From positions 1,302,001 to 1,366,000 of the forward strand of contig VJWM01000025.1 of NCBI GenBank assembly GCA_010909165.1: a stretch of DNA of 64,000 nucleotides. Direction: 5' to 3'. The notes beneath the pieces were generated by a model. The model was not told the origin of the DNA, did not search any database, and saw nothing but the letters and a program-made list of their open reading frames with translations. The DNA is from Anthoceros angustus (lineage: Eukaryota; Plantae; Anthocerotophyta). Shown here in pieces: positions 1-64,000 of this stretch; position 1 is the first letter of the stretch, and every line of letters begins with the position of its first letter. Position numbers and translations under genes: made by a program.

Positions 1-2226
1 TCAGGCAATTGCCCAACACTACGTCATCCAGCAGTCCCCTTTGAACAATCTGTGAGTCCAGCTCCCTGCCCTTCTGTAAGGCACCAGTGCTTGCACAGGC
101 CTTCAGAAGGCAAGCAAAAGTGACATGGTCAGCCAAAATGAGGCCCTCCTGCTCCATTTGTCCGTACAGAACAAGTGCCTCTTGGCTGAGTCCTTGCTGC
201 GCATACCCAGAAATCAGCGCCGTCCACGTCACCACATCCTTGGTGGCCAAGTCTTCAAAAACCTGACGTGCATCATTCAGTTCACCACATTTTGCATACA
301 TGTCCACCAGGCAGTTACCCAACACCACATTGCCCAGCAGTCCTCTTTCCACAATCTGCGAGTGCAGCTGCCGGCCCTTCAGTAAAGCACTAGTGCTCGC
401 ACAGGCCTTTAAAAGGCAAGCAAAAGTGACATGGTCAGCCAAAATGAGGCCCTCCTTCTCCATTTGTCCATACACAACAAGCGCCTCATGTCCGAGTCCT
501 TGCTGTGCATACCCAGCAATCAGGGCATGTCCATGTCACCACATCCTTTGTCCCAAGCTGTCAAAAACCTGCATCTTCCAGTTCACCACATTTTGCATAC
601 ATGTCCACCAGGCAGGTGCCCACCACTACGTCATCCAGCAGTCCTCTTTCACAATCTGTGAGTGCAGCTGCCGGCCCTTCAGTAAAGCACTAGTGCTCGC
701 ACAGGCCTTTAAAAGGCAAGCAAAAGTGACATGGTCAGCCAAAATGAGGCCCTCCTTCTCCATTTGTCCATACACGGCAAGCGCCTCATGGCCGAGTCCT
801 TGCTGTGCATACCCAGCAATTAGCGCTGTCCATGTCACCACATTCTTTGTCCCCAAGCTGTCAAAAACCTGGCGGGCATCTTCCAATTCACCACATTTTG
901 CATACATGTCCACCAGGCAGGTGCCCACCATTATGTCATCCAGCAGTCCTCTTTTCACAATCTGTGAGTGTAGCTGCCTGCCCTTCTGCAATTCACCAGT
1001 GCTTGCACAGGCCTTCAGAAGGCAAGCGAAAGTAACATGGTCAGATAAAATGAGGCCCTCCTGCTCCATTTGTCCATACAGAACAAGCGCCTCATGTCCG
1101 AGCCCTTGCTGTGCATACCCAATCAGGCATTCCATGTCACCACATCCTTTGACGCCATGCTGTCAAAGACCTGGCGTGCATCTTGCAGTTCACCGCATTT
1201 TGCATACATGTCCACCAGGGAGGTGGCAACAAACACGTCTGTAGGAATGCCGCTGTGCAATACATCACAGTGCACATTCCTGCCAGATTCCAAATCAACC
1301 GCAAATGCACAAGCTTGAAGGGCAGCTACAAAGACGTGAGCATCCGCCTTCACTCCTGACCTACGCATCTCATGGTACAGCTGCACGGCCTCATTGGGTT
1401 TCCCATGCTTAGCGTATGCGGAGATTATGGAAGACCACATGAAGACATCTGGTTTCCCCACCTTGGTGAGAACATTTCTGGCTTCCTCTAGCCTACCTCC
1501 ATATGCATACATGCGCAAGATATGATTCCCCAAGTACACATTCGACTCGTACCCAAGTTTGACAGTGAGATCATGAACTCGTCGCCCCAGAATCAAATCC
1601 TTTTTAGCTGTACACAGTTTTAGCACAGTGTAGAACAGAGACCGAGAAATAGCAGACTCTGTCTGCGCCAGAGATTCCAGGGCTCCAACTGCCTCAGAAA
1701 GCTTCCCCTGCTGACATAACACGGTTACGGTTCCAGCCGTTAGGAAGCCCATTTCCGATCCTGCACGCCTGCCAGGTTCAGACTTATTATCCAAAGAGCT
1801 GGACTTGGAAGCAGAGGCACCATGACCCATCTGCATATCCAAGGAAACGAGCTGCTCATCAACCCAAGCTGGTTTAGACACGTCATTTAACCACAGGACC
1901 TCGCCGGACCCCTTACGCCGGAAGTCAGGCAAACCGGAGCTCCTCGTGCCTCGTCTGTTGTCCCACCACATCGTAGGGTCCAGGAAAAATTGTTGCCACA
2001 AGTGCTCCTGCTCCTGGCGACGACCATCGCTGGAAAACCAGTCCCCACCCACACATTTTCTCGGAAGTGGAAGTGCTGGGCTCCTTACACTGCTGCACCT
2101 GGAGGCTTGGTTGTTTGCCAGGGGTTGACTCCGTGAGCTGAGGGGAGCGGGAGCTCCTCGAAGAATCCCTGTACACACGCCAATATGTTGGGTCCACAAA
2201 GAGTCCGGTTGCCATACTGTGGCCAT
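1..2226 (-). pseudogene. PLS-class PPR gene with N-terminal OSB/PDF motif, interrupted by several frameshifts; 3' end lies outside the window
   Basis: ORF 1123..2226 has WWDNRR..PDFRRK..EVLWL followed by PLS motifs. Further LVDMYAKCGEL/VVTWTALIAGY triplets continue in shifted frames down to base 1. Comparing adjacent repeats shows indels at about 1125, 648, 570, 552 and 528. The N-terminus MATVWQPD.. closely matches the gene at 36054..38654. Some indels could be assembly errors. Confidence 0.85.
1849..2007 (-). other. OSB-type PDF motif (complete)
   Basis: EHLWQQFFLDPTMWWDNRRGTRSSGLPDFRRKGSGEVLWLNDVSKPAWVDEQL fits the W..FF..P..WWDNR..K....PDFKHK.TGEALWL motif of plant OSB proteins. Confidence 0.85.
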
Positions 2227-2468
2227 CGTTCAGGGACCGTTGTCGGAACATGAGTCTAACAACGGACTGTGGCTGGATGCCCAGGTACTCTGTATGACCA
2301 CACCATCTTGAAGGACACAGCAGACGGTCTTCGAGTATGTGCCCAGAAAAAAGAACACATTACGGATTCGAAGTTTTGGACACCAACTGAAAGATCAAAC
2401 TATCAAACCAGATGAGTCTAAAATTTCTTGATTCCAGAAGGAGCGGGATTCATGCGATTCTGATTGGT

Positions 2469-2577
2469 GACGCTTCTTCCTCTTCCTCTGTGGTTTGCAG
2501 CCCTTTGTTCTTCCTGCATATGATGACGCTTCTTCCTCTTCCTCTTCCTCTGTGGTTTGCAGGCCCTTTGTTCTTCA
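2469..2577. repeat. Imperfect tandem duplication (2 x about 50 bp) upstream of the PPR gene
   Basis: gacgcttcttcctcttcctc..tgtggtttgcag(g)ccctttgttcttc occurs twice in tandem. Confidence 0.8.
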
Positions 2578-3599
2578 TATGATGTTTTGGGAGCAGTAGG
2601 TATGTTTAGGCAAGGAGCTTAGTGGCTTCCTTTCCACCTCGACCCTTGGGGTCTCTTTGGTTGTCCCTGTTAGATGGGCTTTTTCCCATCGTTCTTACGT
2701 ACAACCCATGTGTTCGGGATTCTGATTGGTAGTCTACTACCTACCTATGCATGCTGTGATGAGAGCCATCTATCAGTGTTTATAGCCATTCAAGTCCCTG
2801 ACTCAGTCTCAGTTTGGACGAGCATGCAGTTAAAATTCACTCATGTCGCTCAATGCTTAACGAGCTCAAGATTCCAGAATGCCTGGAAAACAGAGGTTGG
2901 AGCTGGCAGATGTCAATGCTGGGAAGCCGTTGGAGGAGTTTGAAGTACGAGATCTCCAAAGGTCTGATTCGAATCTCATTTACACGGAGATTCAGCACAG
3001 ATGGCAGGAAGTCCGAAGTGACGGACATCAGGACGCAAGCCTGTATCACCAGGTGCCGCTTGCCCTGCGGGCTGCTCATCAGCGATGCGAACTCTGCCTG
3101 ACCTGCTTCACTTGACTAGCCTACGGGATCATTGCTTGAGTTTGCTTGTCAGCCGAAACTCCGCCCAATTTCCTGTTGGAAAATGCAAACATTTGGGGGT
3201 AACCCACATGCCTCCCCTCGGCAACAAACACGGTAGATCCTTGAGAAATAATATCCTCCAGCTTCTTCCAAGACCCACAGACCTACAACCCACGTCCCTG
3301 GCGGAATGGCAGCATCCTTCGTTTTCCCCACCTAGCTCTTGTATTACTGTCGTAAAACAACTGCTGCCTGATCGCTTCGTCTTGGAGGAGCTCCGATGAC
3401 GCATGCCGTGCAGCTTGTTTCGAGCTTTATAGCTCCGCCAGAGCCTCGTCTGTCAAGGTTTTGTGCCTCACTTACCTGCGTCTTCTTCCTTGCTGTGCTA
3501 TGATCGTCTGCTTCACAGGGATGACATGCTACTGCTGGGGGTGTTAATAGGTCCTCGTACCCAGTTCTGGGTACGATTCCGAGTGGCAGTTGCAGAAGC

Positions 3600-5028
3600 A
3601 TGTGCACCCCAACATCGGACTTGCGCATGTCTGCAGATGGCAGTGTGGCAAGCACACTTGACTGCATACGAAAAGCAGGAGTGGTAGCCTGCCTCCGCAC
3701 TCACAGGTGAGCTCCCTGCCATCCTATGAGACGACATTGTCCAGTTCAAAGTTTCTCATGCTCGTCATGGTGTATGTAGCAGTGGAGAGCTGGCTCTGGA
3801 ATGCGCAAGGGCTGCTCTGGATGGCAACATCACAGTGGTAGGCAATGGCATTACTTTTATGGAACCCCGCACCGACGCTCAGACTTCTCTGAATTCTTGT
3901 GCTGTTCCCATATCTTGTGCCGTTCCCGGATTGTTTTCATTGCTCCCCACATGTGGACATGTTACAGCTTGAGTTGACGATGACGACCCCATCGGCAGCC
4001 GAGGTACCAGCAAGATTCTCTGACGTGCGTACGGTAGTCATGCTGGATTGACATCCTCAATAGCTCGGAAGTGACATGCTGCACAGGTTATCGAGATCTT
4101 GGTGAAAGAGTATCCATCAGCTCTGATTGGGGTATGTGCAGCGCCTGCTTATTTTAGCATCTATTCCGTTGCCTTAGTTCATGTAGGATAGAAGCAAGGC
4201 CACATCTTCTGACAACGTGTTGCTGCCGTTCAGGCTGGCACAGTTTTGTCGTGGCAAGAAGCTGAGAAAGCTTTGGCAGCAGGAGCCAAGTTCTTGCTCA
4301 GTCCAGTGGCTTTGGAGGCACTTTGACAAGCCTGGAATCATCTAGAACGGGAAGCACTGTAGCTTGGCATCATGTCGTTAAACTGTGCCTCGGATATGTG
4401 CAGGAAGTTATCACAAGGAGCAGGGAGAAATCGGTGCTCTTCATACCGGGGGCCATGACACCGACTGAGGTCAGAGAGCAATGTACAGCACGTGGGATTT
4501 CTCTTCTCCATGGTCATCTTCTCAGTATGTTGGGTTGAGTTTGCAGGTGGTAAATGCTTTCAATTGGGGAGCGAAAGCCGTGAAGGTATGCCTGAAACCT
4601 CGATCATGTCATGCAGCACACCTAACGAACATCTCTGAGCCATAGACATGGTGACTGTGCCATTGATCGTTTGGCATGCAGCTGTATCCAGCGGAGCTTG
4701 CAGGTGGCATCCAGTTGGTTAAGGCGTTGGGGCGTCCGTTGCCACACATTCCTCTGATAGTGTCGTCGGGGATCACTTTAGGTGTGTATTGCTACATTTC
4801 GTCAGCCATGCTATCGTATCGTATTCAGCGAGGGCAGCCTCAAAGTCGTCTTACATTACAGATAAGCTGGAGTCATATCTCAAGGCAGGAGCCACAGCAG
4901 CTGTATTGACAGATGCCATCTTCGACAAGAGCGCCATGGCGGCAAGAGACTACAAATTGATCTCGCAGCGGGCAAGAACTGTGGCAAAGACGGCGTCTTT
5001 CTTGGTTCACAGTCAGCATGGTCCCTGA
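3600..5028 (+). CDS. KDPG/KHG aldolase (Eda-like), multi-exon; start codon uncertain (3600 or 3627)
   Basis: Exon peptides IRKAGVVACLRTH, GELALECARAALDGNITV, LELTMTTPSAAE, AGTVLSWQEAEKALAAGAKFLLSPV, LFIPGAMTPTEV, LYPAELAGGIQLVKALGRPLPHIPLIVSSGITL and SYLKAGATAAVLTDAIFDK, separated by GT-AG introns. Confidence 0.88.
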
Positions 5029-5134
5029 CATCCTAATGTTCCACCACACAATTGTTCCTTCCCTTGCCCGTCACCTGACTTTATAAGAAATGGAATCATC
5101 CACAGTTCCCAATTCCTGCTCTCGAATTCCACCT

Positions 5135-5604
5135 CTAGTAAGCAGGAATTCGAGAGTAGCTGTAGCCTCTGCATCCGCGCCACGAGTAGTAAGCGATCCT
5201 GGTCTCATAGAACCCTGCAACTCAAGAGAAGCGTAGCATCAGTCAGGAAGATGGGTTTCATTTCACGGATTTCACAAGGCATGCAAGAGATGGGTCTGGA
5301 TCCATCGCTTCCAGCTACCTGGTAAGAAGAGCAGGATTCCTAAGGTCAGGAAACCATAGGCTTGAGACCTGTCACCGCCCATGTGGCTCGTGAAGATGAG
5401 GTGGGAGATGGTGAGGAAGAGTGTCCCGAATGCGAGCAGAAACAGTGCCAAGGCAATAGCCTTCCAGGGTACCGGATCCTTCGGCTGGTACTTGAACCGC
5501 AGATCTTCAACACGTTGCGGCCGCGGTCGCGGCTTCGGGTGCTGCATGGGCTCGTCATCCTCCTTGCCCAGAGCAGAGTATCGCACGCCGGCTCGGTCAG
5601 CCAT
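5135..5604 (-). CDS. TMEM230/TMEM134 (UPF0414) small membrane protein, 2 exons
   Basis: VPWKAIALALFLLAFG..SQAYGFLTLGILLFLPG spliced to FYETRIAYYSWRGCRGYSYSRIPAY*. Confidence 0.9.
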
Positions 5605-5814
5605 CGCTTGCAGAATCTGAGCCTCCCGGGACGCCGCAGCTGGGGTACGAGATGCACCTGTTTCGGTTGAGCAGGCGGTTGTGAAATGAAGCAAGGAGCT
5701 TTGGTGAGTCTGATTCGAAGACGCGGTTTTGGCAGAAATTTTTCCTGGGTGCAGGAACAACGCAGATCAGGAGTCAGCGTCTGTGGTAAGTGGCCGTCTG
5801 CCTAGGGTTTCTAT

Positions 5815-8800
5815 TTGTTCGAGCTGGGCATCCCTGTGCTCCAGTTGATTCCTTGTGGTGCATCTTATGCAGTGGAATCGAGTGGAGAAGAAACTGTCTG
5901 GGGCGACTTTTTCGCAGACCCATCACCCTGGGGGGGCAGCAGATCGAACACGGTAACTCTGCCTGGAACCTGGCCCGGAGAAGGTCAGGAGGAGCAGCGG
6001 AGTGAGGTTGTTGAAGCCTTGGATCAGCTGGTAGCTCAAAAATTCTATGTTCCAAACCGTCTCCTCTACCGTGTTTTGGAAGGGTGCATCACTAGGAATG
6101 ACTTTGGTGGGGGAAGGCGGGTTCATGCTCTCACTTTGGAGACTGGACAGCATGGCCCAAGTACGTTCTTGGCCAACCATATCATCCGCATGTATGCTTC
6201 TCATGGAATGTTGCAGGAAGCTGCACAGGTGTTTGCCTCACTGGCTACACCGAACACCTTCTCCTGGTATTATATCGTCTCGGCTCACGCTGAACATGGA
6301 CAGCCGAAGGAGGCCTTACGCCTGTATCAGCAGATGCGGGGGTCATTGGTGAAGGCAGACAGCAGGGTGTTTGTGGCAGCTCTCAAGGCTTGTGGAAGCG
6401 CAGCGGACCTGGAATGTGGGAAGCAGGTGCATGCGGATATTCTGGATAGTCTGCTTGAGCCTGACATGTTTCTTGGCTGCAGCCTAGTTGACATGTATGC
6501 AAAGTGCCAGAGCTTAGGGGATGCACGAAGGGTCTTTGACCAGTTGGGGTCAAGGGATGTGGTGACATGGACTGCCATGATCTCAGGATATGCTCAGCAT
6601 GGGTGTGGTGAAGAAGCGCTTTCCCTTTATAGAGATATGCAGCTGGAGGGTGTTGCTCCAGCTGATCGCGTCACGTTCATGTGTCTCTTGAAAGCATGTG
6701 CCAGCATCGGAGCATTACATGTGGGCAAGGATCTTCATGTACAAATCCAGGAGAAAGGCTTGGGGAGTGATGTGGTTGTTGGCAACTGCTTGGTGGACAT
6801 GTATGCCAAGTGTGGCAGGTTAGAGGATGCACGCAGTGTGTTTGACAAATTGGCCGCAAAGGATGCCGTGACATGGACTGCTATGATCAGTGGGTATCTT
6901 CAGCATGGGCTTGGCCAAGAAGCCCTTGCTCTGTATTCCTGCATGCCGACAGAGGACAAGAGTTTGTTCGATCCTCACACTTTTGTGTGCCTTTTAAAAG
7001 CCTGTTCCAGGGTTAGAGCGCTAGAAGAAGGTAAACAGCTTCATAACCAGATTCGGAGCAGAGGACTGGAAGCAGATATTGTTATTGGCTGCAGCCTGGT
7101 GGAGATGTATGGAAAATGTGGCAGCTTGGAGGATGCCAACAGAGTGTTCGACGGCTTGCTCAACAAAGATGTGGTGACGTGGAATACAATGATTGTGGCA
7201 TATGCTGAGCAGGGGCTTGGTCAAGAAGCCTTCATGATGTATGCCCGGATGAGAGAGGAGGGCATCGCTGTAGCCAATGATGTGACATTCCTGTGTCTCT
7301 TGAAAGCATGTGCCACCAGTGGTATCCTCCACCAGGGGAAGCATCTTCACTTCCACATCAAAAACAGTGGACTGGAGGCTGATGTGGTTGTGGGGAGCAG
7401 TCTAGTGGATATGTATGTGAAGTGCGGGAGTCTAGAGGATGCTCGGAAAGTGTTTGACAGCTTGCCCACCAAAAATGTGGTGACATGGACTGCCATGATT
7501 TCAGGGTATGTGGACAATGGGCTTTGCCAGGAAGCCCTCTCTCTTTATGAAGCAATGGAGCAACAAGGCATCTTTCCAGCTGATGACGTAACGTTTGTGT
7601 GCCTCTTGAAAGCATGTGCTAGTGTTGGAGCTTTACATCAAGGGAAGCAACTCTATTCTCAGATTCAGGAAAGGGCGTCGGAAACAAATGTGCTCGTTGC
7701 CCGGAGCGTGATGGACATGTTTGCAAGATGCAGCAGTCTAGAGGATGCTCGCAGAGTGTTTGACAGTTTGCCTGTTAGAGATGTGGAAACGTGGACTGCG
7801 ATGATTTCTGGGTATGCCCAGCATGGGATGGGCCAGGAAGCTCTTTCACTTTATGCCAGGATGAAACAAGAGTGCCTAGCTACAGCCAGTCATGTTACAT
7901 ATGTGTGCCTCCTGAAAGCCTGTGCCAGCATTGGATCTTTAGCCAAGGGCAAGGAGCTCCACTGTGAGATTCGCGAAAGAGGACTTGATGCCGATTTGAT
8001 TGTGAGCAATTCTCTGGTAGACATGTATGCCAAATGTGGGAGCGTGGAAGATGCTCGCCAGGTGTTTGATCAGTTGTCATCCAAAGATACGGTGACATGG
8101 AATGCCATGATTGCTGGATATGCTCAACACGGGCTTGGTCAGGAAGCACTCAGTCTCCATGAATGCATGCAAGAGGAGGGTATCACTCCTGCAAATCAGG
8201 TGACATATATTTGCCTCCTGAAAGCATGTGCCAGCGTGGGCGCTTTCCATCAAGGGAAGACTCTTCATCTCCTCATCCAGAAAAGAGGGTTGGACACGGA
8301 TGTTGTTCTTGGCAGCGTCCTTGTTGACATGTACGCTAAATGCAGCAGCTTAGAGGAGGCCCGCAGAGTCTTCGACGAGTTACCCACAAGAAACGTGGTC
8401 ACATGGAATTCTCTGCTGAATGCATGCGGACAACACAACGACGGCCGAAGGGCAGTTCAATGTTTCCAGGAGATGGAGCAGCACGGAATCGAGCCTGACG
8501 GCTCCACTTTTCTCTGTCTGCTGGTGGCCTGCAGCCACACTGGGCTGGTCCATGAAGCTAAGATGTATTTCAAGATGATGGTGGATGAGCATGGAATCAC
8601 TCCCAGTGTCTACCACTATAACTGCATGGTCGATGTCCTTGGGCGGTCAGGCCAACTGGACGAGGCTGAGCAACTGCTGCGAAGCACACCATCCAAGGGT
8701 GACTTGGTGGGGTGGATATCTTTGCTGACTGCCTGCCGAAGCCACGGTGATGTCGAGCGTGGAAGGCGATGCTTCGACCAAATCATGCAACTGGACCCCA

Positions 8801-9309
8801 AGAACGCAGCTGCATACGTCCTCTTGGGAAACATCTTGGCCAACGCCGGTAGGTGGAGCGAAGTAGAGCGCATAGAGGCCCGGAGAAGATCCGCAGGTGC
8901 GTGCAAGAAGCCCGCAAAGGCTTGGATCGAGGTGAACAGCAAGCTCCATAATTTCACTGTGGGAGAGGAAAGGGGAGACGTCTCCTCCAAGCTGAGGAGC
9001 GTGAATTTCCGTCTGGAGGAGGAAGGCGGCCATGTGCCGCACACGGAGTTGGTGCTCAAACCAGTGTCTGAGAAAGAGAAGGAAGACGCCCTGTGTGGGC
9101 ATGCCGAGAAGCTAGCATTGGCCTTCGGTCTGCTCAACACCCCAGACGGCACAACGTTGCTAGTGACCAAGAATCTCCGTATGTGCGACGACTGCCATAG
9201 CGGCACAAAAATCTTGTCCAAGCTCGAGAAGCGAGCGATCATAGTTAGAGATGCTCACCGTGTTCATCACTTTGTGAATGGGTTTTGCTCATGTGGAGAT
9301 CATCTGTAA
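5815..9309 (+). CDS. PLS-class PPR RNA-editing factor with E1/E2 and DYW:KP domain, C-terminus DHL; true start uncertain
   Basis: About 8 PLS triplets, then KKPAKAWIEV, LCGHAEKLALAFGLL, KNLRMCDDCH and FCSCGDHL*. The ORF track begins at TTG. A possible spliced start is ATG 5686 with introns 5704-5754 and 5786-5872, which keeps the frame. Confidence 0.95.
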   Translation: MFELGIPVLQLIPCGASYAVESSGEETVWGDFFADPSPWGGSRSNTVTLPGTWPGEGQEEQRSEVVEALDQLVAQKFYVPNRLLYRVLEGCITRNDFGGGRRVHALTLETGQHGPSTFLANHIIRMYASHGMLQEAAQVFASLATPNTFSWYYIVSAHAEHGQPKEALRLYQQMRGSLVKADSRVFVAALKACGSAADLECGKQVHADILDSLLEPDMFLGCSLVDMYAKCQSLGDARRVFDQLGSRDVVTWTAMISGYAQHGCGEEALSLYRDMQLEGVAPADRVTFMCLLKACASIGALHVGKDLHVQIQEKGLGSDVVVGNCLVDMYAKCGRLEDARSVFDKLAAKDAVTWTAMISGYLQHGLGQEALALYSCMPTEDKSLFDPHTFVCLLKACSRVRALEEGKQLHNQIRSRGLEADIVIGCSLVEMYGKCGSLEDANRVFDGLLNKDVVTWNTMIVAYAEQGLGQEAFMMYARMREEGIAVANDVTFLCLLKACATSGILHQGKHLHFHIKNSGLEADVVVGSSLVDMYVKCGSLEDARKVFDSLPTKNVVTWTAMISGYVDNGLCQEALSLYEAMEQQGIFPADDVTFVCLLKACASVGALHQGKQLYSQIQERASETNVLVARSVMDMFARCSSLEDARRVFDSLPVRDVETWTAMISGYAQHGMGQEALSLYARMKQECLATASHVTYVCLLKACASIGSLAKGKELHCEIRERGLDADLIVSNSLVDMYAKCGSVEDARQVFDQLSSKDTVTWNAMIAGYAQHGLGQEALSLHECMQEEGITPANQVTYICLLKACASVGAFHQGKTLHLLIQKRGLDTDVVLGSVLVDMYAKCSSLEEARRVFDELPTRNVVTWNSLLNACGQHNDGRRAVQCFQEMEQHGIEPDGSTFLCLLVACSHTGLVHEAKMYFKMMVDEHGITPSVYHYNCMVDVLGRSGQLDEAEQLLRSTPSKGDLVGWISLLTACRSHGDVERGRRCFDQIMQLDPKNAAAYVLLGNILANAGRWSEVERIEARRRSAGACKKPAKAWIEVNSKLHNFTVGEERGDVSSKLRSVNFRLEEEGGHVPHTELVLKPVSEKEKEDALCGHAEKLALAFGLLNTPDGTTLLVTKNLRMCDDCHSGTKILSKLEKRAIIVRDAHRVHHFVNGFCSCGDHL

Positions 9310-9832
9310 GCAGATGCCAAGCTTGGCGAGCACATGAAACGAGAACAAGCGCTTGACGATCAGCCAAGCCGGTGGTGCAGTCCATGAAGAAGGGTCATCC
9401 TGTGGTGTCAAGCCTGATTCAAGGCAGAGCCCGTGCTCGCAAGGGCACCGCCTTGGAGGGTGGCTGCCGAGGCGCTTCCACTCTGCAGGCGGCACCTGAT
9501 CAGCGTCCACCTCTTGGTGAGGCGAGTTCGTCTTTGCTGCCTGCTGGTCCGATTGTGAATTTGAGCCATGTCGCTGGGCGATTTGCATGTGAGATCCGTT
9601 TAGCTGGCTTGCAGAGGAGGCGAGAGGATGGAGCGCCGATCAGTTGCAGTGGTCGGGCAACCGCACATGCCCCGACTTCATGCACGGAGCAAGGGAGGCT
9701 TTGTGGGTGGAATCTTCGGGTCTGAGTGAACGGCCAGCAGGGGGTTCGCACCAACCTGGGTTCAAGTTCTGGAGGTCCAGCCACTCAGCTGCTTTGGGTT
9801 TGTTGATGCATCTGTGACCGTCTTCAGCTCTG

Positions 9833-12800
9833 GTGTCTGATGGTCTGGTGATTCGACCTTGCAGGGTTGGCATTGCTGAAGAGGGTTTGGGGGATGGAAG
9901 GTCCAGAGAGCTCAGTCAGGCTGTTGAGGAGTTGGACCTCCGTGTGCGGCAACGATCTGACGTTTCTGACTCTGTTTTCTACCGTATCCTCAAGGGATGC
10001 ATTTCGAAGAAGGATGTGGTGGCTGGCAGGCGTGTTCATTTTCTTGCCCTTCAAGCTGGGCATCAGAGCAATGCATTCCTGGCCAGCCACATAATTCGGA
10101 TGTATGCTTCTCGCGGGAGGTTGGAGGAGGCGATGGAGGTGTTTACCACGTTTGCTGAGCCTGACAAGTTTATGTGGGCTTCCATCATTCTGGCACATGC
10201 TGAACATGGTCAGCCCCTGCAGGCGATAGAGCTGTATCGATGCCTGAAACAGTCGACGTTGAAGGCAAATGATCCCGTTTACATTGCAGTCTTGAAAGCG
10301 TGTGGCAGTGCAACTGATTTAGCTGCAGCTAAGCAGGTGCATGCACATGTTTTAGGCAGTGGTGGTCAGCCGGGAATGTTTATTGGGAGCTGCCTGGTGG
10401 ATACGTATGTGAAATGTGGAAGCTTGGAGGATGCTCGCAGGGTGTTTGATAGCTTGCCTGCAAAGGACGTGGTGACATGGACAGCCATGATCGCGGGGTA
10501 CGCACAGCATGGGCTTGGACACGAAGCCCTAACGTTGTATGCAAGTATGCAACAGGAGGGCATGACTCCAGCTAATCATGTTACTTTTGTTTGCCTCCTC
10601 AAAGCGTGTGCTTCTGTCGGAGCCTTGCACCAGGGGAGGCAGCTGCATCTCCAGCTTCAGGAAAGGGGCTTGGCCTCTGGTTTGGCGGTTGGCAGCAGCC
10701 TTGTGGACATGTATGCAAAATGTGGCAGCGTGGAGGCAGCTCGCAGTGTCTTTGAGGGTTTAAACCAGAGAGACGTGGTGATATGGAATACCATGCTTTC
10801 AGGATATGCTCAGCAAGGGCATGGTCAAGCAGCCCTGCAACTTTATGCAAGCATGCAGCTGGAGGGGTTCATCTCACCCAATGAGGTCACATTTGTATGC
10901 CTCCTTAGAGCTTGTGCTGGCATTGGAGCTTTACACGAGGGTAAGAAGTTGCACCTTGAGATTCGGGAGAGGGGATTGGAAACGGATTTGGTGGTTGGCA
11001 GCAGTCTGGTGGACATGTACATGAAATGTGGGAGCGTGGACGAAGCGCAACAATTATTTGACCGGATGCCTGCACGGGATGTAGTGACGTGGACTGCAAT
11101 GATCACAGGATATGCTCAGCATGGACTGGGACAAGAAGCTCTGGCTCTTTATACGAGCATGCTAAACCAGGGCATCCGTCCTGCCGATCCTGTTACATTT
11201 ACATGCCTACTGAAAGTATGTGCAGGTGTTGGTGACTCAAGCCGAGGACAACAGCTCCATGAACAGATTCGAAATGCAGGGCTGGAAGCTGATTTGATTG
11301 TTGGCAGCAGCCTTGTGGACATGTATGTGAAATGTGGAAGCTTGGCAGATGCCCGTAAGGTCTTTGACAGAATCCCAAAAAAAGATGTGGCAACATGGAA
11401 TGCAATGCTTGCAGGTTATGCTGAGGCTGGCTTTCACCAGGCAGCCCTTAACCTTTACGCCAGTATGCAACAGGAGGGGGTCACCTTAGCTGATTCTCGG
11501 ACATTCGTGTACCTCCTTAAAGCATGTGCCAGCAGTGGTGCTTTAAATGATGGCAAGGAGCTTCATTCCCAGATACGAGAGAAAGGAATGGAAGCACATG
11601 CTGTTTTGGGAAGCAGCCTTGTCACCATGTATGTAAAATGCGGCAGTTTAGATGATGCTCGGAGAGTGTTTGACAGACTGGCCTCAAGGGATGTGGTGGC
11701 ATGGACTGCCATGATCGCAGGGTATGCCCAAAATGGAGATGCTCGGCAAGCCCTTGCTTTATTTCAGAGTATGGAAGAAGATGCTCTCTCTCCAGCTGAC
11801 CAGGCGACCTTTGTGAGCCTTCTGAAGGCATGTGCTAACGCTGGAACTTCTCATCTTGGGAAGCAGCTCCACTCCCAGATTCAGAGAAGAGGGATGGAGC
11901 CTGATGTTGTTGTTGGCACCTGTGTGGTGGACATGTATGCCAGATTTGGTGACTTGGAGGCTGCTCGCAGAGTGTTTGACAGATTGCCAACGCGAAATGT
12001 AGTGACATGGAATGCCATGCTAGCAGGGTATGCTCAGCATGGTCTTGGTCAAGACGCCATCACTCTCTACAGTGACATGAAACAGCAGGCTGCTGTACCG
12101 GCTGATCAAGTTACGTTTCTGTCTCTTTTGAAAGCATGTGCTAGTGTCGGCGCGTTACATCAGGGTCAGCAGCTTCACGAAGAAATCCGGGAACAGGGAT
12201 TGGAAGGTGATGCTATCATTAACAGCGCCCTCATTGACATGTATGCGAAATGTGGGAGCTTAGAAGATGCCCAAAGTGTGTTTGAGCGAGTGCCAACAAG
12301 AGATGTTGTAATGTGGAATGCTATGCTGAACGGGTTTGCCCAACATCAGGATGGTCAAATGGCAATGCACTTTTTCCAGGAGATGCAGGAGCAAGGTGTT
12401 GAGCCTGACGATGCCACTTTTCTCTGTCTTCTTGTGGCATGCAGTCATGCAGGGCTCGTGCACGAGGGACAGCGATATTTCAAATTGATGGTGGAGGACT
12501 ATGGGATCACACCAACTGCCTACCACTTCAACTGCATGGTGGATATATTGGGCCGGTCAGGCCACTTAGAGCAGGCAGAAAACTTGCTACGACGTACAGA
12601 TTGCGGGCATGATGCTGTTGGGTGGACCTCTTTGCTAAGTGCATGCAAAAGCCATGGGGACATATCGCGCGGAATCCGATGTTTTGACCGCCTTGTCCAA
12701 TTGGAACCTCAAAATGCAGCTGCTTACGCCCTCATGTCCACCATGTATGCCAGCGTCGGTAGGTGGAGGGATGCAGAAAGGATAGAGAACCTGCGACAGA

Positions 12801-13198
12801 TAGCAGGTGCTTGCAAGAAGCCTGCAAGGGCCTGGATAGAGGTAGATAGCAAGGTGCATGACTTTCTTGTAGGGGAAGAGAGAGATGACATCTCATCTAA
12901 GCTAAGGAGTGCAAATCTGCAAATCGACGTACAAGGGGATGATGGGCATCATACTGAGCCAGTCATGAAGCCGGATGCTTTGTGTGGACATGCTGAGAAA
13001 CTGGCACTTGCCTATGGTCTGCTGAACACTCCGGATGGCACACCTTTGTTAGTCACTAAAAACCTTCGGATGTGCAATGACTGCCACAGTGGAACCAAGA
13101 TTCTGTCGAGAGTGGAAAGGCGAGAGATCATAGTTAGAGATGCACATCGTGTCCACCACTTTGTGGACGGGTGTTGTTCCTGCGGGGATCGGCACTGA
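9833..13198 (+). CDS. PLS-class PPR RNA-editing factor with DYW:KP domain, C-terminus DRH; start probably in an upstream exon
   Basis: About 8 PLS triplets, then KKPARAWIEV, LCGHAEKLALAYGLL, RMCNDCH and CCSCGDRH*. The ORF begins at GTG just after a tcttcag acceptor at 9827. Confidence 0.95.
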   Translation: MSDGLVIRPCRVGIAEEGLGDGRSRELSQAVEELDLRVRQRSDVSDSVFYRILKGCISKKDVVAGRRVHFLALQAGHQSNAFLASHIIRMYASRGRLEEAMEVFTTFAEPDKFMWASIILAHAEHGQPLQAIELYRCLKQSTLKANDPVYIAVLKACGSATDLAAAKQVHAHVLGSGGQPGMFIGSCLVDTYVKCGSLEDARRVFDSLPAKDVVTWTAMIAGYAQHGLGHEALTLYASMQQEGMTPANHVTFVCLLKACASVGALHQGRQLHLQLQERGLASGLAVGSSLVDMYAKCGSVEAARSVFEGLNQRDVVIWNTMLSGYAQQGHGQAALQLYASMQLEGFISPNEVTFVCLLRACAGIGALHEGKKLHLEIRERGLETDLVVGSSLVDMYMKCGSVDEAQQLFDRMPARDVVTWTAMITGYAQHGLGQEALALYTSMLNQGIRPADPVTFTCLLKVCAGVGDSSRGQQLHEQIRNAGLEADLIVGSSLVDMYVKCGSLADARKVFDRIPKKDVATWNAMLAGYAEAGFHQAALNLYASMQQEGVTLADSRTFVYLLKACASSGALNDGKELHSQIREKGMEAHAVLGSSLVTMYVKCGSLDDARRVFDRLASRDVVAWTAMIAGYAQNGDARQALALFQSMEEDALSPADQATFVSLLKACANAGTSHLGKQLHSQIQRRGMEPDVVVGTCVVDMYARFGDLEAARRVFDRLPTRNVVTWNAMLAGYAQHGLGQDAITLYSDMKQQAAVPADQVTFLSLLKACASVGALHQGQQLHEEIREQGLEGDAIINSALIDMYAKCGSLEDAQSVFERVPTRDVVMWNAMLNGFAQHQDGQMAMHFFQEMQEQGVEPDDATFLCLLVACSHAGLVHEGQRYFKLMVEDYGITPTAYHFNCMVDILGRSGHLEQAENLLRRTDCGHDAVGWTSLLSACKSHGDISRGIRCFDRLVQLEPQNAAAYALMSTMYASVGRWRDAERIENLRQIAGACKKPARAWIEVDSKVHDFLVGEERDDISSKLRSANLQIDVQGDDGHHTEPVMKPDALCGHAEKLALAYGLLNTPDGTPLLVTKNLRMCNDCHSGTKILSRVERREIIVRDAHRVHHFVDGCCSCGDRH

Positions 13199-13546
13199 TG
13201 AACTTCATACATCTGTGCGTCTGTGCACTGCACATCGTATTGGCTAGAGCTGGCGGGGGCTGCAACTGTGGCAAGCAACACATCTTTGCACGCTTCATGA
13301 TCTAGAGTTTCCAGAAGATCGATTTCGAACTTATTGCATCCAACCCAGCACAGGCAATGTAAAACCCTATGTAGTACGTCAAGTCTCGACTCGACCATGA
13401 ATCAGACCAGAAACGAGTTGGAGAAACTTCTGAATTGAAAGGGATCAAAAATTGAAATTGTATTGTCTAGTGGATGAAAGCAGACTGTCGGAGATCGGTT
13501 ACACATCCTGTGCGTCAAGCAGACCTGGATTGAGCACAAGGAGAAG

Positions 13547-15168
13547 ATGAGCGCCGGGACCTTGCCTGGAGAGGTTGCAGGAGTTGTCAGCTCTGGTGAT
13601 GAGTCCCCCATGGAGTTGGAGTTGTCGGGCGACCTCGAAACGGATGCAAGAATTATTACAGCCAAGCTTGTGGATGCAGACGAAGACGAGGATGTTGTGC
13701 GCTTAAATCCGGCTACTTCAACATGTCGCAGCACACGAGCAGAGGGGTCTACGAGTGGCCATGAAATGGCGGAGGACACAAGCCCTGATGCACCAAAGCA
13801 GTTCTTGGAGTGGCTCATCTCTCCTATGGCACTGGACGTATTTCTGCGCGATTACTTTGAGCGGGACCCGTTTGTGATACACCGTTCTAACAAGAGGGAT
13901 TTCTTTAAGGGATGGTTCGGGAAGCAGGATGTGGAGGAGCTGATTGCGAGCGACAAAAACCTCAAGTACGGGCTGCACGTGGACGTGACTAGATACCAGG
14001 ATGGGGCAAGGGTGAATCTCGATGCCGAAGGCGTTGTGGATCCGGCTGTGGTTTGGAATCAGTTCTCCAAGGGCTGGTCCGTCAGGGTGCTTCATCCTGA
14101 GAGGTGGAATGATTCCATGTTTTTGGTGCTCTCTGCCTTTGAGAGATTCTGGAATAGCGTGGCTGGTTGCAATGCTTACCTCACGCCTGCTGGAGCTCAG
14201 GGTTTTAGCCCGCATTATGATGACATCGATGCCTTCATCATCCAGACAGAGGGGAGGAAGAGGTGGAAGTTATACAGGCCTCTGAGTGCGGAGGAGGTGC
14301 TTCCCAGGTTTCCCAGCCGGGACTTTAAAGAGGAGGAACTTGGGCCAGTTCTGCTAGATGATGTGTTAGAGCCAGGAGACTTGCTGTGAGTACAAACTTT
14401 CTCGTACAGTTCTTCGACATTGCTGATGGGAGAGTTTTGGCAGTACTGACTGATGTTTCCTTGATTAGGTATATGCCACGAGGAATTATCCACCAAGCTG
14501 TAGCAGCCGCAGATACCAGCCATTCAATGCATGTAACGGTGTCCGTTAACCAGCTCAACACTTGGGCAGATTATCTCCAAGGACTTTGGCCTGCAGCTTT
14601 AGAGCTGGCTACGACGGACTACTCAATTTTCAGGAAAACCCTTCCCAGAGACTTCCTGAATGTGATGGGAGTGGCACAAAGCGATAAGAAGTCTGCTCGA
14701 AGAACTACTTGCTTGAGGCGGGCGTCTCAGTGCATGACGAATGTCGCGAAATCAGCACCCTGGGATGCCTATGCAGATCAGATAGCGCTGAAATTTATGA
14801 GGTCTCGATTGCCTTTGCCCCCTTCCTTCCAACAGACCAAGACATCGTCTGGGGAGACTTGCCTGCTGACGTGGACATCACGGGTGCGAATGGTAGCACC
14901 ACTCGTAGCAAGACTGTTTGTGGAGGACGAACGAGCTATCTTATGTCATGCATTGAGCAATAGGAGGGAGGTACACAATGAACATGAAGATGGTCAAGAG
15001 CTTTCTGTCCTCGATTATCCTATTCAATACACTGAAGCACTGGAACAGTTGCTTGGGGCCTCTGACTCCCCTATCTCAGTGGCATCCCTAGCCCTTGATT
15101 CCAAGAAGCAGTCCCTGGACCTGGTAAAAGAGTTACATGAAGTTGGACTCCTCGTGATTGTGGACTGA
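13547..15168 (+). CDS. JmjC/cupin-4 ribosomal oxygenase, NO66/MINA53 (RIOX) family, 2 exons
   Basis: NAYLTPAGAQGFSPHYDDIDAFIIQTEGRKRW..LEPGDLL|YMPRGIIHQA with the HxD..H iron motif; intron 14386..14468 joins the two ORFs in frame. Confidence 0.92.
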
Positions 15169-15495
15169 GGACCCTCAGCTGTGAAGTCTGTAGTAAATTT
15201 TGCAGATCCTAGGTGCACAGGCTGATCCCCAGTTCGAACAATGAGGCAGATGCAATGACACAACAGGGAGATAAAACACGGTGGAATCCCTCGTCTTCGC
15301 GTGCTTCATCCGACTTGAACTTCGAGTCCGACGAATGCATTTCTTGCAATGCCCGCAGATAGTAGCATCTCACAATACTATCGGACAAGGTGCGGCACAC
15401 CGACGAGCAGGAGATGTTCACAGACACAGCCAATAAGCTGCACCTACTGTATCTCCTTCGACAAACTATCCCAGCGTCTGTCAGGGGCAAACCAG

Positions 15496-18400
15496 ATGGT
15501 TGTCGTTCTTAAGGCCGGTGAGTGGTATCCTGTGCCTGCTCATAGCACGTCATTCACACAGAGGTCTACTCCGCCTCTTGTTGCAAGCACGTTTGTAGAC
15601 CGGACAAAGGAAGATGCTTCGGATAGCAGGTGTCCTACCAAGGACTCCGCCGGTAGGCACCAGGAGCTCTTGTGGCGACAGTTTTTCCTGGACCATACAC
15701 TCTGGTGGGATAACAGACGACGCAAGAAGAATGTTCGATATTCGCCTGACTTCAGGCATAGGGAATCCCTAGAGGTACTCTGGCTGAACGACAAGAACAA
15801 GCCAGCTTGGGTTGATGGGCAGCTGGCTGCTCTCGATATGCGCCTTGGTCGTGGAGGATACGATAGGGGCGTAACGGCTGAAACCGTGAGCCTATTATGT
15901 GAGCAGGGCGAGCTTGCTGAGGCTGTCGAAGCCTTGGGGGTTCTGGTGCACACAGACTGTTGTGTCTCTCAGTCTCTGTTTTATACTGTCCTGAAAAAAT
16001 GTGTGGGTCAGAGGAATCTGGTTCTGGGTCGCCGAGTTCATGCTCTCACTGTGCAAGGGGAGTGCGAGTCGGACACGTTCTTGTGCAACCACATTATGCA
16101 AATGTATGCTTCTTATGGCAGGTTGCAAGATGCGATGAATGTGTTTGCAGCGGTTGCTAAACCAAATGCATTTACCTGGTCTGCCATAATTTCTGCGCAC
16201 GTGAAACATGGACAAGATAAGCAGGCCATGCTCTTGTATCACCAGATGCGCAGCTCAAGTATGAAGCCAGATGGCTATGTGTTTGTAGCAGCGCTTCAGG
16301 CTTGTGCAAGGGGCCAAGATCTGCAATCTGGGCAGCAGGTGCATGCTGATGTGCTGGCCAGTGGGGTTGAGCCTGATTTGTTTGTTTGTAACTCCCTGGT
16401 GGATATGTATGCAAAGTGTGGATGCTGGGACGAGGCTCGACGAGTGTTTGATGGTCTTGGTCAAAAAGATGTGGTGACATGGAATGCCATGATTGCAGGG
16501 TACTCCCAGCAGGGGATGGGGCAGGAAGCTCTGGATCTTCACAAGGCTATGCAAGACGAAGGTGTCGTTGCACCTGATTCTGTAACATTCGTATGCCTCC
16601 TGCAAGCATGTGCAAGTTGGGGCGCTCCGGCTTTGGAGAAAGGGAAGCAGCTTCATGAACAAATCAGAAGACGAGGTCTCCAGATTGATGTGTTTGTAGC
16701 AAACAATTTGGTGAACATGTATGCGAAGTGTGGCAGCTTGGATGATGCTCAACTAATATTTGATGGACTTCGTCACAGGGACGTGGTCACGTGGAATGCG
16801 CTGATTGGAGGATATTCCCAGCAGGGCAGGGGGCAGCAAGCTCTTGGTCTTCACACAGTCATGCAAGAAGAAGGATCTGTAGCACCAGATGCTGTGACAT
16901 TTAGGTGCCTCCTGCAGGCATGTGCAGGTGTGGGGATCTCAAGTTTGGAGAAGGGGAAGGAGCTTCACAGAGAACTTAGAGAACGAGGGTTTCTGGCTGA
17001 TGTGTTCGTTGGCAACAGTTTGGTAGACATGTATGCAAAGTGTGGCAGCCTCGAGGATGCTCGAAGCGTCTTTGACGGACTGTGTCAAAAAAATGTGGTG
17101 ACGTGGAGTGCCATGATAGCTGGGTATTCCCAGCAAGGCATGGGTGAGGAAGCCCTTGGTCTTTACAAGGCTATGCAACAGGAAGACATCAGTGCTCCTG
17201 ATTCTGTGACTTTTGTGTCCCTCCTGCAGGCATGTGCAAGCACCCAGGCTTTGGAGAAGGGGAGGCAGCTTCATGCACGAATTAAAGAAGAAAACCTTGA
17301 AGCTGACTTGTTTGTAGCCAGCAGTTTGATAAGCATGTATGCAAAGTGCGGCAGCCTGGAGGATGCTCGGGGTGTGTTTGACAAACTTGGCCAAAAGAAT
17401 GTGGTGACATGGAGTGCGATTATAGCAGCATACTCACAGCAAGGCATGGGGCAGGAAGCCCTTGGCCTTTACACGGCTATGCAAGAAGAAGGACTTGTCA
17501 CACCCAATTCTGTCACCTTCGTGAGCCTCCTGCAAGCATGTGCAAGTGTAGGCACGCCGAGTTTGGATAAGGGGAAGCAGCTTCATGCACAAATTAGAGA
17601 AAAAGGGCTTGAGGGTGATGCGTGTATAGCCAACAGTTTGGTATACATGTATGCAAAGTGTGGCAGCTTGGAAGATGCTCAAAGTCTGTTTGATGGACTT
17701 GATACAAAGGATGTGGTGACTTGGAATGCCATGATTGCAGGATATTCCCACCACGGCATGGGCCAGGAAGCCCTTCATCTGTACAGGGCTATGCAATCAG
17801 ACGGCATAGCTGTGCCCGATTCTCTAACATTTGTATGCCTCCTGCAAGCCTGTGCACGCGTGGCAGCTTTGCATGTGGGCAAGCAGCTTCATGCTCAGAT
17901 AGAAGACATGGGCCTTGGAGCCAACGCGACTCTAGGCAACAGTCTGATAAACATGTACGCAAAATCTGGGAGCATGGTTAACGCTCAGCAGATATTCGAT
18001 GCATTACCCGAGAGAGGCGTTGTCACCTGGAGTGCACTGATTGCAGGATATACCCGCCAAGGAGACAGTGAAAAAGTGTTCGACCTGCTTTCCAAAATGA
18101 GAGAGGACGGGATACAGCCAGAAGGCATCACATTCCTTGGTGTACTGACAGTATGCAGTCATACGGGTCTAGTGACCAAGGGCCGAGAGTACTTCGAAGC
18201 CATGAGCACGCAATTTCACATCACTCCCACGGTGGAGCATTACACATGCATGGTGGATCTCCTGGGTCGTGCAGGCCAACTGCGCGAGGCACTATATCTG
18301 GTAACAACAATGCCTGTGCCGCCTAACGCTTCAGTTTGGCACACTCTGTTGGGTGCTTGCCGAAAATGGGGCAACGTGCAGGTGGGACGTCATGCCTTCG

Positions 18401-18696
18401 ATGAAGCCGTGAAGCTAGACGAGAAGGATGCTGCAGCATATGTGCTGATGCTGAACATCTACAGCGGTGCCCAGATGTGGGAGCAGGCTCGCCAAATGCA
18501 GGCCAGGAGAATAGGGATGAGGGCATGGAAGCAGCCAGGACAGACCTGGTGGACAGACATGGACGGACTGGTGCATAATTTTCTGGTCGGGGACAAGAAG
18601 CATCCTGAGAGTGAAGCTATATATGCAACACTGCAACAGCTCCAACCCAAAATCATGAACGAAGGTTATGTCCCACATGTTGCTTCACCGCATTAG
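15496..18696 (+). CDS. PLS-class PPR protein with complete N-terminal PDF motif, E1/E2, WW-type PG box and truncated DYW (no HxE or CxxC)
   Basis: First ATG in the ORF frame is at 15496. PDF motif at 15664..15825, about 7 PLS triplets, then WKQPGQTWW..GDKKHPESEAIY..GYVPHVASPH*. Confidence 0.92.
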   Translation: MVVVLKAGEWYPVPAHSTSFTQRSTPPLVASTFVDRTKEDASDSRCPTKDSAGRHQELLWRQFFLDHTLWWDNRRRKKNVRYSPDFRHRESLEVLWLNDKNKPAWVDGQLAALDMRLGRGGYDRGVTAETVSLLCEQGELAEAVEALGVLVHTDCCVSQSLFYTVLKKCVGQRNLVLGRRVHALTVQGECESDTFLCNHIMQMYASYGRLQDAMNVFAAVAKPNAFTWSAIISAHVKHGQDKQAMLLYHQMRSSSMKPDGYVFVAALQACARGQDLQSGQQVHADVLASGVEPDLFVCNSLVDMYAKCGCWDEARRVFDGLGQKDVVTWNAMIAGYSQQGMGQEALDLHKAMQDEGVVAPDSVTFVCLLQACASWGAPALEKGKQLHEQIRRRGLQIDVFVANNLVNMYAKCGSLDDAQLIFDGLRHRDVVTWNALIGGYSQQGRGQQALGLHTVMQEEGSVAPDAVTFRCLLQACAGVGISSLEKGKELHRELRERGFLADVFVGNSLVDMYAKCGSLEDARSVFDGLCQKNVVTWSAMIAGYSQQGMGEEALGLYKAMQQEDISAPDSVTFVSLLQACASTQALEKGRQLHARIKEENLEADLFVASSLISMYAKCGSLEDARGVFDKLGQKNVVTWSAIIAAYSQQGMGQEALGLYTAMQEEGLVTPNSVTFVSLLQACASVGTPSLDKGKQLHAQIREKGLEGDACIANSLVYMYAKCGSLEDAQSLFDGLDTKDVVTWNAMIAGYSHHGMGQEALHLYRAMQSDGIAVPDSLTFVCLLQACARVAALHVGKQLHAQIEDMGLGANATLGNSLINMYAKSGSMVNAQQIFDALPERGVVTWSALIAGYTRQGDSEKVFDLLSKMREDGIQPEGITFLGVLTVCSHTGLVTKGREYFEAMSTQFHITPTVEHYTCMVDLLGRAGQLREALYLVTTMPVPPNASVWHTLLGACRKWGNVQVGRHAFDEAVKLDEKDAAAYVLMLNIYSGAQMWEQARQMQARRIGMRAWKQPGQTWWTDMDGLVHNFLVGDKKHPESEAIYATLQQLQPKIMNEGYVPHVASPH
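15664..15825 (+). other. OSB-type PDF motif (complete)
   Basis: ELLWRQFFLDHTLWWDNRRRKKNVRYSPDFRHRESLEVLWLNDKNKPAWVDGQL. Confidence 0.85.
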
Positions 18697-18849
18697 AGCC
18701 TTACCTGGCTTGATGGCTTTGGTTTCGTACTAATACTAATGGAGGTACGTAATAAGAACACACACACAGCTCAAACACGAACGCTGCCTGTGCCTAACTT
18801 GTAGGTGTCTACAAGGAAGAAATGGATTGATCTAGTTGTAGCTATGTAT

Positions 18850-20273
18850 CTATGCATGGGACTCCAAACACTCGAGCTGAAAGTGCAAGCCGTTTTTGTT
18901 GAGCCTTTCTTGCAGGTCGGTGGTGGCGAAGACAGCTCCAGGCGTGAAGACCCCTCCCTTGGGCAAGGCCATTCTGTGATCCAGCACCAGAAGCGCAGCC
19001 TGCACCAGGCAAATGGGAGTGGTGATGTAGCCCATTTCAGGCCCCGTGATGCGAGTGACAATCACCTTGTCCGGCAATCGTGAGTCGCCTTGAGCAACCG
19101 CGCTGCTGTATCCTTTTCCCACAAACCACATGGAGAAGCTCATGTTGTTGATGGCCTCCTCGGTCGGCCCCTCCTTGGAGAAGATCCCCATCGAGCACAG
19201 TCTGGGGTGGTGCAGCAGCCATCTCTTGCCCCAGGAGAACTGCGCCAACCAGGCCCACACGGACGCCATCAACATGATGCACAGCAGAGGTACGCAGTTC
19301 CTGGACGACAGGTAGCACCCGTAATGGGCAGGCCTGAGAGACCGCCATTTCTGCTTCCTGCTCTCGGAGTCGGCATGGGAGTCCAGCCCGTCTGGATTGG
19401 TGGCCCACGTCGACTGCGTTCTGCGGACAACAGTGGCGTCAGCCACGGGGAGCTTCAGCGCCCACTTCCCGATCTTCTCCTCCCACTGCAGCAGCCCTGG
19501 CTTCCTGGCCGGGATCCCGGCAATCTGCAGCCGCCAGCGATGCTCATTGCTCAGCCCGGGCATTGCAGGAAGGAAGGACGAGAGATGGAGGGAGGGAGCA
19601 GGATGGATGTGAGCAGTACCTGAGGGCGAGTCCTGCGAGGGACGCTGCTTCTGATTTCCGCCAGCATGTGGGCACTGGAGAGCGAGAGAATGAGGGACTC
19701 GTAGGTGCCGAAGTTGATGACAGCTCCCCGGTGCCGGGTCTTGGATGCGCCCATGACGTAGGAATCGACGCTGTTGGGAGTCCAGTCTCGCTTCAGGAAT
19801 TCCTTGGTGGTGTACTGCACGCCGATCTCTGCCGGGATGGAGTCGTATCCGCAGGCCGAGACGATGAGGCACTGGTTCTGCACCGCCGGCTTGTGGTACT
19901 TCATCTCCATCCTCTCCATGAAGGCTGGCTCCCCGCAGATATCCAGGTAATCCACCCCGGCTTGCACGCATGCTGCCACCACGGGCTCCCCGTACGTGCT
20001 GTAAGGCCCCACGCAGGAGACGAGCAGCTTGGTGTGCTTGCACAGGGTGGCGAGGGAGTCGGGCTGGAACACGTCTGCCTCCAGGATTGGGATTCTGGTG
20101 AGCAGGGAGGGACCTCCCGCCCAGATCAGCGTGGCAGCCAGCTTGCTCTTGTCCCGTCCGGCGATGCCGATTTTCTTGTTGAACTTGAGGAATTCACGAA
20201 CCACGTACTTCCCAGTGAAGCCTGAAGCTCCAAGTATAATGACATCCAGCAACAGTCCCTGCTCTGCGGCCAT
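18850..20273 (-). CDS. Saccharopine dehydrogenase-like oxidoreductase (SCCPDH-like), 2 exons
   Basis: DVIILGASGFTGKYVVRE, CVGPYSTYGEPVVAAC, SACGYDSIPAEIG and GPEMGYITTPICLVQAAL; intron 19525..19619. Confidence 0.93.
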
Positions 20274-21160
20274 GGCTTCCACAGTTCTCAGGCTTCGAGG
20301 ACCAATTCAGTGGTAGACCAAAGAGTGCTCAGCCTGGGATGACTGAGGAGATGGCCAGACTGATGTGGGAATGCCAGAAGCATGCTTGCAGGTCGTGGAG
20401 CTCTATGGGTGCATACAAGTGGTGACATTAATGGTACCCACCAACTGTCCGCGGGCCTGGACATCTACCAACTTGCTTTGGATCACTCCAGGACCTGTGC
20501 TGCCGGGTACTTCGCTCTCACTCGCTCCCTTGGCCCCAACATAAAGCTGCTGCGCAGAAACAGTCTGTCATGCTGCTTGCCTTTGCAACGGCTTACTTAA
20601 AGACATGGATGTTGCCGTTCCGATTGCAGTACATGGAAGTGGGCGATTCACGTGGAGCTCTCGGTCTTGCCTAGACCTGGGTGGACTTGGATCTGCCTCA
20701 TACCAAAGTGCTCTGCAGCGAGGCCGATGGATCTCTCTGCATGCGCAGTCTGCTGTCAATGCTCCTCTCTCCAGATGAGTACTAGTACTCTGTACTCAGG
20801 GCGTCATGTAGTGGAGTAAATACATGTACTTACGCAGAATTGATCACAAGGCACATGGACACATGCCACATTAAGTAGCCTCTACCGACGGCCTCCCATA
20901 CATGAACTGGGAGAAACATTGCACATCCGGGAACGACAACGAGGAACGCAACTTTAATTCCCAGCTTCTTCTTTAATTCCCAACTTCTTTTTTCCTTTCA
21001 ATGATTTCCTATTCTGGGGTTTTGTAGCGCCCAATGCAGCACGATGGATGATGGTGAAAAGGTTGTTCTTCAAGGATGTGAAATAGGCTGTGCTTAAATG
21101 TTGTGGTGTGATGGGATGCTGCGACGTGGGTTGTTTTGGAAGTTATGGAATATATCTTTT

Positions 21161-21187
21161 TATATATATATACATATATATATATAT
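21161..21187. repeat. (TA)n microsatellite
   Basis: tatatatatatacatatatatatatat. Confidence 0.85.
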
Positions 21188-21664
21188 GTTAACTTCAAGT
21201 CTATGATTAAAAATGAAGATAAACTAACCTCAAACCACTGTAGGTGTGGGTGAAGGAGCTTCGTTAAGCTTATTGTTGTGTCTATTGCCTTCCAAAGAAC
21301 GTTCGTTGGGCCAATCTTCTAGACAGCAATGGTAGCTTGTGATGCATCCTCTAGTGTCTATTGGCATCATTGCCACAGGCCAAGGAAATAAGGGATTATT
21401 TCCAACCAGGCATTATTACCAAAGGCCAAGGACTAAATAGTTATATTACCTAAGCTCATACTCTTTCCTTTTATTCCTTATCGAGCAGAGGAGTATGTAG
21501 TAGCAGGATATGGCGCTATATATGTAGCTCAACACTCCAAGCTAAGTGGATTGTATATGTTTATCTAGTAAAGAGGTAGCCATACTTCGTCCCTACACTG
21601 ATTCTTGTCTTTTTTTTGCAATATCTTGGGTTGCATTCCGGTGTAAAGGTCACAGACTTCAAGC

Positions 21665-21835
21665 CTGATTTTCTGTTCGTGTGCTCTAGGCCTATTGATG
21701 CCAAGAGCCTGCGTACTCACCATGGCATCCGCGCATGGCATCTCTGCTGCAAACTGATTTTCTGTTCGTGGGCTCTAGGCCTATTGATGCCAAGAGCCTA
21801 CGTGCTCACCATGGCATCCGCGCATGGTAGCTCTG
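21665..21835. repeat. Tandem duplication, period about 89 bp
   Basis: ctgattttctgttcgtg(t/g)gctctaggcctattgatgccaagagcct..ctcaccatggcatccgcgcatgg occurs twice. Confidence 0.9.
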
Positions 21836-22241
21836 TTGTTTTGTAGCACGACAGAGCTTATTAGTCTCTCCTTTTTCTTGCAACTTTTGGTATCTCCCTA
21901 CAATGTCCTCTTGTTGACAGTTCTTCCCATCATCTAGTCTGAATGGGAGTTTTTAAGTTTATTTAATTAAATCTGTTTAATAATATTTTAATATTGAATA
22001 GGATTATTTTCAACAATAGATCTCCATAGCTGTGTTCCGTACGCGATTCACAAGCCTTCAACAACGTTCTTCTGCTATCATAAACTACTTATAGTAGGTA
22101 CTTCTGGAGGATTTGTCTCAGATGAAACAGTTGAGCTCCGTTTTCTCCATGGCTTGTTTGAACTAAATGTAGATTGAGATTCGTTGATACGTCGTCGGCA
22201 AGGCCTTAGGCTGCCGCCATTGTTGGCTGTATGCGTTGCAG

Positions 22242-25200
22242 ATGAAGAGCCACGGAGACGGGCAGGGGGGGAGAGGACGGGGTGGCGTTCGGGGGGAGTG
22301 GCATGGTAAAGGCAAACATCGGGGCAGAGGGAGAAGCGGGCCTGGGGGAAGGGGGCATGAGGCAAGCAGGCGTACCTTCAATGCTGACGATGATCCGAAG
22401 CCATTCACCTTCTCCAGGAACCTTCCTCGACGGTAAGTGGGGCGTGTTTCTGCTTATGCACTGAGCTGGAATTCTGGGAGTCTAATTTGAGTGCGTATGG
22501 GTGTCCTTATAGCTTTCTCTGTGACTTGTTGTCGTCGTCTTCTTTTGCACCAGTGTTCCTGTGGACCAAGAAACCAAGCACTATTTTGTGCAGTTATCTG
22601 ACCTGATTCAAGAGGGGGGCTCTGTTGTGGATCCTGAGGAGAGAGCAATTCTGACGGCCAATGCCTTGGGGGAAGCTAGTGGGAAGGAGCTACAGCTGGC
22701 CTGCGACGTTACGTGCAGTCGAGTGCTGGAGAATCTTCTGGCTGCTGCTGATTTGGAACATCTGTTGGTCTTCCTTCGGGGCTGCAGCCCTAGTTTCGCG
22801 TCCATCGCCACACATTTTGCCGGCTCGCATGTGGCGGATGCTGTTTTGGGAGCTCTTATTCGCATGGTGCGAGGTGGTATCATTTCTGGCGAAGGGTACA
22901 GAGCTGTAGAATCTGCCCTTGGACCTGTGTGTGAGGTATTAGTTTTTTGCATCGATGTCTTATCCTCGTGCCCAAGTCCACATGCTGCTTAATTGAACGG
23001 TTTTGTGTCTCGCTCAGGTGATCGAAGGAGCTTTACTGGATGTGATATGCAGCAGATATGGATCACATGTGTACCGCAATCTCCTGGCATTATGCAGTGG
23101 AGTTGCACTTGAAGCTGCTAGTCAGGGCTCAGCAGTGGCTGTCGAAAAGCTTGAATCTAGACTTGTTCAGGCATACAAAGCTGCGGTGGCACCTCCGAAG
23201 TATGTGTTCCCGACACTAATTGGTTCCCTGGTTGATGGAATCTTGGGGCTGGCGACTGAGGATATCAAGAGGCTTCTTGCTGACTCTGCTGCTGTGCCTG
23301 TCTTACAGGTGTGTGGCGAGACTATATTCTTTGTAGTTGCTACCTTCAACCAGGCTGTACTTCTGTTGTTTTCATACTTATTTCATCTGGTTGCAGGCTG
23401 TGCTGAATGTTCTGGATGGAGATAGTTCTGCTATCACGCAAATAGTTGCAATGCTCCTAGAGTGTGGTCTGGAAAACGTTGGTCATGAGGGAAGGGTCCT
23501 GGAGGCTGCTTCAGTTCCCACAGTCTTGGAAAGCATGAAAGGTTTCTACAGCAGCCATTTATTTGAGGTGATGCTCGTTTTGTAGTGAATTCTGTCTCTT
23601 GAACTAACATTGTGGGAGCAGTCATATTCAACTAACAGTTCGTTGTATGTTTCCTTTAGACTATGCTGCAAGTGGTGCCAGACTCTTTGTTCCTTGAGAT
23701 GTTTGAGAGGTTCTTTAAGCAGCATCTTCTAGAGCTTTCACGCCACAAGTCTGCAAACTTTGTCGTTCAATCTTTGATTTCTTCTGCCCGGCATGAGGAC
23801 CAGGTGCAATCAACAGTTTTGCTTGCAAATGGCCTTAGCTTTGAAAATAGTTATGGCTCAACAGCACTTACCTGGAACGTGAGACTGTAGGTAAATGCCA
23901 TTGTTGATGAGCTCCAGGGAGACTTTTTGGATCTAATCAAAGAACAAAGAGCTGGTGTCATAGCTGTGCTTGTTGCGGCATGTGGTCGTTTCCGCACTCG
24001 CCAGCATGAGGTACTGTCTGGCATTCTTTGCAAGTATCATTTTGCTTGGCCAACTTGGTGGTTCACTCACTGAAGTGCTTACCATCAAGTCCATCTCCTC
24101 CTTTTACAGGTTTGTCAAATCCTGGCCCATGCTGTTAATGGGGAAACGAGTGATCCCACTGGTTTGGTGTCACGCTTTCTATGTTTGGAAAGCGTCTGTA
24201 GCCCACGGGAGGATCATTCTGCACAGCCTACACCGGGAGCAAGGGGTTCAGTGATTGGGAGTACGATACTTCAGATAATATTGGGGTTTCGTCAGGTGAG
24301 ATTATAACTGCTATTGAGTGCTGTTTGTGGATTCTGACAACTTTTGACGCTAACCATGTATGCTCGCCTTGAGCTGAATTTTGGTGCTCTTGAATCTTTG
24401 TTTCCCATCTCTCTTCTCTGGAGCTGCTATCTTATGTGAGCCGCTGCTATCTTATGGTTGACTGTGCAGGAGCACAGTCAACCTTTCTTAAAAAGCATGC
24501 TGGCTATGACAGCTGCTGATGCTGTTGACATGGTGAAGGACAGACTTGGTTCTCATGTGGTCGAGGCTTTCTTAGAGTCTTCGGCACCCTCAAAACTAAA
24601 ACGTCGTTTTATTGCAAAGTGGGCCCCCAACCTCCAGATTTTTATGGCTTCAGCATTGTAGGATGCTCAACTTTCCCATGGCCATTGAGCTGTGTGTGTG
24701 CTCACTCGTGAATATCTTGCAGGCTTAAAGGGCAGTTTGCAGACCTGGCTATGCTACAAGCTTCCTCCTACGCTGTTCTGAAATGTTTTGACAAAGCAAA
24801 TATCAAGCTGAAGGAAGCAATAGTAACCGAATTGGCTCGAGTGCAGGCTGGGCTGTCTAAGACCAAGCGTGGGCCATATCTGCTTAAAAAATTGGACGTT
24901 GCAATGTGGGTATTTGAGATACAAATAACCTTCTCGCTGATCCTTTGATTGGTTGTGCTTAATCTGCTACAATTTCCCAGCTCTGGGATCCTGGGTCATG
25001 AGTTTGGTGTCTGATCCTTGATGCTGCTTTGTGGTGGAGAAGATTTTCCAGAGCTCCTGAGCTATGGAAGTCAAGGCAGGCAGCAAAAGAACAAACGCGA
25101 GCAGCATTTGCAGAGCTTGTCGGTGAAGAAATTGGCGAGGAGGAGACTAACTCCGGGCATGAAGTCTCTGGTACACTTGAAAAGATCGAGGGTGGAATGG

Positions 25201-25472
25201 CAAATTCTGGGACAACTGTGTCAGCAACCGGGAAGAACCTGCAAAATGGGGCTGCTCATCATGAAAGGAAGGGTGGAAGAAAACCGAAACGCCTCAAGAA
25301 GAAGGAATCAGCGGCTCTGCTGGCAAGTGTTGTAAAGGATAACCAAGCAGGTGATGCTTTACCAGATGCGCTGAAGAAGAAGAAGAAGAAGAAAAGGAAA
25401 AGGGAAAGCAGTGGCGAAACAGGCCTGATCGCAGGCAAAAGGAGCAATAGAACACAAATGGTGTTTTCCTAA
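22242..25472 (+). CDS. NOP9: Nucleolar Pumilio-repeat protein NOP9/APUM23-like, multi-exon
   Basis: RGG-rich N-terminus, DQETKHYF..ANALGEASGKELQLACDVTCSRVLE, HFAGSHVA, LSRHKSANFVVQSLI, GSHVVEAFL and a poly-Lys C-terminus. Confidence 0.9.
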
Positions 25473-25651
25473 TGAGTCTTGACATAATGACTCAGCTGTT
25501 TTTGTAGTCGTGCACAACCTCAAAGGGGAGATAACCCCTTGATCTGGCAGGAGCTCGATGTTTGCCAGCGCGGCCCTTGTACCATGGTGGAAGAGTTGAG
25601 AACGGTGATAATATTAATTTTCAGCTTCGCTTCAATGTTCACTTGCGTCAT

Positions 25652-26581
25652 TCACCTCCCAGACCATCCTTGTTCAGCTTGCACCTTCACATATTCTGCG
25701 ATTGCTCTTATATCAACTTCGCTCAACCGGGGTCCAAAAGTGCATTGGCCCCGTGGTGTGCACAGCTCGCCAAAGCCCTGCAATGAGCCAAGACGGTCGA
25801 CGGAAAGTAAATACCAAACGCACCGTAGCAGCAAGAATTCTTCAGAGCCATCTTACCGGCATTCTTCCTTTTCCAGAGTAAGTGATGCTATAGATGTCCT
25901 CCACAGTTTCTATTCCATTCCTGTGAATTCATAGAAGACAACGATTTAGAGGCATGTGAAAGCAGAAATCGGCGACGTCACATTCCAGATTGATCCACTG
26001 ACCTTAATAGATCTTGAGCCAGCAAGGTTGCTCCCTGAGGAGAAAATGTCGACCATGAGATGGTTGCAAGCTACAAAGCAGTCAGTGGGAAAGACACTGT
26101 TGCGGATAACTTACAGGCTGGATGACATTTCCACCTCCAGAATGACAGCCAGCACAGCTTCTGTTGAAAAGAGCCCCTCCTTCCTGAGCAAGAGCCGCTT
26201 CCACTCCTGATGAAGGGAAAATGTGTTAAGTCGGCAAGCACACGGAGGAGGACGGTGACAACAGGCCAGGATGATCTCACCACTGAGACTGGCAGCAGAG
26301 ACGATGGCTGAAGCTCCAATGGCCAGCAGGACTTGCATACTTGACGAGGCTGAAGTGTGTGTGGGGCAGTGCTGCTTGCCATCCTCACAATACGTTCCAC
26401 CTTTTCCGGTTGTACTGCTCCCCTCTCCAAGGCTGGCTTGAACAGACCCGCTCTGGACGCAACCATGCACGCTGCGGGGGACCGTGTAGGCACGTTCAGC
26501 TCGCACATTGTGGATTCCAGCTCTTCTCCCCAGACAGCATGCTCCAGAACCGGGAAGGGTGACGGCTCCCAGAGTCGCCAT
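25652..26581 (-). CDS. Chloroplast cytochrome c6A precursor, multi-exon
   Basis: Spliced peptide GALFNRSCAGCHSGGGNVIQP|GATLLAQDLLR|NGIETVEDIYSITYSGKGRMP|GFGELCTPRGQCTFGPRL, containing CxxCH and the two-Cys loop insertion typical of c6A. Confidence 0.93.
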
Positions 26582-27499
26582 GACGGTTTGAGAGCTGCAT
26601 CGCACTAGTGTCTTTGTTTATATGAAGAAGCCTTTCACTTTTGAGGGACCTTGGAGAGGATGGTGCTTGACGAGGAGACGGAGGGAGGCTGCCTCGGGGG
26701 ATGGCATGATTCCATACCCACTGATTGCAGCTGTCTGGATTCAGGACGCAGCCGGAAGCGGCAGTGGGACTGGTGCAAATTGCAGCAGTACTGCATAGCA
26801 ACTGTCATCCTGTGCTTCGTCGTTTGGGTAATGAGCTCCTCTCGTGTGATGTTGAACCGGACGGCATGTTCTCTTGGCAGTGTGATGCAACCCAACGCCT
26901 TTGCTTGCTGCAGGTTTGCTATTTGGCTCTCACAAGCAACGACTGATAACCAATCTGAGCTGAAGTCGTCCATCCGTAGCCAGGGACGTGGCGAGCAGGT
27001 TCCTACATGTGAGCAGGTTTCTACATGGATCCAAGTGCATTGTATTGGGAAATGAAGCATCCTGCCAGTAGTCAGCTATGCCATATGTTCAAGTGGTCAC
27101 CTTGTGACACTCTAATGTCTTGTCATGTCTAGGCACACATCACCTACCATGTTTCCAACAGAGTGTGTACAATCGTCCCAGTAGAAGTGAACAGTTCAAC
27201 CAATCAGTCCTGCAGGAGGAGCTTTGACTGCCTTGGTGCTGAGATTGCGGACGCAGGTGTCCTTGCTACGGCCAATAGATATGGAGGCTGTCATCTTCTA
27301 CCTGGCCCACTGGAGCCAGGCTTGGGGATCAAGCCGTGAGTCCTTCGATTCAGCAGGTCATGGGTTACCTGGCCCGTTTTCCTTAAAGCACACAGGGTGA
27401 CAGGTCCCATTTTGCAACAAGCTTTCAGGAGCCGACAAGGAAAAGGTCTTGGGACAGTGCTCTTGGAAGAGCTCCGCTGGTCTGTTCTGAAGGTATGAG

Positions 27500-30484
27500 A
27501 TGCTGGAAGCATCGAGGGGCAGCAGCGTGGCAATCAACTCAGCCCGTTCAAGGGAGGGTCTGGCTGGGAAAGGTGGGCGCCAGGAGGTCCTCTGGCCAGA
27601 CAACGCCTACAAGCCTGCTTGCGCGGATGGGCACTTGGCTGCTCTGAATGTGCAAGTGGGTCGTGTACCGGATGATAGTGGCCCTCGCAGGTCTGCAGGA
27701 TACGGAAAGTGGTTGACCGCTGAAACTGTGAGCCAACTATGTGAGCGAGGACTGCTCACAGAGGCTGTCGAGACTCTGGGTTTTCTGGTGCAGGCAGACC
27801 GTCGTATTTCTCAGTCTCTTCTTTATGGTGTGTTAAAAGAATGTCTGGTCCAGAAGAATCTCATCCTGGGCCGCCGTGTACACGCTCTCACAGTGAAAGG
27901 GGGTTATGCTTCGGACACGTTCTTGTGTAACCACATCCTGCGAATGTATGCTTCTCATGCCAGGTTGCAAGAAGCCATAGATGTGTTTACTTTGGTTACC
28001 ACGCCAGATGCCTTCATCTGGTCTTCCATAATCTCTGCACATGTTAAGCACGGGCTAGATAAGGAGGCCATACAACTGTACCATCAGATGCGCAGGTCAA
28101 ATGTGAAGCCGGATGGCCATGTGTTTGTAGCAGCACTTCAGGCTTGTGCGAGGGGAGCGGACTTAAAAACTGGACAGCAGGTGCATGCTGATGTGTTGGC
28201 CAGTGGGGTTGAGCCTGATTTGTTTGTTTGTAGTTGTCTGGTGGACATGTACGCAAAATGCAGCAACTTGGAAGATGCTCAGAGAGTGTTTGATGGGCTT
28301 GGTGAGAAAGATGCGGTGTTGTGGAATGCCATGATGGCGGGTTATTCCCAGCAGGGCATGGGGCACGAAGCGCTTCGTCTTTATAGTGCTATGCAAGAAG
28401 AAGGCATTGCTACACCTACTCCTGTGACATTTGTATGCCTCCTACAGGCATGTGCAAATGTGGGTACTCCAAGCTTGGACCAGGGCAAGCAGCTGCATGC
28501 ACAAATTAGAGAACAAGGACTTGAAGCTGATTTGCTCATAACCAACAGTTTGGTAAGCATGTACGCAAAGTGTGGCAGCTTGGAAGACGCTCAAAGATTG
28601 TTTGACAGAATTTGTCACAAAGATCTGGTGACATGGAATGCCTTGATTGCAGGATATTCCCAGGAGGGGATGGTGGAGAACGCCCTTGGTCTTTACTGGG
28701 CCATGCAAGAAGAAGGCAATGTGGCACCCGATTCTGTGACATTTGTGTGTGTCTTGCAGGCATGTGCAAGTGTTGGCGCCCCCGCTTTGGAGAGGGGGAA
28801 GCAGCTTCATGCACAAATCAGAGAACGACGACTTCAAGCTGACGAGTTTGTAGCCAGCAGCCTGGTCAACATGTATGCAAAGTGTGGCAGGCTAGAGGAT
28901 GCTCAGGACGTCTTCGACGGACTTTTTCAGAAAACTTTGGTGACATGGAATGCCATGATATGTGGATATTCTCAGCATGGCATGGGTGAGCAAGCTCTTC
29001 ATCTCTACAGTGCCCTGCAAGAAGGCGGCACTGCTGTGCCTGATTCTGTGACATTTGTGTCTCTCCTGCAGGCATGTGCAAGTGTGGGCACCTCGGCTTT
29101 AAAGAAGGGGAGAGAGATCCATGCACAGATACAAGAGCAAACACTTACAATTGATGGTGTTTTAGGCTGCAGCCTGGTAAACATGTATGCAAAGTGTGGT
29201 AGCCTGGAAGCTGCTCAGACTGTGTTTGACGGGCTTCCTCAGAAAGATTTGGTGATGTGGAATGCCATGATTGCAGGATATTCCCAGACGGGCATGGGCC
29301 AAGAAGCTCTTCATCTTTACAGCACCATGCGAGATGAAGGCATTGTGGCACCAGGTTCTGTGACATTTGTGTCCCTCTTGCAGGCATGTGCAAATGTAGG
29401 CACCCTAGCTTTGGAGACGGGGAAGCAGCTTCATGCAGAGATAGAAGAAGCAGGGCTGCAGGCTGACGTGGTTGTAGCCAATAGCTTGGTGAACATGTAT
29501 GCAAAGTGTGGCAGCTTAGAAGATGCTCAACGAGTGTTTGATAGCCTTCCTTGGAAAGATGTGGTAACATGGACTGCTCTAATATCAGGATATGTGCAGG
29601 AAGACATGGGTCAGGAAGCCCTTCTTGTCTATAAGGCTATGCAAGAAGAAGACATGGCTGCACCCGACTCCGTGACATTTGTTTGCCTCCTGCAGGCATG
29701 TGCAAGTGTGGCAGCTTTGCATGTTGGAAGGCAACTACATGCAGATGTTGAACAACAGGGGCGTCAAGCAGATGTGACCGTAGCCAACAGTTTGATAATC
29801 ATGTATGCAAAGTCAGGCAGTATGGTGGATGCTCAGCAGGTGTTTGATGCATTACCTACAAGAAATGCTGTCACCTGGAATGCACTGATCGCAGGCTACA
29901 CCAGTCAAGGGGACAGTGAGGAGGTCTTTGAATTGGTTCTGAGAATGCAAGAGGATGGCATACAACCAGATCGCATCACATTCCTTAGTGTACTCCAGGT
30001 ATGCAGTCATAGAGGTATAGTGAAAAAGGGGCGAGAGTACTTTGAGACTATGAGCAAACATTATGGCCTCACTCCCACTGTGGAGCACTATACATGCATG
30101 GTGGATCTCCTGGGTCGTGCAAATCATCTGGACGAGGCTCTCGCTCTGGCAGCAACAATGCCAATACTGCCTAGTGCTTCAGTTTGGCACGCTCTGTTGT
30201 GTGCGAGTCAAAAGTGGAGCAATGTGGATGTGGGACGGCATGCTTTCGACCGAGCAGTACAGCTGAGCAAGAACGATGCGGCAGCCTATGTGTTGATGTC
30301 GAACATATACACCGGTGCCAAGATGTGGGAGCAGGCGCACGGGATGCAGGCGAGCAGAGCAAGCATTGGGGCATGGAAGCAACCAGGCCAGAGCTGGTGG
30401 ACAGATATGGACGGACGGGTGAATAGTTTTGTGGTCGGCGATAAGAATCGTTTCGAGAGGGAGGAGGAATATATGCAAGGCTGA
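27500..30484 (+). CDS. PLS-class PPR protein, paralog of 15496..18696, with PDF remnant, WW-type PG box and truncated DYW
   Basis: QEVLWPDNAYKPACADGHL remnant, about 7 PLS triplets, then WKQPGQSWW..GDKNRFEREEEYMQG*. The 5' structure is uncertain. Confidence 0.9.
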   Translation: MLEASRGSSVAINSARSREGLAGKGGRQEVLWPDNAYKPACADGHLAALNVQVGRVPDDSGPRRSAGYGKWLTAETVSQLCERGLLTEAVETLGFLVQADRRISQSLLYGVLKECLVQKNLILGRRVHALTVKGGYASDTFLCNHILRMYASHARLQEAIDVFTLVTTPDAFIWSSIISAHVKHGLDKEAIQLYHQMRRSNVKPDGHVFVAALQACARGADLKTGQQVHADVLASGVEPDLFVCSCLVDMYAKCSNLEDAQRVFDGLGEKDAVLWNAMMAGYSQQGMGHEALRLYSAMQEEGIATPTPVTFVCLLQACANVGTPSLDQGKQLHAQIREQGLEADLLITNSLVSMYAKCGSLEDAQRLFDRICHKDLVTWNALIAGYSQEGMVENALGLYWAMQEEGNVAPDSVTFVCVLQACASVGAPALERGKQLHAQIRERRLQADEFVASSLVNMYAKCGRLEDAQDVFDGLFQKTLVTWNAMICGYSQHGMGEQALHLYSALQEGGTAVPDSVTFVSLLQACASVGTSALKKGREIHAQIQEQTLTIDGVLGCSLVNMYAKCGSLEAAQTVFDGLPQKDLVMWNAMIAGYSQTGMGQEALHLYSTMRDEGIVAPGSVTFVSLLQACANVGTLALETGKQLHAEIEEAGLQADVVVANSLVNMYAKCGSLEDAQRVFDSLPWKDVVTWTALISGYVQEDMGQEALLVYKAMQEEDMAAPDSVTFVCLLQACASVAALHVGRQLHADVEQQGRQADVTVANSLIIMYAKSGSMVDAQQVFDALPTRNAVTWNALIAGYTSQGDSEEVFELVLRMQEDGIQPDRITFLSVLQVCSHRGIVKKGREYFETMSKHYGLTPTVEHYTCMVDLLGRANHLDEALALAATMPILPSASVWHALLCASQKWSNVDVGRHAFDRAVQLSKNDAAAYVLMSNIYTGAKMWEQAHGMQASRASIGAWKQPGQSWWTDMDGRVNSFVVGDKNRFEREEEYMQG

Positions 30485-30639
30485 GCAAGCCATGTGGCCT
30501 CTTGTCTTCTGTCCAGTTTCGTGTTGTGGTACCTGGAGCAGTGCGAGCTCACACAAGGTACTTCTAACACTTATTAGCTCCATCAAAGGGCACCATCCAT
30601 CAGCTCATCACCAGGTCTAATGCATTGGCTACCAATCCT

Positions 30640-31400
30640 GACCTTGGTTTCCATCTTCTAGTCGTAGTCTTCGTTCTCCTCCCTATCTGCCTCTCTATGT
30701 CCATTCTCTTTCTTCTCTCTAAGGTGGTGACCTTGGTTTCCATCTCAAAGACGGTCTTCGTTCTCCTCACCATTTGCCCCTTTGTGTCCATTCTCTTTCT
30801 ACCCTCTAAGCTGGTAATCTTCATTCTTCTCACTACGTGCCTCCCTATACCCACTCTGAAGTGGCTTTCTACTCTCTAAGCTGGTAATCTCGCTCGTTTC
30901 ACTACGTGCCTCCATATATCCACTCTAGTCTATGGAATGGTGATCTATGTTCTCCTCACTAGCAGCATCCATATATTTTTTTTTCCTCTTTATCGATATA
31001 TCCACCCTTATTGTCCATTATGGTGTCCACCCTTATTCTCCTCTCCAGGGCCGTACTATCCGACCTCACAATCTACCTCCCTATGTGCACCCTCATTCTC
31101 CTCTCTAGGGCCGTAATATCCCTTACCTCACTATCTACCTCCATATGTACACCCTCATTCTCCTCTCTAGGGCCGTAAAATCTAACCTCATTATCTACCT
31201 CCCTATGTGCACCCTCATTCTCCTTTCTAGGGCTGTAATATCCAACCTCACTATCTACCTTCCTATGTGCACCTTCATTCTCCTCTCTAGTACCGTAAAA
31301 TCCAACCTCACTATCTACCTTCATATGTGCTCCCGCAGTCTCCTCTCGAGGGCCATAATTTATGACCTCAATATGTAGCTCTCTATACCCACCCTCGTTC
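30640..31400. repeat. Degenerate 60-bp minisatellite array
   Basis: About 6 clear units of tctcctctctagggccgtaatatccaacctcactatctacctccctatgtgcaccctcat at 31038-31400, with more diverged related units at 30640-30930. Confidence 0.85.
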
Positions 31401-34400
31401 TTATCATACTCTAGGGCTGTAGTAGGGCCGTAATCTTATATCCCGTATCTCCTCAATAGCATATGAGATCTTCCACTATGGGGTAGATAGGTTTAGGGTC
31501 ATCATATTCATCAGGGAACTATCATATACAGTAATCTAGAGCTGTGAGTTTACCTATACATATTTTCAACTTACATATTAAATACCTATAAATTACATGC
31601 AAAATTACACCCACCAAAAAAAGGGTGTTATTGCCATGTATTATATGTAATTAAAATTTTAATTATATGTTCATATGTAATAGATTATTATTTCAACTAG
31701 GAAGTTACTGGTTGAAGTCAGAAAAAAGGAGTAGGTTTTGCAAGATTTGGTTTTACAGGATTAGTTAAACATGGAAGCGCATACGCTAATTCCCGCCATT
31801 TTCATCACAAAGAAAACCAATAGTTGAGGCGACATTCTACGAGAGATGGATCTTGTCTGAATTCGATCTACCTAACTCACAATCACAAGGATTTGCTTAA
31901 GACATATTTGCGGGAACAATTGATCGAGTGGATCCAAGTTTCTGGTCGGATAAATATGGCCCGTCATGTCTGTGCAAGATCGAGAAAAGACATGTGATGT
32001 TGCTGCTCTTTAAAGAGCTAATTTCGTCGGGACACACTGATTCCGTCGAAACAAAAACGAAATTTGTAACTAGCCTAGTGCTAATAATGAACTTATTTAA
32101 GTGATCTCATTTTGTCTCAGGGATCACTTAAATAAGTTCTTTGCCACAACATAAGGAAGGCTTAAACCTCACTAAGAAGCGCACGTGTGAGTTTCCCGCA
32201 TGTTGCTCAAGCAGCGGATCTTTATTCTATTGAAATCTATGCCATACAGAGGGCATGGCCAAATGCAATCCAGTTGGCAATTTGTAGGCCATCTTTATGA
32301 AATATCATGGATAGCCAGTGTGTACCCATAAGGACACAGAGATGGTTCGGAGAGGGCTCACCCATAAAGTTGTTCTACGGCCGACCGAAAAAGAACTGCT
32401 ATAATTTTAGATGAAAAACCTACAATGATGAAGAGAATTCACATAAAGATCCCACTAGGCTAAGCACCAAAAAGAGTGATTTCATATCTAGTAAAAATCT
32501 TGGCTAATTCCAGTTGACTAGAGTGAGAAATTAGCCTAGATTTTTACTAGCAAAAATAAATCAGAGGAGAACGAATCAACAATATTCAAGATGGAAATGC
32601 GGCTAGAATAAAATAATTTAACCCGTCTTCTTTTGGATGCTGTGATCACATAATAACGTGAAAGCTTCGTAGGCCCTATTAGTATTCGAATCGTCCAGAA
32701 GGGGTTATTGCACAAAAGTCCTCACACTGTCTTTTGCAGAGGGTTGAAGCCCAATTAGTGTATTATAATATACATATTTTGTAGATAATAACTTCAACTA
32801 TAGATGCCTAAACCTTGAACCATTAGACTTTGTATTAGCAACCACAAGCCACAAGTACTCTGAATTGCGGCTGTGAGCTTGCATTGAGCTTTGTAGATTC
32901 CAACTAAGAACATCTTGGATTATGAACACTTTGATTTCTGGCTATGACTTTGTGGATTATACATTAGCTATTCTCAACCCCAGTGGTATGCACTTTTTTT
33001 TTTTCTGTCTGAGAGGAGTGAAGTATGAGTCAATGACCTGCTTGTTTAATGTTGCAATGAGACATGAATCCTTGCAGTATTTAAAGCGCATCCAGCCAAA
33101 AAATGCAAATGCATTCTAATCCTACCTTAAGCTTATGCGGTCAAACTTCTCATGATTGGCTTGCCCCAAATGGACAAGAGGGCGTATGGATCCGACCTCC
33201 CTGCCAACGTTCATAAAGCCAATTCAATTGTTGCAAAATTAGCGGGCGGGAGAGCCTCAAAGGAAACAAAATGAGTGAAATGAAGAACATGATTTGAAAC
33301 AATTGCCTTGGCGACATAACTTCCTTTGACATGGCCCCAATTTAGGTATGTTAGCTAATGTATAGCACAAAAGGTAAAGCAATCTTCAATCATTTCACAT
33401 GAAATGTCTATATACGTGCAAAAGGCTACGCTTAATCTGCGTTAGGTCTAATTAGCTTTATTGATGTCATGACTAAAGATGAAAATAAAAACCTCCAATT
33501 GGCCCAAAGCTAGGGTAGCGTATGCTGCAACAATGCTGTTAGTTATTGTGGGCGATGACGCAAGACGTGATTTCTTTCAGTTAGTATGTCTAGAACTTTT
33601 AATTGCATTCTTGTTATAAATCGGCTAACTTCTATTGCACGAGGTATGTATGGAAGTGGAGAATATTAAATTATAGGTATCTAATGGATTTTATTTTGGA
33701 ATGATGTTGCATATTAGTTCATCAGTTTATTTGGTCCTTTTTGTGAAGCATATCTTATGATGGAAGGGGAACAAATAATAATAGGTGACGCCCATTGGAC
33801 TTTATATAAGATGCAATTTCATGTTGATGAAACCACGAAAATTACATTTATGAATTTCTTTGGAGGTGTGGATAATACTTGAGATATGAAAAGGAGATGT
33901 GATGTGTTTGAGGAAATGAATAGAGTGCTTCCATCAATTAGAGAGAAAAAAAAGTTGATTGGCTAGCACAATGTTCTAATCCTAGATGTAATGGTCGATC
34001 CGAAGCATTGTTATAAATTAGTCAAAATCTCTTAATATGAGAGGGTGTTTGCTGAAGCTCTGATGAAAAACTTGTGAACCAAAAAGGACAACAACCTTAC
34101 TTTCCCTGTTGACTACCCACTGGTTGGACTCAAATAGGTATTATATAGATATTGAAAGTTAATTTGAACCAACTTTCATGTACGCTTATGGCTCATAGTG
34201 TTGGGAGTTTTTTGCACCTAGCTAAGGGATGTTGCTAAGAAATTACTTAGTTTACCTCCTACAACAACAGGGAGCCAGATTTTGGAGTGCATGGCGACAC
34301 ATCTGGAAGTACAAATGAGCTTCTATCAAGGTCGATCAGGTTGCAATGTTTGGTTTATGTTTATTTCAATAGAGGGATTCTTACATGCCTAGGAGATAGC

Positions 34401-35900
34401 ATAGATGCGAACGATTATGTAATGTATGTCGATAGTCTAGCTTCTCTTCAAGTGACAATGGATGTAGAGACTTGTAACAATACTTTAACAACTTAGCACT
34501 GAGCAATGATTCATAATTAATATTTTAAATATTTTAAGCACATATATATATACTACATTGTACGTATATTGAAGAATGGTTACATGTCATATTATGTGTA
34601 AAGTTATGTGTCATGACAGTAATTACATGTAAATGTGTAACGCCGAGTGTCAGTGGGGGGTTTACAATATAGATTCACAGCTATCTCGTGTCCCATATCC
34701 CTTTCGTGCATGTTTCAAGTAGTCAATGGGTTCACCTTATCCATCATTGAAGTGATCATGGTAGCCCTCCTGCACATCTTTCAAGTAGTCCATGGGTTCA
34801 TCATATTCATCCTTGAAGTGATCATAATAGCCTCTCTCCAAATCTCCCGAGAAATCCATCATGTGTTTAATGATGGGACATTGGCAAGGGAGAGTATTGT
34901 CTCATCTAAATCACGGAATACCATTACGGGTTATATCGTCATGTGAACCACGGGATATCATTGGGATGTTGTCATATGTCGAAGAGAAGATACAAACATT
35001 TTCATCTATCTATCATACCATCTCGAACATCTCATAAGATCATGGACTCACACGAGGAGTTCAAAAGTAAGAGAGTTGATTTTCCTTAATGGTAAACATC
35101 AATACATCTATCCCCTATATTGAAACAACATTATACTAACGAGAGACAAAATTCCACCAATCTAGGAGGCTATTGTCTTATATAGGTACTTATTGAAGGC
35201 TCTAATTAGGTTCATCCTAGTTGAATTATAATTATTTATTACTAATGATGTAAGATATTTATAAGAAGCAGTCTAAAATTGAATATGAAATGTACAGCGG
35301 GTTAGCGGAATGACAACCTAGGTCCTGCGGGAAATTTTCAATGAGGCCACCAACCGTGGAGTGACTTAAAAAACTACCGTATCCCGAATGGTAATTCTAT
35401 GTTAATTAATTAAAATTAGTAAAATTTGAAAATTCAGAAATTATTATACTTAAAATGCCCAATTTGTCAAAATTTACAAGTTTAAGATGCCAGAAACAAG
35501 GAAACTAGGGTTTGTGTGGAAAGTTAGAGCTTGTTTAGGGGAGGTCTATATACATTCATCAATTCTATATAGATACCTATGTATTCTAATGGTTGTTGTA
35601 ATTTGATAAAATTATTTTTCATAAAAGTTAAAAGTTTGGAAATATAAATATTTATGTTAAACGATATTTTTTACAAAAAATAATTATTTCGACATTACCC
35701 TGCTGAACCACCCCTCGGGGTACGGTATTGAAATTCCGTTTTTGGTTACCGAATTTATTGAAAACGCATCAAAGTTTTTTGGGGATCTCATTCGGCCGTC
35801 TGTAGATGAATTGTAAGTGGTAGCGGGGCAGAGCGTCGGAATTGACAGGTCCTGATGTTGTGGCAAAGAATTGGACTTAGACTTGGAGAACGAGTGAGAG
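31400..35900. mobile_element. AT-rich island, probably decayed transposon relics (family unresolved)
   Basis: Abrupt shift to visibly AT-rich sequence with no intact genes. Stop-riddled coding-like stretches include EIYAIQRAWPNAIQLAIC near 32240 (weakly MULE-like) and HNVLILDVMVDPKH near 33970 (weakly hAT-like). Confidence 0.4.
34711..34840. repeat. Two-copy 60-bp tandem repeat
   Basis: tttcaagtagtc(a/c)atgggttca..t.tcc.t...tgaagtgatcat..tagcc occurs twice. Confidence 0.75.
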
Positions 35901-36053
35901 TCCAGTCGACCGATGTTGCTATCATAAGCTTAACACAGTCCTTGTCTTGCGGCCGGCCAGCTACGAATCGAGCCGACTCCTACTTATTCCACCGACTCCC
36001 ACCAGTACCATTTCACCTGCAGAGCGCTGGCTAGGTAGTCCAATTCTCCGTTC

Positions 36054-38654
36054 TCATTGTCGACCCTTGCAACTGCAAGAACCAGCTGCGAATCGATGCA
36101 CACGGTACCCATCCCTTACAACAATGTCTCTCTTTTCAACCCTTGACAAGACTTCGGTGCTACTGTGGCAGTCACTGCACATGCGGAGATTCTTTGTTAC
36201 CATCAGAGGTGTGCCACTCGGGGTGTTCAAAAGACCGTACGCCAAAGCGAGCTTCTCAGCATGCCCACAAAGCGCATCTTCCTTGTCCTTCTCAGACAGT
36301 GGCTTCAACACCAGGTTTGTGTGGGGTACATGACCCCCTTCCTCCTTCAGGCGTGCATTCATACTCTCTACCGTGAGAGAAATATCCTCCCTGTTTTCTC
36401 CCACCACAAATGTATGTATTTGCTTTTTTACCTCAATGCCCGCAACTGCAGGTTTCTTGTTAGCTCCTGCTGCAATTCTCTGTTTTTCAATCCTGTCTAC
36501 GTCAGTCCACCTACCTGCATCTGCATAGACATTGGCCATGAGCACATATGGGGACGCCTGCTTAGGGTCGATTCTAACAAGACCTTCAAAACAACGTGTC
36601 GCCCTCTCTACATCCCCTTGACCTTTGCAGGCATTCAGCAAAGATGTCAACCCCACAACATTGTTTTGGCTCTCACACGACAGTAGCATCTTCTCTGCCT
36701 CATCTAAATGGCCCGCCCGTCCAAGAAGCTCAACCATGCAAGAGTAATGCTCGACAGAAGGTTGGATGCCGTGCCGTTCAACCATGGCATCAAAGTGCTT
36801 GCGACCCTGCTTCACCAGTCCCTCCTGACTGCATGCTACGAAAAGGCAAGTAAAAGTAGCCTCGTCAGGCTGAATGCCAGCCGCTAACATCTCCTCAAAA
36901 CAAGCTAGTGCATAGTGACCTTCACCACAGGTGCCACACCCAGCTATCAGAGCCGTCCATGTCACCACATCCTTTGTAGATAAACTGTCAAAAACCCTGC
37001 GTGCATCTTCCAGTTGCCCACAATTTGCATACATCTCCACCAGGCAGGTGCCCACCACTGTGTTTTCTAGCTTTCCTCTTTCCACAACCTGTGAGTGCAG
37101 CTGCCTGCCCTTGTCTAAGGCACCAGCACTAGAACAAGCCTTCAATAGGCAAGCAAAAGTAAAATCGTCAGCCAAAATTAGGCCCTCTTCCTCCATTTGT
37201 CCATACAGAACAAGCGCCTCTTGACCAAGCCCATGATTTGCATATCCAGCAATCAGGGCTGTCCACGTCACCACATTTTTTGTGGCCAAACTGTCAAAGA
37301 CCCGGCGTGCATCTTCCAGTTCGCCACATTTTGCATACATGTCCACCAGGCAGGTGCCCACCACAATGTCAGATTCTAGTTGCCTGCTTAAACGAATTTG
37401 TGAGTGCAGCTGTCTGCCCTTCTGTAAGGCACCAGCACTTGCACAGGCCTTCAGAAGGTAAGCAAAAGTAAAATGGTCAGCCAAAATCAGGCCCTCCTCC
37501 TCCATTTGTCCATACAAAACAAGCGCCTCTTGAGCGAGCCCACCATTTGTGTACCCAGCGAGCAGGGCATTCCACGTCACCACATTTTTTGAGGCCAAGC
37601 TGTCGAAAACACTCCGTGCAGCATCCAGTTCCCCACATTTTGCATACATGTCCACCAGGCAGCTGCCAACAAACAAGTTAGGAGGAATGCCACTGAGCAA
37701 CACATCCGAGTGCACTTTCCTGCCAGATTCCAAGTCTGCGGTCAGTGCACAACCTTGAAGGGCAGCTGCGAAGACGTGAGCGTTAGCTTTTACACCCGAC
37801 TCACGCATCTCAAAGTACAGCTGTATGGCCTCATTAGGTTTCCCATGTTTAGCATGGGCTGAGATTATGGAAAACCACATGAAGACATCTGGTTTGCCCA
37901 CCCTGGTGAACACATCCATGGCCTCTTGCAACCTTCCCACACATGCGTACATGCGCAAGATGTGGTTCCCCACGTATGCATTTGCCTCGTACCCAAGTTT
38001 GACCGAGAGATCATGAACTCGGCGCCCCACAACCAGATCCTTCTTGGCTGCACAAAGTTTCAGCACAGTATAAAAGAGAGACTGAGAGACAGGGCAGTCT
38101 GCTTGCGCCAGAAACTCCAGGGCTCCAACGGCCTCAGTAAGCTTCCCCTGACGACATAGCGAGCTCACAGTCACTGCCGCTGCGCCAATTTCCGGTCCTG
38201 CATGCCTGCCAGGCTCAGCTGTGGAGGGAGACGCACCATGACCCATCTGCATATCCAAACCAACGAGCAGCTCGTCCACCCACGGAGGCTTGAAAAAGTT
38301 GTCTAACCACAGGACCTCGCCGGATCCCTTATGCCGGAAGTCAGGTGAGCGGGAGCTCTTCTTATCTCGCCTGTTATCCCACCACATGGTAGGGTCCAAA
38401 AAAAATCCTCGCCACAGGAGCTCCTGCTCCTGGGAACGGCTGTCGCTGGACAATCCTTGCCCAGGTATACATTTTCCAGGAAGTACTGGGTTCCTTACGC
38501 TGCTGCACCTCCAGGCTTGGTTGTTTGCCAGCGGTTGACCCCCTAAGGTGAGATGAGGGTTAGCTCCTGGTAGAATCCCTGTACATCCACCAATCTGCTG
38601 GGTCCACAACCGATCGGGTTGCCATACTGTGGCCATCTTACAGGCACAACTCAT
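36054..38654 (-). CDS. PLS-class PPR RNA-editing factor with complete N-terminal PDF motif and DYW:KP domain, C-terminus GRQ
   Basis: PDF motif at 38265..38423, about 4 PLS triplets, then KKPAVAGIEV, LCGHAEKLALAYGLL, RMCSDCH and SCSCKGRQ*. Confidence 0.95.
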   Translation of the reverse strand: MSCACKMATVWQPDRLWTQQIGGCTGILPGANPHLTLGGQPLANNQAWRCSSVRNPVLPGKCIPGQGLSSDSRSQEQELLWRGFFLDPTMWWDNRRDKKSSRSPDFRHKGSGEVLWLDNFFKPPWVDELLVGLDMQMGHGASPSTAEPGRHAGPEIGAAAVTVSSLCRQGKLTEAVGALEFLAQADCPVSQSLFYTVLKLCAAKKDLVVGRRVHDLSVKLGYEANAYVGNHILRMYACVGRLQEAMDVFTRVGKPDVFMWFSIISAHAKHGKPNEAIQLYFEMRESGVKANAHVFAAALQGCALTADLESGRKVHSDVLLSGIPPNLFVGSCLVDMYAKCGELDAARSVFDSLASKNVVTWNALLAGYTNGGLAQEALVLYGQMEEEGLILADHFTFAYLLKACASAGALQKGRQLHSQIRLSRQLESDIVVGTCLVDMYAKCGELEDARRVFDSLATKNVVTWTALIAGYANHGLGQEALVLYGQMEEEGLILADDFTFACLLKACSSAGALDKGRQLHSQVVERGKLENTVVGTCLVEMYANCGQLEDARRVFDSLSTKDVVTWTALIAGCGTCGEGHYALACFEEMLAAGIQPDEATFTCLFVACSQEGLVKQGRKHFDAMVERHGIQPSVEHYSCMVELLGRAGHLDEAEKMLLSCESQNNVVGLTSLLNACKGQGDVERATRCFEGLVRIDPKQASPYVLMANVYADAGRWTDVDRIEKQRIAAGANKKPAVAGIEVKKQIHTFVVGENREDISLTVESMNARLKEEGGHVPHTNLVLKPLSEKDKEDALCGHAEKLALAYGLLNTPSGTPLMVTKNLRMCSDCHSSTEVLSRVEKRDIVVRDGYRVHRFAAGSCSCKGRQ
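38265..38423 (-). other. OSB-type PDF motif (complete)
   Basis: ELLWRGFFLDPTMWWDNRRDKKSSRSPDFRHKGSGEVLWLDNFFKPPWVDELL. Confidence 0.88.
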
Positions 38655-39026
38655 GTTGAGCAGAGCGAACAGTGCAGGCCGTGGCAGGATGCATAGAACC
38701 TATGGATGACAACAACAACAAACCGTGGAGAGCACACACTAGCCTTCAGTGAGTGCAGTATGGACGGCCAACAACGGAAAAGACGAACGCTTGCGGCTTT
38801 CAGAACCGCGCTCTCACACAAAAGCCGGCCGTGAAGATAAGGCGCGGTTCACTAATACGACCAGTACCAGTCTCTAGAGAACCTTCGTAGAGGCAAAGAT
38901 TTCTACGACGTGCGAATTGTTGGAACCGTGAACAATGACATTACCAGTAAGCACCGGAGGGAGAGAGGCCAAAGGGCTGGAGTCTTTTCTATAAATTTTT
39001 GTTTAACCGAACTTACAAGGTCATAC

Positions 39027-39691
39027 GTTTTGCTTACAGAATATCATATCCTAACTTTTTAAAACTTTTTGTTTATAGAATATCATATCCTAAGTTTCAG
39101 GGGATCAAGTTTCGGATCCCACCCGGGACAGTGTCTACGAACATGTTATCCTTAACCCTCTGGGTTGGGCGGCATAGGGATACACGACGGCTAAGGTCCA
39201 CAAGTACTCTCCTATGCAGGAAGGCCACGCCTTTGTCCCCAAGACTCACGAAGCCATGGGCAAGGATTTCTCTATGTTCGTCAAGGCCTGCGCCAAGGCT
39301 TATCATAGCCGCAATAATGGGGTTGGCCTCCCCCTTTCTTGTATTGTTGTTTTCTTTCTACAGAGGGTTTCCAACGACAGCGAGCATGGGAGATCCAGCT
39401 TCTTTGACTCTTCATATAAGTAGGCCTTTTCATATCCCTGACCACGAAGTTCTTCGTGCGGTTGGTAGTTTTGAAATGCGTGATCGTGGGGCTAGTCCTC
39501 TAACATGCTGCCCTTCGTTGGGTTTTCCCCCTTTGTTTATGGGGTGGATGAGTTTTTCCCATCTCTTTTTTAAAAGTAAAGTCTTCTTTTCGCCCAATCC
39601 TAACTTTCTGGAAAGTTTTGCTTATAGAATGTTAGATCCTAACTTTCAGGGGTGTTTTGCTTATAGAATATCATATCCTAACTTTTCGGGG
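39027..39691. repeat. Four copies of a 35-38 bp direct repeat, two on each side of a LINE fragment
   Basis: ttttg(c/t)tta(c/t)agaatatcatatcctaa(c/g)ttt at about 39027, 39067, 39615 (more diverged) and 39654. Confidence 0.85.
39110..39597 (+). mobile_element. 5'-truncated non-LTR retrotransposon fragment, restriction-like endonuclease (RLE) C-terminus
   Basis: AA*GYTTAKVHKYSPMQEGHAFVPKTHEAMGK..FFLQRVS, then frameshifted QRAWEI, resembles the K..KY..G..F.P..E..G..QR.S.ALQR end of RLE-clade LINEs. Confidence 0.55.
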
Positions 39692-39735
39692 TTGGCCGAT
39701 GGTCCTCCACCATCTTGCAAGGGGGATTGCCCCTT

Positions 39736-39890
39736 CATACTGTTGCAAACATGTATGGATTCATACTGTTGCAGACATGTATGGGTTGATATTGTTGCAG
39801 ACATGTATGGGTTCATACTATTGCAGACATGTATGGGTTCATGCAACAACATATATGGTTCATACTGTTGTGTTGAAGACATGTATGGGA
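39736..39890. repeat. 26-bp minisatellite (about 5 units)
   Basis: tgttgcagacatgtatgggttcatac repeated in tandem with degeneracy. Confidence 0.85.
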
Positions 39891-40384
39891 TAGCAGCTTC
39901 GACTTTGATTCAATACACCATTATGATTTCGGAGCTACTAAATAATAAAAAAAATTATCCAACCCCAAGGTGCTGAACCCCAATATGGGGAACTTAGGAG
40001 AAACGGGGACTTGGTCCACCCTCTTGTAGACAGCGAACTTGGTCCAACCTCTTCCTGGTCCAACCTTTTGTAAGAGATGGACTCTATTCATGGCTTCATA
40101 CAGACAAAACTATTACCATAGACCAAGCTCGCTATCATATTTACGCGTTGATCTCACTATTATGTTTATGCGTTGATGGGATAACACACCATGGCATCGA
40201 AAATCTACTTTCCATCTATTTATCTCAAGATCCCTAGCAAAGAGCTGCCTGTAGTAGATCTAGCTAGATTTGACCACCCGCCCTTCAGGGATATCTCAAC
40301 CTCACTGTAAAGAAGAGATTCCAACCAACAAGGCCGACCACAGAAAAGAAGATGAAGGAGCCCTGGAGTTGTGTGCGAACATGC

Positions 40385-40780
40385 CAGGATCAGCATGCCT
40401 ATATATCTCGCAGCAGGAGGCAGCCTGATCGAACAGGTTGGCTTCACTCAGAACTTCGGCAAGCGCCCACCAAGTCGGAGCTGCTGGGTGGGGAAACCCT
40501 GCAGTCGCCAAGGGGGAACAGCCAAGCTGCCTTGGACTACCTCATATCACTGGACAGTGACAACATATTTCGGGAACACGGACAAAATGGTGGTAGCAGC
40601 ACGAGTGCTGAAAGGGAAGAAACGTTGGTGCTGAATCGCAAGGCCTTTGCCGTAGCCATGACATCGGAAGGCTTTAAACCCAAGGATGTTGCGGCCAACA
40701 TGTGGCAAGTGCACAAACAAGCTGCGGGAAACAGGCAGAGATTCGCCTTTCGCGTCCCACTGCAACTGGCTGCTCCGGGC
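40385..40780 (+). pseudogene. Frameshifted inverted copy of the 3' end of the O-fucosyltransferase gene at 53404..55242
   Basis: atgcctatatatctcgcagcaggaggcagcctgatcgaacag..gaatcgcaaggcctttgccgtagccatgacatcggaaggctttaaacccaaggatgttgcgg matches the reverse complement of about 53410-53830, with several small deletions. Confidence 0.9.
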
Positions 40781-41126
40781 AACTGTGGCAATCGAGCTTC
40801 CATATACTGACCAGTAAATCACAAGTCTCTCTCGTCACTGACCAGGGAGCATACAATATGAAGTTTAGGGTTTAGAGGTCTACATGGGCCAACAATCTGA
40901 ACATCCGCAGTACGCCGAAGCCAATACTCTCGGCTCTGAGACCTTCATCGTTGCCGGTGAAGACATAATGAACCAGCCCTGGCCGAGCACAAGCATCAAA
41001 TCCTGCAAAACCACACTTGCTGACGATAAGCGACGATGACAGGGATGGAAAGCAGCAACAACTCAAGTCAGAATGCGCAGCATGTTGAGCAACACGGTAA
41101 CCTGCCTGCAGACGCAAAGACGCCAG

Positions 41127-41348
41127 TCAGTTGTAGTAAAGCTCCAGGCCCATGCCATCATGGATCTCGTAGTCCTGCAGAGTGATGTGATCCTTGTAGA
41201 TGGTGTACCACTTCTGGATGCGGATCTTGTCGGGCCGCGTCCCAGTCTGCGCTGCCACCAACTTCTTCAAATCGCCAATTGTGTCATCCTCGTTGCACTT
41301 CACCCTCACCTTCTTCCCTAGCCTGTCGTTGAGCACCACCTCAATCAT
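41127..41348 (-). CDS. UBL5: Ubiquitin-like protein 5 (Hub1), single exon
   Basis: 73 aa: [57 protein letters not shown]. Confidence 0.98.
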
Positions 41349-41377
41349 GTTGGCGCCCCTGCTTGCTCCTGCCCTTG

Positions 41378-41441
41378 CTCGCTCCTGGCTTTCCTTGCTC
41401 GCTCCTGGCTTTCCTTGCTCGCTCCTGGCCTTCCTTGCTCG
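41378..41441. repeat. 20-bp tandem repeat (about 3 units) upstream of the UBL5 start
   Basis: gctcgctcctggc(t/c)ttcctt x3. Confidence 0.8.
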
Positions 41442-41617
41442 TCTTGCCTTTGCTGGCTCCTGCCCTGCGATTGAGCACAGCGATATCCTCGAACGACATA
41501 TATAAGAAGTATTTCAATTTGTAACTGGAAGCGTGAAGGTCACGCCACGCTTGAAGCACGCAGGAACCCTAAACTTAAGTCACTCTCCGTAGTCTCGAGT
41601 CTCGCCCTCCGGGCGCC

Positions 41618-42570
41618 ATGGAGGCTTCCAAGCAAGCAGGGATCCGTTACGAGCAGTACAGGGACGAGACGCAGCTGCCGACTGTTATGGCTCTCATCGA
41701 CCAGGAGCTCTCGGAACCCTACTCCATCTTCACATATAGATATTTCATTACGTTATGGCCTCACCTATGCTTTATGGTAATGAAAGCCTCCACCTTTGGA
41801 ATTGTGGGGGCTCAACTCGGATCTGTATGTGTTCCCGTCCGACATGTGTTTTGTGTTGTGAGCAGGCTTTTGATGAGGGCAAATGCGTAGGCACCATTGT
41901 GTGCAAAATGGGGGAGCATGGGTCTACCATAATGCGGGGCTACATTGCCATGCTTGTGGTGATCAAGCCTTACAGAGGGAAAGGCATTGGTGAGTACTGG
42001 ACCTGCACTCTGTGTCATCACCTCAGTAGCGTAGCCAGGCTGAGATTCGTCCTCACATTCATATTGGGCTTCTGGTAGCTACGGAGCTGGTCACCCGATG
42101 TATCCAAGTCATGCGTGATGGAGGATGCGATGAGGTTGGTGTGCCATCTTTTCTCTGCTTGCACAAGTTGCAAAGCCACTGCATTTCTGACAGGAGCGAT
42201 CTGCTGGCTGGGGCAGGTTACTTTGGAAGCAGAGGTGACTAATGAAGGAGCGTTAGCACTGTATGGCAACCTGGGCTTCATTCGGGCTAAGCGCTTGCAC
42301 AGATACTACTTGAATGGAGTGGACGCCTACCGGCTCAAGCTGCTGTTTCCCAGGCCACAGGATGCAAATACCATGCACATGCTTTTAAACTTGGAGCAAG
42401 AACACGATCACCACGACTGCTCTCAGCACAACCATCAGCAACACGATTGTTCAGGACACGGCCACAACCACCATCACCATCATGGACCACATCAGCACCG
42501 ACACGATCACGGCCATTCGCATCCCTACATGCTTCCACATAGACATGGTCCAAATTGCAATCACGGTTGA
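41618..42570 (+). CDS. NAA30: N-alpha-acetyltransferase 30 (NatC catalytic subunit, MAK3) with His-rich tail, multi-exon
   Basis: [36 protein letters not shown] and [42 protein letters not shown]. Confidence 0.95.
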
Positions 42571-43565
42571 CAATCTCTCTGGTTGTGCCGTCAACTGTAC
42601 AACATTCAGAGTGCAGGAATTCTAGGCTGCGCCCTGAGTGGAGTTTTGAGATAGAGTGTCATAGTTTCATAGTACAGGTATTACAACCTCAATGTAAGCT
42701 CTCATTGAGCTATATTTATTAACTTCTCATTGCCACGGCAGTGAATTCTCGCATCCAATGCTTGGCATGGAGTCCCCGTACTGTGAACTTGCGGGCGTAC
42801 ACAGCTCTACCTCACCTGCCCAATCCAGCTAATTGACTTATTTCCTCCTCAGTGAATTTCGTGCTTTCGGACACACAGAGGCGATGGCAAACAGAGTGTT
42901 CCTTCACCATATTGCTCACAAAATGTTGCAGTTACTGCTGTGAACAAAGGTGCAGGGTCCCGCCGCTTGCCGATATTTCCCCCATCAACCTCCATACCGT
43001 TTTCGAAGAGCTCGTCTACTTGGATGAGATAACAGCATGATGTCGCAGATACAGGGAAATAATAAGCATTGAGCCTTCGGTGATATCTCTCTGTGTCTGT
43101 CGCCTCTCTCGGTTAAAGCAATAAGTCACGAAGTATATTACAATCTTGGTCATACAATCCCAACAGATTAGTGTCCATCATTTGCACATACATCAAACAC
43201 AACAAACAGAACAGTTTAGTTGAAGACGTGCACCACTGACCAATACACTAATGAACCCAGCGTGACGCCAAATCGCTGAATCGCTTGGCTTGACATCCAA
43301 ACATCCACAGAACGCTTTTCCAAATATGTACAGGCAGAAAGCGCTCGAAATTTCAGATCATACTCAACAGAGCTTGAGTCCCCATTCTCATCAGAAGAAT
43401 TGTAGCTTTGGCACATACAATCCCTCCTTATCTAGAAGAGTGGAACAATTCAAGCCATGAGGAAAAACTTGTCTGGATAACACAACACCTTGCATTACTA
43501 CAAGCTTCCTCTCCATCTTCGATAAGGTGGTGATCCGTACAATGTCTTTCTCAAGAGACTGACCA

Positions 43566-44050
43566 TCAAATACCGCCGCCAAGCTACAGAAAATAACAGG
43601 ACAGTTACCAGCCGATCGTGACAGAGAAAAACCAAAGGATTTCTCACAAAGACCAATACCAGCACGGCTTCAATTTCTGCCTTGGAAATGGGAGTCCGCT
43701 TTGGCTGAATGGACGCCCTCCCGCCTGTACTGGAATTCCTCACATAGGCAGGAACACCTGACGGATCCGTTTCTTTTCTCAACCCTTGCCCTGAATCCAC
43801 TCAAAAGAAATGAGACACAGAGATCGGACCCGATCCCGTCTCCGACCCATGGCAAAAGCTGCTACCATCGAGAGGCTTTATCCCCGGACATCCTCACATC
43901 GAGACAGCTTCTTGACACATACATACGACACACAGAGCCACAGAGAAGCAACGCCGCACCTTCAGCCTGCTGAGGCTTGCCAGCACCGGGCCCCCGCCGC
44001 ACCGGAAACTTAATCAGCGGAATCCGCTTCGCAATCTGTTGCCCCGCCAT
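43566..44050 (-). CDS. KGD4/MRPS36-like small mitochondrial protein, 3 exons
   Basis: N-terminal KRIPLIKFPVRR and C-terminal KRTPISKAEIEAVL|LGGGI* match the two conserved ends of the KGD4/MRPS36 family; GT-AG junctions keep the frame. Confidence 0.7.
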
Positions 44051-44307
44051 GCCTTGCAACAGTCCTTGGAAGATGCGCGACAGCCGAACAGCGAGAGGCG
44101 AACGGCGTCCCTTGATCACACACCGCCTTCGTTGCTACGGCTAAAGCCTGGCTGCGTCACTAAAGCGATCAGTATCTTTTCTTCGAATTTGGTATTTGTT
44201 TTGTTCAAGGGTCCGGCATCTGGATCATTCATCGGAACCAAAGGTGTGGGATCCCGTCTTCTTCCCCCGCTGGGGTTACGGTAGACAGGGATCCTCGGAG
44301 CTCCAGC

Positions 44308-44907
44308 ATGATTCTGGGAAGAAGCTCAGTCGCATCGTGCTTAGCTCCTCCGGTGCAGCATCCGTTTAGGGCAGGCTGGCTGCCAGCGTCACATGTTTTG
44401 GTCACCCGCCGGAGAGCATCAGCGTTCCGAGGTGCTTTTATCAGAAGTGCCACATCCGACGGCTCGACAGAGGATGCGCCGGAGCCATTTGAGGTACGTG
44501 CTTCACGGTCACCGATGAATTAGGTGTCCTGTGCTGCATAGATTGCACGCCGCTTTGCTGAGGCAAGCAAATAAATGACTCTGTTAGGGCTCCGCCGTGC
44601 AAATTGATCTGCAACTCCCTCGGAGGAGACTGCTAGTGCAATTCAAGTGCAACGTCTGCACCACAACAACACAGCGGCTTGTGAATCCCGAGGCATACAA
44701 GCGAGGCACAGTCTTTGTCCAGGTCAGGCACAGATTTGTTGAATGCGCCGGTAGAGTGGTTATCGACCTAACAGGGCCTCGATTGTGCAGTGTGCAGGTT
44801 GTGAATCGTATCACCAGCTGGTTGATAACCTGGGACTGATTGAGGAGTATGATTTCAGGAAACCTGCCGCAGAGTCTTCGGTAAAGTCCGCCCAGGATGA
44901 TGTCTAG
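44308..44907 (+). CDS. DNL-type zinc-finger protein (Hsp70 escort/HEP-like) with transit peptide, 3 exons
   Basis: LPRRRLLVQFKCNVCTTTTQRLVNPEAYKRGTVFVQ|CAGCESYHQLVDNLGLI. Confidence 0.92.
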
Positions 44908-45599
44908 CTGACTAGGTCTCTTTTCAGGAATTCCAGTCTCTTCAGTGTCGGATTTTCACGACAAGTCTACGCTTTGAGGAAGAAACTGGCAGAGTTTGTT
45001 GTGGGCGAGAGTCTGGAGGAGGATCACCTTCTGGTGTAAGTGGTCACTACTTTTTGGTGCATGGACTTCAACCAGGTGCAGTCCCAATGCGGAACAGAAT
45101 TCACAACGATGAATTATGCCATCCACAACGATGATTATGATGCGACTGTGAGCATGCGCCCCATGTCTGCAGTGAGCTCCTCAACCCCAAACCCTCCGTC
45201 TTTACTTGTGTGCAGTTGGATTTTTCTGTAGCAAAAGAGCCTCCAATGACAGGTCCATCCAGCCCAGAAAAATGCCTCCTGAGAAATTGCTCATAGCCTC
45301 ACTAACCAGCAGCAACAAGCCCTGAGCAGCAATGCTCAGGGCTCCCCCCCCTCTTCCTACTCCGCCGTGATTCCATTGTTGTGGTGGCCACATCCTGGAA
45401 GACAATCCAAACGTGGCAAAACCTTGGTGTGAGTGCTTAAACTTGTAGGCTTCATACTTTCAAGGCGCTAGGATTCCTCGGTGCTCAGGCCCGGCCTGGC
45501 CCCGTTTTTGTGCCAAGCGCAGCATTGTCCTGTTCGTGTTGCTGGTGCAAGTTGCAACCCAAGACAAGGTGCCTGCAACCGAGGTTACCCGCCACTCTC

Positions 45600-46157
<558 letters not shown>

Positions 46158-46456
46158 GTATGGGGTGCTCGGGGTGATGTTAATACTTCATATGACCGAA
46201 TGTTCCTGCTAAGTTCCCACTCCTCTTTGTGGAATAGCTCTCGTGTAGCACATCTTACCCTGAAACTGAGATGCAACGTCTCTGATTCCGACATTCTAGA
46301 AGCAAGCTGTTGTTGACGCATGATGGACTGATGGATTTCAACAACAGCCCGCATCATGGAGACAGCATATGATCAGAATGGTGTGCACAAAATGTCTTCG
46401 TGCCCTGTGTGGCAATACTTTAGATCGCGCAATATGTTAGAGGTGATGGAGCGACG

Positions 46457-46935
46457 GGAGAACTTGATGTTTTCAATGGGATGACTTTCAAGGATGGTTA
46501 CCTCCACAAGATGGTCTCTCGGAAGAGAGTGGATACCAATGTGGTCCCAACTTTTGATGAGCTGCAGAAATTTCAGAAACCTGGAGAAGATGGCAGTATA
46601 GATGCAACGGGGGTTCCTTCAGCGTTGTCCTGAAAGCGAAGGGGCAAGCTGCTGAAAGGTGATGCTGTTGAGATTATCGAAGGAGACATGCAGAAATTGA
46701 TGGGAAATGTGGGAAAGGTTGATGAAGACACAGTATACATCCGTCCAAAGGATTTGTCGCTTCAAGTAATTTCTGTCCTCCTCTAGTTTGTTTTTTTCGG
46801 TTTCACTCAGCTGCAAGATGTAGCAGATTGGTTAGCACAGTATTACACTCTACTTGATGAACCCTTTCATGTTACAGGAAACAAGTGGTGTGAATGAGTC
46901 ACAAGTGCGGAGATTTTTCAAGACAGGAGATCAGA
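46457..46935 (+). pseudogene. SPT5 transcription elongation factor fragment (KOW region) with an in-frame stop
   Basis: GMTFKDGYLHKMVS..VPTFDELQKFQKPGEDG..LS*KRRGKLLKGDAVEIIEGDMQKLMGNVGKVDEDTVYIRP, then an intron and VNESQVRRFFKTGD. Confidence 0.8.
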
Positions 46936-47289
46936 GGCTTGCTAATAGGATGCTCATCGGTGGAGAAGTGAAGCCCTTTGTTGAAGTCGGTATGACACTC
47001 CATCTGGAAGGAATCAATGTACAAAGACTGCTGAGCAGCCCGGTCGTCGTAGGTGGTGAGCGCTCAGAGTGGTGATGTCGTGCGTCCGCCACGCTGGAGT
47101 TTTCAGTCGGTAGACACAGCCAGTTGGAGTGTCAAGGAGGAATAAAAATCATTACAACACTAGTCCATTTGTTGTAGTGGTGGGACATTTAGAAGTTTCA
47201 CTCCTTTTTCTCTTTGGAAACGGAAACGGGGCAGAAAAACATTACAAAAGTACGGTATGGTTAAGGTGTGGTTAAACTTAACTTGTATC

Positions 47290-47520
47290 CGGGTAGGGTT
47301 AGGTGACGTTTGCTAGGGTCAACCTGAGAGTTAGGGAACCTTGGTGAGTGTCACCTATTAGGGCACGCCACGTGCCCTGAAGTGACCTTGCAGGTGCCGA
47401 CTAGCTTGGGGGTTGGGTAACCTTGGTGCGGGTCACCTATCAGGGCACGCCACGTGGCACAGAACATGCGGGTTAGGTGACCTTGGTGTTGGTCAGCCTG
47501 GAGGTTAGGAAACCCAGGTG
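47290..47520. repeat. G-rich short direct-repeat block with a hairpin
   Basis: ccttggtg.g.gtcacctat.agggcacgccacgtg at 47339 and 47421, several ggttag(g) motifs, and hairpin agggcacg-cca-cgtgccct at 47360-47378. Confidence 0.7.
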
Positions 47521-47548
47521 CGGTTAAGTCGAGCTATCTCACGCATTT

Positions 47549-48047
47549 GTGGGCGATCAGGCAAACACGAGAGTACACGTGTAGCGCGCTAAATAAAAAT
47601 GTGGCAAATGCCGTCGCACTTTGCAGGTTTCAAAACCGTGACCTTGGCTATGTTGGTCAAACTCTTTGCCAAATGTTACACCACTTTCCCTCAAGCAAAT
47701 TCTTGTATTCAGTTTAGCTTTATGTTTATTAATTTTTGCGCACGCATGCAGATCACGTAGTAGGTTTCGAACCCGCGACATCGACTACACCACTTTCCCT
47801 TATGTGTGTCCAAATGGCTTAGGCCAAATGGACACACATTTATAAGAACGTAATTATTAAGCATCCTGCGCTAGGATCGGTACTTAGATGGGGTGCCTAA
47901 AGGGAATGGATGCCCTTGGTGCTAGTAGCTTAGGCATACCATGGTACAAGTTGTTAAGTACCAAGTCCCATGACGGAAATCCTTCGTTAGTGGACTGAAA
48001 TAAAATTCTTCTTCTTCTTCTTATGCAAATTCTTGTATCAGTATTAT

Positions 48048-48127
<80 letters not shown>

Positions 48128-48165
48128 TTTGTGGGCGCATGCCAAAATATTACCTGATCGCCCAC
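47549..48165. mobile_element. Possible MITE-like unit bounded by a 13-bp perfect inverted repeat
   Basis: gtgggcgatcagg (47549-47561) and cctgatcgcccac (48153-48165); no clear target-site duplication seen. Confidence 0.35.
48049..48126. repeat. 78-bp perfect AT-only palindrome
   Basis: at(aat)12-at-(att)12at is its own reverse complement. Confidence 0.92.
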
Positions 48166-48876
48166 GCAACCTGTAATATCAGTTTACCGTTATTTTATTA
48201 ATTTTTTGCTCCAGCATGGAGAAACACAACTAGCTATCTAGTATTGTTCTCGTGGCATTCGATCTGGTAGCCGCAGCTAGCCTGCGGCAAGGACATGTCT
48301 CTTAGGATTGTTATTGATAATATTAATAAACACAAATTACGTGTTCCCAAGAATATGTTCCTTGTCGTGCCATGCTTGAAATAGTCATGGGGTAGTATAG
48401 ATGAGGATAACAACATGGTGGTTAAGAGCACCCTATGTAGATATGGCGTGGGATGAGGTGCCTACATTTTGGTTAGTTTTAGTTTGGATTGGTTCTCCCT
48501 TTCTAGATATGGCTTCGGAACATGCTTTCCCTTTAGTCTCAGTTAGTCCTTATTTTGTTTCTCTTATATTTTGATCACACAGATCTCATTTTGTTTCCCT
48601 TAGATTTTGATCGCTCATACTCTCAGTTAGTTCCCTTAGATTTTGATCGCTCATACGCTTAGTTCCCTGGGATGGCTTGGTATTTTCTGTCACCATTATA
48701 TGAAAGTGCTATATCATACGGACACCGAGACTTTATCGAGACATGCAAGCTCATAGAAACCGGAACAGTTTCAATAAGTGCCACAAGAGTCCTGCTCTGT
48801 TGTCGGATTATTCTCTTTATTAACTTTCAAAAATTAAGAATTTAAATCATCCCGTATGTAGGTCTACCGCAAGGGT

Positions 48877-51111
48877 TTACTGCATCGACGAGTGGAACAT
48901 CCTTCCTCCGGCTAATTCATCCAGTCGTCGACGAACGCAAGGAAAGTTGCTCACGCTTTCAGCCTGTTGAGGCGATTCTGCAGCTGCTTCATAGTGGGGC
49001 TGCAAGATTTTGTAAAGCAACAGACGGACATCGGTGTCTCCAAACTCATGGCTCGGTATCTGCTCCAGAACCTTCAGAGCTTCCTCACCATCATTCCCAG
49101 ACACAAATGCGCGGAAAAGCCTGATCCTCGAGAAGATGTTTAGCGGCAACCCTGCCCGTTCCATGGCTTGAACAACCTCTGGAGCTCGTCTGGAATCTTT
49201 CTGAACTGTGCAGCCATCGAGTAAAGCTTCAAGAGCTAGGCGCGTGGGGTGCATGCCCATGTGCCGCATCACCTCCACCATTGCAAACCCGTCATCCACG
49301 GTCTTTGGACATCCGCTGTCATCATCGTCTTTGTCACCCATCGAAATGCCAAGAAATATCTTGTCGAATAACACACCTGCATCTGCATTGCCCTCGGATG
49401 TCACCTCTTTCAGAAACTCCACTGCCCTTTCAAGCTCTCTCTGGCGAACACAAGCTAGCAGAATGGCCACACAGGACAAGGTCAAGTTCACCTGGCCAGT
49501 CCCTTTTGTCTCCTCAAAAACTGCAAACATGCGACCCAAGTCCCCTGCTGCCCCCAGTAGCCTCAGAAGCATCCCAGTTGCATAAGCATCTGGCCGGATG
49601 TTGGCAGTCATCATCTTGTCATAGAGTTCCAGAGCTTCATCAACACGTCGCTCGGCTGCCAGACCAGTCAGTAGTGCACTTTGTACCTCCATGCCAAGCT
49701 GCTGGCCTTCATCTTCGGCCTCTTGCAGCAGCAGACGTGCCCGGTCAAGCTTGCCACTGCGCACCAACACGCTTATCATGGAGGCTAGCACATACTTTGT
49801 GGGCTTTATACCCTTGCTTTTCATGTCCTTCAGCAACTTGGATGCTCTCTGTTCATCTTTCCTTTGAGAGCAAGCATGAAGTAGTGCTGCATATGTCGCA
49901 GCATCAGGCTCTACCCCATCTGCTGCCATCTCACCTTGCACAGAAAGAGCGCGCTTTAGCAGGCCTTTCCTTCCAAACCCGTCGATGATTGGACTGTATG
50001 TGTGTGCTGTAGGTTTGATGCCTTGCTGCTTCATCTCTGCAAGAAGGTTGTAAGCCTTCTCCATATCATCTGCCTTAACGCTGGCATGTATCAGCATGTT
50101 GAAAGTCACAGCTGTTGGCTGCACTCCGATTCTCTTCATGTGCTCCACAGCCTCATGTGCATTGTCTACCCTCATCTTCCTGCAATAATGTCGAACAAAA
50201 GGATTGAACGAGGAAGCACTCAACTGTAACCCCTTCTGCTGCATCTCCTCGAGCAGCGCAAATCCTGCAGATAACAGGCCTTGCTTGCATGCTGCATCTA
50301 TCAAGATGTTGAATGTGGCTGGGCTCATTGTAATCGGTGCTACAGCCCTCTCCATTCTCCTAAAAACAGCCAAAGCCCCATCAAGCTTGCAAACATCTGT
50401 CACTCCAGCCATGTAGGCACTGACAAGATAAGAAATGCGTGGCCCCTCCATGCCAGGCCTGCCCCTGCCCTTGAGCAATCCCATGTGGTAGATAGCTTCT
50501 TTCTCATACCCACATCTCCCGAGGCATTGAAATGCTGCAGCGAAGGCTTTTTCACAAGACGCTTTCAAGGACGCGTCTGCCAGCATTTCCATAAGCTCAT
50601 CAACTCTGTCTAGGTCAGCTAAGGCCTTCATCAACCAAACATACACAGAAGATGGAAGAACCAGATTCTCAGCCTTTGCTGCTCTGAACAGACCAAGGGC
50701 CTCGTCCAAGTTTCCATCCTTTATGCAAAGGTTGAATTCATGCAGCTTCCTCTCATTCTTCAGCAGCATAACACCAGCAGTTTTGGACAGTCTGTCAGGG
50801 CTCGCAGAATCCAGCAGTTCGGAGAGCAACTCCTTGTCCAACAAATGAAGTTTTTGTGCGTTGCCAGCATTTGAGGTCCAAACCTCAGTCAAACCTGTCC
50901 TCAAGCTCTGCTCCTTCGTCGGGCTACTGTCCACCTCATGGGGTTCAGGACAAACTCCTCCGATGTCAACAGGGTCGATCATCAGCCTGGTTGTGGGCAT
51001 GGGCGAAACAGTTGATGAAGAGGAGAAAGCACGCCGGCAAGCAACTGCAAGGGGATGAAAAACCCCCGCTGTTCGCATAAGGTATGCCACTGAGCCATGA
51101 ACTCTGACCAT
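48877..51111 (-). CDS. P-class PPR protein, probably mitochondrial, single exon
   Basis: Presequence-like N-terminus (ACRRAFSSSS), about 10 P repeats (TFNILIDAACKQG, TYSPIIDGFGRKG) and a C-terminal region (LFDKIF..PTRLALEALLDGC) recalling the At4g04790/At4g21880 type. Confidence 0.92.
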   Translation of the reverse strand: MVRVHGSVAYLMRTAGVFHPLAVACRRAFSSSSTVSPMPTTRLMIDPVDIGGVCPEPHEVDSSPTKEQSLRTGLTEVWTSNAGNAQKLHLLDKELLSELLDSASPDRLSKTAGVMLLKNERKLHEFNLCIKDGNLDEALGLFRAAKAENLVLPSSVYVWLMKALADLDRVDELMEMLADASLKASCEKAFAAAFQCLGRCGYEKEAIYHMGLLKGRGRPGMEGPRISYLVSAYMAGVTDVCKLDGALAVFRRMERAVAPITMSPATFNILIDAACKQGLLSAGFALLEEMQQKGLQLSASSFNPFVRHYCRKMRVDNAHEAVEHMKRIGVQPTAVTFNMLIHASVKADDMEKAYNLLAEMKQQGIKPTAHTYSPIIDGFGRKGLLKRALSVQGEMAADGVEPDAATYAALLHACSQRKDEQRASKLLKDMKSKGIKPTKYVLASMISVLVRSGKLDRARLLLQEAEDEGQQLGMEVQSALLTGLAAERRVDEALELYDKMMTANIRPDAYATGMLLRLLGAAGDLGRMFAVFEETKGTGQVNLTLSCVAILLACVRQRELERAVEFLKEVTSEGNADAGVLFDKIFLGISMGDKDDDDSGCPKTVDDGFAMVEVMRHMGMHPTRLALEALLDGCTVQKDSRRAPEVVQAMERAGLPLNIFSRIRLFRAFVSGNDGEEALKVLEQIPSHEFGDTDVRLLLYKILQPHYEAAAESPQQAESVSNFPCVRRRLDELAGGRMFHSSMQ

Positions 51112-51487
51112 CTGATGGAAGATCTAAACGATGGCTTCTGCAGAGAAGCAAATACAACCACTTGACAAGAATGTCAGACGTGATGCTAAGGGACGAGTTC
51201 ACAGACCCTTTGGAGCCAACTTCCAACACCATCCCCTCAGCCATACCAAAGCAAATTCTTGACTTGCAGATGACAGGTCCATCCAACCCAGAAAAATTCC
51301 TCCTGAGAAATTCGCACATAGCCGTATTAACCAGCAGCAACAAGCTCCGAGCAGCAAACCGATGTCGCACCCCAAAAACGACGGGGCAGGTCTTATCATG
51401 GCAGCTTCCAAAAGATGAGCCTTCCTTGTCATATGTTGTCCGATTCTGCCTCCGGAACAAGAGGCAGTAGGATGATGTAGTAGTGTG

Positions 51488-53239
51488 ATGGCCTCGCCGC
51501 CTGGCATGTTCGAGAATCTGCATCCAGGCCGGCGTCTGGTTCTGGAGTTTGCGCTTGCGGGCTTGTGTGCGGATGCGGAGGCAGAGGCAGAGGCAGCTGG
51601 GGGGTTTGTATCCGCGGTGGTGCTGGATTCCGCCTTGAAGTGGGATGAGGCTCTCCCTCAGTGCGTAGCGATGCTTGTGCCCCTGGGGAGGGAGGAGGAT
51701 TGGCTGTTCTCCTCGGAAGGAGGGCAGTGGCAGCTGCTGGGATCCGCCGGTGTGAGCCGGATGGTGATTTTCTTGTGGCACGCCGTAGAGGCTAGGTCCG
51801 AAGCATCTGCCTTGCAACGGGGGAGGGAAGAGGAATTTCTGAAGGCGACGCTGAGCCGTCTGGTACCAGCCTTCTGCCCAAAGGCATTGTTTCAGCAAGG
51901 CGTCCCGGTTGTGCCTTTCGTTTCGTACGCAGACGATGTAGTGGGACGTGTGATCGTGGAGGAATGCTTTTCTCCGCTAACAGGCTCTATGGTTGTTGAA
52001 GACGTGGAGCTGGAACCAGGTGATCGTGAAGCAGAGGGAGATGGGATCACATCGTCACAGGTATGTGTTTCTGCGGTTCATCTGCAAGAGATGGTGATGT
52101 CTTTTCATATGCTCGTATGACCAAAGTCCATGTGGTACCATGTGTTTTAGGACAGGTCAGTGGAGGAGCTCGAAAGCTGCGGGCAGCTGGGCCTAGGGAT
52201 GCCTGTCAGAAGTCTGTTGCGGCGTAGGCTTCGATTCAAGCGGATGCCCAACTTGATTCAGACGGAGGTGGGTTTGCACTCGTCTGGTGCAAGCACGGAT
52301 GGTGATGACGAGCACACTGGGAAGATGGGAACGAGATGCGTGGATCATGATAGGCTTGTCCACAGATATCTCGCTCCCATTGTTGCTGGTCTGGTGTTGG
52401 TGTCTCCACGGTTTGATGCTTGCACCGGGAGTGAAGGTAGAGTAAAGGTGTTGTGTGTGGGAGTTGGAGGTGGAGCTCTTCCCAGGTTTCTTCACAGACA
52501 TCTCCCATCATTCGAGATACTGGTGAGAAGCTTACCCTTCTTCTTTGCGGTGCGAAACTAGAAGAGAAGGACTTGTTGGCTCATGTACTTCTCGTTGGTT
52601 GATGTGGTAATTCGTGATGCTCAGGCAGTGGATCTGGATGAGGTGGTTTTGAGGTTGGCAAGGCAGCACTTCGATCTCTTAGAGGATGACAGGCTGCGCG
52701 TGAGGGCCTGTGATGGATGGAAGCTGGTTGTCGACTTGGCTGAAAAGGTAGTGAAGCTGGGCCTTGCAACCGACACCTGGTCCAGATTGTGGCAGCATGA
52801 AGCGGCTGCAAATCACACCTCATGCTTGCATGCCGCTGAATTAGATCATGCCAACACGGCGTCTGGCAGACGTGAAGATCCCCGGTTTCATGTCATCGTC
52901 TTGGACGTGGATGCAGCAGACCCCAAACTGGGTTTGAGCTCTCCTCCTCCTATTTTTTTAGAGAAATTTTTCCTCTTGTCAGCTTGCGTTTGCCTGCATC
53001 AAGGTGGCATGCTCGCCATAAATGTAATACCGTCTGGCTGGAACAGTTTTCAAGTTTTGGTGGACGCCTTGAAGGCGGTGTTTGCTGAAGTGTATGCCAT
53101 CCCCGTCGAGGATGGAATCAGCCAAGTAGTTTTTGCGTTGCCTTCGGAACTCCCTCTATTTCCTTACTCTGGTCCCCTGTCAAGTCAGGTGGAGCAACTT
53201 GTAGACAGAAAGTTGAAAGGCCTCATCTGCAAACTTTGA
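51488..53239 (+). CDS. METTL13 C-terminal-like (spermidine-synthase-like) SAM methyltransferase, multi-exon
   Basis: AMLVPLGREEDWLFSSEGGQWQL, RRRLRFKRMPNLIQTEV, VLCVGVGGGAL and VIVLDVDAADPKLGLSSPP. Confidence 0.88.
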
Positions 53240-53403
53240 GGAAATTCTTTGATGGGCGAGAAATCCATTTAGAAAGCGGCTGTAAAGCTGTTGACAAACT
53301 TGAGTCTCTTAGACCCGCAAGGTTGGCAGCAAACTAGTCTGGCATGCACACCTTTCTGTTACAGCTGCTTCAAGGTGGCAGCAAGTCTGACAGATTTATA
53401 TTG

Positions 53404-55242
53404 TCACAGCGGATCGGAGCAGCCAGTTGCAGTGGGACACTCGCAAAAGCAGTCCGGCAAAGGCAAATCTCTCCCTGTTTCCACAGCCTGTTTGTGCACA
53501 TGCCACATGGTAGCCGCAACATCCTTGGGTTTAAAGCCTTCCGATGTCATGGCTACGGCAAAGGCCTTGCGATTCAGCACCAACGTTTCTTTCTTCCCGT
53601 TCAGCACTCTTGCTGCCACCACCATTTTGTCCATGTTCCCGAAATATGTTGCCACGTAGACGTCACTCTCCAGTGATACGAGATAGTCCAAAGCAGCTTT
53701 GCTGTTCCCCCTGAGCGACTGCAGGGCTCCCCCACCTAGCAGCTCCGACTTGGTGAAGACATTGCCGAAGGTCTGAGTAAAGCCAGCCTGTTCTATCAGG
53801 CTCCCTCCTGCTGCAAGATATATAGGCATGCTCCTGGGAAACCCAAGGGAGCGTAAGATGAATGCAGCCTCAGCAGGAGTGAGAGGACATTTTCCTCTGT
53901 TCCGCCATGCCACTGCGAGATCTCCTGTAAGCTCACTTCTACCCAGACCCCGACGAGCAGCCTCAACTGCACTCCTGGATGTGTTTGACAAGTCCGGATA
54001 AGCACACCGGCTGTAAGCAATAATGTCAGGCTCGAAACGGAGGTGAAGAGCTATGAAAGGACGTGGCATGTCCCTCAACAGCTGCTCTGCAACCTTCCTT
54101 AGCTTCTTCACTGGACGGAGGGCCTGGTGGCATGCCTGACACCTTGCAGCTTTTGCTCCAAGGGGGTGCCTGCAAAGAAAATCCAGTGCATGCCTGATCA
54201 ACACCCTGCCACACTCCGAGTTCAGACAGGCGACGAGAGGCCCACACACCTGTCAGGCCTCTGGCTTGCAGCAGGCCTGATGACTACCAGCTTCTCTTTC
54301 CGCAGGATGGGCAACACCACTTCGGTGTAGTCGAAGAGAGACTTGTTCTTGCTCTTCTGGCACTGCACGACTGTGGGTGCCTTGGAGAAGAGAGATGGTA
54401 CAACTTCAGTGGCCACACGAACATAACCCTTCATCTGCTTGATGAAGTACTTGGTGTCAAAGACATCTGCAAAAGCGCTGCCATGCATGCCATGCAACAG
54501 CGGCATCAGCCGGATAGGGTTCCTCACATCATGCCCGGCCTGATGCTGTCACTACCAGTCAGACATTGGTAAAACCTTGTGTCATTCCAGAAAGAGGAGA
54601 CCTCGAATTGTGGCAGCAGCAAGGTTGCATTCAAGAGGGAAGCCACTCCCACACCATCGCAGAACTGCCAAATTCAATCCAGGACAATAACACAATTCAA
54701 TTTACTACAAGAACAAGACTAAAAGCAAGCATTGTGACATTGTTTCTCTACACCCCGATCCTGACACGAGAATCAATGAACTAATCATGCACTTCTGCTA
54801 CGACTGCGGGCCATTACCAAGAGCTCAGCTTACATCTCGTCGCATCTGGTTAAGGCCACCAGCGCAATCCACTTGAAGAAAGCCGTTGCTCTTGGCGGGA
54901 AGGCTTCCTGCAGACAGAAGGAGCAACACAAACACAGACAAGGCCATGAGGACAGAGCTGGAATTGCGCGATTTCTGCACATGCCGTGGCCAGGCTCGGC
55001 TCACCTGCTGGAGGCTGGGAGCTCCACCAGGCACAGCGCATCCACTGCTTCTCAGGAACATTGCTCCACAGCTCTGTCCACCTCCCGCCGGCGGAGGGCG
55101 TGCGGGGAGCTTCCGAGAGCAGCACTGGCGGATTGAAGCGGGAGAGAGAAGGCAGCAGCGCCACCGTTCCTGCCAGCGCAATCAGCATGGCAGCCACTGC
55201 TGCTCTGGCCACACTTCTGCGCTGCCATAGCCGGGGCAACAT
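53404..55242 (-). CDS. O-fucosyltransferase family (DUF246) glycosyltransferase, multi-exon
   Basis: N-terminal TM, SNGFLQVDCAGGLNQMRRD, FADVFDTKYFI, PFIALHLRFEPD, GKCPLTPAEA and AALDYLVSLESDVYV. Confidence 0.95.
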
Positions 55243-55484
55243 TCTTTCCTCCCTTCAGCAAAAGAAGGTGCAACGCATCTGCACATTCTTCAGAGAGGAG
55301 CAGAGCATGCGTGCGGCTCCGCAATTCCAGATCCGCAGTGTCCTCGTTTGCGGTTAAGGATGTCGATGCAGCAGCAGCCCTAACGTACGATCTGGTGCGG
55401 TTGCACTTGCTTGCACGTCTCTGTGAGCGCTTCTCATCACCTACCTACATGACCCTCTGTCTGTCGCTTTGCAAGGAAGGCGCA

Positions 55485-55604
55485 GCAATGGTAATGCAAG
55501 GAAGGCGCAGCAATGGTAATGCAAGGAAGGCGCAGCAATGGTAATGCAAGGAAGGCGCAGCAATGGTAATGCAAGGAAGGCGCAGCAATGGTAATGCAAG
55601 GAAG
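55485..55604. repeat. 25-bp perfect tandem repeat x5
   Basis: gcaatggtaatgcaaggaaggcgca with period 25. Confidence 0.93.
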
Positions 55605-55939
55605 CTTCAACAATGGCGGCTTCCTTCGTTGCTTTCCTCCATTCTTCTATTCTTTGCTTTCATCCAAGCTTCTCTCCTTACTAATTCCTTCCTTCCATTC
55701 TTTGCTTTGTCAAAGCTTCAGACTCTTGAAGTTACATGGAATGCGCAATGTATGTACAGGGGAGGCCAGAGCTCCAGCACGCGCTCAGTGAGCTGTGGTA
55801 CGAGTCTGCTCAGCTGCTGACCTATTCAAGATGCTATCGTGAGAAACACAGCCTCCTCCCAGGTACTTGCGGAGTCTCTTGGACCATGGTCTGGCTTTGG
55901 CAAGCTTTCTTGCCTCTACTGCCGACTTCACGTCTTCAT

Positions 55940-56230
55940 ACCTCTTCTCCTGCTCCTTCTTCTCTTTCTCCTGCTTCGCCTTCTCCTGTTCCCTCTTCTC
56001 CTGCTCCCTCTTCACCTGCTCCTTCTCTTTTTCCTGCTTCTCCTTCTTCTCCTGCTCTTGCTCGTCTTCGTTCTGCTCCTGCTCTTGCTCTTCTTCCTTC
56101 TTCCCCTGATCTTGTTCTTCTTCCTTCTTCTCTCGCTCTTGCCCTTCTGCCTTCTTCCCCTGCTCTTCTTCCTTCTTCTCCCGCTCTTGCTCTTTCTCCT
56201 TCTCCCTGGTCTCCTTCTCCTGCAGCTTGG
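55940..56230. repeat. Pyrimidine-rich low-complexity tract
   Basis: Degenerate tcttctcctgctcct / cttgctcttcttcct units; stop-free in several frames. Confidence 0.85.
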
Positions 56231-57596
56231 GGTGTCATTGCACGACAAGAGACACAGGAGGCTAAGGGCTGGACCCGCAATCAAGGCCCGTACAATGTCT
56301 TACCCTCGGCCTTGATCCTGGGTTCGATGCTCCAGTCAGACCGTCAAGCTCCTTCTGGTGTCCCTTCTCAGGCCTCTCAGCCCTCAAGATGTCAGAAGCA
56401 AGCGGGGCATTCTCTTGCTGCGGCAATTTGCCCAATTCCTGTGGAGTCGGCACGGGCTCATCCGTAGGGCTGAGGGCCAGGTTGGCGTCCTCACGGGCTG
56501 CTCCCGGGGAGCCTGCCTCGCCGTCCACGTGGGCGGGCGAAGGCGAAGAGAGCAGCAGCTCCCGGCTCTGACCCACCAGCAACAGGCACAATGTGATCCA
56601 TCAACGAGGTATATGCATTTGCTCTGAAATGTATGCATGAAGAGTGCATACAGTGACTTGACTCTGAAGCTGAAATGTCTCGGAATCTGATATGCATGCA
56701 GCAGTGCATACAGTGACCTGACTCGCTCACAGACAAGACTGTACGGGCGGGGCAGAACTGAGCTCACCGAGAAGAGAGTGCGGGACACCAAGGACACCCT
56801 TTGTTCCAGCAACGACACTCGCTCCAACACCGTTCCCTTCTCTTCCACCTCCCGCCGGCGGAGGGCGTGCGGGAGCTTCCGAGAGCAGCACTGGCGGATT
56901 GAAGCGGGAGAGAAGGCAGCAGCGCCACCGTTCCCTTCTCTTCCACCTCCTCCAAGGCGGATCTGGCAGGCCTGCACCGACGCTCCAGACTGCCCGGGGT
57001 GGAAGGCTCCGACCACCTGGTCTCTCCTGTCACGTGTGAACTGGGACTGTTCAGCGGCAGGGGTTGCCCGTCCTCCCAAGCTGCCACCTTCGTTACAAGG
57101 AACCTGGAGTCAGTCCATCCCCATGCTTACATCTGCTCCTGCTCCTGTTCCTGCTCAGGAATTGAAAGGAATTCCTGAGTCCATGAATGCCATCCACCGG
57201 ACGGAGGGCAGAATCCAGTACCTGATGCTCCAGTCGCTCCAGTCTGAGTAGTAGTGGCGTCCCGGGCGGGTCCGGCGTGCCCGTCTCCATGCCCATCCCT
57301 GCTAGCTAGCTGTGCTCTCTCACGTAGACTGTGGCGATCGCATTTCCAAGGACGGCCCTGTGACCAAGTTGTGTGATCGTCGGACTGAGTTGAGCTGCTT
57401 CCATTCAGCTCTCCGTCTGGCGCTAGATGCCAGGCCACTCCATGCTCGCCACCTCCTCCTCCTTGCCACGTTGTGGAAATTGCATGCGGCGGAATCGGGA
57501 CTCGCCGTGACAACGCCACAATTAACCATCTTAAATAGCAAGCCATTTACTAAGTGACTTTGACGATTTGTCTCGTATTCTATTGCTGTGCATTGG

Positions 57597-57940
57597 CTTG
57601 ATCCTCTTGCATTGCATTGCATTGCTTTTGCTAGGTTGAGGATCCATTATCAACTTATTCTTTCTAATATTGCCCAGGGTAACCCAGTACATACCATCAC
57701 AGATTTGGGCATTTTCAAAGAAGCCCTCAAGAAGCAATTCTAACCTGCGAATGCTTCACGCTTGAGTAGACAGCAGCTTGACAATATCAAACAACATGCA
57801 CTATACGAGAATATGTAAGTACTTTCAGTGAAGATGTCATGTATTCTTCAACTATGTATAAAGATGATAAGCTGCACCGCTTCAAGGAACATGTACTATA
57901 CGAGAATATGTAAGTACTTTCGGTGAAGATGTCATGCATT
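57597..57940 (+). mobile_element. Second copy of a Ty3/gypsy gag fragment
   Basis: Nearly identical to 60424-60770 (ITDLGIFKEALKKQF*PANASR..). Confidence 0.75.
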
Positions 57941-58163
57941 CTTCAGAGAGCAGCAGCTCCCGGCTCTGACCCACCAGCAACAGGCACAATGTGATCCATC
58001 AACGAGGTATATGCATTTGCTCTGAAATGTCTCGGAATCTGATATGCATGCAGCAGCCCTAACGTACGATCTGGTGCGGTTGCACTTGCTTGCACGTCTC
58101 TGTGAGCGCTTCTCATCACCTACCTACATGACCCTCTGTCTGTCGCTTTGCAAGGAAGGCGCA

Positions 58164-58283
58164 GCAATGGTAATGCAAGGAAGGCGCAGCAATGGTAATG
58201 CAAGGAAGGCGCAGCAATGGTAATGCAAGGAAGGCGCAGCAATGGTAATGCAAGGAAGGCGCAGCAATGGTAATGCAAGGAAG
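58164..58283. repeat. 25-bp perfect tandem repeat x5 (duplicate of 55485..55604)
   Basis: Same unit and same upstream flank as at 55361-55484. Confidence 0.93.
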
Positions 58284-58529
58284 CTTCAACAATGGCGGCT
58301 TCCTTCTTCTCTCGCTCTTGCTCTTCTTCCTTCTTCTCTCGCTCTTGCTCTTCTTCCTTCTTCTCTCGCTCTTGCTCTTCTTCCTTCTTCTCCTGCTCCT
58401 GTTCCTGCTCAGGAATTGAAAGGAATTCCTGAGTCCATGAATGCCATCCACCGGACGGAGGCAGAATCCAGTACCTGATGCTCCAGTCGCTCCAGTCGCT
58501 CCAGTCGCTCCAGTCGCTCCAGTCAGACC

Positions 58530-58920
58530 GTCAAGCTCCTTCTTCCCCTGCTCTTGCTCGTCTTCGTTCTGCTCCTGCTCTTGCTCTTCTTCCTTCTTCT
58601 CCCGCTCTTGCTCGTCTTCGTTCTGCTCCTTCTCCTGCTCCTTCTTCTCCTTCTCCTGCTTCTCCTTCTCCTGCTCCTTCTTCTCCTGCTCCTTCTTCCC
58701 CTGCTCTTGCTCTTCTTCCTTCTTCTCCTTCTTCTCCTGCTCTTGCTCGTCTTCGTTCTGCTCCTGCTCTTGCTCTTCTTCCTTCTTCCCCTGATCTTGT
58801 TCTTCTTCCTTCTTCTCTCGCTCTTGCCCTTCTGCCTTCTTCCCCTGCTCTTGCTCTTCTTCCTTCTTCTCCCGCTCTTGCTCTTTCTCCTTCTCCCTGG
58901 TCTCCTTCTCCTGCAGCTTG
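58530..58920. repeat. Pyrimidine-rich low-complexity tract, expanded copy of 55940..56230
   Basis: Same units, followed by the same gcagcttggggtgtcattgcacgacaagagacac flank. Confidence 0.85.
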
Positions 58921-60144
58921 GGGTGTCATTGCACGACAAGAGACACAGGAGGCTAAGGGCTGGACCCGCAATCAAGGCCCGTACAATGTCTTACCACTCA
59001 GCCAAGGGCTATGTTAAAATCTCAAAGCCCATTCTTTTATAAATGATTCCGAGTAGCTCTTGTTTTCCTTGAAGGCTTGAAAGGGCCTTTGCTTGTACAT
59101 ATGTTTTGAGCAATGCGAAATAACCACTGAACAAAGAAATATGTGGTTCGAACATGTCCTCCTTGCTGCATTTCAAATCTACAAAGCTCTTGCACCTTTG
59201 GTGATTTTGGGTCTTGCCATTAGAGCAATCTAGATCCTGCAGGACACCAAGGACACCCTTTGTTCCAGCAACGACACTCGCTCCAACACCGTTCCCTTCT
59301 CTTCCACCTCCTCCAAGGCGGATCTGGCAGGCCTGCACCGACGCTCCAGACTGCCCGGGGTGGAAGGCTCCGTCCTGGTCTCTCCTGTCACGTGTGAACT
59401 GGGACTGTTCAGCGGCAGGGGTTGCCGTCCTCCCAAGCTGCCACCTTCGTTACAAGGAACCTGGAGTCAGTCCATCCCCATGCTTACATCTGCTCCTGCT
59501 CCTGTTCCTGCTCAGGGTGAAAGGAATTCCTGAGTCCATGAATGCCATCCACCGGACGGAGGCAGAATCCAGTACCTGATGCTCCAGTCGCTCCAGTCTG
59601 AGTAGTAGTGGCGTCCCGGGCGGGTCCGGCGTGCCCGTCTCCATGCCATCCCTGCTAGCTAGCTGTGCTCTCTCACGTAGACTGTGGCGATCGCATTTCA
59701 AATCTACAAAGCTCTTGCACCTTTGGTGATTTTGGGTCTTGCCATTAGAGCAATCTAGATCCTGCAGGACATTTTTTCTACTTCGAGCCTTCTATAAATT
59801 ACTGCCGCTGCCGTACGACTGATTGGTTGCCGTCCGACTGATTGGTTTAACCTGGAAATGGCCTCAGGAGTAGTTTCGTCCTGTCGGGAAAGGAGATATC
59901 TGCTGAAAGCATGCATGAAATGATTCTGTGCCATTCCAATCTTCATCAGTGTCAGCTTCTGTCTCGAGAAGGGAAGCTTGGACAAGCCGAGCCTACCTCA
60001 ATTCATCACGAGGAATTCATGGGTGGGCAAAACTATCAGCATCTCCGGAATCTTGATTACCATCTCATACAGCGTGTCAAACGCCTCCATTAATTTGTAG
60101 CCCCAAAAGCCTGAATGTGATAACGAGATTCTCGAAACTCTTCT

Positions 60145-60425
60145 GCACGTCTGAGGAGGACTCAAATGTGGGAGAGCTAGTTGTTTGAAATCCAGTAAGC
60201 CCTGACTTCCTCCACTGATCAAGCTGAAAATTCCCCCTGGTCACAACCGTCACCTGGGTCTCATTGACTCTGCAACAATTCCCGAATCCAAGCTGGAAGT
60301 TGCCCTGGTTGTTGACTCTGAATCCGACGAGATGCCGTAAGCTTGCATCTCAATTATCCTCTGATCACTGTGGGTAACATCAGCCTTGTTGTAAAACTCC
60401 TCAGCCTTCAGCTTGGATCCCTTGA
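60145..60425 (-). pseudogene. Duplicated 3' end of the adjacent WAK-like kinase gene
   Basis: RIKGSKLKAEEFYNKADVTHSDQRIIEMQAYGISSDSESTTRATSSLDSGIVAESMRPR* is identical to the end of 62926..63171. Confidence 0.9.
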
Positions 60426-60429
60426 TCCT

Positions 60430-62170
60430 CTTGCATTGCATTGCATTGCTTTTGCTAGGTTGAGGATCCATTATCAACTTATTCTTTCTAATATTGCCCA
60501 GGGTAACCCAGTACATACCATCACAGATTTGGGCATTTTCAAAGAAGCCCTCAAGAAGCAATTCTAACCTGCGAATGCTTCACGCTTGAGTAGACAGCAG
60601 CTTGACAATATCAAACAACATGCACTATACGAGAATATGTAAGTACTTTCAGTGAAGATGTCATGTATTCTTCAACTATGTATAAAGATGATAAGCTGCA
60701 CCGCTTCAAGGAACATGTACTATACGAGAATATGTAAGTACTTTCAGTGAAGATGTCATGCATTCTTCAATTATGAATGAAGATGATAAGCTACACCGCT
60801 TCATGGCTGGTTTGAAAGTTTGGGCTGCTAACAGAATTGAGTTATATTGTCCAAATAAGTTGGCAGAGGCTGGTTTGAAAGTTTGGCTGCTAACAGAATT
60901 GAGTTGTATTGTCCAACTAAGTTGGCAGAGGCTGGTTTGAAAGTTTGGGCTGCTAACAGAATTGAGTTATATTGTCCAACTAAGTTGGCGGAATTTGAAA
61001 GTTGGGCTACTTGAATTGAGTTGTATTGTCCAACTAAGTTGGCAGAGGCTGGTTTGGAAGTTTGGGCTGCTAACAGAATTGAGTTATATTGTCCAACTAA
61101 ATTGACAGAGGCTGGTTTGAAAGTTTGGGCTGCTAACAGAATTGAGTTGTATTGTCCAACTAAGTTGGCAGAGGCTGGTTTGGAAGTTTGGGCTGCTAAC
61201 AGAATTGAGTTGTATTGTCCAACTAAGTTGGCAGAGGCTAGTTTGAAAGTTTGGGCTGCTAACAGAATTGAGTTGTATTGTCCAACCAAGTTGGCAGAGG
61301 CCATCACAGCAGTGGATGCCATTCTAGACACGTTTTATTCTAGTACATCCAACTCCTTCAGAAGATTTCGAGGCAATATCCGTGGTCGGTATGCCCAGAC
61401 TAGAGGAAGTTCTAGTAGTGTCGGTAGAGGAGTTGCCAAGGACACTAGCGGAAATAGAATTGCAAGAGGCAATTTAAGATAAAATTTCTGCAGAAGAAAT
61501 CGAGGAGCGCACAGAGGTCCGGAGCTCATAAAACAGTCACGAAGAGTTCTCGAAAAGGAGTTTGCTACTCTTGTGGAGAGCTGGGACATTATAGAAACTG
61601 ACTACTAAACAGACTCTCAATGTAGCACAAGGAGATCCACAACCCCGAAGACTCAAGATCACGCAAGTGGCAGGATCCGAAGATCCCAAGTGATGGGGTT
61701 GGCCACATGTTGTGAAGGCTGCATGTGGTGAGTCTCACAATATTGAGGACAATACTATTCAGAGGGCAGGTGGAGAGCTCATGTACATACATGGATGTTT
61801 AAATGGAGCAGAAGTGAGGATGTTGCTTGACTTAGTAGCAACGCATAATTTCATTTCCCTTAGCAAGGCAAACAAGCTTGGTTTGACATGGGCTAGCACA
61901 TCTGAGCCATGTAGAGTGAAACAAGCTAAAGAAATGCTGCAATACATAAGTGAATTTAAGTGAATTGCAAGAAGTGTCTTTGTAGATAGGGAATGCTTAA
62001 TGAGTTGTCTCCTTTACCTCCTAGAAGAATTGTAGATCATTTGATTGATTTGAAGCCAAGAAGTACACCGCCTGCAAGAGGACCATACAAACCATACAAA
62101 TTATCGCAAGATGAGCTGCAAAAGCTAAAGAGACATGTCTTACCACTCAGCCAAGGGCTATGTTAAAATC
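60430..62170 (+). mobile_element. Ty3/gypsy LTR retrotransposon relic (gag, aspartic protease, start of RT)
   Basis: FKEALKKQF*PANA..DKLHRFMAGLKVWA..KLAEAITAVDAILD (gag), GAEVRMLLDLVATHNFIS (protease), HLIDLKPRSTPPARGPYK..SQDELQKLK (RT N-terminus). Confidence 0.85.
60800..61300. repeat. 63-bp tandem repeat x8 inside gypsy gag
   Basis: Unit encodes (E/M)AGLKVWAANRIELYCPTKLA; aattgagtt recurs about every 63 bp, and one unit near 60990-61045 is shortened. Confidence 0.92.
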
Positions 62171-62925
62171 TCAAAGCCCATTCTTTTATAAATGATTCCG
62201 AGTAGCTCTTGTTTTCCTTGAAGGCTTGAAAGGGCCTTTGCTTGTACATATGTTTTGAGCAATGCGAAATAACCACTGAACAAAGAAATATGTGGTTCGA
62301 ACATGTCCTCCCTTGCTGCATTTCAAATCTACAAAGCTCTTGCACCTTTGGTGATTTTGGGTCTTGCCATTAGAGCAATCTAGATCCTGCAGGACATTTT
62401 TTCTACTTCGAGCCTTCTATAAATTACTGCCGCTGCCGTACGACTGATTGGTTGCCGTCCGACTGATTGGTTTACCCGCAGTACGATGCTCTTGTTCTGC
62501 GTGAAGTTGAATTCTGAAATAGAATGAGAACGAGTCCTTCATCAGGCAACCACACTCACTGTAACTGTAACAGCACAGGAGCAACAACTTGAGCTTGTTG
62601 CGAGGAAAAATCAGAATCCAGAATCTAGGTGCACGTACCAATCATAGAGAGGTTGACCAAAGGTCCCGGCAAGATGTTCTCGTAGAAGTTGGCATCTGTC
62701 TGACGCTGCCATGGAATTGTTATCATCAAGGGCGCCGGCGGTGTCCTGGGCTGGCGTCCCTTGTTGCGAATCAGGACCCGGAGGCTGGGATCCGGGCAGC
62801 ATCAGGAGGAGGACTCAAATGTGGAGAGCTAGTTGTTTGAAATCCAGTAGCATGCCCCTTCAAAATGCCACTGATGGCAGCCGAGGCTTGACCAGACTTC
62901 CCGAAATTTCCACTGGTCACAACCG

Positions 62926-64000
62926 TCACCTGGGTCTCATTGACTCTGCAACAATTCCCGAATCCAAGCTGGAAGTTGCCCTGGTTGTTGACTCTGAATC
63001 CGACGAGATGCCGTAAGCTTGCATCTCAATTATCCTCTGATCACTGTGGGTAACATCAGCCTTGTTGTAAAACTCCTCAGCCTTCAGCTTGGATCCCTTG
63101 ATCCTTTGCAGCATTTCCACGACTTCACTCATGGACGGTCTTGAGGCTCTTGACGACACCACGCATGCCACCGCAACCTGCCACCAGAAACGGTTAGTCC
63201 CCGTTCTGCTCTGAGCTTACCTGAAGGGCTCCTTACAGCTGTAATGACGAAGTGACTCACCTGTGCAACAGCCTCGACTGCGTGGAACTCCTCTCGTGAG
63301 AGAGAGGACAACATACACGACTCAATGATTTCACGGACCCTCCCACTCCTGATGACGGGGATCGAGCACAGAGCAAGGTTCTGCTCCCCAGCAGGATTTG
63401 AAAGGTCAATCGGCTTCTTGGACGTGATCAACTCCAGTAGCACAACCCCAAAGCTGTACACATCTGTTTTGTCGGTGAGCTGGAAGTTGTGGAAATATTC
63501 CGGATCCAGATAGCCAGGAGTTCCCTTCACAAGTGTGGACACATGTGTGGCTTCCAAATCCACCAGCTTAGAAAGCCCAAAGTCCGCAACTTTGCCATTG
63601 AAATGCTCGTCCAGTAGGATATTGGCAGACTTCACATCACGATGGAAGATTGGTGGTGTTGCCTGAACATGCAAGTACTTGAGTGCCTCAGCTGTTTGAA
63701 GAGCAATCCTGAACCTTGTGTTCCAATCGAGCATGGTGTTGAAGCCCTTCTGTGCTATGGATAGGTGATCCTGCAAAGTCCCATTGGGTATGAATTCATA
63801 CACCAGAAGCGGAACGTCCACCTCGATGCAGCAACCCAGAAGCTTGACAAGATTCCTGTTGTTCACTTGAGAGAGGATGGCCACCTCGTTTACGAAGGAC
63901 TCCACATCACTGGCATGCTTTGCCATTTTAATGGCCACGGTTGTGCCATCATCCAGAGTCCCTTTATACACTGTGCCAAACCCTCCTCTCCCAACCTCGT
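62926..64000 (-). CDS. WAK-like receptor kinase, kinase domain and C-terminus (5' part outside the window)
   Basis: VGRGGFGTVYKG, NLVKLLGCCIEVDVPLLVYEFIPNGTL, HRDVKSANILLD, DFGLSK and GTPGYLDPEY; intron of about 80 nt near 63180-63260. Confidence 0.93.

Follow-up and report, generated by a model that had tools for sequence, protein, structure and literature searches.

A hornwort PPR-DYW:KP editing factor carries an N-terminal OSB-type PDF domain that is widespread on PLS proteins of seedless land plants

Results

A PDF domain ahead of a PLS-DYW:KP editing factor

In a 64-kb stretch of Anthoceros angustus DNA (the window), we found that an 866-aa protein combines a PLS-type PPR array and a DYW:KP domain with an N-terminal PDF domain of the type known from organellar OSB proteins. 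This pairing of PDF and PPR-DYW is real, yet it is neither specific to this gene nor confined to U-to-C enzymes. The initial annotation of the window had proposed a single open reading frame with a PDF motif between the presequence and the PPRs, and the reading frame was recovered with exactly the proposed limits, the motif (ELLWRGFF...KPPWVDELL) occupying residues 78-130. From the N-terminus, the protein consists of a divergent presequence, the PDF domain, a disordered linker, the PLS-type PPR array, the E motifs and the DYW:KP domain (Table 1). A look-up among public assemblies found no exact copy of the protein.

Table 1 Features of the 866-aa PPR-DYW:KP protein gene and of its paralogs in the window
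Feature	Position	Strand	Details
PPR editor ORF	36054-38654	-	Uninterrupted, 866 aa
Stop codon	36054-36056	-	
Apparent transcript span	35699..38897	-	~355 nt 3' UTR, CDS and ~243 nt 5' UTR
Presequence, residues 1-72	38439..38654	-	Fast-diverging; presumed organelle targeting peptide
PDF domain, residues 73-134	38253..38438	-	Helix, three short strands, helix
Low-complexity linker, residues 135-153	38196..38252	-	Predicted disordered, ~20 aa
PLS-type PPR array, residues 154-680	36615..38195	-	Roughly 15 repeats
E1/E2 motifs, residues 681-733	36456..36614	-	PF20431 E_motif 681-741, E 1.6e-14
DYW:KP domain, residues 734-866	36057..36455	-	133 aa; PF14432 DYW_deaminase 774-864, E 2.6e-32
Paralog with intact PDF and frame-broken PPR array	1..2226	-	Runs off the window start; PDF 1837-2019, E 1.2e-24
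Decayed first half of PDF	5884..5946	+	N-terminus of intact PLS-DYW:KP gene 5815-9309 (ends DHL)
Decayed, out-of-frame PDF core (PDFMH...ALWV)	9659..9718	+	E 0.0066; upstream of PLS-DYW:KP gene 9833-13198 (ends DRH)
Intact PDF-PLS-E paralog without DYW	15349..18696	+	1115 aa; PDF at 15658-15837, E 3.6e-21
C-terminal half of PDF motif	27584..27649	+	Start of PLS-E gene 27500-30484

The transcript span was read from X1, a presumed RNA run under the same species label whose kind was guessed ('RNA?'). Contigs from X1 matched without mismatch at 35699-36088, 36291-36464, 37085-37209, 37710-37844, 38008-38145, 38121-38379, 38377-38646 and 38618-38897; these are the longest pieces only, hence the gaps in the tiling, and X1 depth drops to ~0 in both flanks. 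The gene thus appears to be transcribed. That the PDF motif might be spliced out, a possibility raised in the initial annotation, was rejected on the basis of these contigs, which are exact and contiguous over 38121-38897 and contain no splice joint in the N-terminal part or the PDF domain. The single joint listed in X1 (37342/37632) has CC..TC ends and a 20-nt side and falls inside repeated PPR sequence; it looks like an artefact of sequence from one repeat or paralog mapping to another. Either Met1 or Met7 could serve as the start codon, and the 1123 paralog begins at the equivalent of Met7.

The motif is an OSB PDF domain by sequence and predicted fold

Pfam matched no family in the N-terminal 165 residues because it holds no PDF model. 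Residues 70-135, used as the query of an exhaustive HMMER search, retrieved 616 proteins at E <= 1e-3 (186 at E <= 1e-10), the majority of which have an SSB/OB fold followed by C-terminal PDF repeats, and the profile derived from these proteins scored the motif at E 8.8e-26. In the alignment, D24 and F37 are invariant, and W12, W22, R26, K29, P35, D36, L46, W47, P54 and W56 are at least 90% conserved; every position conserved to at least 80% in OSB-type PDF motifs is kept in the 866-aa protein. The AF2 model of the domain was of high confidence (pLDDT 93.2, pTM 0.79), and Foldseek superposed it on residues 179-241 of OSB1 at TM 0.89, rmsd 1.2 Å and 42% identity, both structures being predicted. 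Arabidopsis OSB1-4, at their PDF motifs, were the sole Swiss-Prot matches to the predicted fold (TM 0.72-0.89, 34-45% identity), with no Arabidopsis PPR protein among them, and the AFDB cluster matches were OSB-like proteins. The initial assignment to the OSB PDF motif thus stands, and by both sequence and predicted fold we take the N-terminal motif to be a genuine OSB PDF domain. Other searches returned little: sequence searches of the PDB, whether by single sequence or by PDF profile, gave chance-level matches only, the PDB fold search gave no match (best E 4.7; no solved PDF structure), and the ESM Atlas feature search with residues 60-150 gave sub-threshold hits (cosine <= 0.54). Region-restricted word searches, with 14 candidates each, found nothing or Ceratodon paralogs only, and such blanks carry little weight.

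PMC6963530, PMC4166229 and PMC13393729, citing Zaegel et al. (2006), describe Arabidopsis OSB1-OSB4 as organellar ssDNA-binding proteins. These OSBs share with the 866-aa protein the ~60-aa PDF with its conserved W/P/W/D/R/K/PDF/LW/P/W positions. In contrast, OSB proteins carry a central SSB-like OB fold with the PDF at the C-terminus, whereas in the 866-aa protein Pfam found no OB fold (no PF00436 or other match) and the PDF is N-terminal, its partners being PPR, E and DYW domains. We therefore rejected membership of the OSB family.

In the structure model, the stretch that joins the PDF to the first PPR helix has pLDDT below 50 at model residues 71-85 (140-154 of the protein), and the helical hairpins start at residue 154. 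The model thus shows the PDF as a separate domain, predicted to be tethered to the PPR solenoid via a flexible linker of ~20 aa. Compared with the paralog at 15349, the presequence has 24-26% amino acid identity and the PDF domain 64-68%. Ka/Ks values between paralogs are 0.14-0.26 in the PDF domain versus 0.25-0.27 in the PPR part, showing that the PDF domain is under purifying selection.

A GRP-like DYW:KP domain

Pfam recognized ~10 PPR stretches in the array (PPR, PPR_1, PPR_2 and PPR_3; PF13041 E 4.1e-64, PF01535 E 2.7e-60, PF12854 E 2e-41). The protein has the make-up of the PLS-PPR-E-DYW class, namely a P/L/S array and E1/E2 motifs followed by a DYW deaminase with HxE...CxxC. In DYW:KP domains, a KPAxA-type N-terminal box replaces the PG box, and the 866-aa protein has KKPAVAG (KPAVAG at 734-739) where canonical homologs have PGCS or PGRS. 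It further contains HAE and CSDCH, and a register check placed Lys and Met at positions 88 and 92 of the domain. These features confirm the intact DYW:KP end recognized initially and agree with the published hallmarks, which are an HAE active site, Lys88, Met92 and a domain of 132/133 aa without xHP (PMC9478123, PMC11845758), along with a PG box that differs from the canonical one (PMC9478123). Hornwort DYW:KP proteins fall into subgroups with the terminal triplet GRP or DRH, the GRP proteins having Glu at the K103 position (PMC9478123, PMC11845758). The 866-aa protein ends in GRQ, which resembles GRP and differs in the last residue, and has Glu at the K103 position (in ...SSTEVLS...); nearby genes in the window end in DRH, a hornwort subgroup triplet, and in DHL. 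By these motifs, the gene product is a nuclear-encoded, presumably organelle-targeted PLS-class PPR editing factor with a GRP-like DYW:KP domain of the putative U-to-C type.

The closest relatives are ORFs from Logan transcripts, P0177 (59% identity, ends GRP) and P0249 (52%, ends DRH). With the hornwort GRP and DRH proteins that served as templates for the designer proteins KP2 and KP3, the protein shares the PLS array, E1/E2, the 133-aa domain, KPAxA, HAE, Lys88, Met92, CxxCH and the absence of xHP (PMC9478123, PMC11845758). U-to-C activity has been demonstrated solely for designer KP2, KP3 and KP6 (PMC9478123). The designer KP proteins consist of P2-L2-S2-E1-E2-DYW only; an N-terminal PDF on hornwort GRP and DRH proteins is not mentioned in the papers searched, including PMC9478123 and PMC11845758.

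The PDF domain is kept in some window paralogs and lost in others

Two paralogs in the window have an intact PDF (Table 1). In the frame-broken one at the window start, PPR matches go on in other frames at 647-1126, 570-650 and 2-529. Three other paralogs (5815, 9833 and 27500) have lost the PDF domain and retained long PPR ORFs. The remnant in the first of these is not significant alone (E 0.26), its position being homologous; that in the third went undetected by the PDF profile, its likeness to the 15349 paralog being judged by eye. The existence of three window paralogs without the domain makes the PDF look accessory.

PDF-PPR fusions are widespread in seedless land plants

N-terminal PDFs on PLS proteins were found in lycophytes, ferns, mosses and a liverwort, 46 of the 120 best homologs having the domain. 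Twenty-one of these combine PDF with HSE/DYW and two combine it with HAE, and canonical HSE/DYW proteins, from lycophytes, mosses and a liverwort, make up most of the PDF+DYW homologs among the 120. N-terminal PDFs also occur on E-only PLS proteins, so that canonical, C-to-U type DYW and E-only proteins carry the domain across lycophytes, ferns, mosses and a liverwort, while only 2 of the 12 HAE-type proteins among the 120 do. The particular tie of the PDF to U-to-C editing that the initial annotation implied therefore finds no support, and we rejected a U-to-C-specific fusion.

PDF-PPR proteins were found in Ceratopteris, Adiantum, Selaginella, Diphasiastrum, Ceratodon, Sphagnum and Calypogeia, whereas no Ginkgo (Gb_) PPR among the 120 best matches has a PDF. 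Diphasiastrum KAJ7570437, Selaginella XP_024517303 and Ceratopteris KAH7429238 share the order of presequence, PDF, linker, PLS array and E or DYW, with one to three PDF copies, as in OSB proteins; in lycophyte PPR proteins, up to three copies reach ~residue 340. Such seedless-plant PDF-PLS proteins are annotated merely as hypothetical or PPR, mostly have an HSE/DYW or E end, and have 30-45% identity to the 866-aa protein. In a tree, PPR-linked PDFs group together, with 7 label changes versus 47 for shuffled labels. Taken together, these comparisons show the PDF-PPR fusion to be old and widespread in seedless land plants, where it occurs on PLS editors of every catalytic type. The initial annotation knew of no description of this architecture, and our literature search likewise found no paper on a PDF-PPR fusion; an earlier mention of PDF outside OSB proteins may exist.

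Discussion

On balance, we think that the PDF domain probably serves this DYW:KP editor as an accessory module that binds single-stranded nucleic acid, independently of sequence, on the 5' side of the PPR footprint. PPR arrays bind RNA in parallel: their N-terminal repeats face its 5' end, and editing falls on the base 4 nt 3' of the final repeat. The tethered PDF would therefore lie about 20 nt, or more, upstream of this base. From the mature N-terminus it would hold single-stranded nucleic acid at this place without regard to sequence, and its grip may raise the affinity or on-rate, or keep the upstream RNA open. The domain would be helpful yet dispensable to the editor, because paralogs lose it; its loss in these paralogs and its absence from most HAE-type homologs indicate that it is not required for catalysis or target recognition. 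The AtOSB1 PDF motif alone is enough for ssDNA binding (PMC6963530), and editing efficiency is influenced by sequence 5' of the PPR footprint (PMC10482289). The latter comes from moss PPR56, likewise a single-polypeptide PLS-E-DYW editor from a MORF-less lineage, which was assayed without its N-terminus, with just 14 aa ahead of the first PPR (PMC10482289). Because the assayed protein was truncated in this way, the upstream-context effect is independent of an N-terminal domain, and any N-terminal module of PPR56 lay outside the assays.

An unlikely alternative to such an RNA clamp, the best placed of the others and the main idea of the initial annotation, is that the PDF binds organellar ssDNA (transcription bubbles, R-loops, or replication and recombination intermediates) and concentrates the editor at the nucleoid for co-transcriptional editing. 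OSB1 and OSB2 were reported to prefer ssDNA over dsDNA or RNA (PMC4166229), a preference that speaks more for a DNA tether than for an RNA clamp. The PPR-linked PDFs have the same core residues as the OSB-linked ones, and the predicted fold of the PDF in the 866-aa protein closely matches that of OSB1. However, the PPR-linked PDFs group apart from the others and their specificity may have changed, and the domain has been lost repeatedly among the paralogs.

It is very unlikely that the PDF is a protein-protein module that either makes the protein oligomerise or brings in a partner (a helper, an OSB or a different editor), as a cis-encoded helper where MORFs are absent. The fusions were found in seedless plants only, judging from the Arabidopsis Swiss-Prot fold matches and the Ginkgo PPRs among the 120 best matches, MORFs are reported as seed-plant restricted (PMC13386178), and AtOSB2 is a tetramer (PMC6963530); yet this complementary distribution of PDF and MORF amounts to a correlation within a limited sample, and the conserved Trp/Phe/Arg/Lys pattern would better fit a nucleic-acid binder. 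We give just as small a chance to an inherited passenger, the legacy of a single fusion in an early land plant, persisting here with little or no function. Recurrent decay of the PDF in adjacent paralogs with long PPR ORFs and the many KP-type homologs without it would be expected of a passenger, but the Ka/Ks of the domain is at or below that of the PPR array, all of its conserved positions are kept in the 866-aa protein, and plants from liverworts to ferns have kept the fusion. Finally, it is extremely improbable that the PDF, lying within the first 134 residues, is part of an import presequence and is cleaved off to leave a mature editor without it, since it is a confidently folded, conserved 60-aa domain that comes after a fast-diverging stretch of ~70 aa, and the lycophyte copies extend to positions far past usual presequence lengths.

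PLS-PPR editors are usually viewed as a presequence, a PPR array and an E/DYW end, and both heterologous assays and designer editors were made without the N-terminus (PMC10482289, PMC9478123). The fusion may have been overlooked because Pfam annotation is blind to the PDF and because the latest survey of the OSB family retained only proteins with both an OB fold and a PDF (PMC13393729). A broader proposal, which we consider quite unlikely, is that the accessory PDF has assisted land-plant editing in cis since ancestral times: by gripping upstream RNA or nucleoid ssDNA it would boost the PLS editors of lineages without MORFs, and seed plants would have lost it. If so, restoring it to tools, which have been built without N-termini, could raise their low U-to-C and C-to-U efficiency. 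If a third or more of seedless-plant PLS editors carry a conserved, folded domain of the ssDNA-binding type, part of the editing machinery has been missed by such assays, and the PDF-PPR fusion could bear on the coupling of editing to the nucleoid, on efficient editing in MORF-less plants and on better programmable U-to-C editors.

An OSB-type PDF domain at the N-terminus of a DYW:KP editing factor

The PDF-bearing DYW:KP gene is a single unbroken ORF of 866 aa, and translation, Pfam and motif positions confirmed the N-terminal motif (the string quoted in the initial annotation corresponds to residues 78-130) and the DYW:KP end described there. In Pfam, residues 681-741 matched an E motif and residues 774-864 a DYW deaminase domain (E 2.6e-32), alongside some ten PPR stretches; residues 1-165 matched no family, since Pfam has no model for the PDF motif.

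PPR genes of the window and the state of their PDF domains
Feature	Window position	Strand	Basis
PDF-PLS-E-DYW:KP gene, PDF intact	36054-38654	-	ORF, Pfam, profile
PDF-PLS-E gene without DYW, gene and PDF intact	15349-18696		ORF, profile
Frame-broken copy carrying the third PDF	1-2226		profile
Long-ORF PLS gene, PDF reduced to a decayed piece	5815-9309		
Long-ORF PLS gene, PDF reduced to a decayed piece	9833-13198		
Long-ORF PLS gene, PDF reduced to a decayed piece	27500-30484		

Residues 70-135, searched exhaustively with HMMER against 1.84 billion representatives, retrieved 616 proteins at E<=1e-3; of these, 186 reached E<=1e-10 and 18 reached E<=1e-30. The majority of the 616 carry 1-13 motif copies C-terminal to an SSB-type OB fold (PF00436), which is the OSB architecture. 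The profile made from these matches hit the window motif at E 8.8e-26, and all positions conserved in at least 80% of OSB-linked copies (W, P, W, D, R, K, PDF, K, LW, P, W, L) are kept in it. AlphaFold2, using a 146-sequence alignment, confidently predicted a small domain (pLDDT 93.2, pTM 0.79) ordered as a helix, three short strands and a helix. Solved structures gave no match by sequence or fold. Among 550,129 Swiss-Prot models the only fold matches were Arabidopsis OSB1, OSB2, OSB3 and OSB4, each at its own PDF motif (OSB1 179-241: TM 0.89, rmsd 1.2 Å and 42% identity, between predicted models), and the matching AFDB cluster representatives are OSB-like proteins. With the profile and fold matches agreeing, the proposal that this is an OSB-type PDF motif held, and the homology is solid. 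According to reviews, the PDF motif of AtOSB1 alone is enough for ssDNA binding (PMC6963530), and OSB1 and OSB2 prefer ssDNA over dsDNA or RNA (PMC4166229). In Arabidopsis OSBs the PDF lies C-terminal to the OB fold, whereas here it is N-terminal; membership of the OSB family was rejected because the protein has no OB fold.

DYW:KP domains have an altered PG box, HAE, 132/133 aa without xHP, and Lys88 (with Met92), and the two hornwort subgroups, GRP and DRH, are named after the last three residues (PMC9478123, PMC11845758). Counted from KPAVAG (residue 734), the domain is 133 aa long, its position 88 is Lys and its position 92 Met, and the C-terminus contains KKPAVAG, HAE and CSDCH, in agreement with these published features and with the intact domain originally reported. 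A Glu stands at the position where GRP proteins replace K103, and the terminal triplet is GRQ. By sequence, these features together make the protein a GRP-like DYW:KP editor of the hornwort type. DHL and DRH are the endings of two neighbouring genes.

Six related PLS-PPR genes, lying on both strands, cluster in window 1-30500, where both hornwort DYW:KP subgroups (endings DHL, DRH and GRQ) are mixed with two E-only copies that end in a 'WKQPGQ.WW' box. Three of these genes keep an intact PDF, and the other three a decayed one.

Apparent transcription and probable retention of the PDF domain

X1, an RNA run with the same species label whose kind is guessed and whose contigs inform on presence, not absence, gave zero-mismatch contigs at 35699-36088, 36291-36464, 37085-37209, 37710-37844, 38008-38145, 38121-38379, 38377-38646 and 38618-38897. 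Depth was about zero beyond both ends of 35699-38897, and no joints fell within the N-terminal part of the gene, so that the motif was not seen to be spliced out. Given the guessed run kind, the contigs are consistent with an mRNA that has no introns, contains the PDF domain and carries about 240 nt of 5' UTR. This appears to be an intact, transcribed PDF-PLS-E-DYW:KP gene.

Among the window's three PDF-bearing paralogs, Ka/Ks was 0.14-0.26 for the PDF domain (53 codons only) versus 0.25-0.27 for the following PPR part, and identity was 24-26% over the ~70 residues ahead of the domain and 64-68% within it. A second model (residues 70-335, 62 homologs) predicted a folded PDF domain and a folded PPR solenoid, with pLDDT <50 for residues 140-154 between them. 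Removal of the PDF with the transit peptide on import is less likely: a divergent, fast-evolving presequence is followed by a constrained domain that is predicted to fold and is flexibly tethered, and this order speaks against it.

Distribution and origin of the fusion

An N-terminal PDF, in 1-3 copies, occurs in 46 of the 120 best full-length homologs, and 24 of the 46 also have a DYW domain. PDF-PPR proteins are present in Ceratopteris, Adiantum, Selaginella and Diphasiastrum, and Sphagnum also has PDF-PLS proteins. The suggested search for PDF, PLS and DYW together was positive in lycophyte, moss and liverwort homologs: canonical HSE/DYW proteins, from Diphasiastrum, Ceratodon (a moss) and Calypogeia (a liverwort), make up 21 of the 24. 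Only two of the 120 combine HAE with a PDF, the Logan transcripts P0177 (59% identity, ending in GRP) and P0249 (ending in DRH); the other 10 of 12 HAE-type homologs lack it, some being shortened ORF calls and at least one having a full N-terminus. The initial observation stood, while its interpretation was only partly supported: with 21 canonical versus two HAE-type carriers, the implied link to U-to-C editors was not.

No Arabidopsis PPR matched the PDF fold in Swiss-Prot, and the Ginkgo PPRs among the best homologs lack the motif. A tree built from 187 non-redundant PDF motifs groups the PPR-linked copies (7 label changes versus 47 when shuffled) and places the window copies within an all-PPR group (SH-aLRT 96, on a short alignment with weak resolution); a single origin of PPR-linked PDFs is possible. 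The taxon spread, the HSE/DYW majority and the decayed paralog copies point to a fusion that is old, frequent in seedless land plants, repeatedly lost and independent of U-to-C enzymes. PDF motifs were also found in very long proteins (P0041, 1526 aa; P0099, 1920 aa), one with a kinesin motor domain and another with 19 matched stretches, which may be gene-model fusions or further architectures.

Other features of the window

At 13547-15168 (+), between two PPR genes, a JmjC ORF (PF08007) is directly followed in a different frame by a RIOX1 C-terminal winged-helix ORF (PF21233), which looks like a single ribosomal-oxygenase-like gene interrupted by either a frameshift or a short intron. For the 744-aa PPR protein at 48877-51111 (-), Pfam returns PPR repeat families alone and neither an E motif nor a DYW or PDF domain; we read it as P-type, and it is unrelated to the PLS cluster. 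Directly 3' of the DYW:KP gene, GC falls to 0.37-0.38 over 32000-36000 (~0.50 elsewhere), and within this stretch RNA-run depth is zero across most of 35400-35698. ORF pieces for a GDP-fucose protein O-fucosyltransferase (PF10250; 53404-54249, -) and a Ser/Thr protein kinase (PF00069; 63129-63971, -) are probably exons of intron-containing genes. The string PGQLPAWIRELLQSQ, which codes for a short peptide, is present at two places separated by 2.7 kb (60270-60299 and 62946-62975, -); this suggests a repeat, dispersed or in tandem, close to the kinase gene.

Possible role of the PDF domain

PPR tracts lie parallel to the RNA they bind, and editing takes place at the base 4 nt 3' of the final repeat (PMC10482289). 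With ~15 repeats and a 20-aa tether, an N-terminal PDF would reach nucleic acid at least ~20 nt upstream of that base. Most likely, the PDF would act as an accessory module that binds single-stranded nucleic acid regardless of sequence, raising affinity or holding the upstream region open; the 1-3 copies, as in OSBs, fit an avidity module. The main rival is that the PDF tethers the editor to nucleoid ssDNA, in line with reports that OSBs prefer ssDNA. A less likely reading is a protein-interaction module helping in cis in MORF-less lineages, MORFs being reported as seed-plant specific (PMC13386178). A functionless passenger is also less likely. Loss in paralogs shows that the PDF is needed for neither recognition nor catalysis.

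PPR fusions with a PDF were not mentioned in the literature searched, OSB papers included, and an earlier remark elsewhere is possible; a 2026 OSB family survey, which dropped proteins lacking either the OB fold or the PDF domain, never mentions PPR (PMC13393729). PLS editing factors bearing an OSB-type PDF domain at the N-terminus are apparently undescribed, and the PDF-PLS editor fusion is directly testable.
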